A stretch of 64,000 nucleotides of DNA, taken from assembly GCA_963674735.2 (NCBI GenBank), contig CAXXQS010000002.1, positions 1,696,001-1,760,000 on the forward strand. Reading direction: 5' to 3'. How positions within the stretch are numbered: the stretch's first letter is position 1; each line of letters begins with the position of its first letter. Made by a program: the position numbers and the translations under genes. This DNA comes from Myxococcota bacterium (GTDB taxonomy: Bacteria; Myxococcota_A; SURF-8). The notes under the pieces were generated by a model. The model was not told where the DNA came from, did no database searches, and worked only from the letters and a program-made list of their open reading frames with translations. Shown here piece by piece: positions 1 to 64,000 of the stretch.

Positions 1-256
1 CGATGGTGACAGGACCCCAGACGAATGAACTGATCGTGTTCAGCAGTTCCAAATCGGCCTCCCGGTTTCGTGCGTAGATTGTATTCGATTACCGCAGGTG
101 GGATGGATTGTCAACCGCATCCTTTGTGGTGGTCGAGTTTCGAATAATCCGCCCAAAGCTTTCATCACCTTGTTTGAAACGAAAACCTTGAATCATTTCC
201 GAAATTTTGGTAGTCAAGACCAAATAAAATGAGTATGTTGAATCAAGGTAGCATCG

Positions 257-955
257 ATGTCCACCGACAAAAAAAAGACCGACCGCATGGCGGATATGGA
301 AAAAGTGAACCCGCAACTGTGGGAGCGAGTTCTTCAACCCGATCAGTTGATTCGTATTCGTTTCCCAAAGGAAGACGGCGGGTTCGCTCTGGACAGCAAG
401 GTTCTGGCTCTCGATCGGAACACGGTTTACAGCGCCGGATTGGAAGATTTGACTGTTAATCCTGGAGCGTTGGCGCAGATTTCCTTTTTTACCGAAAAGG
501 CCATATACAGCTTCGTTACGCGATTAATCGAACGTCGACCGGTGGATGAGCCCCTGATTGGTCCCTTGCTTGCCTTTGAAAAACCCGTGGCCTGGAAACG
601 CATTCAGCGAAGATCGGATTTCCGATTGGAATGGCATTTTCCCGTGAATGTTCGGTTCCTGTCGCACCCCGATGATTTGTTTAAAGCTCGAAACGTGAAC
701 ATCAGTGCATCGGGGATGCTGCTGGCGATGGAACGCTACCCGTCTATCGGTGATAAACTGAGCCTTGATTTCAACCTTCCCGGCGAGGATGATCCTTTTC
801 ATGCCGAAGCCGAGGTGATTCGGCAGGCCGTGCGTCAGGAAGGTGATCGGGAGCTTTTTCAGTTCGCTATCCGCCTCACTTTGTTAAACGACCGAGACCG
901 AGACCGTCTAGCCCAGATCCTGTGGAAAAAAACCCGTGAAAGGATCATGAAATGA
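257..955 (+). CDS. PilZ-domain c-di-GMP receptor, YcgR/flagellar brake-like
   Basis: RxxxR (QRRSDFR) and [DN]xSxxG (NISASG) motifs; two-domain 232 aa architecture; sits at the head of a flagellar cluster. Confidence 0.85.
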   Translation: MSTDKKKTDRMADMEKVNPQLWERVLQPDQLIRIRFPKEDGGFALDSKVLALDRNTVYSAGLEDLTVNPGALAQISFFTEKAIYSFVTRLIERRPVDEPLIGPLLAFEKPVAWKRIQRRSDFRLEWHFPVNVRFLSHPDDLFKARNVNISASGMLLAMERYPSIGDKLSLDFNLPGEDDPFHAEAEVIRQAVRQEGDRELFQFAIRLTLLNDRDRDRLAQILWKKTRERIMK

Positions 956-3522
956 TCGCAAGGCTGTTGGATTTACGTCACCTTGTGATTGGATCCGGTT
1001 TTGTTTTTTGGATGATCTTTTCGAGCATCAATCCGCTTGAAGCGGCTTCGTCCGATCGATCCCTGGTTTTGGTGGTTGACCGTTCCCAAATTGGTTTGCA
1101 ACATGATGTCAGCCAGCATGTTTTGCCTGCTGCGGAATTGGCCATCGGTGTTTCTCCGACTTCCATGAACTGTGGTGTCGTTGCAGTGGGAGAGAAAGCG
1201 GAAGTGGCGGCTCGGCTTCGATCGCCTTGGACGTCAAAACGGTTAAGGGAAAAATTCGCCGTACTTCGACGTCAAGCGCATTTGGGTCAGGAATTGGATC
1301 TGGATGTCGGTTTGCTCGAGGCTCTTCGCTTGATCAAAAAGAAACGTGGTTCAAAAGGGGTGATCCTCGCGGTTGTAACCAACCCAGCTCCATTGGATCC
1401 TATTGAAAAAACGATAAAGTTATTAAAAAAATCTGAGGTTCGACTTCATGTTGTCGCGTTGAAAGCGGCGGCTCCTCCGATTGAATGGGAGAAGGCGGCG
1501 CAGGCGACGGGGGGGATTTTAAAGGTTTGCGATGTTGTAACGGATCTCGAGAGATGTTTGTTGGATGCGTTTATGGTTGCGGCAGGACCTCAACAGCTTC
1601 CTCTGAATGACTCGTCATTTCAGATCGACCCCTACTCGCGCATTATCCGGATTGTCGCCCGTTCCACGGGATCGGTGAAACCGGTATTGCTTGGACCTGG
1701 CGGGATTCGTATTGACGCCGCAAAGCCCGCGATGTATGGCCGCAAAGGAATTTTTGTTCAAGAATTTCATTTCCACTCCATGTTTCAGTTGAAGAATCCG
1801 AAGCCGGGCAATTGGAAAATAGAGCACGTCGATTTGAAAGGCGTGAACGCTTTTATTGAATCCCAGCAGCGGGTTGAAGTTCTGGTGCCCCGCCGCCGAT
1901 TTGTTGAGACCGAACTGTTACCCGTTGCTGCGTATCTTGCGCGCAAAGGAGTGGTTGTCAAATTACCGGGTTCTGAACAAATGGAAGGTTTCGTCGTTAA
2001 ATTGGTGAATGATGATGGCGATGCCATTGCCAGTTCGACCATGCTGGATGACGGTAGTTTTCCCGATGCGCGTAAAGGTGACGGCGTTTATTCCGTTGTC
2101 TTACCGCTGAATCACCACACCGGGATGCAAACCATCCAAGTCGAGGCGCGAACCCAGGCTCTGGCCAGACGGCGTTTGGAGCGTATCGAGGTTATGCCTG
2201 GAAACTGGGTTGAAAAACTTGAGCCTGCGGACGAGATTGAGATGGGGCGGACGCCGCTTACAACGGTGATGCTCTCTCAAGCTCTCCCGCTGGATAGCAG
2301 TACGGTTGTTATGGCGCGTTTGGGAAGCAGCAAGGAATACCTTCTCAAGCAAGCTCGTGGAAATCCCTACCAATGGGGAGGGTTACTGCCGACTCCAACG
2401 ACTCCGGGGCACCTGACGTTGCATATTTTCAAACGCAATTCATCGGTTCCCTGGCTGAGAGATGAACAATCGGTGCTGTATCCTATTCGTGTCAAGGAAG
2501 CGCTGAACGAAGAGGTCGCAACTTCACCGATGGTTGTTTTGTTCGTTCTTCTCGTGGTCCTCAACTCCGGTGCCATGTTGTATATGCTGGTTCGCTATTT
2601 GCGTCGGCCTAAGCCGGTTTTGGTTCAGGAAACGGGAGAGTTTGAGCCCGAGGACCGGTTTGTCGAGCATGAAGTGGAAGAATCGATTCCGGACTCACCC
2701 GAGCCGGTCAAAATGAGAGTGGAAGCACGAATCATCACACCGGAAGCGGAAAAGCACGAGGGAGTTGTCTCCAACGTCGGCGAGCGACTCGGGGAGGTAT
2801 TGGGTTCTCATATAGAGGCTTCAGAGCAAGATGATATTGTTGTTCCGGATTTTTCCGCGGATGAACTCGATCGGGATTCTGATTCGGAATGGGTGACGGG
2901 GGATGCCTTGGATCGCGTCCAAACCTGGTTTAACAAGGATGATAAACCGGAGGATAGCGATTCCCGGGAAACAGGTTCCGAAGATGAACAACCCGATTCT
3001 GAAGAGGCAACTGATGAGTCCGACTTGTCGGCGGAAGAGGTAGAAGAAGAAATACCGGGTGAAGAAGGAAAACCGGATGCGGCTGAAAGCGAATCTGGTG
3101 ATCCGGTGGAATCGGTTGACGAAGATGACCTGGGATCGGAAGAACCTGAAACCGTGGAAATACCGGCTGAGGCGAGCAAGGGGGAAATGAACGCCGATCA
3201 GGCCATGAATGCGACGGCCTCACTCCTTGATTCCTTGATCTCGTCCAGTTCGGACGAAGAGACGGGATTGTCTGAGATGGCGACGGCGCTCGGTTTGGTT
3301 GACAACGCGGAGTCCGGTGACGAAGATCAGGTCATATCTGGCGATGACGACCCGGATGCACAAGTGGAGCCGGCCGCGCGGATCGTTACGGATGACGATG
3401 AGTTGGGGGGCTTGTTGGATGAGGATCTGCGGGCGATGTTATCCCAACAGGAAAAAGTCGGGGCTTTGGCGGATACCCTTCCTGATGCGGATGCTTCGGA
3501 AGAAGAGCCGGACTCTCCATGA
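952..3522 (+). CDS. vWA-domain membrane protein with TIGR03503-like extracytoplasmic region, one TM helix and a long acidic cytoplasmic tail
   Basis: Signal-like N-terminus; degenerate MIDAS (LVLVVDRSQ); LPLNDSSFQID...NPKPGNWKI and LDDGSFPDARKGDGVYS motifs; TM MVVLFVLLVVLNSGAMLYMLV; D/E-rich C-terminal third; ATGA overlap with the PilZ gene. Confidence 0.65.
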   Translation: MIARLLDLRHLVIGSGFVFWMIFSSINPLEAASSDRSLVLVVDRSQIGLQHDVSQHVLPAAELAIGVSPTSMNCGVVAVGEKAEVAARLRSPWTSKRLREKFAVLRRQAHLGQELDLDVGLLEALRLIKKKRGSKGVILAVVTNPAPLDPIEKTIKLLKKSEVRLHVVALKAAAPPIEWEKAAQATGGILKVCDVVTDLERCLLDAFMVAAGPQQLPLNDSSFQIDPYSRIIRIVARSTGSVKPVLLGPGGIRIDAAKPAMYGRKGIFVQEFHFHSMFQLKNPKPGNWKIEHVDLKGVNAFIESQQRVEVLVPRRRFVETELLPVAAYLARKGVVVKLPGSEQMEGFVVKLVNDDGDAIASSTMLDDGSFPDARKGDGVYSVVLPLNHHTGMQTIQVEARTQALARRRLERIEVMPGNWVEKLEPADEIEMGRTPLTTVMLSQALPLDSSTVVMARLGSSKEYLLKQARGNPYQWGGLLPTPTTPGHLTLHIFKRNSSVPWLRDEQSVLYPIRVKEALNEEVATSPMVVLFVLLVVLNSGAMLYMLVRYLRRPKPVLVQETGEFEPEDRFVEHEVEESIPDSPEPVKMRVEARIITPEAEKHEGVVSNVGERLGEVLGSHIEASEQDDIVVPDFSADELDRDSDSEWVTGDALDRVQTWFNKDDKPEDSDSRETGSEDEQPDSEEATDESDLSAEEVEEEIPGEEGKPDAAESESGDPVESVDEDDLGSEEPETVEIPAEASKGEMNADQAMNATASLLDSLISSSSDEETGLSEMATALGLVDNAESGDEDQVISGDDDPDAQVEPAARIVTDDDELGGLLDEDLRAMLSQQEKVGALADTLPDADASEEEPDSP

Positions 3523-3538
3523 TTTGTGTCATTAAAAT

Positions 3539-3593
3539 GTCGAAACCATGACGAAATTCAAAGCTGCCGTCCGTTGAAAGTCAAAGGGTTGAC
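3539..3593. promoter_or_regulatory. Two FleQ/FlrA-like upstream activator boxes (GTCR-N6-TGAC)
   Basis: GTCGAAACCATGAC at 3539-3552 and GTCAAAGGGTTGAC at 3580-3593, about 90-130 bp upstream of a sigma54 promoter. Confidence 0.55.
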
Positions 3594-3682
3594 GATTTTG
3601 CCTAGTGCCTGAACCTTTTTTCCCAATCCTTAACATGCTGATATTATAGACAAAAACCATTAAGATGGGGTTTGTTGCCGGT

Positions 3683-3699
3683 CTGGCACGCCATTTGCT
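3683..3699 (+). promoter_or_regulatory. sigma54 -24/-12 promoter
   Basis: CTGGCACGCCATTTGCT, near-perfect TGGCACG-N4-TTGC with GG-N10-GC spacing. Confidence 0.85.
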
Positions 3700-3737
3700 C
3701 TCCTCTTCATTCGTCAAAAGTGAAGAGAGGTGGCATC

Positions 3738-6125
3738 GTGAAGGCCCTACATTCCATTCTGATTTACACAATATTGACGCTGAATGCGATCTGTGTACTC
3801 TCCGGGGTCGCCACCGCCCAGACGATGATGACCCTCTCGCTCGAAGTCAATCGCCAAACACTCTATTCCATTGATAAGGGAGAAAACGCCGGTGAACTGA
3901 CTTTAACTGTCGAGGGTTATCCTGAAGATCTGTTGTCACAGCTCGAATCCCAATTCAATGAGCACTTGGTGGCGATAAAAGTGATCGATCGGACTCCGGC
4001 GCGTATGCAACTGACGATGATTATATTTCCGGTCGTCTTCGAGTTTTCACATCTTCGACGTGTTCAACCGCAACAGATACAGATCAGTCTGATATTCGAC
4101 AATACATCCCAGTCGAAAATGGTTTCGACCATTCCTCCTTTGCCGGTATGGGAAATGCTCGAAGATGGAACGATTATACTGCCGCCCGCCGAGTACCAAA
4201 AAGTGGCTGGACCGGAAGGAGTTGCCAAGGAATTTCGCAACGCTTTGAGCTTCTTTGAGCTCGGCGCCTATTCGACGGCACGAAACAAGTTACAGGAGCT
4301 TTTAAAGTCCGGCAATGGGGAATTGTGGCAGGAAAGCCTTACTTTGCTTGGCGAGACGATGTTCAATGAGGCTTTTTACAGCGGGTCATCCATGTACGAC
4401 GCTCGTCGAGCGTTGGGGATTGCCGAGCAGGAGAGCAAGCAGGATATCTGGCGGAGCCGGGCTCTTTTACTGCTTTCCTGGGCGCACACATTTTCAGGGG
4501 ACTTGAAAAACGGGGCGATCTATTTCGAACGAGGGGCGAAAACATACCCAATATTGAAGCCTTATTTTGTTTTAGGTCGCCTGCAAGTTGCCGTGTCACG
4601 TGATGAGATAGATTTGGCGCGTGAGCTTGTCCGTGAGGTGAAGCAAGTTAAGAATCTGCCGGAAGAAGCCATAACCAAGCTGTGTTTTTCCGAGGTTCTC
4701 TTGGTTCTGCGTTCCGGTGATGTCGCGAAAGCGAATAAACTGGCCGATTCATGCATGAAGCAATTTGATCGTGCCGGAGTGCTGGATGTCGGCCAACTTC
4801 TGGCCGTTGCCGAAGCGCGACTTCTAGCTTATCGCTACGGCGAGGCCAAGGATATGCTGAACCGCGTGATGCGTGATTTTGCCGATCATCCCAAGGCGGC
4901 TCTTGCCGCCATGCGACTGGGAGATGCCTTGTTTTTCGAGAATCGCTGGACGGAAGCTCAAGGCGCATATGAGTTGTGTGTCCAGCGATGGCCGGGTAGC
5001 TCTTACGCGCGGCTGGCAGAGATTAAGGGGAAGGAACTGGCTAAACGCCAGGAGCGGGTTCTCAACCCGATGAAAGTGTATACCGAATTGGATATGCACC
5101 ACGAGCCGGAGCCGGTTGGACGCGAGAGCAAACTTCGGCTGATGTGGTATTACGATGAAGACGGTGTGTATGATCAAGCCTATATCTACTTGGTTGAGGT
5201 TGTACGCCGTTATAATGGAATGAAATACTGGCCCTTCCAGCGTGACCGCTTATCGCGGATTGTGTCGAAAGCCTATGAGTACCTGGCGGAAAACGAAGAC
5301 CATCTCAACATTATCAAACTCTATCAGGCCAAAGAGGATTTTCCGCTGAATCAGCGCGCGCTTGACCGTGTGTCGGTGTTGGTGGCCAATGCTTATGCGG
5401 CTTTGGGAAAATTTCAACTGGCTGTGGACGCCTATCTGGAGGCCTTGGCCAACAAAGAGCGTACGCCTGAAGGTGAGCGAAACCTGCTGGTTGGCTTGAC
5501 GCAGGCTTATATGGCGGAAGGGGATCTTTATCGAGCTGAAAAAACACAGGAGTATTTCGGGAATCGATTCAACAAACCCGAAGATGAACGTGTACACAAT
5601 CTCCTGATGGGTGAGATTCTGGAAGCCCGTGGAGACATGGAGGAATCCCTCAAAACCTATGAGCGTGTTATCGAAGCCACGACGGACCCAGCCGAGCGAA
5701 GACGCTTGTCGTTTAAAATCGGACGCGTGTTTTATCGTCAGCAGCGTTTCGAGAAAGCCACGCTTGCCTTGGCTCCCGCTTTAGAACATTTTCTGGACCC
5801 CAATCTCATCATCGATCCTGACGTGATTCCCGAAACGGTGAGAAACGCCATGTTTTTCCTCGCGGATAGTTATTACCGGGTGCGCATGTTCAGGGAGAGT
5901 TCGGACGTTTATTTACGGATTATCAGCCTGTTTCCGAAAGATAGCCGGGTTCCGATCGCGCATTACTATGCTGCGGAGGGTTTGGTTATGAGCGACCGAA
6001 AAGAACTGGCGATGAAAGAATATGACACGCTGAAGAACATGGATGACCCGTTCTGGCAGGAGGTCGGAAGTCTGAAGGCCGCCATCTCGGAGTGGTTTGT
6101 CAAGCACGATTTGCTGGATTACTGA
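3738..6125 (+). CDS. Large exported tetratricopeptide-repeat protein, flagellar-cluster associated
   Basis: GTG start after GAGAGG RBS (the ORF-track start at 3672 would overlap the sigma54 promoter); signal peptide ending ATA-Q; multiple TPR helices (e.g. AAMRLGDALFFENRWTEAQGAYELCVQRWPGS). Confidence 0.8.
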   Translation: MKALHSILIYTILTLNAICVLSGVATAQTMMTLSLEVNRQTLYSIDKGENAGELTLTVEGYPEDLLSQLESQFNEHLVAIKVIDRTPARMQLTMIIFPVVFEFSHLRRVQPQQIQISLIFDNTSQSKMVSTIPPLPVWEMLEDGTIILPPAEYQKVAGPEGVAKEFRNALSFFELGAYSTARNKLQELLKSGNGELWQESLTLLGETMFNEAFYSGSSMYDARRALGIAEQESKQDIWRSRALLLLSWAHTFSGDLKNGAIYFERGAKTYPILKPYFVLGRLQVAVSRDEIDLARELVREVKQVKNLPEEAITKLCFSEVLLVLRSGDVAKANKLADSCMKQFDRAGVLDVGQLLAVAEARLLAYRYGEAKDMLNRVMRDFADHPKAALAAMRLGDALFFENRWTEAQGAYELCVQRWPGSSYARLAEIKGKELAKRQERVLNPMKVYTELDMHHEPEPVGRESKLRLMWYYDEDGVYDQAYIYLVEVVRRYNGMKYWPFQRDRLSRIVSKAYEYLAENEDHLNIIKLYQAKEDFPLNQRALDRVSVLVANAYAALGKFQLAVDAYLEALANKERTPEGERNLLVGLTQAYMAEGDLYRAEKTQEYFGNRFNKPEDERVHNLLMGEILEARGDMEESLKTYERVIEATTDPAERRRLSFKIGRVFYRQQRFEKATLALAPALEHFLDPNLIIDPDVIPETVRNAMFFLADSYYRVRMFRESSDVYLRIISLFPKDSRVPIAHYYAAEGLVMSDRKELAMKEYDTLKNMDDPFWQEVGSLKAAISEWFVKHDLLDY

Positions 6126-6139
6126 GAAAGGAATCCACG

Positions 6140-7162
6140 ATGAGTATTTCTCAACAAGCGGAACGCGTAGATGTGGATCAAACAGAAGGGCGGATGGCAA
6201 TACCTGTCATCGCTGCGCCACTGATTCTCACCCGAGATGAAAAAATGGATGCCTTGATGAAGATGGCACAAGTGGTGTCACAATATCAGACACCCGTGTT
6301 GATCGAGGGTGAAAGCGGGACCGGCAAAGAGTTGATGGCTCGCTACATCCATGTCAATTCGGAACGCGCTAAAGGGCCCTTTGTGGCGGTGAATTGTGCG
6401 GCGATCCCGGAACAGTTGCTGGAAAGCGAGTTGTTCGGATATGAGAAGGGAGCTTTCACCGGGGCTTTGGGTGGACGCTTGGGGAAATTCGAACAGGCCA
6501 ACGGCGGTACCATTTTGTTGGACGAAATCGGTGAGTTGGCTCCGGCGTTGCAAGTCAAGCTGCTGCGAGTTCTGCAGGAATACGAAGTGGATCGATTGGG
6601 GGGACGTCAAGCGATACCGGTGGATGTTCGCGTGATTGCAACCACGAATCGTTCCCTGAAAAAACTGGCGGCTCAGGGCTCGTTTCGGGATGATTTGTAT
6701 TATCGCATCAATGTGTTTCCGCTCAAGCTGCCGCCGTTGCGGCAACGTCTGGACGATTTGAAGATCCTGGTTCCGCATTTTATCTGTAAATACAACCATG
6801 ATGAAGTGAAGGAAGTCGACGCCAATGTTTACGAGATGCTGCGGCATAGTGGATGGCGGGGCAATATCCGCGAACTGGAAAACGTGATTACGCGTGCGGT
6901 GGTGTTATCGCATGGTTTACCGCGGATTTTGGCCGAGCACATCGTCTTTGAAGAAGTGGAAGACGAAACCATGTCGGATGAGGACTTGCTGCCTTCCGGC
7001 ATGACGTTACGAGAAATGGAAAAACGGCTGATTTTGAAAACCCTGCACGAATATGAAGGAAACCGCACTCACGCCTCTCAGGTTCTCAATATTTCGGTGC
7101 GAACCCTGCGGAACAAGCTGAAAGAGTATCGTGAGAACGGAGAATTGACAGAGCTGGTATGA
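6140..7162 (+). CDS. sigma54-dependent transcriptional activator (AAA+ and Fis HTH) without a receiver domain
   Basis: GESGTGKE Walker A, GAFTGA, LLDEIGE Walker B, FRDDLYYR, WRGNIREL, C-terminal HTH; ATG at 6140 after AAGGA. Confidence 0.9.
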   Translation: MSISQQAERVDVDQTEGRMAIPVIAAPLILTRDEKMDALMKMAQVVSQYQTPVLIEGESGTGKELMARYIHVNSERAKGPFVAVNCAAIPEQLLESELFGYEKGAFTGALGGRLGKFEQANGGTILLDEIGELAPALQVKLLRVLQEYEVDRLGGRQAIPVDVRVIATTNRSLKKLAAQGSFRDDLYYRINVFPLKLPPLRQRLDDLKILVPHFICKYNHDEVKEVDANVYEMLRHSGWRGNIRELENVITRAVVLSHGLPRILAEHIVFEEVEDETMSDEDLLPSGMTLREMEKRLILKTLHEYEGNRTHASQVLNISVRTLRNKLKEYRENGELTELV

Positions 7163-7168
7163 CAAAAT

Positions 7169-7203
7169 GGGAAATTATTGCCGCGCCAGAGGAAGAATCT
7201 GCC
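7169..7203. promoter_or_regulatory. Tandem ftr-like (GGCAA-N4-TTGCC-like) activator boxes
   Basis: GGGAAATTATTGCC at 7169-7182 and AGGAAGAATCTGCC at 7190-7203, 21 bp apart, upstream of the flgB sigma54 promoter. Confidence 0.4.
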
Positions 7204-7267
7204 TAGCCGGGTGTCGAAAATGGGCGTTCGATGCCGAAAATGAAGGATCTTTGGGCTTGAAAATGGA

Positions 7268-7284
7268 TTGGCATGGAAGTCGCA
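7268..7284 (+). promoter_or_regulatory. sigma54 -24/-12 promoter of the flgB operon
   Basis: TTGGCATGGAAGTCGCA, GG-N10-GC spacing, about 50 bp before flgB. Confidence 0.75.
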
Positions 7285-7335
7285 TCGATACTGTATCCGG
7301 TGGTTATATAGCTGGAGAATCGACAGGATTTTGAC

Positions 7336-7734
7336 ATGAAACTTTTCGACGCAATCATACAGGGCCTGCATAAAAACATGGATCTGCGGCTTGAGCGGCA
7401 GAACCTGATCAACACCAATATCGCCAATGCGGAAACCCCGGGCTATCGTCCCATCGATTTGGATTTCAAGGAAGAACTGGCGCGGTTGCTTCGGCAAGAC
7501 GACGAACCGATCGGCGCGACCAGTGGAGGCCATATGGGTGGTGTGCCCAGCTTTGATGATGTTCGTGGAGAGGTCATCGAACAAGCCGGTGAGAACGGTG
7601 CCGACGGCAATGCCGTCGATGTGGATCGTCAGATGGCGGAACTGAGTTCCAATGCCTTCAACTACCGTGCTTCCGCCAAGCTGGTTAGTAAGAAAATGGC
7701 TCTTTTAAAGTACGTCATCAACGAATCGAGGTAA
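7336..7734 (+). CDS. flgB: Flagellar basal-body rod protein FlgB
   Basis: NIANAETPGY and DGNAVDVD motifs. Confidence 0.95.
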   Translation: MKLFDAIIQGLHKNMDLRLERQNLINTNIANAETPGYRPIDLDFKEELARLLRQDDEPIGATSGGHMGGVPSFDDVRGEVIEQAGENGADGNAVDVDRQMAELSSNAFNYRASAKLVSKKMALLKYVINESR

Positions 7735-7737
7735 GCC

Positions 7738-8169
7738 ATGGACTTTGATACCGCTATTCGCATCGCCGCCAGCGGCATGTCGGCCAATAAGCTTCGGTTG
7801 AATTTGCTGACGTCGAATCTGGCCAATGCACAGACGACACGAAGTGAAAACGGAGGCCCCTATCAGCGGCGTGATGCAGTCTTTCGGACCTCGCAGGCGG
7901 TGGACAGCTTCGAGCAGTTATTATCCGACATCCAGGCTGAACACGCAAACGGTGTGGAAGTGACCAGCGTCATCAAGCAAAACAAATTCCGCGAAGTCTA
8001 CGACCCCAGTCATCCCGACTCCAATGACAAAGGCTATGTTTTGATGCCGGACATCAACGTGGTTGAAGAAATGGTCGATATGCTGGCGACGTCGCGCAGT
8101 TACGAAGCCAATGTTCAGGCGATCAAGGCTCTCAAGGCCATGGCCAATCAAGCTTTGAACATCGGTTAG
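7738..8169 (+). CDS. flgC: Flagellar basal-body rod protein FlgC
   Basis: ASGMSAN...SNLANAQTT, YDPSHPD, EEMVDM, RSYEAN motifs. Confidence 0.95.
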   Translation: MDFDTAIRIAASGMSANKLRLNLLTSNLANAQTTRSENGGPYQRRDAVFRTSQAVDSFEQLLSDIQAEHANGVEVTSVIKQNKFREVYDPSHPDSNDKGYVLMPDINVVEEMVDMLATSRSYEANVQAIKALKAMANQALNIG

Positions 8170-8188
8170 GATCGGAAAGGAGTGCGCC

Positions 8189-8503
8189 ATGGATAAAGTA
8201 TCCCTCAGCCCCAGTGCCGTCCGACAGGCGATGAGCCCCAACCGGCTGAAAGCCGTTGAGAAAAAAGACGAAGCGAAAGAGGCGCAATCATTCGGCGAGA
8301 TGCTGAAAAATTCAGTGGAAGACGTCAACAACACGCAGGCCACGGCCGACAAATCGATTGCCGAGTTTCTTAGCGGAGGCAACATCGGTTTGCATGAAAC
8401 CATGTTGAATGTGGAAAAAGCCGATGTTTCCCTGCGATTGCTGGTACAGGTACGCAACAAAGCTGTGGAAGCCTACCGCGAAATCATGCGGATGCAGGTT
8501 TAA
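8189..8503 (+). CDS. fliE: Hook-basal body protein FliE
   Basis: QVRNKAVEAYREIMRMQV C-terminus. Confidence 0.95.
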   Translation: MDKVSLSPSAVRQAMSPNRLKAVEKKDEAKEAQSFGEMLKNSVEDVNNTQATADKSIAEFLSGGNIGLHETMLNVEKADVSLRLLVQVRNKAVEAYREIMRMQV

Positions 8504-8528
8504 CGGCGAAGCGAGCAGGTAAGAGACG

Positions 8529-10130
8529 ATGCCTTCCGGATTTAAGCAAATGTTTGGTGATTTGGGCAAGCTTTACGGCGAACTCAATACCAACAAGAAA
8601 GTCATCATCGGTTCGGTGTTGGCGCTGATGATTACGGGCTTTGTGTATTTGATCGCCTTCGCCGATATGGTGGACTACGATTACCTGTTCACCAATATCA
8701 ACGAAGACGATGCGGGTGGGATTGTCAATTATCTGAAAGAAAAAAATATCCCTTTCAAGCTGGAAAGCCGCGCGGTTATGGTTCCGCGTCAGAAAGTGCA
8801 TGAGTTGCGGATGCAGCTGGCGGCAGAAGGGCTGCCGAAGGGCGAAGGGGTCGGGTTTGAAGTCTTCGATAAACAGAAGCTGGGAACCAGCAAATTCGTT
8901 CAGGACTTGAATCTGAAGCGAGCCCTTCAAGGGGAACTGGCACGGACGATCTCTCAGTTGGAAAAAGTCGAGATCGCTCGCGTTCACCTGGTGATGCCGA
9001 AGAAAACGCTGTTTAAAGAAGATGCCGTCGAGCCGAGCGCTTCGGTGGTAGTCAAGATGAAGGAGAACCAGAAGCTCACGGGTGATGAAGTTAAATCCAT
9101 GATTCATCTGGTCAGTTCCGCTGTTGAAAATCTGAATCCCAAAAACATCACGATTATCGATTCCGGCGGCAAGATGCTTTCCCGCGCGGCCAACGAGAAT
9201 GAAGAGAGCATTTTCGGATCGACTCCGTTGGAATATAAAAAGAATGTCGAGCGGGATTTGGCCGGCCGGGTGGAGGAAGTGGTCAGCCATATGGTCGGTT
9301 CCGGCAAAGTTGTGGCGAAAGTTACGGTGGAGCTGGATTTCAAAAAAGAAGAAAAAACCGAGGAAATGTTCGACCCGGACCAAGTGGTCGTGAGATCCGA
9401 ACGTCGAATCAAGGAAGCCCGAAAGAACGATGAAAACGTTGCCGGTGGTGTGCCGGGAACGCAGTCCAATACGCCTCAAGGTCCAGAAACCGCCGGAAAT
9501 CAGACATCTAACAGCGAGCGCGAGCGCCAGTTGGTTAATTACGAAATCAACAAGGTTGTGCGCCATACGGTGCGTGCCGCCGGAGATGTCAAGCGCTTGT
9601 CGGTAGCGGTATTGGTGGACGGAACCTACGAGCAGAAGGACGTGGATGGGGAACTGCAGAATAAATATGTTTCACGTAGCCCGGAAGAGCTTGATAAAAT
9701 TACCGCTTTGGTGAAAAGAGTGGTGGGCTATTCCGGTATCCGGGGTGATGAAGTCGCCGTCACCAACGTTCCGTTTGAAACGTCGATTCTGGACAGCGAG
9801 GAATCTCCGCAGACGTTCCTGGAAAAATACGATTTCATTCCGCAGGTGTTGCGCTACGGGATTATCCTGGTGCTCGCGATGGTGATGGTATTCTTCCTTT
9901 TCCGCCCTCTGGTTGAGTGGGTGATTTCCTTCCACGAGGAAGAACGTTTACGAGATATCGAGCGCCAGCAGGAAGACGTGGTGAAATCGATGGAGGAGCA
10001 GCTCATGGAGGTGCGTCAGACCATCGAGACGACGACGGTGGAGCATAAGAATAAGGTCAAAGAACTGGCAACGCAGGCGCCCGAGATGGTGGCGTCGGTG
10101 GTTCGTGCCTGGATCAATGCCGAGGAATAG
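8529..10130 (+). CDS. fliF: MS-ring protein FliF
   Basis: GFEVFD, RALQGELARTI, ARVHLV, RLSVAVLVDG; two TM segments. Confidence 0.95.
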   Translation: MPSGFKQMFGDLGKLYGELNTNKKVIIGSVLALMITGFVYLIAFADMVDYDYLFTNINEDDAGGIVNYLKEKNIPFKLESRAVMVPRQKVHELRMQLAAEGLPKGEGVGFEVFDKQKLGTSKFVQDLNLKRALQGELARTISQLEKVEIARVHLVMPKKTLFKEDAVEPSASVVVKMKENQKLTGDEVKSMIHLVSSAVENLNPKNITIIDSGGKMLSRAANENEESIFGSTPLEYKKNVERDLAGRVEEVVSHMVGSGKVVAKVTVELDFKKEEKTEEMFDPDQVVVRSERRIKEARKNDENVAGGVPGTQSNTPQGPETAGNQTSNSERERQLVNYEINKVVRHTVRAAGDVKRLSVAVLVDGTYEQKDVDGELQNKYVSRSPEELDKITALVKRVVGYSGIRGDEVAVTNVPFETSILDSEESPQTFLEKYDFIPQVLRYGIILVLAMVMVFFLFRPLVEWVISFHEEERLRDIERQQEDVVKSMEEQLMEVRQTIETTTVEHKNKVKELATQAPEMVASVVRAWINAEE

Positions 10131-10133
10131 ACC

Positions 10134-11126
10134 ATGGCGGCGTTAACTCAGCTTCAAAAAGCGGTTCTGATTATCGTATCTCTAGGTAAAGAGGATGCGG
10201 TGGGCGTAATCAAGTCGCTGTCCAATCGGGAAATCAAGCGGCTTTCCAGCGCCGTCGGTAGCGTCTCGAAAGTGACACCGGAAGAAGTGATGGAGGTGCT
10301 GGAGGAATTTCTCACCGAAGTCAGCGGAGATACAGGATTTTTGGCATCCGGTGAAGAGTGGATGAAAGATGTCATCGAAAAAGCGATTGGATCCAACAAG
10401 GCCCAACATCTTCTCCGAGGATTGGGCCCGAAGCAGAAAGTATTCGATTCACTTTTCGATATTGACACCAACACGCTCGCCAACCTCATTCGCAAAGAGC
10501 ATCCACAGACACAAGCTTTGATTCTGGCCCATCTCGATCCTTCCAAGGCGGCGGAAGTGTTGCCGCTTCTTTCGGATCAGGAGCAGGTGGACATCGTTTT
10601 ACGTATTGCCAAAATCAGCACGATCCATCCCGATCTCATTCACGAGATCGAGGACGCCTTGATGGAGGAGATCCAGATGATGGGTACCCTCACCACGGCC
10701 GAGGCCGGCGGCGTCGATATGGTGGTGGATATGTTGAATATTATGGAAAAGAAAACGGAAAAGACGATTCTCGAAGGAGTCGAGCAGGAAAATCCGAAAC
10801 TGGCCGAAGAAATCAAGAACCTGATGTTTGTGTTCGAGGATTTGATTCGCCTGGACGATCGTTCGCTGCAAATGGTTATGCGTGAGGTGGAATCTTCACA
10901 GTTGGTCGTAGCCATGAAGGCGGCTCAAGAAGAAATGCGGGAGCGTATCTATGGCAATATCTCGCAGCGTGCTTCTCAGATGCTACGTGAAGATCTCGAA
11001 GGTCTGGGTCCGGTCAAGCTTAGTGAAGTGGAAAAAGCCCAGAGCGAGATCGTGAAGATTGCCCTGCGCTTGGAGGAAGAGGGCCAGATCGTGGTGAGTG
11101 CGGGCTCGGAGGAAGAGTATGTCTGA
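10134..11126 (+). CDS. fliG: Motor switch protein FliG
   Basis: EHPQ and MFVFEDL motifs. Confidence 0.95.
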   Translation: MAALTQLQKAVLIIVSLGKEDAVGVIKSLSNREIKRLSSAVGSVSKVTPEEVMEVLEEFLTEVSGDTGFLASGEEWMKDVIEKAIGSNKAQHLLRGLGPKQKVFDSLFDIDTNTLANLIRKEHPQTQALILAHLDPSKAAEVLPLLSDQEQVDIVLRIAKISTIHPDLIHEIEDALMEEIQMMGTLTTAEAGGVDMVVDMLNIMEKKTEKTILEGVEQENPKLAEEIKNLMFVFEDLIRLDDRSLQMVMREVESSQLVVAMKAAQEEMRERIYGNISQRASQMLREDLEGLGPVKLSEVEKAQSEIVKIALRLEEEGQIVVSAGSEEEYV

Positions 11127-11910
11127 TATCATCCGCTCCGAACGTCTTGCCGGGATGGGGGTGGAGAATATGGTCTTTGAGGAGATCACTGAAACCCATC
11201 AGATCTCCCAGCTTGTTCTGGCTCAAAATCGAAATAAAGAACAATTCGATTCGTTACCGGATGGCGATGAATCGCAATCGGGTCGCGGAGAACAGCACGA
11301 GCCTTCGGACATACAGGATGTGGTGGATGAGTCGATGCCGTCCGAGAGCGCGGCAAGTATGGGCTTGGCCGAGATCAAAGCCGATCTGCAGCGAATGATC
11401 GAGGCCATTCAGACGAACGAAGCCCGTATTCAGGAAGCCTATGAACGTGGGTTGGAAGAAGGCGTGCGCAGAGCCACGGAAGCGCAAAGCGAATTGGCTG
11501 AACAGTATGTTTACGGTCTTGAGCGTCTTGAAATGTTGGGCCGTACCCTGGATGTGTTGGCGCGTCATGAAACGCTTGAAATCGCCCTTCTGATTTCAAA
11601 GCGGATTTTGCAGAAGGAAATTACGACAGAACCGATGCTCTTGATCGAACTGGTGAAACGGGTGGCGGCTGAAACCATGGGTCGCAAGGAACTGACGATT
11701 CGTCTGCACCCTGAAGATTTAGTGGTAATTCGGGCGCAGGCACCCAATCTGTCCGATCATTTTCCGGCCGTTGCGGAAATCACATTGGCGGAGGATCCCT
11801 CGCTTGAGCGAGGCGACTGCATTGTCGATACGGAAGTGGAGCAGATTAATCTCTCGTTGGAAGAACAACTTTCGGCGATCAAGCGCGCCATCGAGGAGGA
11901 AATCCAGTGA
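11119..11910 (+). CDS. fliH: Flagellar assembly protein FliH
   Basis: AYERGLEEG (AxxxGxxxG), IRLHPEDL, LERGDCIVDT; lies between fliG and fliI; start set at MSDII. Confidence 0.85.
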   Translation: MSDIIRSERLAGMGVENMVFEEITETHQISQLVLAQNRNKEQFDSLPDGDESQSGRGEQHEPSDIQDVVDESMPSESAASMGLAEIKADLQRMIEAIQTNEARIQEAYERGLEEGVRRATEAQSELAEQYVYGLERLEMLGRTLDVLARHETLEIALLISKRILQKEITTEPMLLIELVKRVAAETMGRKELTIRLHPEDLVVIRAQAPNLSDHFPAVAEITLAEDPSLERGDCIVDTEVEQINLSLEEQLSAIKRAIEEEIQ

Positions 11911-13250
11911 GCCTGTTCCGGATGGACAACCTGGCGGCGACGATCGAGCGCACCGAGCCTTACACCATGCGCGGAAAAGTGCAGAAGGTAGTCGGTATGG
12001 TGGTCGAGGGTTATGCGCCGCGCGCGAAAGTAGGCTCGCTCTGCCGCATCTTTCCGGGTCCGGGCGTAACGCCGATTATGGCGGAAGTTGTCGGATTTCG
12101 CGGACATACGGCGCTGATGATGGCGCTTGGCGATATTCGCGGCGTGCGTATGGGTTCCACCATCGAGGTGGCCACCGTCGAAACAACCCTGTCTGTCGGA
12201 CCGCGTTTGCTGGGTCGGGTGGTGGACGGAATGGGGCAACCGCTGGATGGCAAAGGCCCCCTGAACCTGACGGATTCCATCCCTCTGTATGGAACGCCTT
12301 TGAACCCGTTGCAGCGGCGTCCGATCACCGAGAAGCTGGAGCTTGGGGTGCGTACGATCGATGGACTGATGACCTGCGGTAAAGGCCAGCGCATGGCGAT
12401 CATGGCCGGTTCCGGAGTCGGAAAGTCGGTTTTAATGGGCATGATCGCGCAGAACACGCGGGCGGATGTCAAAGTTATCGCTCTGATCGGCGAACGTGGC
12501 CGTGAAGTGAACAATTTCATTAACAATATCTTGACCGATAAAGGGCTGGCCACCTCTGTGGTTATTGCAGCTGCTTCCGACCAGCCACCGTTGATTCGTA
12601 TGCGTGGCGCTTTTGTCGCGACCGCTATCGCCGAATATTTCCGGGACCAGGGTCTTTCCGTTTTGTTGATGATGGATTCCATTACGCGTTTTGCCATGGC
12701 CCAACGTGAAATTGGCCTGGCGGTTGGTGAGCCGCCGACGACCAAAGGATATACGCCCTCCGTTTTTGCGGCGTTGCCCAAACTTTTGGAACGGGCCGGG
12801 ACAGCTTCGGGGGCAGGTACGATTACCGGTCTCTATACCGTTCTGGTGGAAGCCGATGATATGAATGACCCGGTGGCGGATTCGGTGCGCTCCATTCTGG
12901 ATGGACATATTGCCCTCTCTCGTGAAATGGCACAGCGAAATGTTTACCCGGCGGTGGATATTCTGGCATCGATTTCGCGTGTTATGAATGAGGTGGTGGA
13001 TGACCGCCATCAGGCTTTGGCCAATCGAATTCGCGAACTTTTAGCAAGTTATAGCAAGGCGGAAGATCTGATCAATATCGGAGCCTATGTCAAAGGCAAC
13101 AATCCGAAGATCGATGAAGCTCTGGCGCGTATCGACGATATTATCGCTTTTCAGCGACAAGGTATGCGAGAGCGTACGGATATGAAGACCGCGTTCAATG
13201 CCATGGAGGCGATTGTCAGCTCGGAAAGTCACAAGGAGGCGTCTGCGTGA
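11907..13250 (+). CDS. fliI: Flagellar export ATPase FliI
   Basis: AGSGVGKS Walker A, LIGERGREV, MDSITRFAMAQREIG. Confidence 0.96.
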   Translation: MSLFRMDNLAATIERTEPYTMRGKVQKVVGMVVEGYAPRAKVGSLCRIFPGPGVTPIMAEVVGFRGHTALMMALGDIRGVRMGSTIEVATVETTLSVGPRLLGRVVDGMGQPLDGKGPLNLTDSIPLYGTPLNPLQRRPITEKLELGVRTIDGLMTCGKGQRMAIMAGSGVGKSVLMGMIAQNTRADVKVIALIGERGREVNNFINNILTDKGLATSVVIAAASDQPPLIRMRGAFVATAIAEYFRDQGLSVLLMMDSITRFAMAQREIGLAVGEPPTTKGYTPSVFAALPKLLERAGTASGAGTITGLYTVLVEADDMNDPVADSVRSILDGHIALSREMAQRNVYPAVDILASISRVMNEVVDDRHQALANRIRELLASYSKAEDLINIGAYVKGNNPKIDEALARIDDIIAFQRQGMRERTDMKTAFNAMEAIVSSESHKEASA

Positions 13251-14002
13251 AAAAGGTCTATTTTCCCAATATGGTACCCAATCGTCGCTTAACCCGACCC
13301 CGGATTCTGCTGCTTGGTGGATTGCTTGGATTGGGGGTTTTCCTGCTTATCAGTCAGATAAACGAGGCAACCCAGGCGGACCTCTTGGATGCCATCGGTA
13401 CTCAGCCCGCTCAGGCGCAGGAAAAACTTCCGGCGAATGCGAATCTTAAAGAAGAAAATCCTGCCGATAATACGCAGGTTACCATCAACGCCCAGAAAAA
13501 AATCGACGATAAAGTTCAGGAAGGCGTTACATCGCAGGCTAGTGTTTCTCTGCAACAACGGAAAGCAAAAGAAGACGAGCTGGAGTTCAGGGAAAGTAAA
13601 CTAGGTGAAATTAAAAATGAAATTACCGATACCCTCACGACCATGCGCCGATTGCAAAACAACCTGGATATCAAGCTGAAAGAACAGCGATCGGACAACA
13701 TGAATGTGCGGGATCAACGTCTCGCAAAGCTGATCAAGATCGTAAACAGCATGCGTGCTGAAGAAGCGGCCCGTGTGTTGCCTGCCATGGAAGAGGATCT
13801 GGCGGTTAAAATTTTGGCATCCTTGTCGGGAGCCAAGGCAAGTAAAATCATGGGTGGATTGCCACCGGAGAAAGCAGCGGTGTTATCGGCGAAAATGGTG
13901 CAGCTCAAACCCGATGTTCGGCTGAAATACATCATGAAAAACTGGAAACAAATGGTCGAAGAAGAGGATAATCGTGGAAAAGCCCAGTCTAATCAAGAGT
14001 GA
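13247..14002 (+). CDS. MotE/FlbB-like protein (TM, coiled coil, MgtE-N-like helical repeats)
   Basis: IVNSMRAEEAARVLPAMEEDLAVKILASLSGAKASKIMGGLPPEKAA; position between fliI and fliK. Confidence 0.75.
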   Translation: MKKVYFPNMVPNRRLTRPRILLLGGLLGLGVFLLISQINEATQADLLDAIGTQPAQAQEKLPANANLKEENPADNTQVTINAQKKIDDKVQEGVTSQASVSLQQRKAKEDELEFRESKLGEIKNEITDTLTTMRRLQNNLDIKLKEQRSDNMNVRDQRLAKLIKIVNSMRAEEAARVLPAMEEDLAVKILASLSGAKASKIMGGLPPEKAAVLSAKMVQLKPDVRLKYIMKNWKQMVEEEDNRGKAQSNQE

Positions 14003-15611
14003 GCCGGTCAAGCCGGTCGAGAGTGTGGCGGACTATACTTCGATTACGCATGGGGTGCAGCCGGAATCCGGATTCAACGTGATTTTGGATGATTTGCACA
14101 AAGAAGTTGAAGGGAAATCGGCCACAGAAACCGAGAAACCCGGAAAAAAAGCGGCAGATGCCGCCGCCTCCCAAGCGGATCCGAAAGCTAACGGCGTGAA
14201 GTTGGGTTTCGCTTCTGCCAAAGGGCTGAAATCACCTTCGCTTTTGCAGCATCGTGCCGAAAAGGCTGCGCCTGGGCATCGGGCAGAAAGTCTCAAACGG
14301 CAAACGGTGGGTGGAACGATTCAAAAGGGACATCTGGAGCCCGCAAGCGATTGGGAAAAAGCGCAACTCACCAAAAACAAATCGGTTTTGTCGGTGGTTG
14401 GTGGGCGTAACCGTATTGAAGGGGAAGCGCTGGATTCCGCTGCGCCGCCCGATGGCCGGACAGCTCCGGTGACGTCGAAGCAGCAACTCAAAACGGGTTT
14501 GGACTTGAACGGCCGATCGGAAAGTCAGCGGGCGGACGGCTCGCCGATTTTTCGAACCGAAGAAGGTGTAGCGCGGGTTGTGGACGCGAAGAATCCGGAG
14601 AATTCCGCTGCAACCTATCTGAAAGAGGATGCATCTGAAAAGCAGATTCTGGAAGCGGCACAGAAGTCAGTCGAGAAAAAGCTGAACGATCAGGAAGCGC
14701 CGCGAACGGTGCGGGAGGCCTTCGTTCGACAAAACGAGCAAACCCGGACGGAGGCAACGGCCCGCGTTACGGTTGGCGTGAAAGACAACGAAGCCAAGTT
14801 GGTTCAGGATCTACTTGATAAAAGCGCTCCTTCCAAGGAACGAAACAGTCGGGATGGCAACATCAAGGCTGTTGCCGAGTCGAAAGGCAAAACCGCGAGT
14901 GACACGCGGGCGCAGTCCCGCCAGGCAACCGCAGCGGAAGAGGTGAAGACCGAGCAGAGCCAGGAGAACAAAGAGGCGGAACGTCCGGTAGCTGCGGTGC
15001 AGACGGAACGTAACGAGGCTTTTGATTCACGGTCGGAAGAGGCGGCTTCTTTCCAGGTGAAAGGCGCATCACGACCGGAGTCCGCTGGGGCTTCCGTGGC
15101 TCGTGAGGCTCATGCCGCAATGGCGTCTGTTACGGTGGAGGCGGGGGATGTGGCGCGTGCTCTGGAAAACGGGCAGCGGCCACAGGCGATTCAACGGATG
15201 ACGGAAGTCTTGAATGCGCGGATGAATTATATCGTCGAGAATGCTCGCCCGGAACTGCGCTTGCAACTGACACCACGCAATCTTGGAGATATTCAGATCC
15301 GGCTGGTGGAAATGAAGGCGGGTACCGAAGTGCGCGTGCGTGCCGAGCGTGAATCGGTGGGACGCGTCCTTGAATCGATCGTGCCGCAGATCGTTCAACA
15401 GCTAACACGAGCGGGCGTTCAGGTGCAGAGCGTCGATATCGATTATACAGGAATGGATTTCAATCAGGCTCCCAACGATGGTGATCCTTCGCAAGGCGGA
15501 ACGGACAACCCCTTCGCGTCGGATCATCCTCAACAGGAAGAGGCTCGGCCGGATGCGGCGATGAAGAGTAAGCCGTTTAAGGGCGAAGACGGCATCGATG
15601 TCGTTGCCTGA
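13974..15611 (+). CDS. fliK: Hook-length control protein FliK
   Basis: Disordered N-terminus and C-terminal LRLQLTPRNLGDIQIRL domain; upstream of flgD. Confidence 0.85.
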   Translation: MEKPSLIKSEPVKPVESVADYTSITHGVQPESGFNVILDDLHKEVEGKSATETEKPGKKAADAAASQADPKANGVKLGFASAKGLKSPSLLQHRAEKAAPGHRAESLKRQTVGGTIQKGHLEPASDWEKAQLTKNKSVLSVVGGRNRIEGEALDSAAPPDGRTAPVTSKQQLKTGLDLNGRSESQRADGSPIFRTEEGVARVVDAKNPENSAATYLKEDASEKQILEAAQKSVEKKLNDQEAPRTVREAFVRQNEQTRTEATARVTVGVKDNEAKLVQDLLDKSAPSKERNSRDGNIKAVAESKGKTASDTRAQSRQATAAEEVKTEQSQENKEAERPVAAVQTERNEAFDSRSEEAASFQVKGASRPESAGASVAREAHAAMASVTVEAGDVARALENGQRPQAIQRMTEVLNARMNYIVENARPELRLQLTPRNLGDIQIRLVEMKAGTEVRVRAERESVGRVLESIVPQIVQQLTRAGVQVQSVDIDYTGMDFNQAPNDGDPSQGGTDNPFASDHPQQEEARPDAAMKSKPFKGEDGIDVVA

Positions 15612-15670
15612 CCGAGCCGGGATGCGTTGAATGGCGCATCATCAGATCACGCGAAAGGAGGTGAAATAAC

Positions 15671-16342
15671 ATGAGTTCAATCAATGATGTTCTGAACACT
15701 CAGGCGTCCACTTTCGACACGAGCACCGCGACCGGGTCCACCGAAATGGGGAAAGAGCAGTTCTTGCAATTGCTGGTCACCCAGTTGGAAAATCAGGATC
15801 CAATGAATCCGATGAACAACGAAGAGTTTGTGGCTCAGTTGGCGCAGTTCTCCAGCCTGGAACAGCTGGTGAATGTCAACGAACGGCTCGATTCCATGTC
15901 GATGTCCATTCTGTCTCAGAATAGCGCATCGGCCGTCAATTTCATCGGCAAAGATGTGGCGGCGATGGCGGATTGGGTCGAGTATGCGGGCGAAGGAACC
16001 GAGAGCGACATCAACTTTGACTTGTTGAGCGATGCCGAAGATGTCACATTGACTCTTAAGGACGATGCCGGCAAGACAATCAAGACGGTCAACCTTGGCG
16101 CGCAAAGTGAAGGACGTTCTACTTGGGCTTGGGACGGCAAGAACAGCGACGGTTCTCCGATGGAGGCCGGGACGTATCACGTTGAGATCACGGCTAAAAA
16201 TGCGGCCGGTGAGGATGTCAGCGGGTTCCATGTCGCACAAGGCCGCGTAACGGGCATTTCGTATGAAAACGGGTATCCCGAATTGTTGATCGGAGATCAG
16301 CGTTTGACGCTCTCCGATATCATTGAAGTCTTGGAGGACTGA
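15671..16342 (+). CDS. flgD: Hook capping protein FlgD
   Basis: FLQLLVTQLENQDPMNP, QLAQFSSLEQ, WDGKNSDG. Confidence 0.95.
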   Translation: MSSINDVLNTQASTFDTSTATGSTEMGKEQFLQLLVTQLENQDPMNPMNNEEFVAQLAQFSSLEQLVNVNERLDSMSMSILSQNSASAVNFIGKDVAAMADWVEYAGEGTESDINFDLLSDAEDVTLTLKDDAGKTIKTVNLGAQSEGRSTWAWDGKNSDGSPMEAGTYHVEITAKNAAGEDVSGFHVAQGRVTGISYENGYPELLIGDQRLTLSDIIEVLED

Positions 16343-16343
16343 T

Positions 16344-16742
16344 ATGACGGATCGCCTCAATCCAACCGGTGCGGCGGGAGTCGGCTTTTCCGAAAAGCCG
16401 AGCCAGAACGTCGCGCGTCCCGGTGAACGGGAGGCGGGCTCACCCGATTTTCAGACGCTTTTAGAGGAGGTTCAAAACGGTGAGATCGAGTTTTCGCGCC
16501 ATGCAAAGGAACGCATCGAGCGACGAGGAATCGAACTGACCAGCGATGATTTGGCGCTTCTGAAAGAAGGGGTTCGCCGCGCCGAAAGCAAAGGCTCGAA
16601 AGAGTCGCTTCTCTTAATGGACAACAATGCGTTTGTGGTCAATGTCGCCAACCGGACGGTGATTACGGCCATGGACCAGGAAGGAATGAAAGACAAAACG
16701 TTTACCAACATAGACAGCGCCATTTTGCTGTCTCGCAAGTGA
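16344..16742 (+). CDS. TIGR02530-family flagellar operon protein
   Basis: FSRHAKERIERRGI...KGSKESL...VVNVANRTVITA...FTNIDSA; located between flgD and flgE. Confidence 0.85.
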   Translation: MTDRLNPTGAAGVGFSEKPSQNVARPGEREAGSPDFQTLLEEVQNGEIEFSRHAKERIERRGIELTSDDLALLKEGVRRAESKGSKESLLLMDNNAFVVNVANRTVITAMDQEGMKDKTFTNIDSAILLSRK

Positions 16743-16789
16743 CGGAACACAACGGAAACCGCACGGACGCGACATGACTGACATCACAT

Positions 16790-16856
16790 GAGGGCCGGCC
16801 CTCCTTCGAGGAGGCCCTCCAGGTCGCGCGGCTGCTTGCCGCCGACATCAAGGAGG
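16790..16856 (+). promoter_or_regulatory. Structured 5' leader of flgE (two hairpins plus an anti-SD)
   Basis: GAGGG..CCTCCT-TCG-AGGAGG-CCCTC hairpin, GTCG-C-GCGGC-TGCTT-GCCGC-CGAC hairpin, then SD AAGGAGG. Confidence 0.5.
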
Positions 16857-16861
16857 TTTCC

Positions 16862-18145
16862 ATGTCGATCTACGGATCTCTTTACACCGGTATTTCCGGT
16901 TTGAACTCCAATGGCATGACCATGTCGGTTATCTCCGACAACATCGCCAACATGAACACCGTGGGCTTCAAACGCTCTCGTGCCAGTTTTCAGGACATCA
17001 TGGCCTATCCGGTCATCGGTGTGGGTACGGAATCGTATGTGGGTCGCGGCAACATGCTTTCCAAAGTAGACAACGAAATGACCCAGGGATCGTTGCAGAA
17101 CACCGGCAACGGGCTCGACCTGGCCATCCAGGGAAATGGGTTTTTCGTCGTACGCGGTGTTCAAGCAGGCCAGGACGCGAATTTCTATTCGCGAGCCGGG
17201 CAATTTCATGTCGATAACGAAGGATATATGGTGAATCTGAACAACATGCGCCTGCAGGGTTATGCCGCCGATGCTTCGGGCGACATTTCGACTGTTCTCG
17301 GCGATTTGCAGTTCAAAGATTCAACTTCCCCCGTCAGCGCTACCTCGACCGTGGATCTGTCGGTGAACCTGGATGCTGAAGCCGAAGCGATTCCGGCGGG
17401 TTTCGATGTGGCCGATCCCGAAAACACCAGCCATTTCTCCACGACCATCACGGTCTACGATTCCCTGGGTGCGGCCCGCGATGTGGCGGCCTATTTCACC
17501 AAGACGGCGGATGGCAGCTGGAGCTGGAATGCGGTTGTGGATGCATCCGATAGTGCCTCCGGCAACACGGAAATCCAGGCTTCGGGTACGCTGGCCTTCG
17601 ATACCGATGGTAAGCTGGTAACCGTTACTACGGCGTCGAATAGCTTCAATTTCGATGGAGCGACGGCAAACCAAGCGATTGAATTCGATTTCGGCGATCC
17701 GATTTCGGATGGGGGCTCCGGCTTGATCGGGTCGACACAGTTTGCCTCTTCCTCGACGGTTACGTCACAAGGGCAAGACGGTTATCCGGCAGGTGATCTG
17801 CAAACCGTCCTGATCGATGAGGAAGGCATGATTGTCGGAACCTTCACCAACGGTCAACGGCGCACCATGGGGCAGATCGCCCTGGCCGATTTCCGCGGAA
17901 ACGGTCTGCGTCGCATGGGGGGCAACCTTTGGCAAGCCACGACCGAAAGCGGGGATGCTTTGATCGGCGCGCCCAGCTCGGGCACTCGCGGTGGGATCAG
18001 TTCATCGCTGCTTGAGCAGTCCAACGTGGACTTGGCGAGCGAATTTGTGGATATGATCGTGGCCCAGCGCGGGTATCAGGCTAACAGCCGTACCATCACC
18101 ACGGCCGATCAGCTTCTTCAAGAGGCTTTGCAGATGAAGCGCTAA
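16862..18145 (+). CDS. flgE: Flagellar hook protein FlgE
   Basis: SDNIANMNTVGFK, DLAIQGNGFF, TVYDSLG, LEQSNVDLASEFVDMIVAQRGYQAN. Confidence 0.96.
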   Translation: MSIYGSLYTGISGLNSNGMTMSVISDNIANMNTVGFKRSRASFQDIMAYPVIGVGTESYVGRGNMLSKVDNEMTQGSLQNTGNGLDLAIQGNGFFVVRGVQAGQDANFYSRAGQFHVDNEGYMVNLNNMRLQGYAADASGDISTVLGDLQFKDSTSPVSATSTVDLSVNLDAEAEAIPAGFDVADPENTSHFSTTITVYDSLGAARDVAAYFTKTADGSWSWNAVVDASDSASGNTEIQASGTLAFDTDGKLVTVTTASNSFNFDGATANQAIEFDFGDPISDGGSGLIGSTQFASSSTVTSQGQDGYPAGDLQTVLIDEEGMIVGTFTNGQRRTMGQIALADFRGNGLRRMGGNLWQATTESGDALIGAPSSGTRGGISSSLLEQSNVDLASEFVDMIVAQRGYQANSRTITTADQLLQEALQMKR

Positions 18146-18169
18146 CGTGTCTGAAAAGACCGTATTGAA

Positions 18170-18199
18170 CCAAGGGCGGAGAGCAATCTCCGCCCTTGG
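18170..18199 (+). terminator. Strong hairpin after flgE (terminator or mRNA stabiliser)
   Basis: CCAAGGGCGGAGA-GCAA-TCTCCGCCCTTGG, perfect 13-bp stem with GNRA loop; no U-tract. Confidence 0.6.
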
Positions 18200-18202
18200 C
18201 GC

Positions 18203-18236
18203 GTCAAGGCCCTGACACCTTTCGACAAACTTTGAC
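18203..18236. promoter_or_regulatory. FleQ/FlrA-like activator box(es) upstream of the motA promoter
   Basis: GTCAAGGCCCTGAC at 18203-18216 and a partial CGACAAACTTTGAC at 18223-18236. Confidence 0.5.
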
Positions 18237-18350
18237 AGATTCTGTTCGTTTGATCGATCCCCTTGGTTCAAGCTTGTAAACGTTAAATAAAAACAAGTGT
18301 AATTACATGGTGTTGCGCTTTTATGGGTGACGTTTTCCCCTAGCTCGACT

Positions 18351-18367
18351 TTGGCATATGGTTTGCA
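18351..18367 (+). promoter_or_regulatory. sigma54 -24/-12 promoter of the motA-flhB operon
   Basis: TTGGCATATGGTTTGCA, GG-N10-GC spacing. Confidence 0.85.
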
Positions 18368-18426
18368 CTTTCGGCCATTGGTTTGTTTTGTTTCACGGCT
18401 CATTTTGACTATGGAGAAAGAGACTT

Positions 18427-19200
18427 ATGGATCTGGCAACCATTATCGGATTGGTAGGTGCCTTTGGCGTGGTGATCGCCGGTATTCTGGTCGGATCGTC
18501 GATTCTCATTTTTATCGATATTCCGTCCGTCCTGATCGTCGGTATCGGCACTCTTTTTGCCGCGACGTCCGCCTATCGGCTCGGTGATATGGTCAATCTT
18601 GTGCGTGTGCTTAAAAACGCGTTTTTCACCTCGCAAAAACCCATCCAGAACATCGCTCGCACCATGATTGAGATGTCCATCCGGGCTAGAAAAGAGGGCT
18701 TGCTGGCGCTGGAGTCCATGCTCGGCGAAACCAAAGACGCTTTTTTAAGCAAGGGCATCCAATTGGTTGTGGATGGTCATGAAGTCGAAGATGTCGATAA
18801 AATTCTTTCTGCGGAAATCGAAGCGATCGAAACGCGTCACACCTTGAGTTCCGAGATCTTTTCCACCCTCGGAGCTTTCGCCCCGGCGCTTGGTTTGATC
18901 GGTACCCTGATCGGTCTGATCCAGATGCTTCAAAACATGGATGATCCGTCCAGTATTGGTCCGGCCATGTCGGTCGCCCTGATCACGACGTTCTACGGCG
19001 CTATTCTGGCCAACATGGTGTTCAATCCCTTGGCGAACAAACTTACCGTTCGAGCCAAGGAAGAAACCGAGATGAAAGAGATGGTTCTCTCCGGAATCCT
19101 GGCCATCTCAAATGGAGACAACCCGCGTATCGTGGAACAGAAATTGAATGCGTATCTATCCCCGAGTCAGCAGATCGATATGTTCGGCGCGGACGATTAG
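18427..19200 (+). CDS. motA: Flagellar stator A subunit (MotA/PomA-like)
   Basis: ARKEGLLALE, APALGLIGTLIGLI, ALITTFYG, GDNPR. Confidence 0.93.
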   Translation: MDLATIIGLVGAFGVVIAGILVGSSILIFIDIPSVLIVGIGTLFAATSAYRLGDMVNLVRVLKNAFFTSQKPIQNIARTMIEMSIRARKEGLLALESMLGETKDAFLSKGIQLVVDGHEVEDVDKILSAEIEAIETRHTLSSEIFSTLGAFAPALGLIGTLIGLIQMLQNMDDPSSIGPAMSVALITTFYGAILANMVFNPLANKLTVRAKEETEMKEMVLSGILAISNGDNPRIVEQKLNAYLSPSQQIDMFGADD

Positions 19201-19221
19201 GCCTTAGGCGGAGTTGGATAA

Positions 19222-19938
19222 ATGTCCAAGCGCAAGAAAAAAGAAAAAGAACCCAAGGCAGACAGCTTTACTGCCCTGTTTCTGGCTCTTACCATCATCC
19301 TGCTGGCCTTCTTTATTCTGTTGAATTCGATTGCTGAATTGGATACGCAACGCTGCAAGCGGGCCTTACGTTCTTTCCAGGCCGCTCGTGCCGGGATGGG
19401 GATCTTCGGTATGGGTATTGGACTGGATGAAACCAGCAAAAGTCCCGGTGGACCCGACTCGAAACTGACTATTTTAGACAACGTCCACGATCTCATTCAG
19501 CAATCGCTGACCAAATGGGGTGAAGGAAAAACTTGGATCGATGCTTACGAGGATGAGCGGCGATTGGTTATCAGTCTTCAGGATGTCGCGGTTTTCGATG
19601 CAGGTTCGCAAACCCTGCATCCGCGCATTTTCGGCTTTCTTGATGGTGTTGGGCAGATTGCCAAGCGTATTCAGGTTCCGATCACCATTCAAGGGCATTC
19701 CGATGCGACACCCTCGGGTGGTAAAGCCAGCAACTGGGAATTGTCGGCCGCTCGCGCCGGGGAAGTGGCCCGCTATATGACCGAAGGCGTGCATCTCCCG
19801 GAATCGTTGGTTGAAGCCGAGGCGTTTAGCTCCAATCGCCCCATTGCCGACAATTCGACCGCTGAAGGGCAGAATCGCAATCGCCGTGTCGATATGGTTT
19901 TCTATAAACGTGATTTGAATCGGCTTAAGGGACAGTAA
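19222..19938 (+). CDS. motB: MotB/OmpA-family stator B-like subunit lacking the conserved TM Asp
   Basis: TM FTALFLALTIILLAFFILL; intact OmpA-like motifs GHSD, NWELSAARA, NRRVD. Confidence 0.8.
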   Translation: MSKRKKKEKEPKADSFTALFLALTIILLAFFILLNSIAELDTQRCKRALRSFQAARAGMGIFGMGIGLDETSKSPGGPDSKLTILDNVHDLIQQSLTKWGEGKTWIDAYEDERRLVISLQDVAVFDAGSQTLHPRIFGFLDGVGQIAKRIQVPITIQGHSDATPSGGKASNWELSAARAGEVARYMTEGVHLPESLVEAEAFSSNRPIADNSTAEGQNRNRRVDMVFYKRDLNRLKGQ

Positions 19939-20678
19939 TGGCCAAGCCCGATAAAAATGCATGGATGGCGACTTTTTCGGATCTGGTGACTCTGTTGATC
20001 ACCTTCTTCGTGTTGTTGCTGACCATGTCCACCCTCGATAGCAGCCGTCTCAAGGAAATGTTTCAGTATTTTCCAGGAGCCAGCATGAATTTCGAAGGCG
20101 GTGCCTTTACTCAGCCTCCCAAAAGCCTGGTTGAAAAGATGCGAATCACCAGCCGGATCGGCCAGAAACGCTGGCTCGATGAGCATGATACGGAAACTTT
20201 TCAGGTTTTGACCCGCTGGCTGGAAGAACAGAAGCTTACGGATCACATGAAAGTGGTACGTCGTCAAGATGCTTTCGAAATCCACCTGGAGAATACAATC
20301 GCTTTTGCACCGGGAGCTTTGAATTTGAAGCCGCAGGTCGTTCCATTTTTCAAAGAAATCAAGGCTATGCTTGATGCGCAGAAAGACGTTCGGCTGCGTG
20401 TGGAGGTTGTGGCATCGGATAAAAGTGAACTTGACTATCAGAAAAAGTATACGTCTTTGTGGCAGTTGGCCGCCAAACGCGGTGATTCGATTATGACGCT
20501 CTTGGAACGCCGTCTTGGAGCGGATCCCAAGCGTTTGTCGATGATGGGTTATGGCGTTCCCCGACCTGTTACACAAAAAGGCGTGACCGACAAAAAAGAA
20601 AGTTTCGAAAACCGAATCGATCTGGTGTTCGTTGAAAATGACGATCCCAGCCGAAAAATCAACGCGAGGGAGGAGTGA
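19938..20678 (+). CDS. motB: MotB/PomB stator B subunit with the TM Asp and a degenerate OmpA domain
   Basis: WMATFSDLVTLLITFFVLL; SLWQLAAKRG, LSMMGYG, NRIDL. Confidence 0.85.
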   Translation: MAKPDKNAWMATFSDLVTLLITFFVLLLTMSTLDSSRLKEMFQYFPGASMNFEGGAFTQPPKSLVEKMRITSRIGQKRWLDEHDTETFQVLTRWLEEQKLTDHMKVVRRQDAFEIHLENTIAFAPGALNLKPQVVPFFKEIKAMLDAQKDVRLRVEVVASDKSELDYQKKYTSLWQLAAKRGDSIMTLLERRLGADPKRLSMMGYGVPRPVTQKGVTDKKESFENRIDLVFVENDDPSRKINAREE

Positions 20679-20682
20679 GAGG

Positions 20683-21222
20683 ATGGCGAAAAAGGACGAC
20701 GAAAACACCAATGAAGAAGGACAAAAGACCAAACCGGAGAAAAGTGGCGGAAGCCCTCTGGTTGTGATTCTTCTGGCTCTGAACATGTTGCTGGTTGCCG
20801 GTGTCGGTGCTTATGTCGTTTTCTTCGGTGGGATTGGGCAGGCTCCTGAAAAAGCGAATGATACGGTTGAAGCCGAACAAACCGAAGAATCGGATGAAAA
20901 GAAAGACACGGGTGTTACGATCGGACCGATTGTCGAAATGCAGCCGTTTCTGGTTAACCTGGATGAACCGGGAACCAATCGCTATCTCAAGGCGTCGATT
21001 CAATTGGAATTGGATGGACCCAATGGACAGACGGAAGCGCAGACACGCCAGGTTCCGCTTCGCGATCTGATTATTACCTATCTGTCGTCACTGAATTACA
21101 GTCAGACCCAGGGAGTGGTCAACAAGGAAATTATTCGAACTTCGATGATCAAGCAAATCAACGAAGTGCTTCGTCAAGGCAAAGTGAACAACCTTTACTT
21201 TACGGAGTTTGTGATTCAGTAG
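20683..21222 (+). CDS. fliL: FliL
   Basis: N-terminal TM, PFLVNL, RYLKASI, LYFTEFVIQ; ATG after GGAGG/GAGG. Confidence 0.92.
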   Translation: MAKKDDENTNEEGQKTKPEKSGGSPLVVILLALNMLLVAGVGAYVVFFGGIGQAPEKANDTVEAEQTEESDEKKDTGVTIGPIVEMQPFLVNLDEPGTNRYLKASIQLELDGPNGQTEAQTRQVPLRDLIITYLSSLNYSQTQGVVNKEIIRTSMIKQINEVLRQGKVNNLYFTEFVIQ

Positions 21223-21248
21223 GGCGGCCTCCGCCAGGGAGAAACATC

Positions 21249-22259
21249 ATGGATCAAGTCCTCTCGCAAAACGAAGTCAATGCACTGCTTGACGCTGTCA
21301 ACGATGGTCGTGTTGCGGTTGACCCCCTGAAAGAAGACCGTGCACCGGGCGAAGACTTCGAATATTACGATCTTGCCAGTACCGACAAGATTATTCGTGG
21401 ACGGATGGCGGGTTTGGAGATTGTGAACGATCGTCTCACCCGCTATCTGCAAATCTCCATGTCTTCGCTGTTGCGTAAAGTGGTTGAGGTACAACTTGAG
21501 TTCTCCGGTCTGATGAAATACGGCGAATTCATCAATCAACTGGTTGCTCCAACGGCACTCACGATGATCAAGATGTCGCCACTTCGCGGCATTGCCATCG
21601 TTGGGGTCGAAACCCGCTTTGTTTTCAGCATGGTGAACAACTTCTTCGGCGGTCTCGGCGAGGGAGACAAAGACGTGGGTTCGTTGGAATCACGTGATTT
21701 CACCATGATTGAGAATAATATCGTTCGCAAAGTCGTGCGGACCATTATCGCCGAACTGAAGCGTGCATGGCAGCCGGTTTACGAAATCAATCCGACTTTT
21801 TTGCGCACCGAAACCAATCCGCAGTTTGTTGGAGCGGTGCCGAATGCGGATGTGGTGATCAATACCCAGTTCACGATCGAGTTTGAAAATGCGGTCGGTG
21901 TTCTCAATTTGGTCATTCCATATGCGATGGTTGAGCCGATCAAGCAAATCCTCACGATTTCCAATCAGAATGAGGAAGACGAACTGGATCAGCATTGGAT
22001 TCAACGCTTGAAAGAAGAAATGCTGAAGGCTAAGGTCAATATGCTTGTGGAGTTGGGGAGAGCGAGCTTGACGGTTGAGGAAGTGCGCAATCTCGAGGTC
22101 GGAGATGTCTTGATGTTGGATTCCGATTCGACCAAGCCTCTGATATTGAAAATCGAGAATGTCCCGAAAATGAAAGGGATGCCCATTATTCACAAGGGTC
22201 ATGTCGCTTTGCGTCTGACTGAAGCTTCGATCGAAACCGGACCGCAGGTTTCACTTTAA
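21249..22259 (+). CDS. fliM: Motor switch protein FliM
   Basis: LSQNEVNALL CheY-binding motif, ETNPQF, C-terminal SpoA domain. Confidence 0.95.
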   Translation: MDQVLSQNEVNALLDAVNDGRVAVDPLKEDRAPGEDFEYYDLASTDKIIRGRMAGLEIVNDRLTRYLQISMSSLLRKVVEVQLEFSGLMKYGEFINQLVAPTALTMIKMSPLRGIAIVGVETRFVFSMVNNFFGGLGEGDKDVGSLESRDFTMIENNIVRKVVRTIIAELKRAWQPVYEINPTFLRTETNPQFVGAVPNADVVINTQFTIEFENAVGVLNLVIPYAMVEPIKQILTISNQNEEDELDQHWIQRLKEEMLKAKVNMLVELGRASLTVEEVRNLEVGDVLMLDSDSTKPLILKIENVPKMKGMPIIHKGHVALRLTEASIETGPQVSL

Positions 22260-22274
22260 ACAACGGAGAAAACC

Positions 22275-22685
22275 ATGAGCAATCCCATGGATGGACTGGA
22301 AGGTCTGAAAAACGAGCTGGATCGTATGGTGGAAGCCAACGAAGGCCGCGATGATGAGGAACCGGCGAATAAATCCGGTGACGCAGGGACGGCCGAAATC
22401 AGCGAAGGTGACAAAACACGCAAGAAAAATCTCAATCTCATTCTGGACATCCCCTTGGAGGTTTCGGTGGAGTTGGGACGCAACAAGATGCTGATCAACG
22501 ACTTGCTCCAACTTGGACGTGGATCGGTGATCGAATTGAACAAGCTGGCCGGTGAACCGCTTGAAGTGCTTGTGAACGGTCGCCTGGTCGCCCGGGGCGA
22601 GGTTGTGGTTCTGCATGACAAATTTGGTGTGCGCCTGACCGACATCATTTCGCCGACCGAACGAATCCAACAGTTGGTGGGTTAA
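22275..22685 (+). CDS. fliN: Motor switch protein FliN
   Basis: [30 protein letters not shown]. Confidence 0.95.
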
Positions 22686-22700
22686 CGCGAGGATAATCCC

Positions 22701-24035
22701 ATGCCACGCTTCGTTTCTCTAATTTTGGTGCTTCTGGTGTGTCTGATCGCTTATGCACCGGAAGTCAAGGCGGCCAAAGCGACACGGACTTTGACCGGGA
22801 TCGATTTCAGTGCGGATGATGCCCTTTCACAGATTCATCTGGCCTTTGAGGGAGATACGGCTCGCCCCCTGGGACGCGTGTATTACTCAGACAAACTTAT
22901 CCGTGTCGTTATCAGCAAAACAAGTTTGGCGAAGGGGCAGAAGAAACTACTGATCACTCCCAAAGACGATCTGGTGACCAAGGTATATGCCTATCCGCGC
23001 AAGGGTGCCATTCAACTGAAGATTTATCTGAAAAAGAAGGTTCAGTCGATTATGGAACGTATCGACTTTGAACCTGGCGCAACCGTCTCGACCATCAGCT
23101 TTCGAAAAGAGCCGTTTTACACCAGATTGGCACAGAGGGAGCGCCCGGGTGCTCAGATCGTTCAAGTGATTGAAACGGGGACGAAAACACCGGATATGGC
23201 GGATGACGAAGAAAAACCGACGGCCGCGACGGTGAATAGCCTCCTGCCTTTGGTTAACCCCAAGCGCAATCCAGCAGCGTCCGCCACCCCCGATCCTTTG
23301 GCGGAAGCCGCGCGCCAGAAAACCCTGGCGCAACTGTTGGGTGAAGATGCGGAAGAGGCGACGGCGGGTGTCGGAGAGAAGAAAAACGACGAGCTCATTG
23401 CCGCAGCCAAAGAAAACAAAGCGAAAGATGTCGCCGCCGATGCAGGCAAGCCACCGTCGGACCCGATGCTGGACGACAGCAAAGTCGAAACCGTGTTGCC
23501 GAATATGGGTGAAAAACGAGATGGGATTCAGGGAGTCGGGGATTTCGCACCCGACCTCACCAACCTGTATTGGATGGCGGGGATGATGGTCTTGGTGGCT
23601 CTGCTGTGGTTACTCGCTCGTCGCGGAAAACTGATGAATCTGCAAGGGGTTAATGGCCCGCTGAAGGTGATCAAATCGCAAAGTCTGGGGGGCAAGCAGC
23701 GGCTGTTGATTGTCGAAGTGGAGGGCAAGCGGCTTTTACTGTCTTCATCGGACAAAGAACTTCGGCTGATCACGGAAATCGATCGTGACGGGGCCGCCGA
23801 TGAGCAGATGAAGGCTGCGTTGATGTCCGGAATCAAAACTTCCGAGGCGAACGCTCAAGACCCCAACTTGCGAGTGGTTCGGGAAAAGAAGCCGGGGATC
23901 GCCAAAGCGCGGCCCGCGGCCAAACCGCCGGTCGCCTCTGGGGAGCGTCCGTCATATTTTGGCTTTAAGGATGGTTCAAAACCGGCGGAAACCGGCCTTC
24001 GGGAAAAGCTTCGAGCTTTACGTAGGGGAAGGTGA
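22701..24035 (+). CDS. fliO: FliO with a large N-terminal periplasmic extension
   Basis: Signal peptide, beta-rich domain, single TM near residue 290, FliO core LKVIKSQSLGGKQRLLIVEVEGKRLLL; between fliN and fliP. Confidence 0.8.
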   Translation: MPRFVSLILVLLVCLIAYAPEVKAAKATRTLTGIDFSADDALSQIHLAFEGDTARPLGRVYYSDKLIRVVISKTSLAKGQKKLLITPKDDLVTKVYAYPRKGAIQLKIYLKKKVQSIMERIDFEPGATVSTISFRKEPFYTRLAQRERPGAQIVQVIETGTKTPDMADDEEKPTAATVNSLLPLVNPKRNPAASATPDPLAEAARQKTLAQLLGEDAEEATAGVGEKKNDELIAAAKENKAKDVAADAGKPPSDPMLDDSKVETVLPNMGEKRDGIQGVGDFAPDLTNLYWMAGMMVLVALLWLLARRGKLMNLQGVNGPLKVIKSQSLGGKQRLLIVEVEGKRLLLSSSDKELRLITEIDRDGAADEQMKAALMSGIKTSEANAQDPNLRVVREKKPGIAKARPAAKPPVASGERPSYFGFKDGSKPAETGLREKLRALRRGR

Positions 24036-24039
24036 AAGC

Positions 24040-24813
24040 ATGAACTGGCAGCGCCTCGGTATCTGGATGGGGATGGCGGTTCTCATAACCCTTTGTTTCA
24101 CGGCGTTTGGGTCCGAATTCGCGAATGCAGCCCCGGTGGAACTGCCCAAAATATCAATTGAAATGGGGCAGGAAGGTGAGCCGGGACGCGTGGTCGGTAC
24201 GTTGAAAATCCTCTTCCTGGTCACGATTTTGGCTTTGGCGCCGACATTTCTTATCACGATGACCTCATTCACACGCATTGTGGTGGTCTTTTTCTTTTTA
24301 CGACAAGCGATGAGTACGCAGCAGACACCGCCCAATACGGTTTTAATCGGGCTGGCGATGTTTCTGACCTTCTTTATCATGAAACCCGTGTTCATCGATA
24401 TCAATGATAATGCGTTGCAGCCGTACTTGAATGAGGAAGTTAGTCAGGAAGATGCTTTCGAGACGGCTTCCAAACCGCTAAAGGCGTTCATGCTCAAACA
24501 GACGCGTGAAAACGATCTGGCTTTGTTTTATACGATTTCCGGCAGCGCAAAACCGACGACCGCTCTTGAAGTGCCATTCCACTTGGCCGTTCCGGCGTTT
24601 ATTATCTCGGAATTGAAAACGGCCTTCCAGATCGGTTTTCTGATTTATCTTCCCTTCCTGATCCTCGATATGGTTATTGCTTCGGTTCTGATGGCCATGG
24701 GTATGATGATGTTGCCGCCGGTCATCATTTCGTTGCCCTTCAAGATCATGCTGTTTGTTTTGATCGACGGTTGGAATCTGGTTGTCGGTTCCCTAGTGAA
24801 GTCATTCAATTAG
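24040..24813 (+). CDS. fliP: Export gate protein FliP
   Basis: MTSFTRIVVV, QTPPN, PAFIISELKTAFQIG, LPFKIMLFVLIDGW. Confidence 0.95.
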   Translation: MNWQRLGIWMGMAVLITLCFTAFGSEFANAAPVELPKISIEMGQEGEPGRVVGTLKILFLVTILALAPTFLITMTSFTRIVVVFFFLRQAMSTQQTPPNTVLIGLAMFLTFFIMKPVFIDINDNALQPYLNEEVSQEDAFETASKPLKAFMLKQTRENDLALFYTISGSAKPTTALEVPFHLAVPAFIISELKTAFQIGFLIYLPFLILDMVIASVLMAMGMMMLPPVIISLPFKIMLFVLIDGWNLVVGSLVKSFN

Positions 24814-24841
24814 TGTCGTTACGGCATGAGGCAGGTGAGCC

Positions 24842-25114
24842 ATGACTCCGGAATACGTTCTCTCGCTCGGCAGCCAGGCGCTTTTGACGGCGCTGTCTAT
24901 CGCGGCGCCTATGCTGATGGTCGGTCTGGTTGTGGGGTTAAGCATTTCGTTGTTTCAAGCCGTAACGCAGATCAATGAAGTTTCGCTGGCCTTTATCCCC
25001 AAAATTATCGCCATGATTGTCTCGTTGCTGACTTTCTCAGGATGGATGCTCGACAAGCTGATGACGTTGGCAATAGATCTGTTCAATCAGATTCCCAATG
25101 TCGGGCCTAACTGA
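24842..25114 (+). CDS. fliQ: Export gate protein FliQ
   Basis: FQAVTQINEVSLAFIPK. Confidence 0.95.
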   Translation: MTPEYVLSLGSQALLTALSIAAPMLMVGLVVGLSISLFQAVTQINEVSLAFIPKIIAMIVSLLTFSGWMLDKLMTLAIDLFNQIPNVGPN

Positions 25115-25116
25115 TC

Positions 25117-25890
25117 ATGTTGATTTCCGCTTTTTTCGATCACATGACACCGTTGTTTCTGATTTTGGCACGTGTCAGTGGACTCGTTGTGACGGCTCCG
25201 TTCTGGTCGAGTGGCGCGATTTCGGCACGGATCAAGATGGCTATTGTGGTGATGATTACGTTGTCGCTGCATTTCGGCATGGGTATCGGTGCTGAACTCA
25301 CTGGTTTCAACCTCAGTTTTGCGATTCTGGGACTCATATCCGAAATCCTGGTCGGTGCCGGAATGGGCTTGGTAATGGCCCTTATTTTCGCTGCTATCGG
25401 TTATGCCGGTGCAATCATCGCTCCGCAAATGGGTTTAGCGATCAGCCAGCTTATGGATCCTCAAAGCGAGTCTATGCAGCCGTTACTCGCCGCTTTTCTG
25501 AATTTACTGGCCGTAATGTTTTTCCTGGCCATCGATGGTCATTTGATGATTCTTCGCTCTTTGCACGACAGTTTTCGGCTTATTCCCCTGGCCGGTTTTT
25601 CGGTGACGGGCGGTTTCGTCAAAGGCTTGTTGGATACCGGGTCGCACATGTTTGTGGTGGCGTTCAAACTGTGCTCTCCCGTTTTGGGAGTCATCATGTT
25701 TCTCAATATCGGGATGGCGCTTCTGGCGCGCGCGGTTCCGCAGGTCAACGTTATCGTGGTCGGATTTATCGTGACGATTTCGGTTGGAATGCTGACTTTC
25801 CTGTTGATGCTGCCACAGGCCGGACCCTTTTTGCAGGATGTGATGATGGATGCGGTTTCGCGTATGATGTGGCTTTTAAAAACGGTGTAA
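25117..25890 (+). CDS. fliR: Export gate protein FliR
   Basis: Hydrophobic; QMGL, DGH, RAVPQVN motifs. Confidence 0.93.
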   Translation: MLISAFFDHMTPLFLILARVSGLVVTAPFWSSGAISARIKMAIVVMITLSLHFGMGIGAELTGFNLSFAILGLISEILVGAGMGLVMALIFAAIGYAGAIIAPQMGLAISQLMDPQSESMQPLLAAFLNLLAVMFFLAIDGHLMILRSLHDSFRLIPLAGFSVTGGFVKGLLDTGSHMFVVAFKLCSPVLGVIMFLNIGMALLARAVPQVNVIVVGFIVTISVGMLTFLLMLPQAGPFLQDVMMDAVSRMMWLLKTV

Positions 25891-25901
25891 AGGCATAGAG
25901 G

Positions 25902-27008
25902 ATGGCCGAAGACCAATTCGAAAAGACAGAGCCCGCAACCCCACGGCAGCGGAAGCAATTTCGCGAAAAGGGGCAGGTGGCCAAGAGCAAGGAAATCACG
26001 ACCTTGTTTACACTTCTTGGGTGTCTGGTCTATTTTTATTTCTTCGGTGCACAGATTTTCGAAGATGTTGCCAATATTCTACGAACGAACTTTGATCTGG
26101 CGGGGGAATTGGATCTTGACGCGGAGCGCATGCAGGCGCTTTTCGTTGTCAATATCGAGTTGTTCGCTAGAATAGTCGGGCCGTTTTTTGTAATGATTTT
26201 AGTGCTGACGCTTCTTCCCAATGTCGTGCAAACAGGTTGGTTGTTCACCGCCAAACCGCTGGCCCCCGATCTTACGCGTATTGATCCCATTTCGAACTTC
26301 AAACAGAAATTTCTTACTATTCGTTTGTTCACGGATACGGGGATCAACATTCTCAAGATCGGAGTTCTCGCTGCTGTGGTCTACATGATTATCAGCAATG
26401 AAATGCAAACGTTGATGAGCTTCCTGTTTATGTCTGAGTTGGCTGTTTCACGCACCATCATGATGACAATCTTGGATATCATGTTGAAGACCATCCTCTT
26501 TTTCATCGTGGTGGCGGCCATCGATTTTGCCAAGCAATGGCACCAGCTCGAACAACAGATGCGCATGACCAAGCAGCAGGTCAAGGATGAGTTTAAGGAT
26601 ACCGAGGGTAATCCTCAGGTCAAAGGCCAGATGCGCCAACGCATGCGTGAAATCAGCATGAACAACATGATCGAATCGGTGCCGCAAGCCGATGTGGTGG
26701 TGACCAATCCAACGCATTTGGCGATTGCCATTCAATACGATCCGGCCGTGGATGCCGCTCCGAAAGTTGTTGCTAAGGGACAAGGATTTTGGGCGGAACG
26801 CATCAAGATCATTGCCCGCGAAAGCGGAGTGGAAGTGGTTGAAGATAAGCTGTTGGCGCGGGCGATGTTTAAAACCGTCAAAATCGGGCAATCGATTCCT
26901 TCCAATTTCTATCGGGCCGTGGCCGAACTGCTGGCCCAGGTGTACAAGTTGAACAAGGAACGCGGCAAGAAGGTCGCGCCTCGCCGTCCTGTGAGAGCAC
27001 GCGCCTGA
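25902..27008 (+). CDS. flhB: Export switch protein FlhB
   Basis: KTEPATP, EGNPQVK, NPTH autocleavage motif. Confidence 0.96.
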   Translation: MAEDQFEKTEPATPRQRKQFREKGQVAKSKEITTLFTLLGCLVYFYFFGAQIFEDVANILRTNFDLAGELDLDAERMQALFVVNIELFARIVGPFFVMILVLTLLPNVVQTGWLFTAKPLAPDLTRIDPISNFKQKFLTIRLFTDTGINILKIGVLAAVVYMIISNEMQTLMSFLFMSELAVSRTIMMTILDIMLKTILFFIVVAAIDFAKQWHQLEQQMRMTKQQVKDEFKDTEGNPQVKGQMRQRMREISMNNMIESVPQADVVVTNPTHLAIAIQYDPAVDAAPKVVAKGQGFWAERIKIIARESGVEVVEDKLLARAMFKTVKIGQSIPSNFYRAVAELLAQVYKLNKERGKKVAPRRPVRARA

Positions 27009-27034
27009 GGGGATTCGTTTTTTCATGTGAAATG

Positions 27035-27066
27035 AAAAACCGGGACGCGTTCTGCGTCCCGGTTCA
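27035..27066. terminator. Intrinsic terminator between convergent flhB and the acyl-CoA dehydrogenase gene
   Basis: AACCGGGACGC-GTTCT-GCGTCCCGGTT, preceded by an A-run (U-tract on the - strand). Confidence 0.75.
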
Positions 27067-27089
27067 CATTTCGGTTGGAGCCGACCAAG

Positions 27090-28952
27090 CTAGATCACGA
27101 CATCCATATGGGAGAGGTCTTCACTCAGGATCCCTTTGGCCCATCCATGGACGCGCGGCAGGATGGTGTTGACGAAGAATTGCGCGGTCATGATTTTGGC
27201 GTGGTAGAAGGCCGATTCTTCGCTGTCGACCAGATGTGCGTGCAGGGCCGCCGCATCGCTTCCGTCGATACCAGCCGCCGACAGGCGCTGGGTGAGGACG
27301 TCGTTGGCCACGAGCGCCGCCTTCAGAAGCTCGGCCGCCGTCACGACATCTCCCATCAGATCGAGAAAACCGGTCGCCCGGCTGGTGGCCAGATCGAGGC
27401 GTTTCTGCATGCCCCAGCCGCCAAGCGTCATGGCGACCTGGGCCAGCAGGTCTTTGGCACCGGAGAAACCATCGGCCAGATGTTTGAGTGTTTCTGCCTC
27501 GCGGACATTGGCGATGACCGAGTCCAGTTCGGCGAGATAGCTCATGAACACCGCGCCGCCCTTCATGGGCATTTTGCGGGCGATCAGATCCATGGCCTGA
27601 ATGGAGTTGGTTCCCTCATAGATGCAACCGATTTTGACGTCGCGCATGTACTGTTCGACCGGGTAGTCGCGGGTGTAGCCGTAGCCGCCGAAGACCTGAA
27701 TGGCCATCGAGGTCATTTCCACGCCGCGGTCGGTGCAATACGCTTTACAGATGGGGGTCAGAAGTTCGAGGAAGCCCTGATATTTGTCGCGATCCGCCGC
27801 TTCGGGTGCATGGTGGGCCATATCGGTGCAGAAGGCCGTGTAATGCAGAAGCAGGCGCGATCCTTCGGCGAAGGCTTTGATGGTCAGCAGCTGGCGGCGT
27901 ACGTCGGGATGTTCGATGATCGCCACGCGCGGAGCGTCGGGGTTCTTGAAGTCTTTGATTGAGGAACCCTGGATGCGGTCTTTGCTGTAAGCCAAGGCGT
28001 TCTGATACGCCGCATTCATCAGCGAGCAACCCTGCAGGCCGACTTCGATGCGGGCTTCGTTCATCATGTTGAACATCACGCGGATGCCGTCGCCTTCGTT
28101 GCCAAGGATCCAGCCGCGGCAATTGCCGCTGTCGCCGAAAGACAACTGGCAGGTGGGGGATCCGTGGATGCCCATTTTGTGTTCGATACCGACACATTGC
28201 ACGTCGTTGAATTCTCCCAGAACGCCGTTCTCGTCGAAGCGGACTTTCGGTGTGACGAACAGCGAGAGACCTTTGGTGCCCGCCGGAGCGCCGGGGGTGC
28301 GGGCCAGGACGAGATGGATGATGTTGTCGCAGAAATCATGATCGCCGGCCGTGATGAAAATCTTGGTGCCGCTGATCAGGTAGTAATCTTCACCATCCAC
28401 TTTTTCCGCACGCGTTTTGGCTGCGCCGACGTCGGAACCGGCCGAGGGCTCGGTCAGAACCATCGAACCGCCCCAGGTGCCGTCGTAGAGTTTGGGAATG
28501 ATCATGTCTTTCATGAAGTCATTGCCGTATTTTTCCAAGACATGGGCGACGCCGATGGAAAGCAGAGTCGTGAGATACAGGGCCGTGTTGGCGCCGGTGA
28601 AAATGTCGGCCAACGCGGTATTGACCACATGCGGCAGACCCTGGCCGCCGTATTCCGGCATACCGGCCGAGGCCAGCCAGCCCGCTTCCGCATAGGCTTT
28701 GAAGGTTTCTTTGAAATTGGGCGGAGTGGTGACCGTGCCGTTATCGAAAATGCAGCCGACCTCGTCGCCTTCTTTGTTGCAGGTGGCGAATTTTTCTTTG
28801 CCGAATTTGGCCGCTTCATTGACGATCATCTCGAAATCGTCCTTCGAGAAATCTTTGTAGCCGTCTAGCTGGCAGAGTTCCTGCGCTTTCAGATACTCGA
28901 ACAAGACAAAATGCAAATCACGAACATCGATCGTAAAATCGGTTGCAGACAT
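27090..28952 (-). CDS. Acyl-CoA dehydrogenase (long, about 600 aa type)
   Basis: LTEPSAGSD, GTKIFIT, EHKMGIHGSPT, MMNEARI, QVFGGYGY, IYEGTNSIQ. Confidence 0.95.
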   Translation of the reverse strand: MSATDFTIDVRDLHFVLFEYLKAQELCQLDGYKDFSKDDFEMIVNEAAKFGKEKFATCNKEGDEVGCIFDNGTVTTPPNFKETFKAYAEAGWLASAGMPEYGGQGLPHVVNTALADIFTGANTALYLTTLLSIGVAHVLEKYGNDFMKDMIIPKLYDGTWGGSMVLTEPSAGSDVGAAKTRAEKVDGEDYYLISGTKIFITAGDHDFCDNIIHLVLARTPGAPAGTKGLSLFVTPKVRFDENGVLGEFNDVQCVGIEHKMGIHGSPTCQLSFGDSGNCRGWILGNEGDGIRVMFNMMNEARIEVGLQGCSLMNAAYQNALAYSKDRIQGSSIKDFKNPDAPRVAIIEHPDVRRQLLTIKAFAEGSRLLLHYTAFCTDMAHHAPEAADRDKYQGFLELLTPICKAYCTDRGVEMTSMAIQVFGGYGYTRDYPVEQYMRDVKIGCIYEGTNSIQAMDLIARKMPMKGGAVFMSYLAELDSVIANVREAETLKHLADGFSGAKDLLAQVAMTLGGWGMQKRLDLATSRATGFLDLMGDVVTAAELLKAALVANDVLTQRLSAAGIDGSDAAALHAHLVDSEESAFYHAKIMTAQFFVNTILPRVHGWAKGILSEDLSHMDVVI

Positions 28953-29068
28953 GGGTTACCTCCACTTGGGTCTAGCGTTCATATTTATAGTTGCGTGTTT
29001 CTGCGCCTTGTATAACTAGCATGATCATGGGCCGAGCGCAACGGTAAAAAGTTGGATGAAAGACGTCT

Positions 29069-30217
29069 TTATCGAGGGATATTGGCCAGGTGACGGCGCA
29101 CGAAAGGACACTCGGGGTCGGGGTTGTCACCGCCGGTCAGGTGGCGCGCCACAGCCCGGCAGCCACCGTTGCATTGCTCCAGATAAGCACATGATTTACA
29201 AGGTTCAGCCGCGATTTCTTTGAAATGGCGAACGGTTACGAAACGATCGTCTTCCCAGTTCTCCCGGAGGACGGTTGCCTGAATGTCGGTTGGGGACAAA
29301 AAACTGCAACCACTGACGCGCCCGTTGGGTGTTACGCCGATGAGGTGATTCCCGGCTTCGCAGCCGAGGACCCCGAAGCGGTCCATGACGTGCCGGTTAG
29401 GCCGATGCCAGGCAATCATGGGTACGAAGGAGCAGTCGACTTTGAGTGGCAGTCGCACCGTTTTGGAAATACGAACGATTTCCGGGTAGAACGAATCCGC
29501 CTGCTCGGGGGTCAGAGCATGTCGGGCGTAGTCCTTCGTGCCGCGCCCGAACGGTTTGAAGCGCAGCAGTTCTACATCGTGCAGTTTGAGGGAATGGGCC
29601 AGGCGCGCCACGGCTTCGATTCGGGTGAAGCTACGGGAGGTGACGACCATGTTGATCCCCGAGCGGCAACCGGCTCGGCGCAGGATTTTCAAGGATTCGA
29701 TGGCGCGGCTGGGCGGAATGGCGCGTGGCGAAGCGGGATCGTCCCGCGTGTCGTCGAGCGAGACGTTGATCTGGCCGAAAACCCGGCAGCGGCGCGCAAT
29801 GTCGGGGGTCATGTGCAGGCCGTTGGTGGTCAGATTCGGGACCAGCCCGCGCGAGCGTACATAGGCGGCCAGTTCGAACAGGTCGGGTCGTTCCAACGAT
29901 TCGCCGCCTCCCATGGCCAGGTGAAAAACACCCATGTCGGCCAAGTGGTCGATTACGCGTTTCCAGCCCGCCGTATCCAGCTCGTCCGGATCCCCGGCGG
30001 GTGTCGAACCGACATAGCAATGCCGACATCCGGCCGAACAGCGATTGGTGACCACCAGATGGGCCTCGATGGGGGCAGATAGGTGGCTGCATGAGCGCGC
30101 CCATTTTGGGTGAAAAGGATAACCCCAACGCAATAGGGCGTCACGGTTGAGGTAGATAAGGGCCGGAGGACGATTGAGCGACAGGATGGCCCCAAAAGAT
30201 TCGAATCGCAACTTCAT
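29069..30217 (-). CDS. Radical SAM/SPASM domain protein
   Basis: CSAGCRHC, GGGE, CEAG...GCSF...CKSC...CNGGCRA...DPEC. Confidence 0.9.
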   Translation of the reverse strand: MKLRFESFGAILSLNRPPALIYLNRDALLRWGYPFHPKWARSCSHLSAPIEAHLVVTNRCSAGCRHCYVGSTPAGDPDELDTAGWKRVIDHLADMGVFHLAMGGGESLERPDLFELAAYVRSRGLVPNLTTNGLHMTPDIARRCRVFGQINVSLDDTRDDPASPRAIPPSRAIESLKILRRAGCRSGINMVVTSRSFTRIEAVARLAHSLKLHDVELLRFKPFGRGTKDYARHALTPEQADSFYPEIVRISKTVRLPLKVDCSFVPMIAWHRPNRHVMDRFGVLGCEAGNHLIGVTPNGRVSGCSFLSPTDIQATVLRENWEDDRFVTVRHFKEIAAEPCKSCAYLEQCNGGCRAVARHLTGGDNPDPECPFVRRHLANIPR

Positions 30218-30226
30218 GATTTTATA

Positions 30227-31261
30227 CTAACATGTCTGGTCGATCGTGCCGGGCTCGGAAGAAATCCCGGCTTGTTTGTCGACCTCCCGTTTTCCGGTGG
30301 ATGTTGGTAATTGAACTGGGACAGCCGGTATGAGCTGTCGCGAGCGTGCGTAAAGGACAAGTTGCACGGCCAGCACCATGATGGCCCAGGCTTCCCAGAC
30401 GATTGAAAAGGTCAGATCCCAAGCCGAGGCCGCCGTGCCCGGCCAGCGCCAACTTGAGTCGAGCGTCTGCAAGGTCGACCACCACAGGTTTCCGGCCAGC
30501 GAAAGCGCCGTCCAAGCCAGTGCGATGGCGATGAAAAAAGCGAAGGCGGTTGCCATACTTGCGGCTTCCCGTTTTAAATGTCGCCCGGCCGACCGCCATG
30601 CCTGGCGCAAGGGCAGATCTTCCATTCCCATCGCGACTGCAACGGCCATGGCCAGCCAGAAAACGCCAGCCTTGATGGTCGTCATATAAGCGACGAGCAG
30701 CCCCAAACCGCCTAGAATGACGACGATTTCACGTGAACCCATGGGGTCAAGACCGTTCAAGGTGAGGCCCGTTTTCCATAGGATCAGTCCCATTACGAGG
30801 ATACCCAGACCGTTGGCTGTGAACGTGATGGCGGTAAAGGCGATGCGCAGGATGGCCATGCGACCGAAGAAACGTAGAGAATTACGCAGGAAACTACCGG
30901 CATCTGCGGTGCGCCCCTCACGGATGGCTTGGCCAAGTTCGCCTACAATACCGCCGTCTGTCAGGGTGGTGAGCAGAAAGTGGAATACGTAAGCGATGGC
31001 GCATAATGCCGCTATAGCTGCCAGCACGGAAGGATCGGTGAAATAGCCGGAAAGCAGGATTTCCGGGTCTGGATAACCTGTGGTGGGGTCGACCGGTGCA
31101 AAGAGCAGAAGCCGGACAAGCAAAACGAATCCCAAAATGATGGGAAAGGCGGCGGCGATACCGGCGGCGGTACGCAGGCCGATCAGAATGATCAGGACGA
31201 TCCAACTACGCAGGGTGAGGTGAATTCCCTCTTGGACGATACTGGCCAGGGAGTTCGGCAT
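30227..31261 (-). CDS. Hypothetical polytopic membrane protein
   Basis: About 6 hydrophobic segments; start overlaps the mlaD stop. Confidence 0.7.
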   Translation of the reverse strand: MPNSLASIVQEGIHLTLRSWIVLIILIGLRTAAGIAAAFPIILGFVLLVRLLLFAPVDPTTGYPDPEILLSGYFTDPSVLAAIAALCAIAYVFHFLLTTLTDGGIVGELGQAIREGRTADAGSFLRNSLRFFGRMAILRIAFTAITFTANGLGILVMGLILWKTGLTLNGLDPMGSREIVVILGGLGLLVAYMTTIKAGVFWLAMAVAVAMGMEDLPLRQAWRSAGRHLKREAASMATAFAFFIAIALAWTALSLAGNLWWSTLQTLDSSWRWPGTAASAWDLTFSIVWEAWAIMVLAVQLVLYARSRQLIPAVPVQLPTSTGKREVDKQAGISSEPGTIDQTC

Positions 31262-32400
31262 TACGGCTGCGTTGACATCGTGTCCGACTGGATACGCGAT
31301 TCTTCGCCGCGCAGGCGCTCGACGTCATCCTGCTTTTCCAGAGACATCCGGATAAGCGCTTTCAAAGCCGCGTTGCGTTTGAGGTTACCCAGGATCGACT
31401 TGAGATCTTCATAAACCGTCGGATCCTTGATCAAGCCGCCGATGGTGCCGTTGCCTTGTTCGATATAACGCGCCAGTTTACGGATGTCGGTGGAAGCATC
31501 TTCCAGATTTTTAATGATGTTTCCCTTATCTTCTTCGTAAATCAGGGTATGCAACATGCCTTTGCGATCTTTGATGGCGCTGACCACTTCGGAAATGGTG
31601 GCGGAAGCTTCCCGAATGTTTTCGAGGATCTTTTTGCCGTCCTCATCGTAGATGATGCCATGCAGGGTGCCTTTTCCGGTACGCACTTCGCCGAGGATAT
31701 TTTCGACGTGGTCGACGCTTTTTCGGATGCCGCCCGAAGCCGAGCGCACGTTGTGCATGGTGGTTTTGAGATCGGCTTGTACTTTGGCATCGTAGATCAG
31801 GCCGTGTGCAATACCATCGCCGGTTTCCACTTCCTTGATGACTTCGTCGATGGAACTGATGATACTTTTGATGTGGGTGACGGTTTCTTCGTCGATGATC
31901 TTGCGAATGGCGGTTTTGATGTCTTTGGCGACATCCGCGCCATGGCTGATCAAGGCCTGGCCTTTCTCCATGATCGTAAACAGATCGGGGGGCTCTTCAC
32001 TATCGAGGTAATCGCCTTCCTTGAGCGGCTCGGCAGTATCCGAACCGATGGAGATGTCGATCACCTTATCACCCAAGAGTCCCTTGGAACTGACGGTGGC
32101 GATGGAATCTTTGCGGATGCGCGGCATCATGGCTTCGCGGATCTGCAGTTCGACATGCAGGTTTTTATCGCCAAGATTCTGGGCGAAATCGATGCCGGTG
32201 ACGGTGCCGATGGCAACGCCGGCCAGACGGACCTGCGAGCCGGGCTTCAATCCGGAGACGTTTTCGAAAGCCACGTATAAATTGGTGGTCGATTCGAACA
32301 GGCTGCGCTCCTGTCCGAGTAAAATGATCACGATAAATATCAGGATCGACCCCAGGGCGACGAAAGCCCCCACCATCAGGGTGACGCGTTTCTCGTTCAT
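31261..32400 (-). CDS. mlaD: MCE/MlaD family protein with a long helical C-terminal region
   Basis: N-terminal TM, FENVSGLKPGSQVRLAGVAIG, GLLGDKVIDI; four repeats of G-x-x-x-x-L-I-x-D. Confidence 0.9.
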   Translation of the reverse strand: MNEKRVTLMVGAFVALGSILIFIVIILLGQERSLFESTTNLYVAFENVSGLKPGSQVRLAGVAIGTVTGIDFAQNLGDKNLHVELQIREAMMPRIRKDSIATVSSKGLLGDKVIDISIGSDTAEPLKEGDYLDSEEPPDLFTIMEKGQALISHGADVAKDIKTAIRKIIDEETVTHIKSIISSIDEVIKEVETGDGIAHGLIYDAKVQADLKTTMHNVRSASGGIRKSVDHVENILGEVRTGKGTLHGIIYDEDGKKILENIREASATISEVVSAIKDRKGMLHTLIYEEDKGNIIKNLEDASTDIRKLARYIEQGNGTIGGLIKDPTVYEDLKSILGNLKRNAALKALIRMSLEKQDDVERLRGEESRIQSDTMSTQP

Positions 32401-33182
32401 GTCGCGATTCCATCCTCGTCTTTATAAAGACCTTCAAAGCGGCCCGTGATGAAGTTCTGGACCTCGGGAATATCCGATTTTTTTACGTTTTCGACCGTAT
32501 CCGTCAGAATGATTCGTTTATCATAGAGAAAAGCGATGCGATCGGATACGGCGAAAGCGGAGCCCATGTCGTGGGTGACGACGACGCTGGTGCAGTGCAA
32601 TACTTCCTGCATGCGCCGAATCAGGCTGTTGATGCGGCTGACGTTGATCGGGTCCAGGCCGGTTGTGGGTTCGTCCCACAAGATGACTTCCGGATTCATG
32701 GCGATGGCGCGTGCCAGGCCGACACGCTTGCGCATGCCGCCGGACAGGTCGGCCGGACGCATGTTTTCGATGCCGGGCAAACCCACCAAGCTTAGCTTTT
32801 GCGCTACCGTCTCATCGACTTCTTTTTCGGTGATTTCGGGCATATGTACCCGCAACGGATAAGCGATGTTCTCGCGTACGGAGATGGAGTCGAACAGCGC
32901 GCCCGATTGAAACAGCATCGATACCCGCCGTCGGACGGGCAACCATTCGTCTTCATTGAAATCATTGACGGATTCACCGAAAATGGCGACGCTGCCGCTG
33001 TCGGGCTTGAGCAGACCGGTCAAGAATTTGAGGGTGACGGATTTCCCCGTGCCGGATCCACCCATGATGGTGATGGTCTCACCTTTGACGATATCCAAGT
33101 TCAGATCGGTGAACACGCTGTTCGACCCGAAGGCTTTGGATATGTTTTTAAGTGAGATCACGACATCCGACATTGGTTGCAC
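32397..33182 (-). CDS. mlaF: MlaF-like ABC ATPase
   Basis: GGSGTGKS, FQSGALFDS, LSGGMRKRVGLARA, DEPTTGLDP. Confidence 0.92.
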   Translation of the reverse strand: MQPMSDVVISLKNISKAFGSNSVFTDLNLDIVKGETITIMGGSGTGKSVTLKFLTGLLKPDSGSVAIFGESVNDFNEDEWLPVRRRVSMLFQSGALFDSISVRENIAYPLRVHMPEITEKEVDETVAQKLSLVGLPGIENMRPADLSGGMRKRVGLARAIAMNPEVILWDEPTTGLDPINVSRINSLIRRMQEVLHCTSVVVTHDMGSAFAVSDRIAFLYDKRIILTDTVENVKKSDIPEVQNFITGRFEGLYKDEDGIAT

Positions 33183-33185
33183 CCC

Positions 33186-33965
33186 TTATAGTGCCAGTAA
33201 AAGCTTGGTTAAAATCAGATCGGCGATCAAGGTATTGACCGACGCGATGACGACTGTCTGAGTGGTGGACTGGCCCACGCCTTCGGTACCGCCCGCCGTG
33301 ACGAAGCCTTGGCGGCAGGCGATCAAACCGATGAAAAAGCCGAAGAACGTCGCTTTGACGATACCGGAAGTGAAGTCGGCGACGGAGGCGATTTCGACAA
33401 TGGACTGATAATAATACAGCGGTGTGATTCCGAACTCCATCACCGAGATGACCATGCCTCCCACGATTCCGATGACATCGGATAGCGCCGTTAAAAGCGG
33501 CATGATCAGGGTGGCGGCCACCACACGCGGGACGACCAGTTTGGAGATGGGATCGGCACCCAGGACGCGGATGGCGTCGATCTGCTCCGTTACCTTCATC
33601 GAGCCGAGTTCGGCGGTCATGCCTGCGCCGATGCGCCCTCCCACCATCAAAGCGGTGAGTACCGGTCCCAGTTCGCGTAAAATGGCGAGAGCGACCACTT
33701 GGCCCACATATTCGCGTGCGCCGAAGCGGGTCATGCTGGTGCCGAACTGCAAGGCAAGCACCATCCCTGCGAAAATAGCGGTCAGATTGGTAATCGCGAG
33801 AGACTTGATGCCGAGCATCCGGATTTGGTCGATGACTTCTCGCCACTCCAATTTGAAAGGCGATAGGCGGCGCATGACATTGGCGCCCATCAAGGCCAGA
33901 TCGCCGATCAGTTCGAGAAAGGCCTCGAACCGGAATGTCGGATGAAAGTGCTCAGCTTCGGCCAT
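33186..33965 (-). CDS. mlaE: MlaE-like ABC permease
   Basis: RELGPVLTALMVGGR, AELGSMKVTEQIDA, GGTEGVG. Confidence 0.93.
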   Translation of the reverse strand: MAEAEHFHPTFRFEAFLELIGDLALMGANVMRRLSPFKLEWREVIDQIRMLGIKSLAITNLTAIFAGMVLALQFGTSMTRFGAREYVGQVVALAILRELGPVLTALMVGGRIGAGMTAELGSMKVTEQIDAIRVLGADPISKLVVPRVVAATLIMPLLTALSDVIGIVGGMVISVMEFGITPLYYYQSIVEIASVADFTSGIVKATFFGFFIGLIACRQGFVTAGGTEGVGQSTTQTVVIASVNTLIADLILTKLLLAL

Positions 33966-33966
33966 A

Positions 33967-34506
33967 TCACTTTTTCCGTTTGATTACGTGGAATTGTCCA
34001 CTGACCCGATGTAACGCAGCGATGCCCGAATCGAATTGGTCGGGGGGAGCCGTGAAGGACAGATCATAGGTGCAATAGTTTTTAACCAGAGTATAGGCCG
34101 CCACTTTGATCGGGGCGCCGTCGAGCATGCCGGATACTTCGCTGTAGAGGGATTGACGACCGTCGATGGTAACTTCCCGTTCGGTCAAGATTTCTTTTTT
34201 CTCGATTCCGAAGAAAAGGTGTTTGTGGAGAGCGGCGACTGGGGCATCCCGATATTCGTCACAGGTCGAATTGACCATAATGAAGGCGTCTAACTGCTTG
34301 TTCCAGAATATCAAATCGCTTTTATCGGTTTCGATGCGTGTCCAATTCCGACCGGGTGATTGAGCGGTATAGACGGTTTTTTCCGTTTCCACGATTCCTT
34401 TTCGGTAGGTGGCGGTACTGCAGGCTGTCAGTCCCGAAACGAGGAAGACCGCGATCAAACATCCGGTTACAGTCCGCCTCAACCAATGATTTACTAACGC
34501 ATTCAT
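33967..34506 (-). CDS. Lipoprotein, first gene of the Mla operon
   Basis: Lipobox LTAC; 1 bp gap to mlaE. Confidence 0.75.
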   Translation of the reverse strand: MNALVNHWLRRTVTGCLIAVFLVSGLTACSTATYRKGIVETEKTVYTAQSPGRNWTRIETDKSDLIFWNKQLDAFIMVNSTCDEYRDAPVAALHKHLFFGIEKKEILTEREVTIDGRQSLYSEVSGMLDGAPIKVAAYTLVKNYCTYDLSFTAPPDQFDSGIAALHRVSGQFHVIKRKK

Positions 34507-34614
34507 TGACTTATGTCACCCCTTGTTACCCTCCATGAACCCGAACCACTATAACAATGTCATATAAGCGGTGACAAGGAAAAAGATCTTCATTAAAGAA
34601 GATTGTAATCAAGA

Positions 34615-34643
34615 TTGACAGCACAAGTCCGATTCGGTTAAAT
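34615..34643 (+). promoter_or_regulatory. sigma70-type promoter
   Basis: TTGACA-N17-TTAAAT upstream of the CDS at 34689. Confidence 0.5.
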
Positions 34644-34688
34644 AGTTACGTCCTACCGTCTGTGTGTCGTACGTGAGAGAGGTTCCCC

Positions 34689-35285
34689 ATGAAACGAAGT
34701 TTGACTTTATTGGTTACTCTGGTTTTGTTTATTGCTTTTGCCGCTCCGGTCGTCCAGGCCGATTCCTCCAATAACTTATTGAAAGGAGTCGGCAAAAAGA
34801 AAAGCCGACGGCCGTCGATGAGCCTGCTTTTGCGGGACGATCTCAAAGCCGAATTCCAGGCGATCTGGGAAGCGTATCTGGCCGAGGATAAGGACGATTA
34901 TCTGAGTCATTTTGCCGATAAGCTGACGATGGATGCCCGGACGCTGGTCGGTAAAAGAGCCGCCTCGACTAAAGCCGATCTTGATAAACGTGTGACCCGC
35001 GAGTTCAAATTGCAGGATTTCACCAAAGTTCAGTTCGAGGAATGCTTCGATTTACGTTCGCCGAATATGGTTTTCGTGATCTCGGAAGAGATGATGCACG
35101 ACCACATTCCGGTCTGGGGCTTTATGATCGAGCCCAAACAAATTCGCAAGTATATGAAACCCGGTGATTATCTGGTCATTGCCAACACGTTGCCCGATGT
35201 GTTCGACAAAGTCTCGATGCCATCGACGGTTTACCTTATTTTCCGCAAAATCGGCGACAAGTACCTCGTGGTGGGGATGGATTGA
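34689..35285 (+). CDS. Exported hypothetical protein (possible NTF2-like fold)
   Basis: Signal peptide ending VQA-D; GAGAGG RBS; WEAYLAEDKDDYLSHF...IFRKIGDKYLVV. Confidence 0.7.
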   Translation: MKRSLTLLVTLVLFIAFAAPVVQADSSNNLLKGVGKKKSRRPSMSLLLRDDLKAEFQAIWEAYLAEDKDDYLSHFADKLTMDARTLVGKRAASTKADLDKRVTREFKLQDFTKVQFEECFDLRSPNMVFVISEEMMHDHIPVWGFMIEPKQIRKYMKPGDYLVIANTLPDVFDKVSMPSTVYLIFRKIGDKYLVVGMD

Positions 35286-35307
35286 CGATTGGCTGCTTCC
35301 AGTCTGC

Positions 35308-35332
35308 AACCCCGGCTGAGTCCGGGGTTTTT
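35308..35332 (+). terminator. Intrinsic terminator
   Basis: AACCCCGG-CTGAGT-CCGGGGTT-TTT. Confidence 0.75.
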
Positions 35333-36592
35333 CTATGCTGGGTTCGTCAGCCAGAACCACACGAGCCAACCGGCTGCCAAGGCGGCCAAAGCCCACAACA
35401 ACCAAAGTTGTTGGTGTTGGGGAGATGACGTCGAGGTTTGATCGGCTACGGAAGGCTCTTCAGTCGATTTGTCTGGTGATATTGCCAGCTTGACGTCGGC
35501 GAAATCCCAATCCAATGCCATTTGACCGGCATGATCGAGTGCTGCATAGCGGATCCGGTTGGGTGGGTCGAAGTTTAGGGGATAAAACGCGCTTTCCGGG
35601 GGTGTCATGAGGCTGACGGCTTGTGCCGATTCGACCGAGAGTAGAGCCGCTCGACCCCGAGCGTCGCCCAAAGCGATGAAATGCCCCTCCTCCGAGAAAG
35701 CGACTCGCAGTTCATTCATGGGTTGAGCGGGGGGAAGCTTGGTGAGAATGTCGCGTTCCCAGAACAGCCAACCACCCGGCTTTTCATCTTTTTCTTCCAG
35801 AATCATTCCCTGCATGACGAGGGTCGGATCGAGTGTATCGGTTTCCGCGCCCGACCGCTCGAATCGGATAAGTGCGAGGCGACCGGCGGCCTCGTCTGCG
35901 ACGAGGGCGTGTCGTCCTGTGGGTGCGCCCCAAAGCCGATTCCCTTTGAAAGGGAGATCCAGTGTGGCAAACGGTTCCGTCGATCGTTCCCAATCGAAAA
36001 GGGCGATTTGGCCCTCATTGAGCACGAGTAGACGTTGATCGATAATGGCGAACTCGGATGGTGCGGGTGCTTTATTCCAGAGCAACGAGCGAGTTTGGCC
36101 GTCTTCCCGGATCAATAAGATCCGGGAATCGTTTGCATTCCGCCGCCAGAGCAACACGGCATTTCCGTCCGGTGTTCCGATCAGCCGTTCGGGCTTTCCG
36201 TCGGGTCTCCAGTCGGCTAACGCTTCGATATCGCGAAATAAAACCTCTGTTCGTTGTTGCAGCGTCGCAGGATACAGCCACTCCAGTCTATCCGCTTGGG
36301 GTGGGCAGGCGATGATACTGTTGCCTGCCGAGACCGGGAGCAGGGGAAAAGTCTGTTGCGAGTCGGTTAAAGAACCTTTGGGCCAGACGTTGGAGAGTTC
36401 ACCCAGGTCGTCGTCGATACCGATTAGCGTATGGGGCCAGGCGATGCAATAACGATTTGAAGTGGCCGCAACGACCCGCGCCTGATGCACGCCGACGGAT
36501 GGATCGGGTGATGTGAGCGGGACCGGTTGCAGGAGGCGTCCGCGGACGGTTTGCGTCGGAAAATCGAATTGTCGGCGATCACGGTCCGTCAT
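35333..36592 (-). CDS. Hypothetical protein, beta-propeller-like with a C-terminal TM anchor
   Basis: Short beta-strand patterns (VAFSEEGHFIALGDARG); C-terminal LWLLWALAALAAGWLVWFWL; overlaps the upstream gene stop. Confidence 0.6.
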   Translation of the reverse strand: MTDRDRRQFDFPTQTVRGRLLQPVPLTSPDPSVGVHQARVVAATSNRYCIAWPHTLIGIDDDLGELSNVWPKGSLTDSQQTFPLLPVSAGNSIIACPPQADRLEWLYPATLQQRTEVLFRDIEALADWRPDGKPERLIGTPDGNAVLLWRRNANDSRILLIREDGQTRSLLWNKAPAPSEFAIIDQRLLVLNEGQIALFDWERSTEPFATLDLPFKGNRLWGAPTGRHALVADEAAGRLALIRFERSGAETDTLDPTLVMQGMILEEKDEKPGGWLFWERDILTKLPPAQPMNELRVAFSEEGHFIALGDARGRAALLSVESAQAVSLMTPPESAFYPLNFDPPNRIRYAALDHAGQMALDWDFADVKLAISPDKSTEEPSVADQTSTSSPQHQQLWLLWALAALAAGWLVWFWLTNPA

Positions 36593-37952
36593 GCATTTCC
36601 CTTGTGTTGCGGGATTTCAGCAGCGTTTGGATCAAGTTGGCGTGGTCTTTGGGAAAGGCGCTGCCGGAATAGGCGACGGTGCCGTCCGGAGCCAGAATCA
36701 CATTTTGGGGAAACGACACCATGCCCAGGTGTTCGGTCAGGGTTTCGTTCAGATCCATTACGATGGGATAGGTCAACTCTTTTTCTGCGGCAAACGCACG
36801 CATCCGATTGGGTGTATCCAGCACATCCACGCTCAAAACGGTGACCTGCGGATTATCTTTGTAAATTTCCACGAATTGCTTGATCGCGGGAATCTCGGCC
36901 ACGCACTCTTTACACCAGATCCCCCAGAAGGGCAGATACACGACCTTCCCGCGTAGCTGGCTCAATTTCTTTAGTGGCAAAGAGGGGCTGTTCGCTGTTT
37001 GGGGTGTTTGCTCGCGATAGCTGAAGTCGGGGAAAAGCGCTCCTTTTTCAAGAGCTTTTACGCCGGAGAGCCCCGACTTATCCACGTGGGTTACCGTCCA
37101 GAGTTCAGTTTTCGTGGAGTTGGCTTGGCTGGAAAGCTCGGTGGAATCGAACCAGCCGCCAAAGGTGGCCGCTTGATAGAGGTAGTAGCCCGCCATTACG
37201 ACGATCACCAGCAAAAACAAGAGTTTGACAAGCTGGCCAAGGCGTCCTTGGCTGCGCAGACGTGAGGCCAGACTGGCCGACATACCGGCTACGACCATGA
37301 GCGTCGCCAGGCCCAAAGCGTAGACGAACATCAGGGCGGAGCCGTAAAACAGCGCACCGGCCTTGGCTACGTGTGTCAGCACCAGCGCAATGACCGGCGC
37401 GGTACAGGGACCGGCCAGCAGTCCGCTGATGAAGCCGAAAGCGAATGTGGCGGCGGCTCCGCCTCCCTGGGTGGTGGAGTACCAACGCACGGCTCGACCC
37501 ATCAATCCGGCCTGATCGCCTTTAGCGAAACTCCGGTTTTGCAGCCAGGCCCCGATATCCACGCGGTCGCCTTTCCAGAGCCACAGTGCCAACAGTATCA
37601 TTACCAGAGCCAGAACCAAGTAGGCGATGGGCGAGGAAGCCAAAGCTCCGAATACCGCTTTTCCGGACAACGCCGCAGCCATGCCGAGGATGACGAACAT
37701 CGAGGCGAGCCCGAGTGCGTAGACCATGCCCATGAGAAACGCTCGTCCGCGATGGGTCACCGTTTCCACCATTTTTCCGTCGAGGAATTCGCGACGGCGG
37801 GCGGTGGCGGTGATGGTGCCGACCGCGACCGGAAAAAGCGGAAGAACGCAAGGGGTGAGGCTGGTCAAAATACCGGCGATATAGACTAGGATAAAAGCCA
37901 AAAACGGCGAATGGGCCAGGGCGTTTTCGAATTGCTGAGTTAAGCTTTCCAT
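36579..37952 (-). CDS. CcdA/DsbD membrane domain fused to a TlpA-like thioredoxin
   Basis: SLTPCVLP and AGPCTAP redox Cys; FWGIWCKEC CxxC; cis-Pro SFP. Confidence 0.88.
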   Translation of the reverse strand: MESLTQQFENALAHSPFLAFILVYIAGILTSLTPCVLPLFPVAVGTITATARRREFLDGKMVETVTHRGRAFLMGMVYALGLASMFVILGMAAALSGKAVFGALASSPIAYLVLALVMILLALWLWKGDRVDIGAWLQNRSFAKGDQAGLMGRAVRWYSTTQGGGAAATFAFGFISGLLAGPCTAPVIALVLTHVAKAGALFYGSALMFVYALGLATLMVVAGMSASLASRLRSQGRLGQLVKLLFLLVIVVMAGYYLYQAATFGGWFDSTELSSQANSTKTELWTVTHVDKSGLSGVKALEKGALFPDFSYREQTPQTANSPSLPLKKLSQLRGKVVYLPFWGIWCKECVAEIPAIKQFVEIYKDNPQVTVLSVDVLDTPNRMRAFAAEKELTYPIVMDLNETLTEHLGMVSFPQNVILAPDGTVAYSGSAFPKDHANLIQTLLKSRNTREMHDGP

Positions 37953-37998
37953 GTTGCGCCTCGCATCGGTTGACGGGATCTTCTCACAAAATGGCGGT

Positions 37999-38970
37999 TC
38001 AGCCGCCTGGAAGATCGGGCAGGTCGTTATCGGGCCAGACGATCACTTCGCGGTCGAGTGCGAGGTCGAATCGGTCTATGACGGCTTGCCGCATGCGGCG
38101 GGCCAGTTCAAGCACGTCGGCGGCGCTGGCCGTGCCGGTATTGATAATGATATTCGCATGTTTTTCGAAAACCGCCGCTCCTCCGACTTGCATCGATTTC
38201 GCCCCGATCCGGTCGAGGAAGGCTCCGGCGGCCTGGCGGCGGCTGGCCTTGGACGTCGGTTCGATGTTACGGAAAAACGAACCGGCGCAGGGGATGTTGC
38301 GCCAGTCGGGATGTTTAGAGCGTCGTAAATCCATGATTTCGTTCACGCGCTGCTCCGCTTTGTCACGGTCGCCGGGTTTGAGTTTCAGGGTGGCCGATAA
38401 CAGGATTTCGCCGCTTCGTTTCAAGCGACTGGAACGGTAGGCAAAATCGAGTTCGGCTGCGTCGACCGTTCGGATGGAACCATCGCGGTCGAGTAGCTCC
38501 GCCGATTCCAGCACATCGCCGACCTGTTCGCCGAATGCGCCCGCATTACCGAAAATCGCGCCACCCAAAGTGCCCGGAATTCCGGCGGCGAATTCGAAGC
38601 CGGTCAAGCCTGCCGCAACGCTCGCCAGAGCGGTTTCGTGGAAATCCACACCGCCGGGGGCGATCAGGCGGTCATTTTCACAACGGATCGTGCTTTTGGG
38701 GGATCGGAAGACAACCACCAGACCGTCGAATCCGGCGTCGTCGATCAATAGATTCGTTCCACCACCCAGCAGACGCCAAGGGAGATTTATGCTGTCGGCA
38801 TCATGGACCAAAGCGACTATTTCACTGGGAAATTCCAGCTCGATGAGGATCGCCGCCGGTCCGCCGATCCGGAAGGCGGTGTAGCGATCCAAGCCGACGC
38901 CGTGTCTGATTCGGGGGAGCCAGCGATCGGGCAAAGGATGGACTCGGGTTTGGGCAAGGCAATCGGACAT
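37999..38970 (-). CDS. murB: UDP-N-acetylenolpyruvoylglucosamine reductase MurB
   Basis: FRIGGPA, GGGTNLL, GIPGTLGGA, NAGAFG, FAYRSS, AGSFFRN, KHAN; start reset to MSDCL after AAGGA. Confidence 0.93.
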   Translation of the reverse strand: MSDCLAQTRVHPLPDRWLPRIRHGVGLDRYTAFRIGGPAAILIELEFPSEIVALVHDADSINLPWRLLGGGTNLLIDDAGFDGLVVVFRSPKSTIRCENDRLIAPGGVDFHETALASVAAGLTGFEFAAGIPGTLGGAIFGNAGAFGEQVGDVLESAELLDRDGSIRTVDAAELDFAYRSSRLKRSGEILLSATLKLKPGDRDKAEQRVNEIMDLRRSKHPDWRNIPCAGSFFRNIEPTSKASRRQAAGAFLDRIGAKSMQVGGAAVFEKHANIIINTGTASAADVLELARRMRQAVIDRFDLALDREVIVWPDNDLPDLPGG

Positions 38971-39184
38971 GAGGTTTCCTTTACGGTTCAAAGCCTGCCC
39001 AGTGTAATCCAAGGATGCCATGGGCGCAAGCAGGCAATGCAGGCGGATCGTTTCCTTGCTGTGACTTTTTATGGTATGGATAGAATGAGAAATATCGGAA
39101 GCTTTCACCGTATTCGACCATCCTGTTTCTTTATGGCAATGGCGGTCGTTGATGAACGGTGCGATCAGTGTGGGAGGAGGCGTG

Positions 39185-39754
39185 ATGTCCAACATTTATA
39201 CACGATCAGGGGATAAGGGCCAGACTTCCCTGGTCGATGGCAGCCGGGTGGCCAAAGATGCGGAACGGGTCGAGGCCTATGGACATCTCGACGAGATCAA
39301 CTCCTGGGTGGGGGCCGCCCGCGCGTTTGCCACCGATTCGCTGCTCGATCGGACTCTGGAGTTTTTACAGCATCGGCTGTACAACTGTTCGTCCAATCTG
39401 GCCACCCCGCCCGACTCGGGTTTCGAGCCGCCGTTGGTTACCCCGGAGGATGTCATTTTTCTTGAACGGGCTATCGACCGCTTCGAAAGCGCCACCGGGC
39501 CGCTTGCCCAATTCGTGGTACCCGGAGGCAGCCAAGCAGCCGGACTTTTGCACATTTGTCGGACGGTTTGCCGCCGGACCGAACGGCGGCTGGTCGGGTT
39601 AAGCGCCAGCGAACCGGTCGATGCCACGGTTGTGGCTTTCATCAACCGTGCCTCCGATTTTCTCTTTGCCGCTGCGCGCTATGCCAATCAGGTAGTGGGG
39701 GCGGAGGACGTTCATTGGGACAAAAATCTGCCCTTACCCGACCTGGATGTATAG
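39185..39754 (+). CDS. Cob(I)alamin adenosyltransferase, PduO type
   Basis: IYTRSGDKGQT, RVEAYG.LDE.NS, RTVCRRTER, INRASDFLF; GGAGG RBS. Confidence 0.92.
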   Translation: MSNIYTRSGDKGQTSLVDGSRVAKDAERVEAYGHLDEINSWVGAARAFATDSLLDRTLEFLQHRLYNCSSNLATPPDSGFEPPLVTPEDVIFLERAIDRFESATGPLAQFVVPGGSQAAGLLHICRTVCRRTERRLVGLSASEPVDATVVAFINRASDFLFAAARYANQVVGAEDVHWDKNLPLPDLDV

Positions 39755-39776
39755 GTCGGCCTTTTTGTGACGCCTA

Positions 39777-41075
39777 TCAGCCTTTTCCGTTCGAAAGAAT
39801 CGGTTGCCCGTGGGGGTCGGTGTCGGGATGGTCCACCGCCTGCGCCACGTCTTGTAGAAGTTTGTCGTTGATGAAGTGTTCCATACGGTCGGCCGGACTA
39901 TGCAGATGATCGTCGGGCAACGGGGAATGTTTGGCCAGGAAGCTTTCCCATAGACGATGTCCGCGTATCAGCTTTCCGGCTTCTTTGCGGCCCTCATCGG
40001 ACAGGCTGAATCCGTCGGCCGCTCGTTGCATGAGACCGCGCCAGGTCAGCATGTTCAAAGCAAGGGTGTGGCCTGTGCGACCGCTCATGGCCTCGACGAT
40101 GGCGTTGCGCGGCATGGCGCTTCCTGACCCGCGTTCCTGCCAACGATAGACCAACGCCATGATGTCTTCACGCTGAATCCGCAATTTGACCCGCAGTTGG
40201 AACAGGGTACGTGCCACAACGCCGTAATGCGGTCCGAACAGCACCGCCAGGACGAAATGCGCACCGGCCGCGACCGCCATCATGCCGGCAACCGAAGTGT
40301 CCAGCATCAGGGCCGATTCACGCCCCAGAACCGCAGATGAAATACCCACCACAACCGACAGCAGCACCATCCAGTGCATGCGATCGGTGAGCAGATACGC
40401 GGTCGCCGAGGGGACCACCAGCATGGCGACCACCAAAATGGACCCGACCGCTTCGAAAGCCACGACGGTAAAGCCTGCAACCATGGCCATCAGCAGATAG
40501 TGGATCAATGTTGTCGGCAAGCCGAGGGTGGTGGCCAGATTCGGGTCGAAACTGACGATCTTCAGCTCTTTCCAGAACAGTCCCACGAACGCGATGATGA
40601 TGACGGTGGCAATCGCCAGTGTGAGCGTCATGCGCGGGATCTCCAGCCCTGCAAGGCTGATCGTATCCAGCGCGGCCGATTCCAGAATACCGTAGAGCAC
40701 GCAGCCCGGGTCCAGATCGACCTGGCTGGCGACTCGGCTGATCAGGATTACGCCGAGGGCGAACAGCGAGGTGAAGACAACGCCGATGGCGGCGTCTTCG
40801 GCGACGCGGGCGAAACGGCGGATCAGCTCGGTCAGCAGAACGGTCGCGAGACCGGCCAGCGCCGCTCCGATCAGCATGGGGATGGGGTGGCGGCTCTGGG
40901 CGACCACGAAGGCGATGGCCAGGCCCGGCAAGACGGCGTGTGAAATCGCATCCCCCAGCAGGCTCATGCGGCGCAGAACGAGGTAATTGCCCAGCAACGC
41001 TCCCGAAACATTCACCAGAATGCCGGTTGCGATGATCCAAAATCCGATGGCGTCAAATCCGAGTACGGTATCCAT
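39777..41075 (-). CDS. Mn/Fe/Zn ABC permease (TroD/MntD-like) with a fused DtxR-like C-terminal domain
   Basis: GDAISHAVLPG, DAAIG, EAVGSILV; C-terminal LSDEGRKEAGKLIRGHRLWESFL...ADRMEH...DPHGQPI. Confidence 0.9.
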   Translation of the reverse strand: MDTVLGFDAIGFWIIATGILVNVSGALLGNYLVLRRMSLLGDAISHAVLPGLAIAFVVAQSRHPIPMLIGAALAGLATVLLTELIRRFARVAEDAAIGVVFTSLFALGVILISRVASQVDLDPGCVLYGILESAALDTISLAGLEIPRMTLTLAIATVIIIAFVGLFWKELKIVSFDPNLATTLGLPTTLIHYLLMAMVAGFTVVAFEAVGSILVVAMLVVPSATAYLLTDRMHWMVLLSVVVGISSAVLGRESALMLDTSVAGMMAVAAGAHFVLAVLFGPHYGVVARTLFQLRVKLRIQREDIMALVYRWQERGSGSAMPRNAIVEAMSGRTGHTLALNMLTWRGLMQRAADGFSLSDEGRKEAGKLIRGHRLWESFLAKHSPLPDDHLHSPADRMEHFINDKLLQDVAQAVDHPDTDPHGQPILSNGKG

Positions 41076-41100
41076 GGTGTCATCTCCACGGGGTTGAGTA

Positions 41101-42507
41101 TCAGGCGTGCTCGCCTTCCGTTAACGGGTGTACGGAGCTTGGCGCAGTGGCGGGCCAACGTCCGGCGGCCTGTAGCTTCTGTTCGAGATCTTTGAGGATT
41201 TCGGGCGTCAGCACGTGTTCGATCTCGTCGGCGTCGCGATGGACGTGGTCGGACGCGATGGAAGCCTGTTCCACCAGGTAGACTTCCCATAGTCGATGCG
41301 CCCGCACGATCTGGGCAGCGTGCCGCCGTCCGGCTTCCGTCAAACGCCAACCGGTCGGATGGCTCTCGACTTCGCCGAGCAGCCGTCCCCACCAGCTTAA
41401 CACCTGTAATTGGCGCGGCGACCACGAGCGCAACTTGAGCAGCACCGAGGGTGTAATCGGGATGTCGATGTTTTCATTTTCTTCGGCGGCTTCGAACAAG
41501 GTGCGTAGCAGATTCTGTCGGGCAATGCGCAAACGGGTGGTGAGTTCCAGTAAACTGCGCGCGATCAATCCCCGGCGCGGGGCCACCAGCATGCTGATCA
41601 TGAAGACCGCCGATCCCGACAAGACAATCACGGCTCCGGCGGGCAAGTCCGCGAATTGAGCGCTGGCGTAGGTGCCGACAAAACCGGTCAGCAACCCGAA
41701 GAATCCCGCCAGCGGGACCAGGACGTGCAGTTTATCCGTCCAGAAACGCGCCGAGACTCCCGGAATGATCAGCATGGCGGCGATCAGCACCACACCTACG
41801 GCGGGCAGGCCGATCACGGTGGTGAATACCAGAAGCGCCATCAACAAACCATCGAGAACCAGTACCGGCCAACCGAGCACGGCCGCGAAATCGGGATCGA
41901 AGCCGATCAGTTTGAATTCTTTATAGAGCAGGGCCACCATAACCAGAACGTTGGCCGCAACCAGCGCGATGGTCAGCAGATCCTGGCTGATCATACCGGC
42001 CGTTTTTCCGAGCAAAAAGGCGTCGAGTCCGGCTTGCTGGCCTGTGGGATCGTCCTGGATGATGCGTGAGAGGGCGATACCCAGACCGAACAACACGCTC
42101 AACACGATTCCGATGGCGGCATCGGACTTGATGCGGGTATGGCGTATCAGCCAAGAGATGGCCAGACTACCCAAAATACCGCTGATGGCGGCGCCGGTCA
42201 GCATACCGATGAAGTTGCGTTCGCCGATGAGCATAAAAGCGATGGCCAGGCCGGGTAGGGCGGCATGCGCCACCGCGTCGCCCACCAGGGAGCGCTTTTT
42301 CAAGACGGCGAAAGCCCCGACGACACCCGAGGTCAGGCCCAGCAGACTCGTGCCCAGCCAGATCAGAAACGAGTTGTAATGCAAACCGAAAAGATCGGCC
42401 AGTACGACGATCCCTTGCTGGATCGGTTCGAGGCCGAAAGCTTCGACGGCGGTGATCTCAAGCGCCAGCGCTACCGGGATAAGCCATAGCAATCCAAAGC
42501 GTTGCAT
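41101..42507 (-). CDS. Mn/Fe/Zn ABC permease (TroC/MntC-like) with a fused DtxR-like C-terminal domain
   Basis: GDAVAHAALPG; LTEAGRRHAAQIVRAHRLWEVYL...HRDADEIEH. Confidence 0.9.
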   Translation of the reverse strand: MQRFGLLWLIPVALALEITAVEAFGLEPIQQGIVVLADLFGLHYNSFLIWLGTSLLGLTSGVVGAFAVLKKRSLVGDAVAHAALPGLAIAFMLIGERNFIGMLTGAAISGILGSLAISWLIRHTRIKSDAAIGIVLSVLFGLGIALSRIIQDDPTGQQAGLDAFLLGKTAGMISQDLLTIALVAANVLVMVALLYKEFKLIGFDPDFAAVLGWPVLVLDGLLMALLVFTTVIGLPAVGVVLIAAMLIIPGVSARFWTDKLHVLVPLAGFFGLLTGFVGTYASAQFADLPAGAVIVLSGSAVFMISMLVAPRRGLIARSLLELTTRLRIARQNLLRTLFEAAEENENIDIPITPSVLLKLRSWSPRQLQVLSWWGRLLGEVESHPTGWRLTEAGRRHAAQIVRAHRLWEVYLVEQASIASDHVHRDADEIEHVLTPEILKDLEQKLQAAGRWPATAPSSVHPLTEGEHA

Positions 42508-42510
42508 GGT

Positions 42511-43326
42511 TTACTCCTTCGCCTGACGAACGGCTTCAGCCGCGCGGTCGAGGATGGCCAGCCGTCCACCGTATGTTTTTTGAAGATTGTCGTCGTTGAA
42601 GGTTTCAGCCATGGGGCCGTGGGCCACCACGCGCATATTCAACAGGATCAGGTGGTCGAAATACTCTCGGACGGTCTGTAATGAGTGGTGCACCACGATG
42701 ACGGTCTTCTGTTGTTCTTTCAACTCGCGTAGAAGCGTGAGAATCGCGCGCTCGGTGGCTGCGTCCACGCCAGCGAAGGGTTCGTCCATGAAATACAGGC
42801 GGGCGTCCTGCACCAGCGCACGGGCCAGAAAAACCCGCTGTTGTTGTCCGCCGGAAAGCTGGCTGATCTGGCGTTCGGCGTAATCGGCCATTCCGACCTT
42901 GTCGAGGGCGTCCAAGGAAATCTCGCGGTCGTGTTTGCCCGGTCGCCGAAACAGGCCCAAATGGCCGTAGCGTCCCATCAGGACGACTTCCAGAGCCGAA
43001 ATGGGGAAATCCCAATCCACCGATTCGCGCTGGGGAACATATCCCACCAAACTGCGGTTGGTTTCGTAGGGTTTGCCGAAGATATCCACGCGTCCGCTGG
43101 CTCGTGGAATGAGGCCCAAAACGGCTTTGATGAGGGTGCTTTTTCCCGCTCCGTTGGGGCCCAGAATGGCGATGAGCTGATTTTCCGGAACGGTCAGGTC
43201 CACATCCCACAAGACCGGCTTGTTGTGATAAGCCACGGTCATGTCGTGGATTTCGAATGGAGGCACGCGTTCCGAGCTTGGGGCGGCGGCGGCGGTCGAT
43301 GAGGGATCGGTGTTGGGTGATAGCAT
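42511..43326 (-). CDS. Metal ABC ATPase (TroB/MntB-like)
   Basis: GPNGAGKS, YVPQRESVDWDFP, LSGGQQQR, DEPFAGVD. Confidence 0.93.
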   Translation of the reverse strand: MLSPNTDPSSTAAAAPSSERVPPFEIHDMTVAYHNKPVLWDVDLTVPENQLIAILGPNGAGKSTLIKAVLGLIPRASGRVDIFGKPYETNRSLVGYVPQRESVDWDFPISALEVVLMGRYGHLGLFRRPGKHDREISLDALDKVGMADYAERQISQLSGGQQQRVFLARALVQDARLYFMDEPFAGVDAATERAILTLLRELKEQQKTVIVVHHSLQTVREYFDHLILLNMRVVAHGPMAETFNDDNLQKTYGGRLAILDRAAEAVRQAKE

Positions 43327-43341
43327 GATCGGTCTCCTCGC

Positions 43342-44298
43342 TTATTTGAGTGCCTGGACGATGGTTGTGACATTGTGGCGGACCATGCCGATGTAGGTGC
43401 CTTCCGGCGCTCCGGCGGCTCCCATGGCATCGGAGAACAATTCACCCCCGATTCGCAGATCGTGGCCTTTGGCTTTCGATCCTTCGACCAGTGCTTCGAT
43501 GTTCTTTTTCGGGACACTCGATTCAACGAATACGGCCTTGATTCCGCGTGTCGCGATAAAGTCAATCAAGTTGTTGATATCCTTCACTCCTGCTTCGTCT
43601 TCGGTACTGATGCCCTGGATACCGCGAACCTCGATGCCATAGGCGTCGCCGAAATAACCGAAGGCGTCGTGGGCGGTGATGAGCACGCGCCGCTCTTTCG
43701 GAATGGTGTCGATTATCTGCAACACCCACTGATGCAAGTCGCGCAGGTCGGCTAAAAGCTTTTCGGTATTGGCATCGAATTGTGCCTTACGGGACGGGGC
43801 GGCGGCGGAGAGTCCGTCGCGGATACGGTCGGCCGCCAACATCCACAGGCGGACGTCGAACCAGATATGCGGATCGTGAGTCCCGGCGGAGGCCGACGTC
43901 TCGCGCAATTTGGCCGGTTCGATGCGATCGGAAACCGCGATGACGGTCTTCTTTTTCGCGAGCCGATGCAAAACATCGCCCAGTTTCCCTTCAAGGTGCA
44001 GGCCGTTGTAGAAAACCAAGTCCGCTTTGGCCAAAGCACGGATATCCGACTCCCGCGCTTTGTATTGATGCGGGTCGGTGCCGGGCCCCATCAGTCCGGT
44101 GGCAGTTACGCTTTCACCGCCGATAATGCGGACTAGGTCCGTGATCATGCCGACCGTGGAGACCACGTTCAAGGGCCCGCTTTTCTCGACGGCTTTGACG
44201 GCTTGGCCCGGTTCGGGTGTGTCGGATTTCGATTGGCAGCCGAGGGCCAGCAGACTGAGAAACAGTCCCACTGTCATCACGGTTAATCGATAGTTCAT
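43342..44298 (-). CDS. Metal ABC substrate-binding lipoprotein (TroA/MntA-like)
   Basis: Lipobox ALGC; DPHQY, NGLHLE, DPHIW, TAHDAF, SDA. Confidence 0.93.
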   Translation of the reverse strand: MNYRLTVMTVGLFLSLLALGCQSKSDTPEPGQAVKAVEKSGPLNVVSTVGMITDLVRIIGGESVTATGLMGPGTDPHQYKARESDIRALAKADLVFYNGLHLEGKLGDVLHRLAKKKTVIAVSDRIEPAKLRETSASAGTHDPHIWFDVRLWMLAADRIRDGLSAAAPSRKAQFDANTEKLLADLRDLHQWVLQIIDTIPKERRVLITAHDAFGYFGDAYGIEVRGIQGISTEDEAGVKDINNLIDFIATRGIKAVFVESSVPKKNIEALVEGSKAKGHDLRIGGELFSDAMGAAGAPEGTYIGMVRHNVTTIVQALK

Positions 44299-44340
44299 GT
44301 TTATTATCCCTTCTTTTATCTTTGATTCGTTTACAGGAAT

Positions 44341-45021
44341 TCATCTTTCCTGTTGTTCGCGTTCGACTCGTAAGTCATTGGCCACGCGGTCGCCCAGCGC
44401 CACCACTTCTCGGTTTCCTTCCGCAAGCCTGATCCGTCGCACACCCGAAGGCGATTCCGCCTCCAGAACTTCAAGCCGTGTTCCGAGTGTTAAACCCACG
44501 GACGATAGAAAGCGCAGCAAGTCGCTGTCTTCACGTTGCACGGCTCGTAGTGTGGCCCGTTCTCCCGCCTCCAGGTCAGACAGGCAGACCCATGAAATCT
44601 CCGGTAAAACGCCATCGATACCGGGGATGGGATGTCCGTGCGGATCGACTATGGGATGATGTAACACGTCGGACAACCGTTCTAAAAAACGGGGTGAAAC
44701 GGCGTGTTCCAGTTGTTCGGCTTCGTCGTGTACCTCTTCCCAGCCATAACCTAACACATCGACCAGGAATCGTTCCAGCAAACGGTGCCGCCGGGTCATT
44801 TCCAGGGCTATTTGGCGTCCTTCCGATGTCAAAGAAACCCCTCTATGTTGCCGATAATCGACGAGTTTCGGGTTTTCTCCATCAAGCCGCTTCAGCATGG
44901 CGGTGACCGATGAGGGTTTCACGCCCAGTTTGTCGGCCAATGCGCTGGTTCCGGCTTTTTGCTGTTCTTCTTCCAGCTTATAGATGGCCTTGAGGTAATC
45001 TTCGACGGCTTGGCTGCGCAT
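44341..45021 (-). CDS. DtxR/MntR/TroR family metal-dependent repressor with an FeoA domain
   Basis: EDYLKAIY, HRLLERFL, EAEQLEH, DPHGHPIP; start MRSQ follows an AAGGAG RBS. Confidence 0.93.
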   Translation of the reverse strand: MRSQAVEDYLKAIYKLEEEQQKAGTSALADKLGVKPSSVTAMLKRLDGENPKLVDYRQHRGVSLTSEGRQIALEMTRRHRLLERFLVDVLGYGWEEVHDEAEQLEHAVSPRFLERLSDVLHHPIVDPHGHPIPGIDGVLPEISWVCLSDLEAGERATLRAVQREDSDLLRFLSSVGLTLGTRLEVLEAESPSGVRRIRLAEGNREVVALGDRVANDLRVEREQQER

Positions 45022-45036
45022 GGCATTCTCCTTCAT

Positions 45037-45076
45037 AATTTAGATTGACCTAAAAATTAAATTTGGTATTCCAAAT
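45037..45076. promoter_or_regulatory. Putative DtxR/MntR-type operator palindromes
   Basis: TTTAG-ATTGAC-CTAAA (45039-45054) and ATTTGG-TATT-CCAAAT (45061-45076) in AT-rich DNA directly upstream of the repressor operon. Confidence 0.6.
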
Positions 45077-45218
45077 AAATAAAAATAAGGTCGTCTGCCT
45101 GTTGGTGATTTGGAAAACCGCTTGGCTGTTTGCCTTCATGTCGCGGTCCGAGTAGAATAGGTGCGATCGGAAATGGCGGATGCGCCGGAGTGGCGATGCG
45201 AGAAACGGAGTGGTGAGC

Positions 45219-46835
45219 ATGAACTATCCTGAAATGGCCATAATCACGAAGCTGGTGGTACTGGCTGTTTTGTGCGTGGTCGGCGTTTTTCGACTGGTCG
45301 CTCCAGCCGATCTTTATCGCCGTTTCCGGGTTTTGGTCGTGAGCGTGCTTCTGGTGTCGCTGGTTTTCGGCATTCTGGGTTTCTTTCACTATATGCATTT
45401 TCTGGGAGGGCGCTTCAACAACTACCACGATGTCTACCACTACTACTTCGGCTCCAAGTATTCGGCTGAACTCGGCTATTCCGATTTGTACAAATGCACC
45501 TTGATGGCGGAAATCGACGGCAAGGAAACGCTTTCCAGCTATTTTCTGAAATCGCAAATCCGGTTGATGGATACCTATGAACACGTGCCGGTGGAGCAGG
45601 TGCTGGACGAAGTCCGTGCCTGTAAGACGAATTTCAGCCCCGAGCGTTGGGAGCAGTTCACCACCGATCTGCGCGATTATCGGCGAATCTTCAACCTGCG
45701 TTCGATGAAAAGCCGTTTGAAAGACATGGGTTACAACGCCACTCCGGTGTGGAATATGGTGGGGAATTGGGTGGCGGATGTCGTCCCCGTGACGCGCTGG
45801 GGCTTGATCGGTCTGGGCTTGATCGATGTGGTTCTCTTGACCTTTGCCTTTGTGGTCGTCGGCTTGACCTTCGGCTTGGAGGCGGGGTTGATCACGGCGA
45901 TTTTCTTTTTAACGCTTTACCCGCTGCAGCGGCTGTTCATTCACGGTTCCATGCTGCGTTTCGATTGGATGGTGTGCATCATCCTTTCCATCTGCATGCT
46001 TAAACGTGGCTTCTACAAGCTGTCCGGCGGTTTGATGGCCTATTCGGCCATGGTGCGCGTCTTCCCAGTGCTGTTTCTGTTCGGACCGGGCGTGAAATTC
46101 CTATACATCTTGTGGAAAGAGCGCCGTGTGGACCGACGTCTTTTATCGTTGGGTCTGAGTTTCGCCGTAACGGCGGTGGTACTTGCGGGGCTTAGTATTT
46201 GGCACATGGACGGCCTGGGGCAGTGGGAGAGCTTCATTGGAAAGATTACGGTTCACAATCAAAGCCTGACCACCACACGTATCGGATTGAAATACGTGAT
46301 GATGTACGAGGGGGAGACGAGCCGTAAAGACTTCAAAAAGCTGGCTGGCAGTATGGGGTGGAACGCCTTGTTCGACCACAAGCGGGAGGTGCTGAAAGAG
46401 CGTCGGCCCGTGCAATTTGCCTTGATCGGACTGTTGGTGTTGGCGCTGGCCTTCGTTGTGCGGCGGCTAGACGATTATGAGGCTCTCGCCATCGGTTATC
46501 CCTTGATATTCTTACTACTCGGGCCGACCATCTATTATTCTCAAAGCGTGGCGGCTTTATGCATTTTGTTGGTGACGCGGCCCGGAAACAAGCTATACGC
46601 CTATAATTTCGCTGTGTTGACGGCGGTGATGTGTTTGAGCTTCGTTCTGACTCTGGCCATCCCTTGGGGACACCTGCGCCACTTCTGGGTGAGCCTGATG
46701 TACCTGGTCATGATCGTCGTGCTGCTCGGCACCTTCCTCTATGACGACCCCAAAGCCCGGTCCGTTATCGACCGACTCTTGCGGCGCAAACCCCGAACTC
46801 CGCCGATCGAGTCTCCGCCGGATTCCCTGGCATAA
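45219..46835 (+). CDS. Polytopic membrane protein, GT-C (GT87-like) glycosyltransferase-like
   Basis: About 12 TMs; DVYHYYFGSKY..ELGY..LY.C loop, DMGYNATPVW, GSMLRFDW, RVFP. Confidence 0.6.
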   Translation: MNYPEMAIITKLVVLAVLCVVGVFRLVAPADLYRRFRVLVVSVLLVSLVFGILGFFHYMHFLGGRFNNYHDVYHYYFGSKYSAELGYSDLYKCTLMAEIDGKETLSSYFLKSQIRLMDTYEHVPVEQVLDEVRACKTNFSPERWEQFTTDLRDYRRIFNLRSMKSRLKDMGYNATPVWNMVGNWVADVVPVTRWGLIGLGLIDVVLLTFAFVVVGLTFGLEAGLITAIFFLTLYPLQRLFIHGSMLRFDWMVCIILSICMLKRGFYKLSGGLMAYSAMVRVFPVLFLFGPGVKFLYILWKERRVDRRLLSLGLSFAVTAVVLAGLSIWHMDGLGQWESFIGKITVHNQSLTTTRIGLKYVMMYEGETSRKDFKKLAGSMGWNALFDHKREVLKERRPVQFALIGLLVLALAFVVRRLDDYEALAIGYPLIFLLLGPTIYYSQSVAALCILLVTRPGNKLYAYNFAVLTAVMCLSFVLTLAIPWGHLRHFWVSLMYLVMIVVLLGTFLYDDPKARSVIDRLLRRKPRTPPIESPPDSLA

Positions 46836-46947
46836 ACAAGATCGGGACAAGCAGAGTCTGGGCACTATTTGGGCACAACCCAAACAGTCAAACACCGCGA
46901 GTTTGTAGATACCGCCAGAGAATAATTGGCGATATTTCTACGTTATT

Positions 46948-47850
46948 CTACTCCCCATCTCGTGCACAACGGAAGCCGGTTTGTTCTGTTCTTGAATCAG
47001 AAGAAGAGAATGATCGAAATGGAATAGCAACTCCACCATTTGATGTAGCCCAGGATCTGCTTTTTACAATATTCTGTACCTCATTGTAGGGCTGGACATT
47101 TTCGCATTCAGTCAACCAAGCACTACCATCGTCTGGTGCACCTTCAAATGTTAAATGGGAGCAATCCTCAACCCATTCATAAGCATTTCCTAACATATCG
47201 TAGAGGCCAAAATTATTAGGTAATTTTTCTCCAACAGGATGGGAATGATTCTCACTGTTTTCATAAATCCAGGCGATGTCGAGCAGACAGCAATCCTCAA
47301 TTTCCACATCGATGCCGCAGACCTCTTCGCCACAGTAATAGATGCCCTCTGTTCCGGCACGGGCGGCGTATTCCCATTCGGCTTCGCTGGGTAGCCGTCC
47401 TCCTACAACTTCGCAGAAAGCACGGGCGTCGTGCCAGGACACCCGTGCCACCGGGCAATCGACGCATTCATGCATCGTGTCCGCCAGCGGATTGCTTCCT
47501 ATGATCTGTTCGTACTGTGCCTGCGTGACCTCGGTGGCCATCATCTCGAAGGCTGAAACCGTGACTTGGTGAGAAGGACCATGAAAAGGCGGGCAGGTCC
47601 ACCAATTGAAATCATAAGGGTTTTCATACTCGCAACCCATCGTGAAGTTTCCGGCCGGGATCGGTGCCCAGGTAATCGATGATGGATCGTTTTCGCTATC
47701 GGCCTCAGAGTCGACCTCCGAACGATCCGACTCTTCACCTGCGACTTCGCTGTCCAGATCGCCGTCGTCTGTAGTCGACTCTGAATCGCAAGCGATGAGC
47801 GGGAACAGGAAGGCGATCAAAAGACAAGCGATGCTAGCCCTAGGTTTCAT
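46948..47850 (-). CDS. FGE-sulfatase (SUMF1) domain lipoprotein, copy A
   Basis: Lipobox LIAC; acidic linker with DDGD; TEVT, RLPSEAEWEYAARAG, FGLYDMLGN..EW, GFRCAR. Confidence 0.9.
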   Translation of the reverse strand: MKPRASIACLLIAFLFPLIACDSESTTDDGDLDSEVAGEESDRSEVDSEADSENDPSSITWAPIPAGNFTMGCEYENPYDFNWWTCPPFHGPSHQVTVSAFEMMATEVTQAQYEQIIGSNPLADTMHECVDCPVARVSWHDARAFCEVVGGRLPSEAEWEYAARAGTEGIYYCGEEVCGIDVEIEDCCLLDIAWIYENSENHSHPVGEKLPNNFGLYDMLGNAYEWVEDCSHLTFEGAPDDGSAWLTECENVQPYNEVQNIVKSRSWATSNGGVAIPFRSFSSSDSRTEQTGFRCARDGE

Positions 47851-47853
47851 GAT

Positions 47854-48753
47854 TTACTCCCCATCCCGTGCGCAACGGAAACCAATATGAGGATCACTAT
47901 CATCTAAATCCACACCACTTCGATGAACTACACTACATGAAGTTGCTGATGCCCCCCAAGATCTTCCTTTTATTACGGTGTTGCTTTGAGTATGTTTCTG
48001 GCAGTCTGTTTTCCAGGCACTGCCGTCAGTCGGGGCGCCTTCAAAAGATGGATGCCAGCAGTCCTCCATCCATTCATAGATGTTGCCCAGCGTATCGTAG
48101 AGACCGAAGGCATTGGGTTGCTTCTCTCCCACTGGATGAGTATGGTTATCGCTATTTTCTTCCACCCAGGCGATGTCGAGCAGACAGCAATCCTCAATTT
48201 CCACATCGACGCCGCAGACCTCTTCGCCACAGTAATAAAGACCTTCCGTTTCGGCACGGGCGGCGTATTCCCATTCGGCTTCGCTGGGTAGCCGTCCTCC
48301 TACAGCTTCGCAGAAAGCACGGGCGTCGTGCCAGGACACCCTTGCCACCGGGCAATCGGCACATTCGTGCATCGTGTCCGCCAGCGGATTGCTTCCTATG
48401 ACCTGTTCGTACTGCGTCTGCGTGACCTCGGTGGCCATCATCTCGAAGGCCGGAACGTTCACTTCATGAGGAGGGCTGCTTTGGGGTAAGCAGGTATTAT
48501 CGTAGATACTCCTATATTCACAGCCCATGGTGAAGCTGCCGGTGGGGATCGGTGCCCAGGTAATCGTTGATGGATCGCTTTCGTTATCGGTCTCAGAGTC
48601 AACCTCCGAACGATCCGACTCTTCACCTGCGACTTCGCTGTCCAGATCGCCGTCGTCTGTAGTCGACTCTGAATCGCAGGCGGCAAGGGCCAGCAGCAGC
48701 AGGGGCAATAGCCCACAAGCGCGCAACGGACGCATTCGGCGTATCAAGCGCAT
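47854..48753 (-). CDS. FGE-sulfatase (SUMF1) domain lipoprotein, copy B
   Basis: Lipobox LAAC; same motifs as copy A; tandem paralogue. Confidence 0.9.
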   Translation of the reverse strand: MRLIRRMRPLRACGLLPLLLLALAACDSESTTDDGDLDSEVAGEESDRSEVDSETDNESDPSTITWAPIPTGSFTMGCEYRSIYDNTCLPQSSPPHEVNVPAFEMMATEVTQTQYEQVIGSNPLADTMHECADCPVARVSWHDARAFCEAVGGRLPSEAEWEYAARAETEGLYYCGEEVCGVDVEIEDCCLLDIAWVEENSDNHTHPVGEKQPNAFGLYDTLGNIYEWMEDCWHPSFEGAPTDGSAWKTDCQKHTQSNTVIKGRSWGASATSCSVVHRSGVDLDDSDPHIGFRCARDGE

Positions 48754-49082
48754 AACAACCCCTTCCCAAGCTGAGAGATGATCGATTCAGTGGCGAGTGA
48801 GATGATTCTAGCATGCAGACTTGAACAGGTCAAGCTCTATGTGGCTCAGGTGTGTGACATGCTTCTGCGCTGGGATAGACCGCATCGTCAGCCGGATTTC
48901 CATAATAAGCCCATCGCCAAGTGGGGCTGGCTGCCGATATTCCTTGTCGTTCCGAAGGAAGCGCCTATAATATCTTCAATTTTGAAATGTTTAACGATCC
49001 GTTGACCATGGCCGCTTGTTCGGGCGGGGAATGGAACGGATATCTGGAAATTACCCTGTGCCGAACTGTTTTACGGTTGTGA

Positions 49083-49097
49083 TTGACCAACGGTCAA
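49083..49097. promoter_or_regulatory. Palindromic operator candidate
   Basis: TTGACC-AAC-GGTCAA, 75 bp upstream of the CDS at 49172. Confidence 0.4.
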
Positions 49098-49171
49098 CAG
49101 GATGCAGCCGCAGAGTTCGGTAACGACCTGCCGGTCGACCGAGTTCGGCTTGAGAAATAAAAGGAAACGCA

Positions 49172-50026
49172 ATGGTCAGGACAAAGAGTGGGATATCGGC
49201 GATCCATACGGTGGGTACGTTCATGAATGGGCGGGCATGCTCGGATACGCTTTTTCATGTGCTCAGCCGTGCATTCGACGATCCACTTGAACGTGAAGAG
49301 AAGGCGACCTCCTTATTCGCGGGTGGTATCCTGCAATATGGCTACCAGTGCGGGATGCTTTGGGGAGCGACGCTTGCCGCAGGAGCACGGACGCATCGAC
49401 GCTTGGGATCGGGACCGCGAGCCGAAGTCGAAGCGGTTGCCGAGGCACAAAGGCTTGTGGAATTATTTCGTGCTCGCAAAAACTGCATCAATTGTTTCGA
49501 AATAACGCATACCGACCGGTCATCGTCAACCTTGGAAATGATCCTGTATTTTCTTGTCAAAGGTGGAACCATCGGCTGTTTTCGTATGGCTGCGGGATAT
49601 GCATCTAAGGCATTTAACGAGCTTACGGATGGCGTGGGCGAGTTACCCGATAAAACGCTTGCTCCGCCGGTCAGTTGTGCGGCGGTCGTGGCTCGGAAGA
49701 TGGGGGCATCTGAGTTGCATCAAGGCATGGTGGCGGGATTGGCGGGGGGTATCGGACTATGCGGGGGTGGCTGTGGCGCGCTGGGAGCTGCGCTATGGAT
49801 CGTCGCGATGGATTCAGCCAAGGAAGGGATCAAGGGTAATCTCTGGAATTCAAAGCTCTTCAAATCGCGGGCCGATGAGCTGATCGATCGTTTCCTGAAG
49901 TGTTCCGGTCATGAATTCGAATGCTCCCAAATCGTTGGGCGGCAGTTTGAGAGCATCGCCGACCATGCCGCTTATCTGCATGATGGCGGTTGTTCGAAAG
50001 TGATCGAAACCTTGTCTGTACGGTGA
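49172..50026 (+). CDS. C-GCAxxG-C-C family putative redox protein, duplicated domain
   Basis: ACS...QCGMLWG...INC...GC and SCA...GCGALGA...FEC...GC. Confidence 0.75.
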   Translation: MVRTKSGISAIHTVGTFMNGRACSDTLFHVLSRAFDDPLEREEKATSLFAGGILQYGYQCGMLWGATLAAGARTHRRLGSGPRAEVEAVAEAQRLVELFRARKNCINCFEITHTDRSSSTLEMILYFLVKGGTIGCFRMAAGYASKAFNELTDGVGELPDKTLAPPVSCAAVVARKMGASELHQGMVAGLAGGIGLCGGGCGALGAALWIVAMDSAKEGIKGNLWNSKLFKSRADELIDRFLKCSGHEFECSQIVGRQFESIADHAAYLHDGGCSKVIETLSVR

Positions 50027-50163
50027 TCAACTTGAAAAACGTGATACGCGCTGGATTGCAAGATCAATACAACGGTTTGATTTCATTTGAGAAAATACGA
50101 TAAATGTGCTAATTTTGATAGAAATCTAAATGACTTCCGCTACATAAACCACAGGATACCGAT

Positions 50164-51996
50164 ATGAAACCTGTTTTTGTAATTGGAGTGCTAGGATTGT
50201 TTCTGTCTTTTGCCATCGGTTGCGATGGAGATGATTCCACAACGGGGATCAATACCGATGGCGATGCGATCGACGGCGACTTGACCGACGGTGACCTGAC
50301 GGACGGTGACCTGACGGACGGTGACCTGACCGATGGCGACCTGGATGACGATCCCGTTGATATCGATGAATGGAACGCGGCAAGCGAGTTTACGGTTGTC
50401 GAGATTGACCCGAATGTCTCGGCTACATTCCAGCTGGCGGTACAAGCCTGTGCCGGTTTGTATAATCGCGAGCTCGGCGGCTCCATTTACGTCAAAATGG
50501 AAACCAAAGATCAGCAATGGCTGGATGAACTCGATCTGGAGCCAAAGAACGTCATCAATGCCCTTGACTTCCTCGATGCATGTGTTGCCAAGTTTCCTTC
50601 CTGCCTGCGCTATTCCTACGACGACCAGAGGCTGGCAATGCCAAGCATCCTGACCATCGCTTCTGTGCTGGGAGCGGTGCCCCTGGATATGGGGATGAAC
50701 ACCTCCTGCGGCGAAGTCACGTTCGATGCCACCACCGAACTGGCGAACAAAGACACCCCCTATCTTGCCACGCAGTATGTCTTCGAGAACTACGCCGAGC
50801 AGACCACCGGCCTGGCCATGCTCAACCCCGGATACGAAATCTGGGAAAACAATACGGACAACCCCGTACTTACACGGGATATGCCCCCTTCTCTGGTTGA
50901 TTTCGTGTTTTCCCAAAAACTGTTCGCCCTATTTCTGACAAACGGCTGCCGAGACGAGAATCCCGAGAAGGAACTTTTGCACGCAATCGTCAACGCCGGT
51001 CACTGGCAGACACCGCTCGGCGTTTACGGTTACAACAATTCATGGATGGTCATGGGTGGCTTTTTCTACGAGGCTCAAACCCAATGCCTGGATTCCCGCA
51101 ACATGGGCGCCATCCCCACCGAAACAAGCAATCTATCATTCTTCTCCACCCGGCGACCGCCGATCCGGGAGGCGAGCGAACTCGAACGAAACGAGACGGA
51201 GGACATCGAATACGATCCGACCAAGACCTATGTTGCCTTCGTGATCGGCGACGGTGACAACGTCGCCTTCATCATGAGCACGCGCAACGTTTGGCTTCGT
51301 CAACGGCTGGCGGATTGCGAGAAAACGGACAATTCCTGTGCGCCTATCACCTGGAGCATTTCGCCGCATCTCTCCTATCTCGCGCCCGACGTGCTTAAAT
51401 GGTACCACAAGAAGACCCGCCAGACCGGCAAGGACTACTTTACCCTCCCGCCTAGCGGACACCTTTACGCCTATCCCACTTCGCTGAACGAAGAAGATCA
51501 GAATCGCTTTGTTACGGCGACGGAAGAAGACGCCCGCCTCCTTGGCATCCACGGAACCGTGCACTGGGACTGGATGGGTACCTGGGAAGACGCAGAAAAC
51601 CTCTTCTTGCCCAAATACGCCAAGACCGACGGCGTCATTCGCGGCGTGTTTCCCGTCAATGTGCCGTATATGTTCGAGGCTTTCCCGTGGTGGTCGGACG
51701 ACCAATTCTTTAAGGTACTCGCCGGTAAAGATGGCGGTGAGGTGGCGGTGTTCCGGCCGCGCGAGTGGCGGGGGATCGACAACGACGACGACCCCTTCTT
51801 TCAGAGCCCACAGAAGATGGCCGAAGAACTGGGTAGCTATCCTCCTGGCACAGTTACGTGGGTGTACATGACCAGCGATGGGGGACTAAGTCTCGAAAAT
51901 TCGTTCATGGAATTAGTCAAGATCCTGCCTTCCCACGTCCAACTCGTGAGTGCGGATACGGCGGCTAGACTGGCGCTGAGCGTGAGTCGCAACTGA
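50164..51996 (+). CDS. Lipoprotein with a (DGDLT)n tether and a GxGYxYP-family putative glycoside hydrolase domain
   Basis: Lipobox AIGC; VAFVIGDGDN, PITWSISP, PPSGHLYAYP. Confidence 0.75.
   Translation: MKPVFVIGVLGLFLSFAIGCDGDDSTTGINTDGDAIDGDLTDGDLTDGDLTDGDLTDGDLDDDPVDIDEWNAASEFTVVEIDPNVSATFQLAVQACAGLYNRELGGSIYVKMETKDQQWLDELDLEPKNVINALDFLDACVAKFPSCLRYSYDDQRLAMPSILTIASVLGAVPLDMGMNTSCGEVTFDATTELANKDTPYLATQYVFENYAEQTTGLAMLNPGYEIWENNTDNPVLTRDMPPSLVDFVFSQKLFALFLTNGCRDENPEKELLHAIVNAGHWQTPLGVYGYNNSWMVMGGFFYEAQTQCLDSRNMGAIPTETSNLSFFSTRRPPIREASELERNETEDIEYDPTKTYVAFVIGDGDNVAFIMSTRNVWLRQRLADCEKTDNSCAPITWSISPHLSYLAPDVLKWYHKKTRQTGKDYFTLPPSGHLYAYPTSLNEEDQNRFVTATEEDARLLGIHGTVHWDWMGTWEDAENLFLPKYAKTDGVIRGVFPVNVPYMFEAFPWWSDDQFFKVLAGKDGGEVAVFRPREWRGIDNDDDPFFQSPQKMAEELGSYPPGTVTWVYMTSDGGLSLENSFMELVKILPSHVQLVSADTAARLALSVSRN
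50257..50346 (+). repeat. 15-bp coding tandem repeat, 6 units of DGD[AL][ITD]
   Basis: gacggtgacctgacg-type units. Confidence 0.9.
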
Positions 51997-52095
51997 GTTA
52001 GGGTTGTCCGTTGCAAGCGGTAGCGTGATCCAACGTGCTTCGACGATTGGCACGACTTCGTTGATCGGGTACTGGAAATCGTAAATAACTGCCAT

Positions 52096-52130
52096 AAAAA
52101 CAGCCACTTGACCAAAATGCCAAGTGGCTG
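52096..52130 (-). terminator. Terminator downstream of tRNA-His
   Basis: CAGCCACTTG...CAAGTGGCTG 10-bp stem followed by TTTTT on the - strand. Confidence 0.7.
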
Positions 52131-52137
52131 AAATTAT

Positions 52138-52215
52138 TGGGGTGGGTGATGGGATTTGAACCCACGGCCTCCAGGGCCACAACCTAGCGCTCTAACCAAC
52201 TGAGCTACACCCACC
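52138..52215 (-). tRNA. tRNA-His(GTG)
   Basis: G(-1)GTGGGTG acceptor, TAGCTCAGTTGGTTAGAGC D-arm, anticodon loop TTGTGGC, GGTTCAAATCC T-arm, encoded CCA. Confidence 0.97.
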
Positions 52216-52251
52216 ATACCAAAGGTCCGCCTCCAAAGCAGGCGAGACGGT

Positions 52252-52280
52252 ATAATGGCGAACCGCGTCGCGTTTGTCAA
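52252..52280 (-). promoter_or_regulatory. sigma70-type promoter of tRNA-His
   Basis: TTGACA-N17-CATTAT on the - strand. Confidence 0.6.
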
Positions 52281-52487
52281 GATTTCTTGCAGCTAAAAAA
52301 GTCATTCATCCGTTAAACAACCACTTGAGCGAATCCCGACCGCCGGTTTGAGTCACCCGGCGGGCGAACCGAATTTGAACATCGATAATAGGATTCTAAC
52401 TTGAGATCTGGTTGCAACTTTGCACAATGCCCCTAGCGTTGACAATCGGTTTGAAACGCCCAATCAATCAACCTGCGAGGTGGTCGG

Positions 52488-54140
52488 ATGAACAAGCAGA
52501 TCTTCCTGATGTTACTGATGTTGTTGGCGATAGCCATTTCGACGGCTGGATTGAGTGGTTGCAACGAAAGCGACGGCGATACGCCCGACGGCGACTCACC
52601 CGACGGTGACGCACCCGATGGCGATACACCCGATGGCGACGCACCTGACGGCGACGCACCTGACGGCGACGCGCCCGACGGCGATACACCCGATGGCGAC
52701 GCACCTGACGGCGACGCGCCCGACGGCGATGCCCCTCACTGGCCCGATTGCGATTTATCGGCGAGCACGCAGGCGATCACCTTCATTCATATCAACGATC
52801 TGCACTCGGAATACACACCCGATCCGGCCTTCGACAATGAAAGTCCCGTGAGTCGTTTGCGTGGCTATTTCGAACAGGTGAAGGCCGAACAGCCCTTTAC
52901 CCTTTTTACCGATGGGGGAGACGATCACGAGAAAGGGTCGGTGGCCGAGCCGCTTTCAGACGGCTACAGCACCACCGAAATCGTTCACGCCATGGGGTTC
53001 GATGTGCGTGTCATCGGCAACCATGATTTTGCCTGGGGACCGGAAGAGGTGATGGCCTTCTCGCGTGATCCCCATGCTTTGGTCCTGGCCAGCAATACCA
53101 CCTATGATGGTCCGAATCCTGAAGACTGGTGGGCGGTTTCCTACGGAGAACGCAAAGTCGGTTGTGTGACCATTGGCTTTTTTGGAATGGCTCCCAAGCC
53201 CTATAACGCCAACAACCAATCCTACGCAGGTGATTACTACCCCGGCGGCGATTTTCACACTGATCACGACTATCCGGCGGTGGCTGCGGCCATCGTCCAG
53301 GCGCATCGCGCCGATGTGGATTTGATGGTGATGGTCAGCCATTTGGGAAATGGAACCGATGCAGACATCGCTGCTGCCGTTCCCGGAATCGACGTGATTC
53401 TGGGCGGACATTCGCACACGACTCTTTATCAGGAGGATAGGGTCGGTGAGACCGTTATTGTGCAGGCTGGTTCCAACGCCCTGTGGGCGGCGCATCTGGA
53501 TCTGACCGTCGACCTGGAAAATGGCGGGGTGGCCGACTACAACTATTCCCTCAACATGAACATGTCCGGAACCATGCCGGTGGACGAGACCGTACAAACG
53601 GCAGTGGAGACCACTATGCTGGAATATGCGCCGGAGGCCAATGATCCGGTCGCCATGGTGGTTGCAAATCGCAACGAGGCACAAGTCGCCGCGATCACGG
53701 CCCAGGCGGCAGTGGAAACGCTATCGGCGGATGCTGCAGTTGTGATCGTCGATGAAGTGTGGGCGACCTGGTCTTCTGGACCGCTGACTCAGCAAAAAAT
53801 GTTGAATACCTACAAAATAGAGCGTCAACCTGCCGGGTCGCCGGGCTTCAACAGTTTTTACACGGTCAGCTTGAGCGGCGATCAGCTTCAGGCAATCCGC
53901 GATCATCTGGATGACGGCTATGCTTGCGTCGTTCCCGGCGATATCGAGGCGGGAACGACCTATACCTTGGCCATACAAAAAATGCTTGCGTTCAATCCGG
54001 ATCTCTATCTCCCGGTGGGAACCGTGATGTCGGAACCGGTTTTCGCCATGGAAGCTTGGGAGTTGCTGGATACCTATGGCCGAGCCCGCACGCAGGCCGG
54101 TCTGTATATCGATGTGGAAGAAGCGTTGATGGCTTTGTAA
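52488..54140 (+). CDS. Lipoprotein with a (DGDxP)11 tether and a 5'-nucleotidase-like metallophosphoesterase
   Basis: Lipobox LSGC; INDLH, DGGD, GNHDF, SHLG, GGHSH motifs. Confidence 0.88.
   Translation: MNKQIFLMLLMLLAIAISTAGLSGCNESDGDTPDGDSPDGDAPDGDTPDGDAPDGDAPDGDAPDGDTPDGDAPDGDAPDGDAPHWPDCDLSASTQAITFIHINDLHSEYTPDPAFDNESPVSRLRGYFEQVKAEQPFTLFTDGGDDHEKGSVAEPLSDGYSTTEIVHAMGFDVRVIGNHDFAWGPEEVMAFSRDPHALVLASNTTYDGPNPEDWWAVSYGERKVGCVTIGFFGMAPKPYNANNQSYAGDYYPGGDFHTDHDYPAVAAAIVQAHRADVDLMVMVSHLGNGTDADIAAAVPGIDVILGGHSHTTLYQEDRVGETVIVQAGSNALWAAHLDLTVDLENGGVADYNYSLNMNMSGTMPVDETVQTAVETTMLEYAPEANDPVAMVVANRNEAQVAAITAQAAVETLSADAAVVIVDEVWATWSSGPLTQQKMLNTYKIERQPAGSPGFNSFYTVSLSGDQLQAIRDHLDDGYACVVPGDIEAGTTYTLAIQKMLAFNPDLYLPVGTVMSEPVFAMEAWELLDTYGRARTQAGLYIDVEEALMAL
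52572..52736 (+). repeat. 15-bp coding tandem repeat, 11 units of DGD[TSA]P
   Basis: gacggcgacgcaccc-type units. Confidence 0.95.
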
Positions 54141-54161
54141 AACGACGCCTTGAAAAAATAA

Positions 54162-54195
54162 ATGGCCGATCCAAGCGGGTCGGCCGTCTTTTTTT
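54162..54195. terminator. Bidirectional intrinsic terminator
   Basis: ATGGCCGATCC-AAGC-GGGTCGGCCGT flanked by an A-run and a T-run, between convergent genes. Confidence 0.8.
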
Positions 54196-54216
54196 CAAAG
54201 AAAAAGCGTGTTCGGC

Positions 54217-55290
54217 TCAGTCGGCGGCTTTCCACCCGAACCAGGTGAGGAACGGCAATCCCGCGCCGGTGGCGGTTTCGATACCTTGACCGGATGACGC
54301 GACTTCGGCGTTCTGAATCAAAGCCCACTCGCCTTCCATGACCGGTTCATCGTCCCAGGTGTAGGTGGCGACGCTGCCGAGACCGTATATCAGGACGTCG
54401 CTACCGGCCGCCAGACCGGTCGTATTCTCGATCCATACATGCACGGCATCGGGGTCGTGCACTTCCACCTCGGGTGCAACGGTGAAGAGTTGTGCGGGTG
54501 GGTCGGCCGGATCGATAAAGCAGGGCCAGCCCCAGGCGTCGGCGTCCCACTCCATCAGGTTGATATCGGCATAGCCGCCCTCCAACGGAGTCAGATCTTC
54601 GGGAATGACGGTCAACATCGAGTCGCCGGAGAGGTGCATCGCGTGTTCCGTTGCCGGATCGTCCAGCGGGTCGCGAAGCGATTCGGGGACGGCAGGCAGT
54701 TTGAAGGCGGTGCTTGTATCGACGTTACCCCCGCTTCCGAGATCGATGGGACAGGACAGCGAAATGCGGCCGGTCAGCTCCACCGGCAGGAAACGAATCG
54801 CCGAATGCTGGAGGCATTGCTGTGCTTCGGGGACCAGCACCTGGTAACGGCCGTTATCGTCGGTGAAAACGGGGCGCAAGCAGGCGCCTTGGTTGTCCGG
54901 TCCGATTATGCAGGCAAAAACGCTGACATCCACCAGCGGGTCGTCGTTTTCGTCCACCACCAAGCCTGATAGCGAGGTGACGCGTACGCCATCGCAACTC
55001 GGGTCGTCGCCATCGGGGGTGTCGCCATCCGGGTCGTCGCCGTCGGGATCGTCACCATCGGGGTCGTCACCATCGGGTTCGTCGCCGTCGGGCTCGTCGC
55101 CGTCGGGGTTGTCGCCATCCGGGTTGTCGCCATCCGGGTTGTCGCCGTCGGGATTGTCGCCGTCGGGGTTGTCGCCATCCGGATTGTCGCCGTCAGTGCT
55201 GTCGTCGCTTCCACAGGCGGTTCCAAGTGCGAGTAAAACGATCAGGAACAGGAAAAACAAGGCAGATTGCAGGGCGTGTCGGTTGTGCAT
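54217..55290 (-). CDS. Lipoprotein with a (DGDxP)13 tether and a carboxypeptidase-regulatory-like beta-sandwich
   Basis: Lipobox GTAC; LSGLVVDENDDPLVDVSV...TDDNGRYQV. Confidence 0.8.
   Translation of the reverse strand: MHNRHALQSALFFLFLIVLLALGTACGSDDSTDGDNPDGDNPDGDNPDGDNPDGDNPDGDNPDGDEPDGDEPDGDDPDGDDPDGDDPDGDTPDGDDPSCDGVRVTSLSGLVVDENDDPLVDVSVFACIIGPDNQGACLRPVFTDDNGRYQVLVPEAQQCLQHSAIRFLPVELTGRISLSCPIDLGSGGNVDTSTAFKLPAVPESLRDPLDDPATEHAMHLSGDSMLTVIPEDLTPLEGGYADINLMEWDADAWGWPCFIDPADPPAQLFTVAPEVEVHDPDAVHVWIENTTGLAAGSDVLIYGLGSVATYTWDDEPVMEGEWALIQNAEVASSGQGIETATGAGLPFLTWFGWKAAD
55000..55194 (-). repeat. 15-bp coding tandem repeat, 13 units of DGD[NEDT]P
   Basis: gacggcgacaacccc-type units. Confidence 0.95.
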
Positions 55291-55307
55291 GAATGCTTCT
55301 CCAAAAT

Positions 55308-55338
55308 AAAAACCGGCGCACCAAAGAGGCTACGCCGG
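55308..55338 (-). terminator. Intrinsic terminator between two co-directional lipoprotein genes
   Basis: CCGGCGTA...TGCGCCGG-TTTTT on the - strand. Confidence 0.6.
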
Positions 55339-55357
55339 ACCGTTTTTTTATCCGTTT

Positions 55358-57028
55358 TTACAGCTCGCCGTCGGCGGCTTCAGCCTCAACGACTTCCAAC
55401 TCGGTTTCATCTTCGGTCATCTCAGCTTCGGCGATATCGCCATCCGTTTCATCCTCGGTTGATTCGGCTTCCATCTCGTCTTCCGTTCCGTCGCCATCCA
55501 CTTCGGCGTCCGTGTCGCCATCGACAACCGGGTCCATGTTGTCTTCCGCGATTCCGATATAATCGAAGGGCGGTAGAGGATTGTCGCCGAGTTCTTGAAT
55601 CAGCTTCATGTCCGACATGCGGATGGCCGATACCCAAGGGATGCCGCTGAACATTTCGGAGTAGAAGATCACGGGGAAACCGGCCGTGTTGTCGTGGTCG
55701 GAAATGCGGATACCCTTTTCGCAGCCATAGCCATCCATGAGCCCGTCGGCGTATTCGGCGTCGGAATCACGTCCGGCGGCGTCTTGTCCGATCACGTAGA
55801 GAAGCTGGGATTGACGCGCGATCAGTTCCTCTTCCAGTCCGCCATCGTTGCAAACGCGCTGGCGGAACAAGTCGCGACACGCCGGGCACCAGCCGGCGCC
55901 GACGAAGACGAAAAGGGTTTTGATTTCGGGGTGGTCGCAGCGGTACTGAGCCAGATCGAGGCCCACATCCTGGCCTTTGTAATAGGCGCTGGGCCATTCC
56001 ATCGGCGGAACGACTCCCGGCTCCGGATTGCTCTGGCCGGGTGACGGGCCCATGAAATGATAGGGACCATCCGGGTAGTCGCAGGTTGTGTCGGTGGGTT
56101 TTTCCATGTCCACATAGCCCGGCTCGGTGATGGCATCGAGGAACGTTTTATCTCCGAGGCACCATTGCCAGCCGTCTTCGACCGGTGTGGTATAGCCATT
56201 GCTGGTTTTGATCGTGACTTCCTGCAGGTTGAGGTCGGTGAATGAACCGCCGAAGGGTTCCTTGAGCGCTTTCCCCAACTCGGTGAAGCTGACCGTCGCA
56301 CCGGCGATGGGCATGAAGCTGCGTGCGCAGGTCAGGGTGCCGGAACTACCGATGTTGCAGGCCTGTTGCACGGTAATGCAGGTGCTGCAGGTGGCCATGC
56401 TGGTATCGGCTTCCGCGATGGTGAAGGTGGTAGGACTTTGCGGCCCGCCTTTGTCGCCCTTGATCACGACTGTCAGAACATCCACCGGATAGGCGCTTTT
56501 GTTGTAAACGGTATAGGTCCAGGTGGCGAGGTCGGTTTCGTCGTCGACCTCCACTTCCGCCCGTTGGCTGCGGGTGACGAAGCCTTCTTTGTCACAGGGG
56601 TTGTCATCATCGCCGTCGGGATCGTCGCCGTCGGGATCGTCACCGTCTGAGTTGTCACCGTCGGGATCATCGCCATCGGGGTCGTCGCCATCGGAAGCAT
56701 CGCACAGGCAATCGAAGTTGCCGGTAGAGGTCATGCCGCAGCCGACGGCTTGAACACCCAGCGCCATGCAGGCCATGTTGCAGTTTTTGACTTTCCATTC
56801 GCCGAATTCGCAGGCACACAGGTTGCTTCCCATACAATAGCCGCCGGTGGTTGCATCGGCACAAGAGCCTTCACAGGCCGGTTCGTCGCCATCGCCGTCG
56901 GAACTGTCTCCGTCTTCGGTGTCGCCATCCGACGATGATCCGTCGGATTCATTGCAGCCACTTGCCGCGAAGACGATCAGGGAAAGGGCCAGCATGGCGA
57001 TCAGCGTCCAGATCTGTGTGCGTTTCAT
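55358..57028 (-). CDS. Multi-domain lipoprotein: DGD linkers, Cys-rich module, beta domain, CxxC redoxin-like domain, acidic tail
   Basis: Lipobox ASGC; 10-Cys module; FVGAGWCPAC; three DGD-rich segments. Confidence 0.8.
   Translation of the reverse strand: MKRTQIWTLIAMLALSLIVFAASGCNESDGSSSDGDTEDGDSSDGDGDEPACEGSCADATTGGYCMGSNLCACEFGEWKVKNCNMACMALGVQAVGCGMTSTGNFDCLCDASDGDDPDGDDPDGDNSDGDDPDGDDPDGDDDNPCDKEGFVTRSQRAEVEVDDETDLATWTYTVYNKSAYPVDVLTVVIKGDKGGPQSPTTFTIAEADTSMATCSTCITVQQACNIGSSGTLTCARSFMPIAGATVSFTELGKALKEPFGGSFTDLNLQEVTIKTSNGYTTPVEDGWQWCLGDKTFLDAITEPGYVDMEKPTDTTCDYPDGPYHFMGPSPGQSNPEPGVVPPMEWPSAYYKGQDVGLDLAQYRCDHPEIKTLFVFVGAGWCPACRDLFRQRVCNDGGLEEELIARQSQLLYVIGQDAAGRDSDAEYADGLMDGYGCEKGIRISDHDNTAGFPVIFYSEMFSGIPWVSAIRMSDMKLIQELGDNPLPPFDYIGIAEDNMDPVVDGDTDAEVDGDGTEDEMEAESTEDETDGDIAEAEMTEDETELEVVEAEAADGEL
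56603..56692 (-). repeat. 15-bp coding tandem repeat, 6 units of DGD[DN][PSD]
   Basis: Internal inter-domain linker DGDDPDGDDPDGDNSDGDDPDGDDPDGDDD. Confidence 0.9.
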
Positions 57029-57315
57029 GAAATATCCTTTAGCATCGGTTGTCGTTACATGGGGGTCGATCAGCTTGCGCGGGTACGTATAAGGCGATGG
57101 TGCTCACCTCGGAACCCGGGGCGCTGTTCGTCTTTGTTTGCAATTTTAATTGCGGTCTTTAATGTGAAAGCTCCGTGACAAGCTTGTCGCACCTTGTCCA
57201 CACAAAGCGGCAAAGACTATTTGATAACCCACACGGTGTGATTTGTCAATGCCGATTGCCGGATAAGCGTGCAAGAATCGAGGGTTAAAACCTAGATATC
57301 CGTCGGAATGCTGGG

Positions 57316-57759
57316 TTAGTCGGCGGTTTCATCCGGATTTTCGGGCTCCGTACTTTCGGCTTCCGGCTGTGTTTCTTCTGCCGTTTGTTCAGGTTGCTGC
57401 TCGATTTCCAGTGACTTGACCGACGGTCCCGGAGCGGGCAGGGGCGGTGTGTAGGGTGTCGTGAAGGGCAGATCGGTTTCCGTTACGGCATCCGGGGGAT
57501 CGACTTTGCCCAGACCTTGTTCCGGCGGCGACCATTTTTCCCAGTTATTGGCCACATTATCGGCTCCGCCGGCCATTTCACCCACGGCGATGCTCGAAGC
57601 CGCTTTTCTATCGTGGGGATTGGGCAGGCTCTCGGCCCGTTCCTGCTTGGCCTTGTAGGCGCGGTAGTTCCGCTCGTGGCCGTCGTTGGCGTAGGTGGCA
57701 CAGGCGCTCAAACCGAAAACGACGGAAACGACGATGATCATCCGGCGTAGCATGGCCAC
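57316..57759 (-). CDS. Small Pro/Glu-rich lipoprotein
   Basis: Lipobox LSAC; AAGGAGG RBS. Confidence 0.75.
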   Translation of the reverse strand: MAMLRRMIIVVSVVFGLSACATYANDGHERNYRAYKAKQERAESLPNPHDRKAASSIAVGEMAGGADNVANNWEKWSPPEQGLGKVDPPDAVTETDLPFTTPYTPPLPAPGPSVKSLEIEQQPEQTAEETQPEAESTEPENPDETAD

Positions 57760-57840
57760 CTCCTTGGAATGGCGTTCAACACATTTTTATTATACCGTGC
57801 TACGGAAAGAAAACAAGATCGGGATGCGAAAGAAGGGGGC

Positions 57841-58014
57841 AACCTCACCCATCCGCCGTTCCGTCGCTGCCGCGAACACGGGAGGAAAATATCTCACCCA
57901 CCCGCTTGGCGGACCTCTTTCATATTGTGGAGGGGCGATTTCGTTCGCCGTTAAACGGCGAACCCTTTCCACCCTGCAATACGGGGAGGGAGCGAAGCTT
58001 CGCCGGGAGGGGTT
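57841..58014. repeat. Degenerate REP-like palindromic cluster
   Basis: CTCACCCA(T/C)CCGC twice, a perfect inverted repeat GTTCGCCGTT-A-AACGGCGAAC (57943-57963), and an oppositely oriented GGGGAGGG-AGCGAAGCTTCGC-CGGGAGGGG. Confidence 0.45.
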
Positions 58015-58190
58015 GTCCAACTCAATTGCCGCCATTTCCTCACACATCGGACATTATTTTAAATATCTCTACCATCATTGCTTTTAAGCTGCCTGATTCG
58101 TGATGATGCGCTTTACCATGGATTTCTTTAATCCATGAACGCCCTTTGCAAACCTGGTCATGGTGTTCGAGTCCAAAGTCTTGCAAAACG

Positions 58191-58217
58191 AAAACACCCC
58201 GGCCGAAACCGGGGTGC
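58191..58217 (-). terminator. Intrinsic terminator after the hydrolase gene
   Basis: CACCCCGG-TTTCGG-CCGGGGTG-TTTT on the - strand. Confidence 0.75.
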
Positions 58218-58241
58218 GAGTTGTTCAATCTGAAATGTACT

Positions 58242-59522
58242 TTACTCGGCGCTTTTTCTTTCGATGGTGATCGCCGGGGTGGTGGCCAGGTAGTCGTCCT
58301 CGAAGTATTTCCAGTAGCGTTCATCCTGGTTGACGAAGATGTTCAGATAGGCGGTCGTGGCGGTGTTGATCAGACCATAGGCGAGATCGGGATCGGTGAA
58401 ACCGGTTCCACACCCGTATTCGGGAAGGTTGAGAATCTCGCACATGTTGGAGAACGTGAAGTGCCCCGCTCCTTCCAGCTCCCAGTAAATCGTGTCGGGG
58501 TGAGTGGCGTGTTCGAAGAAGGGGTAGACTTCCGAGACCGCCGGGATGGTGTCGTCCAATTCGCCTGCCATCAGCAGCATGGGGACGTCGATGGCTTCGA
58601 TTTCGCCTTCTTTAAATACCGCTTGCAGGGCCGGACACATGGGTACCGAGACCAGGATGCGGTCGTCTTTGAAACTACAGGGCGTGCAGTCCTCCGCATA
58701 GGACATGTCGGCGTCTTCCAGCATATCCTCGCAAAAACGCCAGCCGCCGGTCCAGTTTTCTTCGCCCAATTCCTCGCATTTATCAAGGAAATCGTTCATG
58801 TCGAAGGCTGGGCCTAACACGGCGATGACGGAGTAAGCGCCGAAACTGTGGCCGGTAGCGCCGATGCGGGCCGGGTCGATTTTACCTTCGAGCATATGGC
58901 CGGAGGTGGTGTTCCATTCCAAGAGCGTATCGATCATCAGCGATAGATCCTGTGGACGGTCCAAGGCGCTTTTCACCAGGTATTTGTCATCCTGGGTCCC
59001 GGTGGTGTCTTCGATGTGATCGCAGGCGGCAACGATGAAACCGTGGGTGGTCAGGTATTCGGTGAGGAAGTAGCTCTGGGCGTCGAAACTCTGGTGGCCG
59101 TGGGAGAAGACGATCAGTGGAAATGGCCCGGGGGTTTCCGTCAACGGAGCGTCTTCGATGGCGCTGCCGAGTGGGATAACACCCTGATAATACATGATAT
59201 CACCTTCCGATTGATCGGTTGGATACCAAACCGTGCCGGTCAGGTCGCGCCCGCGCGCGGCATCGACGAAGCGAGTGGAAAAGGCGCCGACGTGATAGGG
59301 ACCGGGATCTTCGGCGGGCAGGAATTCCGGTTCGTCGCCGTCCGGGTCATCGCCATCGGGTTCGTCGCCGTCGGGGTCATCACCGTCGGGATCATCACCG
59401 TCGGGGCTGTCGCCATCCGGGTTGTCGCCATCGGTCGGCGCTGTTTCGTCATCGGACCCGCAGGCCGATAGCGCGAATAATAACAAAGCGATCGAGCATC
59501 CGATTATCCACTTTCGCAACAT
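58242..59522 (-). CDS. Lipoprotein with a (DGDxP)7 tether and an alpha/beta hydrolase (PAF-acetylhydrolase/dienelactone hydrolase-like)
   Basis: Lipobox LSAC; VWYP, FPLIVFSHG, GHSFG nucleophile elbow, GELDD, AGHFTF. Confidence 0.88.
   Translation of the reverse strand: MLRKWIIGCSIALLLFALSACGSDDETAPTDGDNPDGDSPDGDDPDGDDPDGDEPDGDDPDGDEPEFLPAEDPGPYHVGAFSTRFVDAARGRDLTGTVWYPTDQSEGDIMYYQGVIPLGSAIEDAPLTETPGPFPLIVFSHGHQSFDAQSYFLTEYLTTHGFIVAACDHIEDTTGTQDDKYLVKSALDRPQDLSLMIDTLLEWNTTSGHMLEGKIDPARIGATGHSFGAYSVIAVLGPAFDMNDFLDKCEELGEENWTGGWRFCEDMLEDADMSYAEDCTPCSFKDDRILVSVPMCPALQAVFKEGEIEAIDVPMLLMAGELDDTIPAVSEVYPFFEHATHPDTIYWELEGAGHFTFSNMCEILNLPEYGCGTGFTDPDLAYGLINTATTAYLNIFVNQDERYWKYFEDDYLATTPAITIERKSAE
59328..59432 (-). 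repeat. 15-bp coding tandem repeat, 7 units of DGD[NSDE]P
   Basis: gatggcgacaacccg-type units. Confidence 0.95.
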
Positions 59523-59609
59523 GATACACCTCTGCTTCTTGATTTAATGGTCGGATCGTGCGTGACCGGAACCAGCATAGCGCCATCGGTCGTGGCGGGC
59601 AAGATTTCC

Positions 59610-60788
59610 TTAATCCTTGTTACGTTTCCGGGTTGGACCGAGTACCTCTTTTCCGAAGCGCTCGACGATGGCATCGGAGGCGGCGGCCAGACGGCGCTGG
59701 CGAGCGTCGGCGGGGGCGAACAGGTCGAGTTGTCCGTCTTCCGACCACTCCGAGAGTCCCAGGCCGATCAAACGCACCGGGCGTCCCAGAAATCCGCTGG
59801 ACTCCAGCAGCCTCCAGGCTTCGTGAAAAAGAGCGTTGGCGAGGTCGGTGGGAGTGGCCAGGGTATGGCGGCGGGTGTGGGTTTCGAAGTTTTCGAGGCG
59901 GATCTTGAGTTGGACGCAACGCCCGCGCAGGCCGTGTTTGCGCGCTCGTCGCGCCACGGTGTCGGCCTGTTCGCGCAGAACCGCGCGCAGACGCTCCGGG
60001 TCGCGTTCGTCGTGGCCGAAGGTGTATTCTTTCGAAATGGAGCGGCGTTCCTCGCTGTCGCCGACCCGCGTTGAGCCGATTCCGTGCGATTGGCGGTGCA
60101 AGAGCGTGCCCGCCGTATCGCCGAAACGGTGTCGCAGATCGTCGAGGGCGAAGCGGCGCAGCTGTTCGACACGCCGAATTCCGGCTCGTTCGAGGCGCTC
60201 GACCAGCTTCGGTCCTACGCCGCGCAGCGCCGACACCGGCAGCGGGGCGAGGAAGTCGAGCACGCGCTCGGCCGGGACGATCGTCAGCCCGTCGGGTTTG
60301 TCGAAGTCGGAGGCGATTTTAGCCACCAGCCGGTTGGGGGCGATCCCCACCGAAGCGGTGAGCCCGGTGGCGGTGTGGATCAGATCCTTGGCGCGTCGGC
60401 CGATGGCGTCGGGCGGACCCACCAGCCGTTCCAGGCCTGCGATATCGACATACGCTTCGTCGATGGAGACCGGCTCCACCGTGGGGGAGAGCGCTTCCAG
60501 GGCCGCCATCACCCGCTGCGACTCGGCGGTATAGCGCGACATGTCGGGCTTGAGATAGACGGCGTCGGGGCAGCGTCGATAAGCCTCATTGATGGGCATG
60601 GCCGAATGGACGCCGAAGCGACGCGCCTCATACGAACAGGTAGACACTACGCCCCGGTGACCCGGTTGCGCTCCGATCACCACCGCGCGTCCGGCCAGTT
60701 CCGGGTGGTCGCGTTGCTCGACGGCCGCGAAAAAGGCGTCCATATCGACGTGCATCACGAGCGGTTCGGATTGTGTTGAAACTGGCAT
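59610..60788 (-). CDS. dinB: DNA polymerase IV
   Basis: HVDMDAFFAAVE, SYEARRFGVHSAMP, SIDEAY, AKIASDFDKPDG; start reset because the ORF-track start overlaps the tRNA. Confidence 0.95.
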   Translation of the reverse strand: MPVSTQSEPLVMHVDMDAFFAAVEQRDHPELAGRAVVIGAQPGHRGVVSTCSYEARRFGVHSAMPINEAYRRCPDAVYLKPDMSRYTAESQRVMAALEALSPTVEPVSIDEAYVDIAGLERLVGPPDAIGRRAKDLIHTATGLTASVGIAPNRLVAKIASDFDKPDGLTIVPAERVLDFLAPLPVSALRGVGPKLVERLERAGIRRVEQLRRFALDDLRHRFGDTAGTLLHRQSHGIGSTRVGDSEERRSISKEYTFGHDERDPERLRAVLREQADTVARRARKHGLRGRCVQLKIRLENFETHTRRHTLATPTDLANALFHEAWRLLESSGFLGRPVRLIGLGLSEWSEDGQLDLFAPADARQRRLAAASDAIVERFGKEVLGPTRKRNKD

Positions 60789-60816
60789 TGGCTTTCCCAG
60801 CGGTTGATTCGCCCCT

Positions 60817-60845
60817 ATCCTGGCCGCGCCGCGCCGGGATGTCAA
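60817..60845 (-). promoter_or_regulatory. sigma70-type promoter of dinB
   Basis: TTGACA-N17-CAGGAT on the - strand, downstream of the tRNA terminator. Confidence 0.5.
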
Positions 60846-60869
60846 GCGGGGGAGATGGGGGAGGGAACG

Positions 60870-60895
60870 AAAAAACCCCGCGTGTGCGGGGCTTT
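60870..60895 (-). terminator. Terminator after tRNA-Arg
   Basis: AAAGCCCCGC-ACAC-GCGGGGTTTTTT on the - strand. Confidence 0.8.
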
Positions 60896-60900
60896 CGATT

Positions 60901-60977
60901 TGGTACGCCATGCAGGACTCGAACCTGCAACCCTCGGCTTAGAAGGCCGATGCTCTGTCCGGTTGAGCTAATGGCGC
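60901..60977 (-). tRNA. tRNA-Arg(TCT)
   Basis: GCGCCAT acceptor, TCGGC-CTTCTAA-GCCGA anticodon arm, GGTTCGAGTCC T-arm, CCA. Confidence 0.97.
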
Positions 60978-60992
60978 ATAGGTTCCTCTGTC

Positions 60993-62816
60993 TCAGGCTT
61001 TGGCGGCGGCCGCCTCCTTGGCCTGCGCGGATTTCTTGCCGATCCACCATTGCTGGGCGATCGTCATCACCGTATTGGCCAGAATATACAAGACCAACCC
61101 GGAAGGCAAGACCAGCATGAAGACGAACATCATCACCGGCATCATGTACATCATCATCTTCTGCTGCTGCGAATCGGGGGTGGGTGTGAGTTTTTGCTGT
61201 ACGAACATCAACACACCTAAAAGCGCCGGGAGAATATAGTAAGGATCGGGACGCACGAGGTCGGTCAACCAGCCGGGAATGAAGGGTTCGTTGTAGAGCT
61301 CCACCGCGTTTTGCAGCATTTTGTAAAGCGCAATGTAGACGGGCATCTGCAACAGCATCGGCAAACAGCCGCCCATGGGGTTGACCCCCTCCCGTTTGTA
61401 CAACTCCATCATCTGCTTGTTGAATTCCTGTTTGTCCTCCCCGTGCTTGGCCTTCAACTCGTCCATCTTGGGTTTGAGTTCCTTCATCTTCTGCATCGAC
61501 TGGAAGGATTTGTAGGTCAAGGGGTACAGAATGAGCTTGATCAGGATGGTCAGAATGATGATCGCGATGCCCCAGTTGTACACGAACTTGTAACTGTATT
61601 TCAGCACCCACAACATGGGTTTGGCCAGTGCGCCCAATACCCAGAAATCCACCGATTCGTCCAGGCGGTGCCCCACCTTGGTCAAGGTGGTGTACTCCTT
61701 GGGACCGATGAACATCTGGTAGGAAAGATCCTTGCTTTCACCGGGCATGACACGCTGCTTTTCCAACATGTGTGTTACCGCCAGCCAGTTGTGCGTCCCC
61801 TCCGTGCCCAAGGCGTCGGTAGAGGCCTGCTGGACGTTCTTGATGGTGATCTGGGAGCGCAGGTCGTCGGGCGGCAGCAGCGACAGCAGGAAATAGCGGT
61901 CATCGATGCCGGCCCATAAAATCTGACCTTTGAGGATCTTGGCGGTCTGCAATTCTTCCTTGTCCGTCTCTTCGTACAATTCGCCGTCGATGAAGGCCTT
62001 GGGAATCTGCAGGTTGAGCGGCATGGAGCCGAAGATGCCTTGTTGCACGTTGGCATCGTTCTGGTGGCTGACGAGGCGGATTTTGGGGAAGAAACTGGCC
62101 GGAGCGGCGGCCCGGTTTTCCACCGAAAGTATCAGGCTGAAGACGTAGTCGCCTTTGAAGGCAAAACGCTTGCGTAACACCACGCCCTGGGGCGTTTCGT
62201 ATCGATAGACCACCGACGTGTCGTCGGCGTCTTCGAGTTCGAAGGTGGTGTCGGGGTCGTAACTGAAATTCGCCTGATCGAATAGGAGCGTGCCGGGAAA
62301 GTTTTCAGGTTCCTTGACCGTCACCACGTCCACCTGGCGACGCTCGTCTTCGGAACCCGGCACCGGTTCGGAATATTTGTCGGATTTCAGGATGAACGAC
62401 TTCAAACGAGCGCCACGGTTGGTAAAGGTGGCGAGGAACTCGTTTGTTTCGATAATCGTATTCTGCTCGGCCGGGACCGGAGCTTCAGCCTTGGCCGGGG
62501 GTTCCGCTTCGAGAGTCGGTGCGGTGTCGGCGCTTTTCTCCTCGGAATCGGCGGCGATGGCCGGAGTGTCGGTCTCCGCGACGGCTGGTGCATCGGATTC
62601 CGCATTCAGCGCGGGCAGCATGCTTTCGGGTTTCTCACCGACGGCCGTCGGCTCGTCGAAACTCGGTTTGACGGCGTCGGGAACCGGGGCTTTTTCGGCA
62701 ACCGCCGGCTTTTTAACCGGCGTCGGCGCTTTGGGCGGCGGCGGATTGATGACGACATTCCACAGGAAGAGGATTCCCATCGAAAGTACCAGGGCGAGAA
62801 TCAGGCGACGTTCCAC
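60993..62816 (-). CDS. yidC: Membrane protein insertase YidC
   Basis: NWGIAIIILT, YKREGVNPMGGCLP, DPYYILP, LPSGLVLY. Confidence 0.96.
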   Translation of the reverse strand: MERRLILALVLSMGILFLWNVVINPPPPKAPTPVKKPAVAEKAPVPDAVKPSFDEPTAVGEKPESMLPALNAESDAPAVAETDTPAIAADSEEKSADTAPTLEAEPPAKAEAPVPAEQNTIIETNEFLATFTNRGARLKSFILKSDKYSEPVPGSEDERRQVDVVTVKEPENFPGTLLFDQANFSYDPDTTFELEDADDTSVVYRYETPQGVVLRKRFAFKGDYVFSLILSVENRAAAPASFFPKIRLVSHQNDANVQQGIFGSMPLNLQIPKAFIDGELYEETDKEELQTAKILKGQILWAGIDDRYFLLSLLPPDDLRSQITIKNVQQASTDALGTEGTHNWLAVTHMLEKQRVMPGESKDLSYQMFIGPKEYTTLTKVGHRLDESVDFWVLGALAKPMLWVLKYSYKFVYNWGIAIIILTILIKLILYPLTYKSFQSMQKMKELKPKMDELKAKHGEDKQEFNKQMMELYKREGVNPMGGCLPMLLQMPVYIALYKMLQNAVELYNEPFIPGWLTDLVRPDPYYILPALLGVLMFVQQKLTPTPDSQQQKMMMYMMPVMMFVFMLVLPSGLVLYILANTVMTIAQQWWIGKKSAQAKEAAAAKA

Positions 62817-62841
62817 AGGCCCTCTCCTTGAGGTTCGGTCG

Positions 62842-63090
62842 TTAACGGTCGCGTTTCACGCGCGGCCAGCCGTTTTCCACCGGATCGTAACCGCCGGGAA
62901 AAAGCGGGTGGCAGCGTAAAAGCCGAGTCATACTCTTAAGTCCTCCGATGATCAGGCCGTAGCGCGTCACCGCCTCGATGGCGTAGTCGGAGCAGGTCGG
63001 ATGGAAGCGGCAGCGAGGTCCGAGCCAGGGAGAAATGATCCGCTGGTAAAGCCGAACCGGTAACACCGCCAGCCATCTCAGCCACATCAT
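62842..63090 (-). CDS. yidD: Membrane protein insertion efficiency factor YidD
   Basis: [20 protein letters not shown]. Confidence 0.95.
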
Positions 63091-63461
63091 GCCTGCATCT
63101 CCCGTTTGCGGCGCTGGTGGGCAAAGCGGCGGACCATTGTCTCGAACTCCTTGGCCACCAGATGGAACGGCGCGGGACGGGGGAGCTGACGTCGGGGAAT
63201 GACCACGATGTCCATGCCCTCACCTTCGAAGGGTTGCAGCAGCCGGAACGCTTCACGGCAGACACGCTTGATGCGGTTGCGCACCACGGCGCAGCCGACT
63301 TTCTTGCTGACGATCAGCCCCAAGCGGGCGTGCTCCACTTCGTTCGGCCGCAGTAGAAACACAAAGCAATTCGTGACGATCTTGCGGTTATCGGCCTGTA
63401 CTTTAAGAAAGTGACCGCGCCGCAAAATGCGCCTTGATCGAGGGAAACCGTTTGGTTTCAT
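63087..63461 (-). CDS. rnpA: Ribonuclease P protein component
   Basis: [24 protein letters not shown] motif. Confidence 0.95.
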
Positions 63462-63469
63462 TCACCTAT

Positions 63470-63619
63470 TTATTTGTGTCCGATCTGCACGGTCAGAAGT
63501 TTACGGCCTTTCGAACGACGAGCAGCCAGCACCTTGCGGCCATTGGCCGTCGCCATCCGGGCGCGAAAACCATGGGTGCGCAGCCGACGTTTGTTATGCG
63601 GATTATATGTTGGTTTCAC
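63470..63619 (-). CDS. rpmH: 50S ribosomal protein L34 (missing from the ORF track)
   Basis: Manual translation [49 protein letters not shown]; GTG start after GAGGTGA. Confidence 0.95.
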
Positions 63620-63877
63620 GGCTCACCTCTCCGTTTGTTACCTATAAAAACCCTAATCGCTCAGGGGGCAGAAGTGAAGCATTAATACCCCGCGATGTCA
63701 AGTTATTTTGCCTCACGCTCCCTTGTGCGAGTGCTCGGTGTTTCGCAACGAGCGGGACATCGTATCTTCGCAAACCTTATAACGGAAAAGCCTTGCGAAG
63801 TCATGAAAAATCGTTCAGAATTAGACGGTTTTCCAAGCAGTATCATTACCCAAAATCGACTCAGGCGAAGTGGGGCC

Positions 63878-64000
63878 ATGGCAGAAGAAACTCTGAACCG
63901 AAAAATGCGAATCTTGGTTGTGGACGATGATCGGGAGTTGACCTCCGGTTTTATCAAGCTGCTCGAAGGTGAGGAGTTTGAAGTTCACGGTTTTTACAGC
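63878..64000 (+). CDS. Response regulator receiver domain protein, truncated by the window edge
   Basis: Manual translation MAEETLNRKMRILVVDDDRELTSGFIKLLEGEEFEVHGFYS; ILVVDD receiver motif. Confidence 0.75.
   Translation, partial: MAEETLNRKMRILVVDDDRELTSGFIKLLEGEEFEVHGFYS

Follow-up and report, generated by a model that had tools for sequence, protein, structure and literature searches.

One motA gene and two unlike motB genes in a flagellar operon

The locus analyzed here raises the question of how a flagellar stator can work when one motA gene is followed by two motB genes and one of the two MotB proteins lacks the aspartate that binds the driving ion. The genes are located in a 64,000-nucleotide stretch of DNA from a Myxococcota bacterium (the window; all coordinates are positions within it), in a flagellar operon with the order fliF, fliG, fliH, fliI, an MgtE_N-domain gene, fliK, flgD, flgE, motA, two motB genes, fliL, fliM, fliN, fliO, fliP, fliQ, fliR and flhB. 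The motA gene (18427–19200, plus strand) encodes a PomA-like A subunit of 257 aa, as judged by its PomA match and by tblastn. After a gap of 21 nt it is followed by the gene for MotB-1 (19222–19938, plus strand; 238 aa), an Asp-less MotB paralogue, and then by that for MotB-2 (19938–20678, plus strand; 246 aa), which bears the Asp; both assignments were based on Pfam, AlphaFold2 models and fold matches. The initial annotation had described one motA followed by two motB genes with a TAATG overlap, an arrangement borne out by the coordinates and the sequence: the stop/start overlap lies at 19936–19940 (plus strand) and is confined to the two motB genes. The fliL gene (20683–21222, plus strand; Pfam FliL, E 3.6e-22), encoding the stator-associated ring protein, is located directly 3′ of motB-2, and the same arrangement was seen in most related loci. 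MotB-1 and MotB-2 are 23% identical overall, and their transmembrane (TM) regions are 31% identical over 26 residues.

Other features of the window were also recorded. A membrane-anchored MgtE_N-domain gene (13247–14002) occupies the position right after fliI, the usual place of fliJ; we take its product to be MotE/FlgY-like and hence a possible stator scaffold. Both fliJ and the flagellin genes are located elsewhere in the genome. The fliO gene (22701–24035) is unusually long, encoding 444 aa, about 290 of which precede the FliO domain. Further downstream (39780–42507) is a tandem pair of ABC-3 metal permeases, both carrying a fused DtxR-type dimerisation domain, with a DtxR regulator and a ZnuA-type binding protein as neighbors.

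Analysis of the whole genome (94% complete, 3 contigs) revealed one MotA by tblastn and only two MotB_plug matches, those of the pair. Eight further MotA_ExbB matches, none of them found by MotA in tblastn, were taken as ExbB/TolQ types. The pair was likewise the entire MotB_plug content in three of five genomes of one set (G003, G004 and G008) and in four of ten others tested (G065, G066, G069 and G070), additional MotB genes being present in the remaining genomes of both groups. In a Scalindua genome (L111:3178–4672), where the pair is again all of the MotB content, the gene order is swapped, with the Asp-bearing gene first, and the Asp-less copy has a degraded wall motif.

MotB-1 is a B subunit by domain content but lacks the ion site

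MotB-1 scored above the Pfam cut-offs for MotB_plug (PF13677; 32.2 bits, cut-off 24 bits) and OmpA (PF00691; 60.8 bits, cut-off 27.2 bits), as did MotB-2 (53.3 and 27.9 bits, respectively). AlphaFold2 models of both proteins were built from 79-row alignments. The MotB-1 model (mean pLDDT 81.8) comprises one TM helix, a plug helix, a disordered linker and a canonical OmpA-like domain, and its best fold match was the periplasmic domain of MotS (E 1.7e-13). An Asp-less MotB-1 and an Asp-bearing MotB-2 had been proposed from the window alone, and both assignments held in alignments with the solved MotB proteins of C. sporogenes and B. subtilis and with 120 homologues. In MotB-1, the column of the ion-binding Asp was occupied, ungapped, by Ala22 (codon 19285–19287, plus strand), with Phe16 and Leu19 in place of the conserved Trp and Thr that precede it; MotB-2 has Asp15 (codon 19980–19982, plus strand; equivalent to PomB D24), preceded by Trp9 and Thr12 (equivalent to PomB T21). 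MotB-1 therefore has the TM helix, plug and OmpA-like domain of a MotB/PomB B subunit but not its Asp.

No replacement for the missing carboxylate was apparent. The initial annotation had named a compensating acidic residue in register as a finding that would speak against its proposal; none was found in register, and Asp or Glu occurred between −6 and +14 in only 2 of 112 Asp-less helices, at −6 and −5. In Vibrio, PomA N194D is reported to suppress PomB D24N (PMC11725901); the equivalent MotA residue, Asn196, was Asn in 179 of 180 MotAs and Thr in the other, and was never acidic. The change in the B helix is also broader than one residue. The Thr at −3 was replaced by Leu or Met in 98 of 112 Asp-less helices and the Trp at −6 was gone, as against Thr or Ser at −3 in 112/112 and Trp at −6 in 111/112 partner helices. 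MotB-1 thus appears to have lost the whole ion site, beyond the Asp alone.

The two periplasmic domains differ in the opposite sense. MotB-1 had been credited with a canonical OmpA wall-binding motif, and all nine scored positions were indeed present (Gly158 to Val223; 19693–19890, plus strand). The peptidoglycan-binding motif comprises TD-x10-LS-x2-RA, as defined in 10.1101/641415. NRRV is a further part of it. The motif of MotB-2, which had been called degraded, was present at only 2–3 of the nine positions, but it is not erased, as Asp161 (displaced by one residue), Leu177 and Arg181 are kept. MotB-2 also retains the OmpA-like fold (mean pLDDT 80.4) and matches MotB and MotS periplasmic domains, while its model is without the short helix that precedes the last strand in the MotB-1 model. 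Anchoring by MotB-2 has likely been lost; it is only likely because SiiA is reported to bind peptidoglycan with a reduced L-x3-R motif alone (10.1101/641415), and Leu177 and Arg181 are retained in the window protein.

The A subunit carries a sodium-type signature

The best solved match of MotA was Vibrio PomA (E 5.8e-65); its match to the NCBIfam PomA model (E 1.4e-83) was below the cut-off. MotA contains Thr160, Thr187 and Thr188, corresponding to PomA T158, T185 and T186, in addition to Arg88 and Glu96. According to PMC10374538, every Na+-driven stator conserves these three threonines, H+ types having Ala instead; one Na+ site of PomAB is made of PomA oxygens alone, and the other has PomB T21 and D24 as ligands. 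The latter two are both present in MotB-2 (Thr12 and Asp15), whereas neither is present in MotB-1 (Leu19 and Ala22). Among the MotAs of Asp-less loci, the three threonines were found in 176, 179 and 180 of 180 proteins, the four misses at the first position being gaps. By this signature the stator is of the Na+ type, so PomB D24 is a better reference for the MotB-2 Asp than E. coli D32, which had been used in the original description. The genome also contains one NqrB/RnfD-family gene, consistent with, but no proof of, a Na+ cycle.

Asp-less MotB proteins form an old family that is almost always paired

To determine how widespread the Asp-less protein is, a survey of the Asp-less/Asp-bearing pair across relatives having been suggested at the outset, we scanned 185,579 genomes for ILLAFFI[LM]L, a pattern that does not cover the Asp position. 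The scan returned 281 matches and 119 relatives. Each of the 80 loci retained from it (80/80) was without the Asp; 79 adjoined an Asp-bearing motB and the other lay at a contig edge. The closest titled relative, 59% identical, is labelled Myxococcota (L033). A TM profile was built to go beyond the pattern, and genome samples of several phyla and 80 metagenome loci were added. In the window's own phylum, 38 of 301 genomes matched, and 12 of the 30 loci inspected, the window included, were Asp-less. The G061 phylum had matches in 80 of 301 genomes; 38 of its 70 inspected loci were Asp-less, 37 with a partner seen. In the phylum of G063, 8 of 120 genomes matched, 7 of them Asp-less, and in that of G064, 17 of 88, all Asp-less with a partner. 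Titles of Asp-less loci name Myxococcota, Desulfobacterales, Desulfarculia, SAR324, Nitrospirae and Scalindua, which places the family in Myxococcota, Desulfobacterota, SAR324, Nitrospirota and Scalindua; cultured carriers are Desulfarculus baarsii (P0293) and Dethiosulfatarculus sandiegensis (P0333). A search of plasmids with the MotB-1 helix gave 3 chance matches at E 9.

Altogether, 180 of 188 distinct Asp-less copies adjoined an Asp-bearing motB on the same strand, 7 were cut off by contig ends and 1 stood alone; the pairing seen in the window is thus no accident of one locus. The motA gene was located beside 179 of the 188; the upstream DNA was too short in 6 and motA was not found in 3. 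The Asp column of the 180 paired copies held Ser in 114, Ala in 54, Thr in 8, Gly in 3 and Cys in 1. That none of the 180 has Asp follows from the definition of the set, while the 80/80 pattern-found loci are independent of the position. The lone copy (L297:955–1668, in G616) is followed by a small unrelated ORF, and its genome has four other MotB_plug matches, all Asp-bearing. One protein, P0408, has both MotB_plug and HD-domain Pfam matches and is 52% identical to an Asp-less MotB over 37% of its length, a possible fusion or assembly artefact. Other arrangements also occur in Myxococcota. Some loci have motA, a single Asp-bearing motB and fliL (L014, L016, L019, L021 and L195–L202). Others have motA and two Asp-bearing motB genes with TM regions 77–100% identical (L018, L206, L208 and L210); in these, the first motB has a degraded wall motif, and the pairs are Aquifex-like and lie outside the Asp-less clade.

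We then examined the ancestry of the family with a FastTree phylogeny of 343 MotB proteins, from which the Asp column and its neighbouring columns had been removed. The 124 Asp-less rows fell into one set that included a single Asp-bearing row (support 97), and 115 of 120 Asp-bearing partners fell into its sister set. In a tree of the periplasmic part only, a single Asp-less clade was not recovered, with 10 changes, at least 3 of them forced; the case for a single origin is therefore based on the first tree, in which most of the TM helix is represented. The Asp-less MotB proteins are an old family and essentially one clade. The median dN/dS was 0.16 for MotB-1 and 0.14 for MotB-2 over 21 independent close pairs (25 computed, 4 dropped as saturated). 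The possibility that MotB-1 is a decaying pseudogene, which had been listed as a potential refutation, does not hold for the family. The view that MotB-1 is a redundant duplicate heading for loss can practically be set aside: single-motB operons do exist in Myxococcota and the MotB-1 wall motif is eroded in 9 of 151 pairs, but for the family this reading is refuted by an intact gene found as essentially one clade across several phyla, with a dN/dS like its partner's.

At L209:1213–3126 (G548), one gene is a MotB-1 orthologue, its periplasmic part scoring 408 against a relative's MotB-1 and 60 against MotB-2, with an Asp-bearing TM helix nearly identical to that of its partner; this Asp-bearing pair has one intact and one degraded wall motif. 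The helix is probably a reversion by gene conversion. Tandem Asp-bearing motB genes, with no motA in the 2–4 kb of sequence covered, were found at L146, L148, L149, L151–L153, L156–L158, L160 and L161. One member of each pair falls with the Asp-less family in the tree of periplasmic parts, and the duplication may therefore be older than the Asp loss.

Complementary loss of the wall motif is a derived state

The pair had been interpreted as showing complementary losses, of the Asp in one chain and of the wall motif in the other. This is true of the window but not of the family. Scoring the motif as kept at 7 or more of 9 positions in 151 complete pairs, we found it kept in both chains in 91, in the Asp-less chain only in 31 (the window-like state), in the Asp-bearing chain only in 12 and in neither in 17. 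When loss was defined strictly (4 or fewer positions), it affected only MotB-2 in 34 pairs, only MotB-1 in 5, both in 4 and neither in 108; these counts come from a realignment, and the scores of L121–L123, L126, L131, L133, L137 and L141 are alignment-dependent (6 versus 2–3). Four of these loci, L131, L133, L137 and L141, show the reverse of the window, with 1/9 positions in the Asp-less chain and 6/9 in the Asp-bearing one. The 17 pairs in which both motifs are degraded at the 7-of-9 threshold compare with about 9 expected under independent loss, so the losses are not mutually exclusive, and strict reciprocal loss is ruled out by the counts over the 151 pairs. Degraded partners of the window type fall together in a single clade of 35 rows, mostly myxococcotal (support 93). 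Among 42 partners with a degraded motif, 34 still have its Arg and 8 its Asp; the window MotB-2 keeps both. On the tree and the counts, complementary loss is best read as a derived state that does not define the family.

A proposed mixed stator with a single ion site

Our favored reading, held at about even odds, is that MotB-1 and MotB-2 join in one MotA5–MotB1–MotB2 unit with a single ion site. The initial annotation had suggested either such an asymmetric dimer, one chain conducting ions and the other anchoring to the wall, or an Asp-less subunit serving as a clutch or brake, and the analysis supports this in part. In such a unit, one asymmetric Na+-driven motor would be built from three genes, with the TM helices of MotB-1 and MotB-2 both in the MotA pore. 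Thr12 and Asp15 of MotB-2 would form the sole ion-accepting site, taking Na+ from the MotA threonine cavity, while MotB-1 would be a passive half-axle whose apolar ion face should keep its half-channel from leaking; in the window's lineage, MotB-1 may also be the main peptidoglycan anchor. The single site would be passed once per turn by each MotA, giving 5, not 10, ions per MotA revolution when the a × b rule for ions per turn (PMC9389320) is applied to one site. The ion cost would be halved and the stall torque at most half.

Several observations favor the mixed unit. The 180 of 188 Asp-less copies adjoining an Asp-bearing motB, the equal purifying selection on the two genes, and the status of the pair as the only stator in several near-complete genomes all point to partnership. 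MotB-1 keeps a helix of the MotA-pore type and a plug above the Pfam cut-off, yet without an ion site; a homodimer of Asp-less chains cannot conduct, yet the gene is selected, coupled and part of the only stator. L209, where MotB-1 carries an Asp helix seemingly copied from its partner, suggests that the MotB-1 slot accepts a normal pore helix. A heterodimeric axle also has a precedent in the AlphaFold model of AglR5–AglQ–AglS (PMC11761067). That MotB-1 anchors for MotB-2 is suggested by the partner having lost motif quality along one myxococcotal clade, where MotB-1 mostly has not.

The main objection comes from published models, which require two Asp residues that either alternate or are loaded together (PMC9389320; 10.1101/2023.03.05.530362); under them, a one-Asp unit would stall. 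In addition, MotB-2 homodimers look self-sufficient in most lineages, as 91 of 151 pairs keep both motifs; some Myxococcota manage with motA, a single Asp-bearing motB and fliL; and the lone copy at L297 stands without a neighboring partner, although four other Asp-bearing MotB matches occur in its genome. Against the division of anchoring stands the retention of Asp161, Leu177 and Arg181 in the window MotB-2. Coevolution of the two chains gave no clear signal. Mean-field DCA over 151 pairs (effective number, 127) placed four near-register TM pairs among the top 25, alongside obvious artefacts. At one of them, Asn35–Leu28, a MotB-1 Asn occurred with a MotB-2 Leu in 76 of 88 pairs and a non-Asn residue with Leu in 7 of 63, but the association was not significant in an independent-pairs test (median p 0.125) and ranked 760 of 36,099 on the tree, where TM pairs out of register (mean Z 0.69) scored nearly as high as those in register (0.82).

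The first alternative is that MotA5(MotB-2)2 is an ordinary two-Asp engine and MotB-1, within the pore, an ion-dead brake, clutch, load sensor or MotA store, a homodimer of MotB-1 or a stalled mixed unit filling stator slots and thereby tuning torque. We consider this rather unlikely. It agrees with two-Asp models and with MotB-2 being complete on its own in 91 of 151 pairs; PomAB(D24N), moreover, is reported to assemble with a near-identical structure and to conduct no Na+ (PMC11725901), and Borrelia to have motor-retained but disengaged stators (10.64898/2026.10.14.759253). But the overlap suggests roughly equal amounts of the two chains, in which case random pairing would leave only a quarter of the sole stator working, and in the window's clade a perfect anchor would be carried by the dummy, whereas that of the supposed engine is degraded.

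Alternatively, MotB-1 could lie outside MotA as a single-pass, wall-binding accessory on the MotB-2 periplasmic domain or the FliL ring, anchoring or recruiting an ordinary MotA5(MotB-2)2 as MotK/MotE or MotX do elsewhere. Such a role, distinctly less probable in our view, would account for the partnership, the selection and the relaxed anchoring of MotB-2 while leaving a two-Asp cycle intact, and there are known examples of periplasmic proteins that bind MotB and assist the stator (PMC10954123). By a crude measure, the MotB-1 plug helix is also less amphipathic (median moment 0.30, versus 0.45 in partners and 0.36 in single MotB proteins). Against it, MotB-1 retains the Phe-Phe core and the register of a MotB helix. 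The C-terminal half of this helix is also strongly conserved, including in copies not selected for it by the search pattern (Phe29-Phe30 was invariant in 31 of 31 copies found by HMM), and a simple anchor would have no need of such features. The helix replacement in L209 points to the same structural slot.

A third possibility, that MotB-1 conducts Na+ without an Asp, a Ser/Thr hydroxyl at that position and the threonine cavity of MotA serving instead so that both half-channels work, is very improbable. One PomAB Na+ site does consist of PomA oxygens alone (PMC10374538), and 122 of 180 paired copies have Ser or Thr in place of the Asp. But 54 copies, the window included, have Ala and 3 have Gly there, the Thr at −3 is lost too, PomB D24N is reported to block Na+ flux fully (PMC11725901), and MotA shows no change at the suppressor site.

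Comparison with known stators

In Vibrio PomA5PomB2 (8bri, 8zyv) and in MotA5MotB2 (6ysf, 6ysl, 6ykm), the likeness to the window lies in a PomA-like A subunit with three Na+ threonines, in B subunits with TM, plug and OmpA-like domains, and in the adjoining fliL within the flagellar operon; the difference is that the window has two unlike B genes per A gene, one of them Asp-less. The Asp has been called universally conserved among stator families (PMC10374538). On alignment, MotB-2 is a member of the PomB/MotB family, while MotB-1 lacks the residue that defines it. The Aquifex aeolicus operon motA–motB1–motB2 is also Na+-driven and has one motA and tandem motB genes, with strongly divergent periplasmic parts (23% identity), but its N-terminal and TM regions are 97% identical with one Gly/Ser difference, compared with 31% here and one chain without an ion site, and each Aquifex MotB is reported to work with MotA as a chimera (PMC4525482). 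Myxococcus xanthus AglR–AglQ–AglS combines one A-type and two B-type genes and its predicted structure is a pentamer that encloses a heterodimeric axle (PMC11761067); it is TolQR-type, serves gliding rather than flagella, and both AglQ and AglS are described as having the conserved Asp (PMC9389320). MotK/MotE (PMC10954123) and the Borrelia FapA clutch (10.64898/2026.10.14.759253) also recruit, anchor or disengage stators, but as described there they are not MotB paralogues and are without a MotB-type TM helix; the available text of PMC10954123 describes no Asp-less MotB. We found no published Asp-less or heterodimeric flagellar MotB in a literature that covered few subscription papers and whose supplementary alignments could contain such sequences; the Asp-less MotB twin is thus an apparently unreported variant of the stator B subunit.

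Implications for two-site models of rotary motors

In the models of 5:2 motors considered here (MotAB, PomAB and, by extension, ExbBD and TolQR), the two residues that bind ions are equivalent and each turn uses 10 ions. That a large group of Desulfobacterota, Myxococcota, SAR324 and Nitrospirota has a natural one-Asp MotA5–MotB1–MotB2 stator, advancing 72 degrees per ion with 5 ions per revolution and, in the window's lineage, dividing conduction and anchoring between the two chains, has in our view a little less than an even chance of being right. If true, the one-Asp stator would be a low-cost gear, and 5:2 motors would not need two alternating ion sites; if units containing MotB-1 are instead dead, a stator subunit turned into a built-in brake would likewise be new. 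A natural and selected one-Asp unit would provide a direct test of two-site models of 5:2 rotary motors.

Follow-up and report, generated by a model that had tools for sequence, protein, structure and literature searches.

In E. coli, the outer-membrane lipoproteins RcsF, NlpD, and Pal carry intrinsically disordered N-terminal linkers, a type of linker needed in Lol-dependent trafficking to the outer membrane (El Rayes et al., bioRxiv 10.1101/2021.01.05.425367). In Bacteroides, the sequence CS(D/E)2 is needed both for display at the surface and for vesicle packing, and the lipoproteins found in vesicles are hydrolases, whereas those retained in the outer membrane are devoid of the motif (PMC6222051). 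The lipoprotein signals described for M. xanthus are a Lys at +2 and an Ala at +7 (PMC3222651), and MYXO-CTERM, a tripartite C-terminal tag cleaved by myxosortase, is a cell-surface tag by experiment (PMC11980579). How lipoproteins are chosen for the surface in Gram-negative bacteria outside the Bacteroidota is a largely open question.

The Bacteroidota motif, called the lipoprotein export signal (LES), also exists in a second form, K-(D/E)2. The Ser-Asp repeat of the staphylococcal Sdr/Clf proteins is an acidic low-complexity stalk that runs from the anchor to the functional domain and is encoded by slippage-prone DNA; these are Gram-positive LPXTG proteins, and their dipeptide repeat has neither Gly nor Pro and is glycosylated. 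Thrombospondin type 3 repeats bind Ca2+.

Here we analyze a window (the whole stretch of DNA under study, 64,000 nucleotides of a Myxococcota genome) in which, read from the sequence, seven open reading frames within 12.6 kb each encode a signal peptide, a lipobox, and an acidic string after the Cys. We consider it probable that the repeat carried by five of them, (DGDxP)n, forms a disordered, strongly anionic stalk between the lipid-modified Cys and the folded domain of surface-displayed, envelope-anchored proteins. Such a DGD spacer is apparently a lineage-specific variant of the common lipoprotein tether that has not been described before; a literature search found no paper on a DGD stalk.

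Results and Discussion

Seven tagged lipoproteins and their neighbors

The seven genes and three untagged comparators in the same window are as follows.

46948..47850, minus strand: FGE-sulfatase lipoprotein (PF03781, E 5e-43); tether CDSESTTDDGD, then an acidic D/S/E stretch without a tandem array (class B)
47854..48753, minus strand: FGE-sulfatase lipoprotein, tandem paralogue of 46948..47850 and in one BLAST group with it (PF03781, E 6.5e-49); same tether head, CDSESTTDDGD (class B)
50164..51996, plus strand: GxGYxYP_C lipoprotein; CDGDDSTTGINTDGD as tether, followed by 6 DGDxx units; DNA array 50271-50343
52488..54140, plus strand: metallophosphoesterase / 5'-nucleotidase superfamily lipoprotein (Metallophos match; 5'-nucleotidase/SoxB superfamily match below cut-off only); CNESDGD, that is, CNES then 11 DGDxP units; DNA array 52571-52729, in which a higher-order period of 60 nt is seen
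54217..55290, minus strand: all-beta-payload lipoprotein; CGSDDSTDGD, that is, CGSDDST then 13 DGDxP units; DNA array 55001-55191
55358..57028, minus strand: Cys-rich and WCPAC lipoprotein, no family match; CNESDGS; CNES and 4 DG[DS]xx units, Cys-rich module, second array of 6 units (DNA 56606-56703), payload with the WCPAC motif (read directly from the sequence), acidic C-terminal tail
58242..59522, minus strand: alpha/beta hydrolase (PETase / PAF-AH like) lipoprotein; CGSDDETAPTDGD, CGSDDETAPT then 7 DGDxP units; DNA array 59326-59434
57316..57759, minus strand: small untagged lipoprotein inside the cluster, comparator (ORF and tag scan)
43342..44298, minus strand: ZnuA/TroA-type binding lipoprotein, untagged comparator (PF01297, E 7e-82; class C)
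33967..34506, minus strand: untagged lipoprotein adjoining MlaE and an ABC ATPase, comparator (tag scan)

All seven lipobox proteins of the original prediction were recovered at these positions with the post-Cys strings it had quoted, its array sizes of 6, 11, 13, 6, and 7 units are exact, and the TroA, Mla-associated, and 57316 lipoproteins, which it had named as untagged, do lack the tag. The payloads are unrelated, as it had held: FGE-sulfatase twice, GxGYxYP_C, Metallophos, a sub-threshold CarboxypepD_reg, one without a family, and a PETase/PAF-AH hydrolase. At the DNA level, the arrays in the window are period-15 tandem repeats with 78-89% matches.

The clustering exceeds chance: seven of nine consecutive genes are tagged, a density matched in 2 of 500 label shuffles. 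Judged by genome comparison, the cluster is without synteny in relatives, with the orthologues of two of its genes lying 1.86 Mb apart in one genome (G004) and on separate contigs in another (G003). The seven genes had been proposed to form a local system, an idea that does not survive the genome-wide count given below; they are simply the densest local cluster of tagged genes.

The tag is spread over the genome and concentrated in lipoprotein tethers

Gene calls and SPII and SPI predictions were made with crude home-made rules. The SPII rule, a G+LPP-like lipobox pattern combined with a hydrophobicity filter, fits all seven window proteins, each of which has a basic n-region, a hydrophobic h-region, and a lipobox ending in Cys, and it predicts 520 lipoproteins in the genome (6 calls in 3810 reversed proteins), which corresponds to 14% of the genes of this uncultured myxobacterium. 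A protein was counted as tagged if DGD occurs at most 30 residues from the anchor Cys or if it has at least three tandem units. Genome-wide, 265 of the 520 predicted lipoproteins are tagged: in 252 of them DGD lies no farther than 30 residues from the Cys, and in 99 there are at least three tandem DG[DS]xx units. Arrays of at least three units occur in 123 open frames across the genome. Outside the predicted lipoproteins, tandem units are present in 22 of 3290 genes, and about 12 of these 22 show a lipobox missed by the pattern.

Per 1000 residues, DGD occurs 27.1 times in lipoprotein tethers, 2.2 times in the remainder of these proteins, 3.5 times in the N-termini of crude SPI calls, and 0.35 times in proteins lacking a signal, so the motif is selective for lipoproteins, as had been predicted, rather than equally abundant in all classes. 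The first DGD is found at a median position of +11 from the Cys, with a narrow range of +10 to +14, and in array-bearing proteins the last DGD lies a median of 82 residues from the Cys. Arrays are also found as inter-domain linkers, and 31 of the 99 follow Cys-rich modules and are thus remote from the Cys.

One of the closest likenesses is to the E. coli linkers, which are also disordered, begin straight after the lipidated Cys, occur in about half of the lipoproteins, and are payload-independent (El Rayes et al.). The DGD linker differs from them in being much longer, in its polyanionic tandem repeats, whose tripeptide is under selection, and in also occurring at C-terminal anchors.

Payloads of tagged and untagged lipoproteins

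BLAST sorts the 98 tandem-tagged payloads into 81 groups, which bears out the proposal that DGD is a portable, payload-independent module. Payloads were annotated for 103 of the 520 lipoproteins, half of these 103 being without a Pfam hit. In this annotated sample, the tagged payloads are mostly degradative enzymes and adhesin-like repeats, and the untagged lipoproteins comprise TPR, OmpA, LysM-M23, SLT, and binding proteins. Degradative hydrolases account for 14 of 30 annotated tagged proteins versus 2 of 20 untagged ones (p 0.012), in line with the expectation that the tag sits on scavenging-type enzymes. Housekeeping-type families show the opposite trend (0/30 versus 11/20, p 4.5e-6, with TPR lipoproteins taken as periplasm-facing by assumption), that is, the DGD tag was not found on housekeeping-type lipoproteins of the sample. 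The tagged payloads include 5'-nucleotidase-like and phosphatase proteins, which are periplasmic in other bacteria. In E. coli, Pal-, NlpD-, and OmpA-type proteins do carry linkers (El Rayes et al.), whereas the DGD linker was not found on such proteins in the sample annotated here.

An acidic head and the possibility of a sorting signal

The partition of payloads mirrors the division in Bacteroides between vesicle hydrolases and retained lipoproteins (PMC6222051), and the DGD tag resembles the LES in placing acidic residues just past the Cys on hydrolases that would face outward and in being missing from the sampled lipoproteins presumed to face the periplasm. The acidic head (C-[GS]-[GS]-D-D) and the first DGD could be a LES-like sorting signal, read by a dedicated machine that directs the protein to the surface or to vesicles, with the repeats as an expansion of the signal; candidates for the machine would be the type II secretion system, a route of the Bam type, or a flippase. 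The logo of the tagged proteins, in which G/S/N at +2 and G/S/D at +3 precede D at +4 to +6, fits this idea, as do the presence of at least two D/E in +3..+6 in 138/265 tagged versus 56/255 untagged proteins, the scarcity of K/R in +2..+6 (16/265 versus 83/255), and the narrow range of the first DGD. In addition, the CGSDD head is kept in order-level orthologues, and the genome encodes LolA and two GspD secretins. We nevertheless regard a sorting signal as unlikely, because only about one in two tagged proteins has the acidic head at +3..+6, the 31 arrays behind Cys-rich modules are far from the Cys, no candidate reader was identified, and the known M. xanthus signals are different (PMC3222651). 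The tag also departs from the LES in that its D maximum lies at +4 to +6 rather than at +3/+4, in that it runs on as a long stalk, and in its host, which does not belong to the Bacteroidota and has 14 MYXO-CTERM matches over the cut-off; moreover, it is known from sequence, the LES from experiment.

These MYXO-CTERM proteins provide a further argument. TIGR03901, which describes a C-terminal Cys motif with a transmembrane helix and an Arg cluster, has 16 matches in the genome, of which 14 exceed the cut-off, and in all 16 DGD is present within 200 residues upstream of the Cys, at 23 per 1000 residues and mostly abutting the Cys. As in MYXO-CTERM proteins generally, a lipid-modified Cys anchors a surface protein, and in this genome the DGD linker adjoins that Cys; by contrast, the seven window proteins, none of which is among the 16 matches, use an N-terminal lipobox rather than the C-terminal tag. 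The words "linker" and "acidic" do not occur in the accessible text of the MYXO-CTERM paper (PMC11980579). Since the same linker precedes C-terminal anchors and joins domains, positions from which no N-terminal address can act, we argue that the array is a stalk rather than such an address.

The Asp-Gly-Asp tripeptide is under purifying selection

Codons were compared in 116 DNA-defined arrays with 540 units, each unit being set against the consensus of its array. In the D, G, and D codons, the first and second positions deviate in 0.4-3% of the units and the third positions in 21-26%, while the x codon deviates in 17-26%. Because the differences within D-G-D are almost all at third positions, the motif is selected: the Asp-Gly-Asp tripeptide is under purifying selection, while the spacing, the x residue, and the copy number drift and expand via repeat slippage. 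This largely refutes the view that the arrays are a functionless, neutral slippage by-product of GAY-GGN-GAY rich DNA, tolerated in disordered exported segments. Such a by-product would accord with arrays that are DNA tandem repeats with higher-order periods, with copy number and spacing that vary freely between orthologues, and with perfect arrays in only a few genomes, but besides the unequal codon positions it is contradicted by the near absence of Glu in place of Asp, by a motif density in lipoprotein tethers eight times that of crude SPI N-termini, and by the motif not being found in the sampled housekeeping-type lipoproteins. We consider it highly improbable.

The tethers consist of 33% D, 17% G, and 9% P. 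They contain 1313 DGD compared to 65 DGE, 28 EGD, and 30 EGE, despite being 8.5% E and 21% D by residue in the corresponding count. This strictness of Asp-Gly-Asp, with Asp and not Glu, exceeds the need of a mere spacer and hints at a specific ligand or reader. Binding of divalent cations is another reading: the DGD beads could primarily serve as a Ca2+-stiffened rod or as a Ca2+/Mg2+ bridge to LPS, exopolysaccharide, S-layer, or mineral, fixing the enzymes in the extracellular matrix. The selection, which favors Asp over Glu and keeps Gly between the Asp pair, points in this direction, as do the median net charge of −16 over residues +2 to +41 and the commonest unit, DGDDP (208 of 540), which gives D-x-D-x-D strings that resemble EF-hand and DxDxDG loops in their first half. 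However, x is often T, A, or S, which interrupts the string, and a DGD-to-DGD spacing of 4 to 9 residues is ill-suited to a regular rod. Together with the structural results below, this makes cation binding as the primary function quite unlikely.

The tether is predicted to be unstructured

An AlphaFold2 model of the 54217..55290 protein, based on a 7-sequence alignment, has pLDDT values of 34-47 by 10-residue block for residues 25-95, with every residue below 50 and no DSSP element, compared to mostly 80-97 for the payload. The segment directly after the +1 Cys is thus predicted to be unstructured; AlphaFold2 does not model ions, which limits the weight of this result against a cation-stiffened rod. 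Domain 1 of the payload is modeled as a transthyretin / carboxypeptidase-regulatory-like sandwich (AlphaFold2, Foldseek; CarboxypepD_reg match sub-threshold), and the protein has only six true homologues among 5.8 billion proteins.

The tether alone has no match in Pfam or the PDB, and in Pfam neither TSP_3, EF-hand, nor any other Ca2+-binding family matches it, which also speaks against cation binding. A kinship with thrombospondin type 3 repeats (PF02412), which had been named for comparison, was rejected: no match was found at E<=0.01 with whole proteins or at E<=10 with two tethers alone, and although both sequences are Asp- and Gly-rich, they differ in period and motif, and the DGD array has no Cys. 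A pentapeptide repeat protein (PF00805), a right-handed quadrilateral beta-helix, was likewise rejected, as there is no Pfam match and AlphaFold2 gives a low-confidence coil. The Sdr/Clf stalks are alike in being acidic low-complexity repeats, but the DGD units sit on Gram-negative lipoproteins and hold Gly and Pro.

A probable polyanionic stalk

The reading that we prefer is that of a stalk, in which (DGDxP)n would be the N-terminal lipoprotein linker in a local form that carries a motif. The tagged proteins would be exposed at the outward side of the outer membrane or on vesicles, and the polyanionic, proline-punctuated chain would hold the enzyme several nanometers off the membrane and the LPS and keep it soluble, while its Asp pairs probably bind Ca2+ or Mg2+ weakly. 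Outer-surface display is suggested by two lines, the payload types and the parallel with MYXO-CTERM. Overall, the original prediction stands as regards a portable, lipoprotein-selective module on scavenging-type enzymes, but not as regards a local system or the thrombospondin type 3 relationship.

A bolder version, which we put forward tentatively and think rather unlikely, is that a single family, which probably belongs to the Myxococcota, has developed an acidic code of its own for surface lipoproteins, independent of the Bacteroidota LES. DGD beads at a lipidated Cys at either end would then label some 270 proteins as destined for the cell surface or vesicles, and would be read by a secretion component or by Ca2+-bridged LPS. 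If true, such a code would explain the strict Asp-Gly-Asp conservation and would give the lipoproteome a clean division between enzymes that face outward and housekeeping proteins that face inward.

The genome is an unusually clean natural data set, with about 520 predicted lipoproteins, half of which have a recognizable, selected tag that tracks payload class and recurs beside an anchor type for which direction to the surface has been demonstrated, and it therefore makes concrete experiments possible. For annotators, the tag is a simple rule by which to predict the family's exo-facing enzymes. It also offers repeat biology a clear example: a low-complexity linker in which purifying selection holds a tripeptide but leaves copy number and spacing unconstrained.

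Distribution among relatives

In all five family genomes, the orthologues have a tether that is acidic and bears irregular DGD motifs. At the order level, relatives have a CGSDD-type acidic tether with zero or one GDGD, and in a more distant relative the tether is absent. Elsewhere, many arrays were found in Myxococcota or Myxococcales genomes only, and long arrays are confined to one family, probably a myxococcotal one.

Seven tagged lipoproteins in the window

Open reading frames were confirmed at their predicted coordinates for all seven window genes (46948-59522) that had been proposed to encode lipoproteins with a DGD-rich tether, and at each encoded N-terminus a basic n-region leads into a hydrophobic core and then the lipobox cysteine. 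The post-cysteine strings quoted in the original prediction are exact in all seven ORF sequences, and the five arrays comprise 6, 11, 13, 6, and 7 units, as had been counted. In the DNA, the window arrays are period-15 tandem repeats with 78–89% matches, one of them with an additional 60-nt higher-order period. DNA contigs from three sequencing runs of one study break at every window array, where many foreign array-bearing contigs pile up; the runs listed as covering the stretch included none of RNA. Three long frames with SPSGS- or TATTRMA-type repeats were rejected as genes, being shadows of DGD arrays in another frame or on the other strand:

54863-55309 (+), array shadow
50109-50486 (-), array shadow
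54906-55226 (-), array shadow

Family searches bear out that the payloads, i.e., the folded domains beyond the tether, are mutually unrelated, except that an FGE-sulfatase domain (PF03781) occurs in two proteins. The others are GxGYxYP_C, Metallophos (with sub-threshold matches to the NCBIfam 5'-nucleotidase and SoxB models), CarboxypepD_reg (sub-threshold), a PETase/PAF-AH type alpha/beta hydrolase, and a Cys-rich protein with a WCPAC motif, for which Pfam and NCBIfam gave no family and a PDB sequence search no significant match (the best being tryparedoxin, E 0.74). The 5'-nucleotidase-like protein found no relative when used as a query against the genome contigs. The tag is also selective within the window, as proposed: the ZnuA/TroA protein, the lipoprotein adjoining MlaE, and the small 57316 protein all lack it. 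One further gene directly adjoins the tagged cluster:

45180-46835 (+), polytopic membrane protein of 551 aa, unassigned in Pfam and NCBIfam apart from an Nramp match below threshold

The window contains the densest tagged cluster in the genome, with seven of nine consecutive genes tagged, a density reached in 2 of 500 label shuffles; six of nine is reached at two other places. Orthologues were located for two of the cluster proteins:

54217-55290, protein with the 13-unit array
58242-59522, a second tagged lipoprotein

In family relative G004, they lie 1.86 Mb apart on its single contig, and in family relative G003 they are on different contigs. Since the cluster is not a conserved unit, we regard the seven genes as members of a genome-wide class that lie together locally, and not as a system.

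The DGD motif is specific to lipoprotein tethers

The genome around the window comprises 5.26 Mb in three contigs. In a six-frame scan of the whole of it, 123 open frames were seen to contain 132 arrays with three or more tandem DG[DS]xx units, the majority no more than 100 residues from where the frame begins. Genes were called crudely from codon log-odds, with overlaps removed greedily, which gave 3810 genes at 89% coding density, and an equally crude lipoprotein rule (lipobox pattern plus hydrophobicity filter) picked out 520 of these (13.6%), compared to 6 calls in 3810 reversed proteins. This share is several times that usual in Gram-negative genomes. The predicted lipoproteins were divided into class A, with at least three tandem units (99 of 520), class B, with DGD within 30 residues of the cysteine but not in class A (166), and class C, with neither feature (255). 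Tandem units occur in just 22 of the 3290 other genes, about 12 of which show a lipobox that the pattern missed.

DGD would have to be equally common outside lipoproteins for a lipoprotein tag to be discounted, and the densities came out otherwise. The motif occurs 27.1 times per 1000 aa in the first 100 mature residues of lipoproteins, as opposed to 2.2 in the rest of the same proteins, 3.5 in the first 100 residues of crudely predicted signal peptidase I proteins, and 0.35 in proteins without a signal. It is therefore specific to lipoprotein tethers.

Anatomy of the tag and selection on its codons

When the tagged proteins are aligned on the cysteine, G/S/N is found at +2 and G/S/D at +3, with D occupying +4 to +6; the median position of the first DGD is +11 (interquartile range 10–14). 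Over residues +2 to +41, class A proteins have a median net charge of −16, class B proteins one of −14, and class C proteins one of −3. Per class A protein, the longest array counts 6 units at the median and 20 at most. In 58 of the 99 class A proteins, the array starts within 30 residues of the cysteine, and in 31 there are at least four cysteines between anchor and array, indicating small Cys-rich modules; DGD arrays are found between domains as well. The modules are of the CxxDxDCxxGxxC type, some match Cu-binding_MopE, DUF7107, or Dicty_CTDC, and one is present in the window:

55358-57028, tagged protein with a Cys-rich module at residues of about 50–110

A protein-blind run of Tandem Repeats Finder on the whole genome gave 570 arrays, of which 545 have periods divisible by 3. 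Of these, 318 can be read as DGD in one frame or another, at periods corresponding to 4, 5, 6, 7, 8, and 9 residues, and the constant element is thus the DGD tripeptide, not the spacing. A second class of in-frame arrays, at periods of 18 and 24 nt, is made up of (Val-Glu)n and (Glu-Pro)n; in genome G002, a repeat of this class replaces the DGD stretch of the alpha/beta hydrolase orthologue.

If the arrays were products of neutral slippage, homogenization would affect all codon positions alike. We compared each position with the array consensus in 116 merged period-15 arrays (540 units, the commonest being DGDDP with 208, DGDTP with 47, and DGDEP with 43). In the D, G, and D codons, only 0.4–3% of units differ at the first and second positions, whereas 21–26% differ at the third; in the x codon, 17–26% differ at all three positions, and in the P codon 9%, 4%, and 19% at positions 1, 2, and 3, respectively. 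This means that Asp-Gly-Asp is under purifying selection, and Pro under a weaker one, which makes neutral slippage a highly improbable explanation. Selection favors Asp itself, because the tethers contain 1313 DGD compared to 65 DGE, 28 EGD, and 30 EGE, despite a composition of 8.5% Glu and 21% Asp.

Distribution and history of the arrays

A DNA pattern of four DGD units joined by xP was searched in 41 genomes taken as relatives, the window's own being one of the 41. It gave 280 overlapping matches in the window's own genome, 135 in G004, 21 in G001 (also of the family), and 4 in G003, with none in the other two family genomes (86% and 79% complete) or in four that belong to the same order. 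When the search covered 401 genomes of the phylum, the 391 others yielded two singletons, one in a genome also hit by the reversed control. A five-DGD pattern, run against 185,579 species with a single genome per species and the window's own genome excluded, matched 36 stretches: 10 in one Myxococcota bacterium record, 4 in the record of Myxococcales bacterium SURF_8, 1 in a further Myxococcales record, and 21 single or double matches elsewhere, mostly in Actinomycetota, these 21 counted as DNA pattern regardless of the reading frame. Taken with the number of MYXO-CTERM matches (see below), these results put the window's genome within the Myxococcota. Two proteins from metagenome sources, P0011 (CotH-family) and P0014 (Ig-like repeat), have only the lipobox and DGD-array tether in common with the 54217-55290 query, and more array-bearing organisms thus exist beyond the species-representative genomes.

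The alpha/beta hydrolase orthologues in all five family genomes have a lipobox and an acidic tether with several irregular [T/I/V]DGD motifs, but never a perfect array. Those of three order-level relatives (G006, G007, and G009) have acidic tethers of CGSDD or CGSSS type with 0 or 1 GDGD, and the orthologue in a genome of another family of the phylum has a signal peptidase I signal and no tether. Orthologues of the 54217-55290 protein follow the same gradient, with a DTG/DAG-type tether instead in the most distant member. As judged from these comparisons, an order-wide acidic tether was likely followed by family-wide enrichment in DGD and then by species-level expansion into pentapeptide arrays.

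Tagged and untagged payloads differ in function

With tethers removed, BLAST sorts 98 class A payloads into 81 groups, 71 of them singletons, in agreement with the proposal of a portable module. The lipoprotein payloads of one group number 64 (15 from class A, 30 from class B, and 19 from class C) and include both window FGE-sulfatase proteins; either this domain or the Cys-rich modules that chain the group are greatly expanded in the lipoproteome.

For annotation, we scanned every predicted lipoprotein in 39 regions of 20 kb around 13 random genes per class (103 of 520 lipoproteins), and assigned families at Pfam E ≤ 1e-5. A family was obtained for 30 of 58 tagged and 20 of 45 untagged proteins. 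Degradative hydrolases make up 14 of the 30 (two lipases, GH5 three times, GH88, pectin acetylesterase, Peptidase_C10, alpha/beta hydrolase, amidohydrolase, purple acid phosphatase, Metallophos, Exo_endo_phos, and GDPD), compared to only 2 of the 20 (Fisher p 0.012), consistent with the suggestion that the tag sits on exo-enzymes. The other tagged proteins are an arylsulfotransferase, three FGE-sulfatase domains, and 12 of repeat, adhesin-like, or unknown type (FG-GAP, beta-helix, Chlam_PMP, Ig-like, WD40, ice-binding-like, MopE, EGF, Dicty_CTDC, DUF5122, and DUF2961). Conversely, housekeeping types account for 11 of 20 untagged (TPR six times, OmpA twice, LysM + M23, SLT + TPR, and Peripla_BP_2) and 0 of 30 tagged proteins (p 4.5e-6). 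The N-termini of these housekeeping lipoproteins are short and non-acidic, and we infer that the TPR lipoproteins face the periplasm.

Structure of the tether

Only six true homologues of the 54217-55290 protein exist among 5.8 billion proteins. In an AlphaFold2 model based on its alignment with these six, the 13-unit array (residues 25–95) has pLDDT below 50 and no secondary structure, and the payload (residues 100–357) is a confident all-beta model. Its first domain shows a weak Foldseek resemblance (E 1e-4 to 4e-3) to transthyretin, CnaB, and carboxypeptidase-regulatory sandwiches, which agrees at the fold level with the sandwich originally assigned. The tether alone matched no Pfam family, even at E ≤ 10, and no solved structure, and thus does not belong to the thrombospondin type 3, EF-hand, or pentapeptide-repeat domains. 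That cation binding is the main role of the array is, in our view, quite unlikely. Overall, the original prediction of a portable, selective tag on exo-enzymes holds, but the tag is genome-wide and not a local system, and the likeness to thrombospondin type 3 repeats falls away.

DGD linkers at C-terminal anchors

MYXO-CTERM (TIGR03901), the C-terminal surface-sorting tail of Myxococcota, has 16 matches in the genome, with 14 scoring above the cut-off. All 16 matches have DGD within 200 residues upstream (74 in 3200 residues, i.e., 23 per 1000), and in most of them the acidic DGD linker extends right to the GGGC motif. Three further C-terminal tails with DGD arrays resemble MYXO-CTERM by eye, but did not reach TIGR03901 E ≤ 0.01 and were not counted. 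According to a study of Myxococcus xanthus (PMC11980579), MYXO-CTERM sends TraA and others to the cell surface, the type II secretion system exports the proteins, and the invariant cysteine, behind which myxosortase cleaves, is predicted to be lipidated.

Mainly because the DGD linker adjoins a lipid-anchoring cysteine at either end of the protein, with one anchor type surface-directed, we infer a stalk on surface proteins rather than an N-terminal address. The array would probably serve as a polyanionic stalk close to the anchor of lipid-anchored proteins displayed at the surface. That the acidic head instead acts as a signal, similar to the lipoprotein export signal of Bacteroidota, is unlikely. 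The genome contains LolA and two GspD secretins over the cut-off; Slam/DUF560 (PF04575) gave no match, and the control genomes were equally silent.

Disordered linkers after the lipidated cysteine are found on about half of the E. coli outer-membrane lipoproteins and are required for Lol trafficking, according to one report (10.1101/2021.01.05.425367). In M. xanthus, another (PMC3222651) assigns Lys at +2 to the inner membrane and Ala at +7 to the matrix, and reports no consensus for outer-membrane lipoproteins. A literature search for earlier accounts of DGD repeats, or of acidic tethers on lipoproteins of myxobacteria, turned up nothing relevant. The contribution here is the DGD flavor of the motif, the codon-level evidence for selection, the functional split, and the mirror image at MYXO-CTERM.

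One locus outside the window combines a lipobox anchor with a MYXO-CTERM-like one:

C2:1862882-1867691 (-) of the window's own genome, single open frame of 1602 codons

This frame contains a MYXO-CTERM-like tail (SGC..., a hydrophobic helix, and RRK), followed in the same frame, with no stop between, by a second hydrophobic stretch and a lipobox cysteine with a DGD tether. The Arg-Lys cluster of the tail could double as the n-region of the next signal peptide, and the frame may represent two genes in one frame or a fusion.
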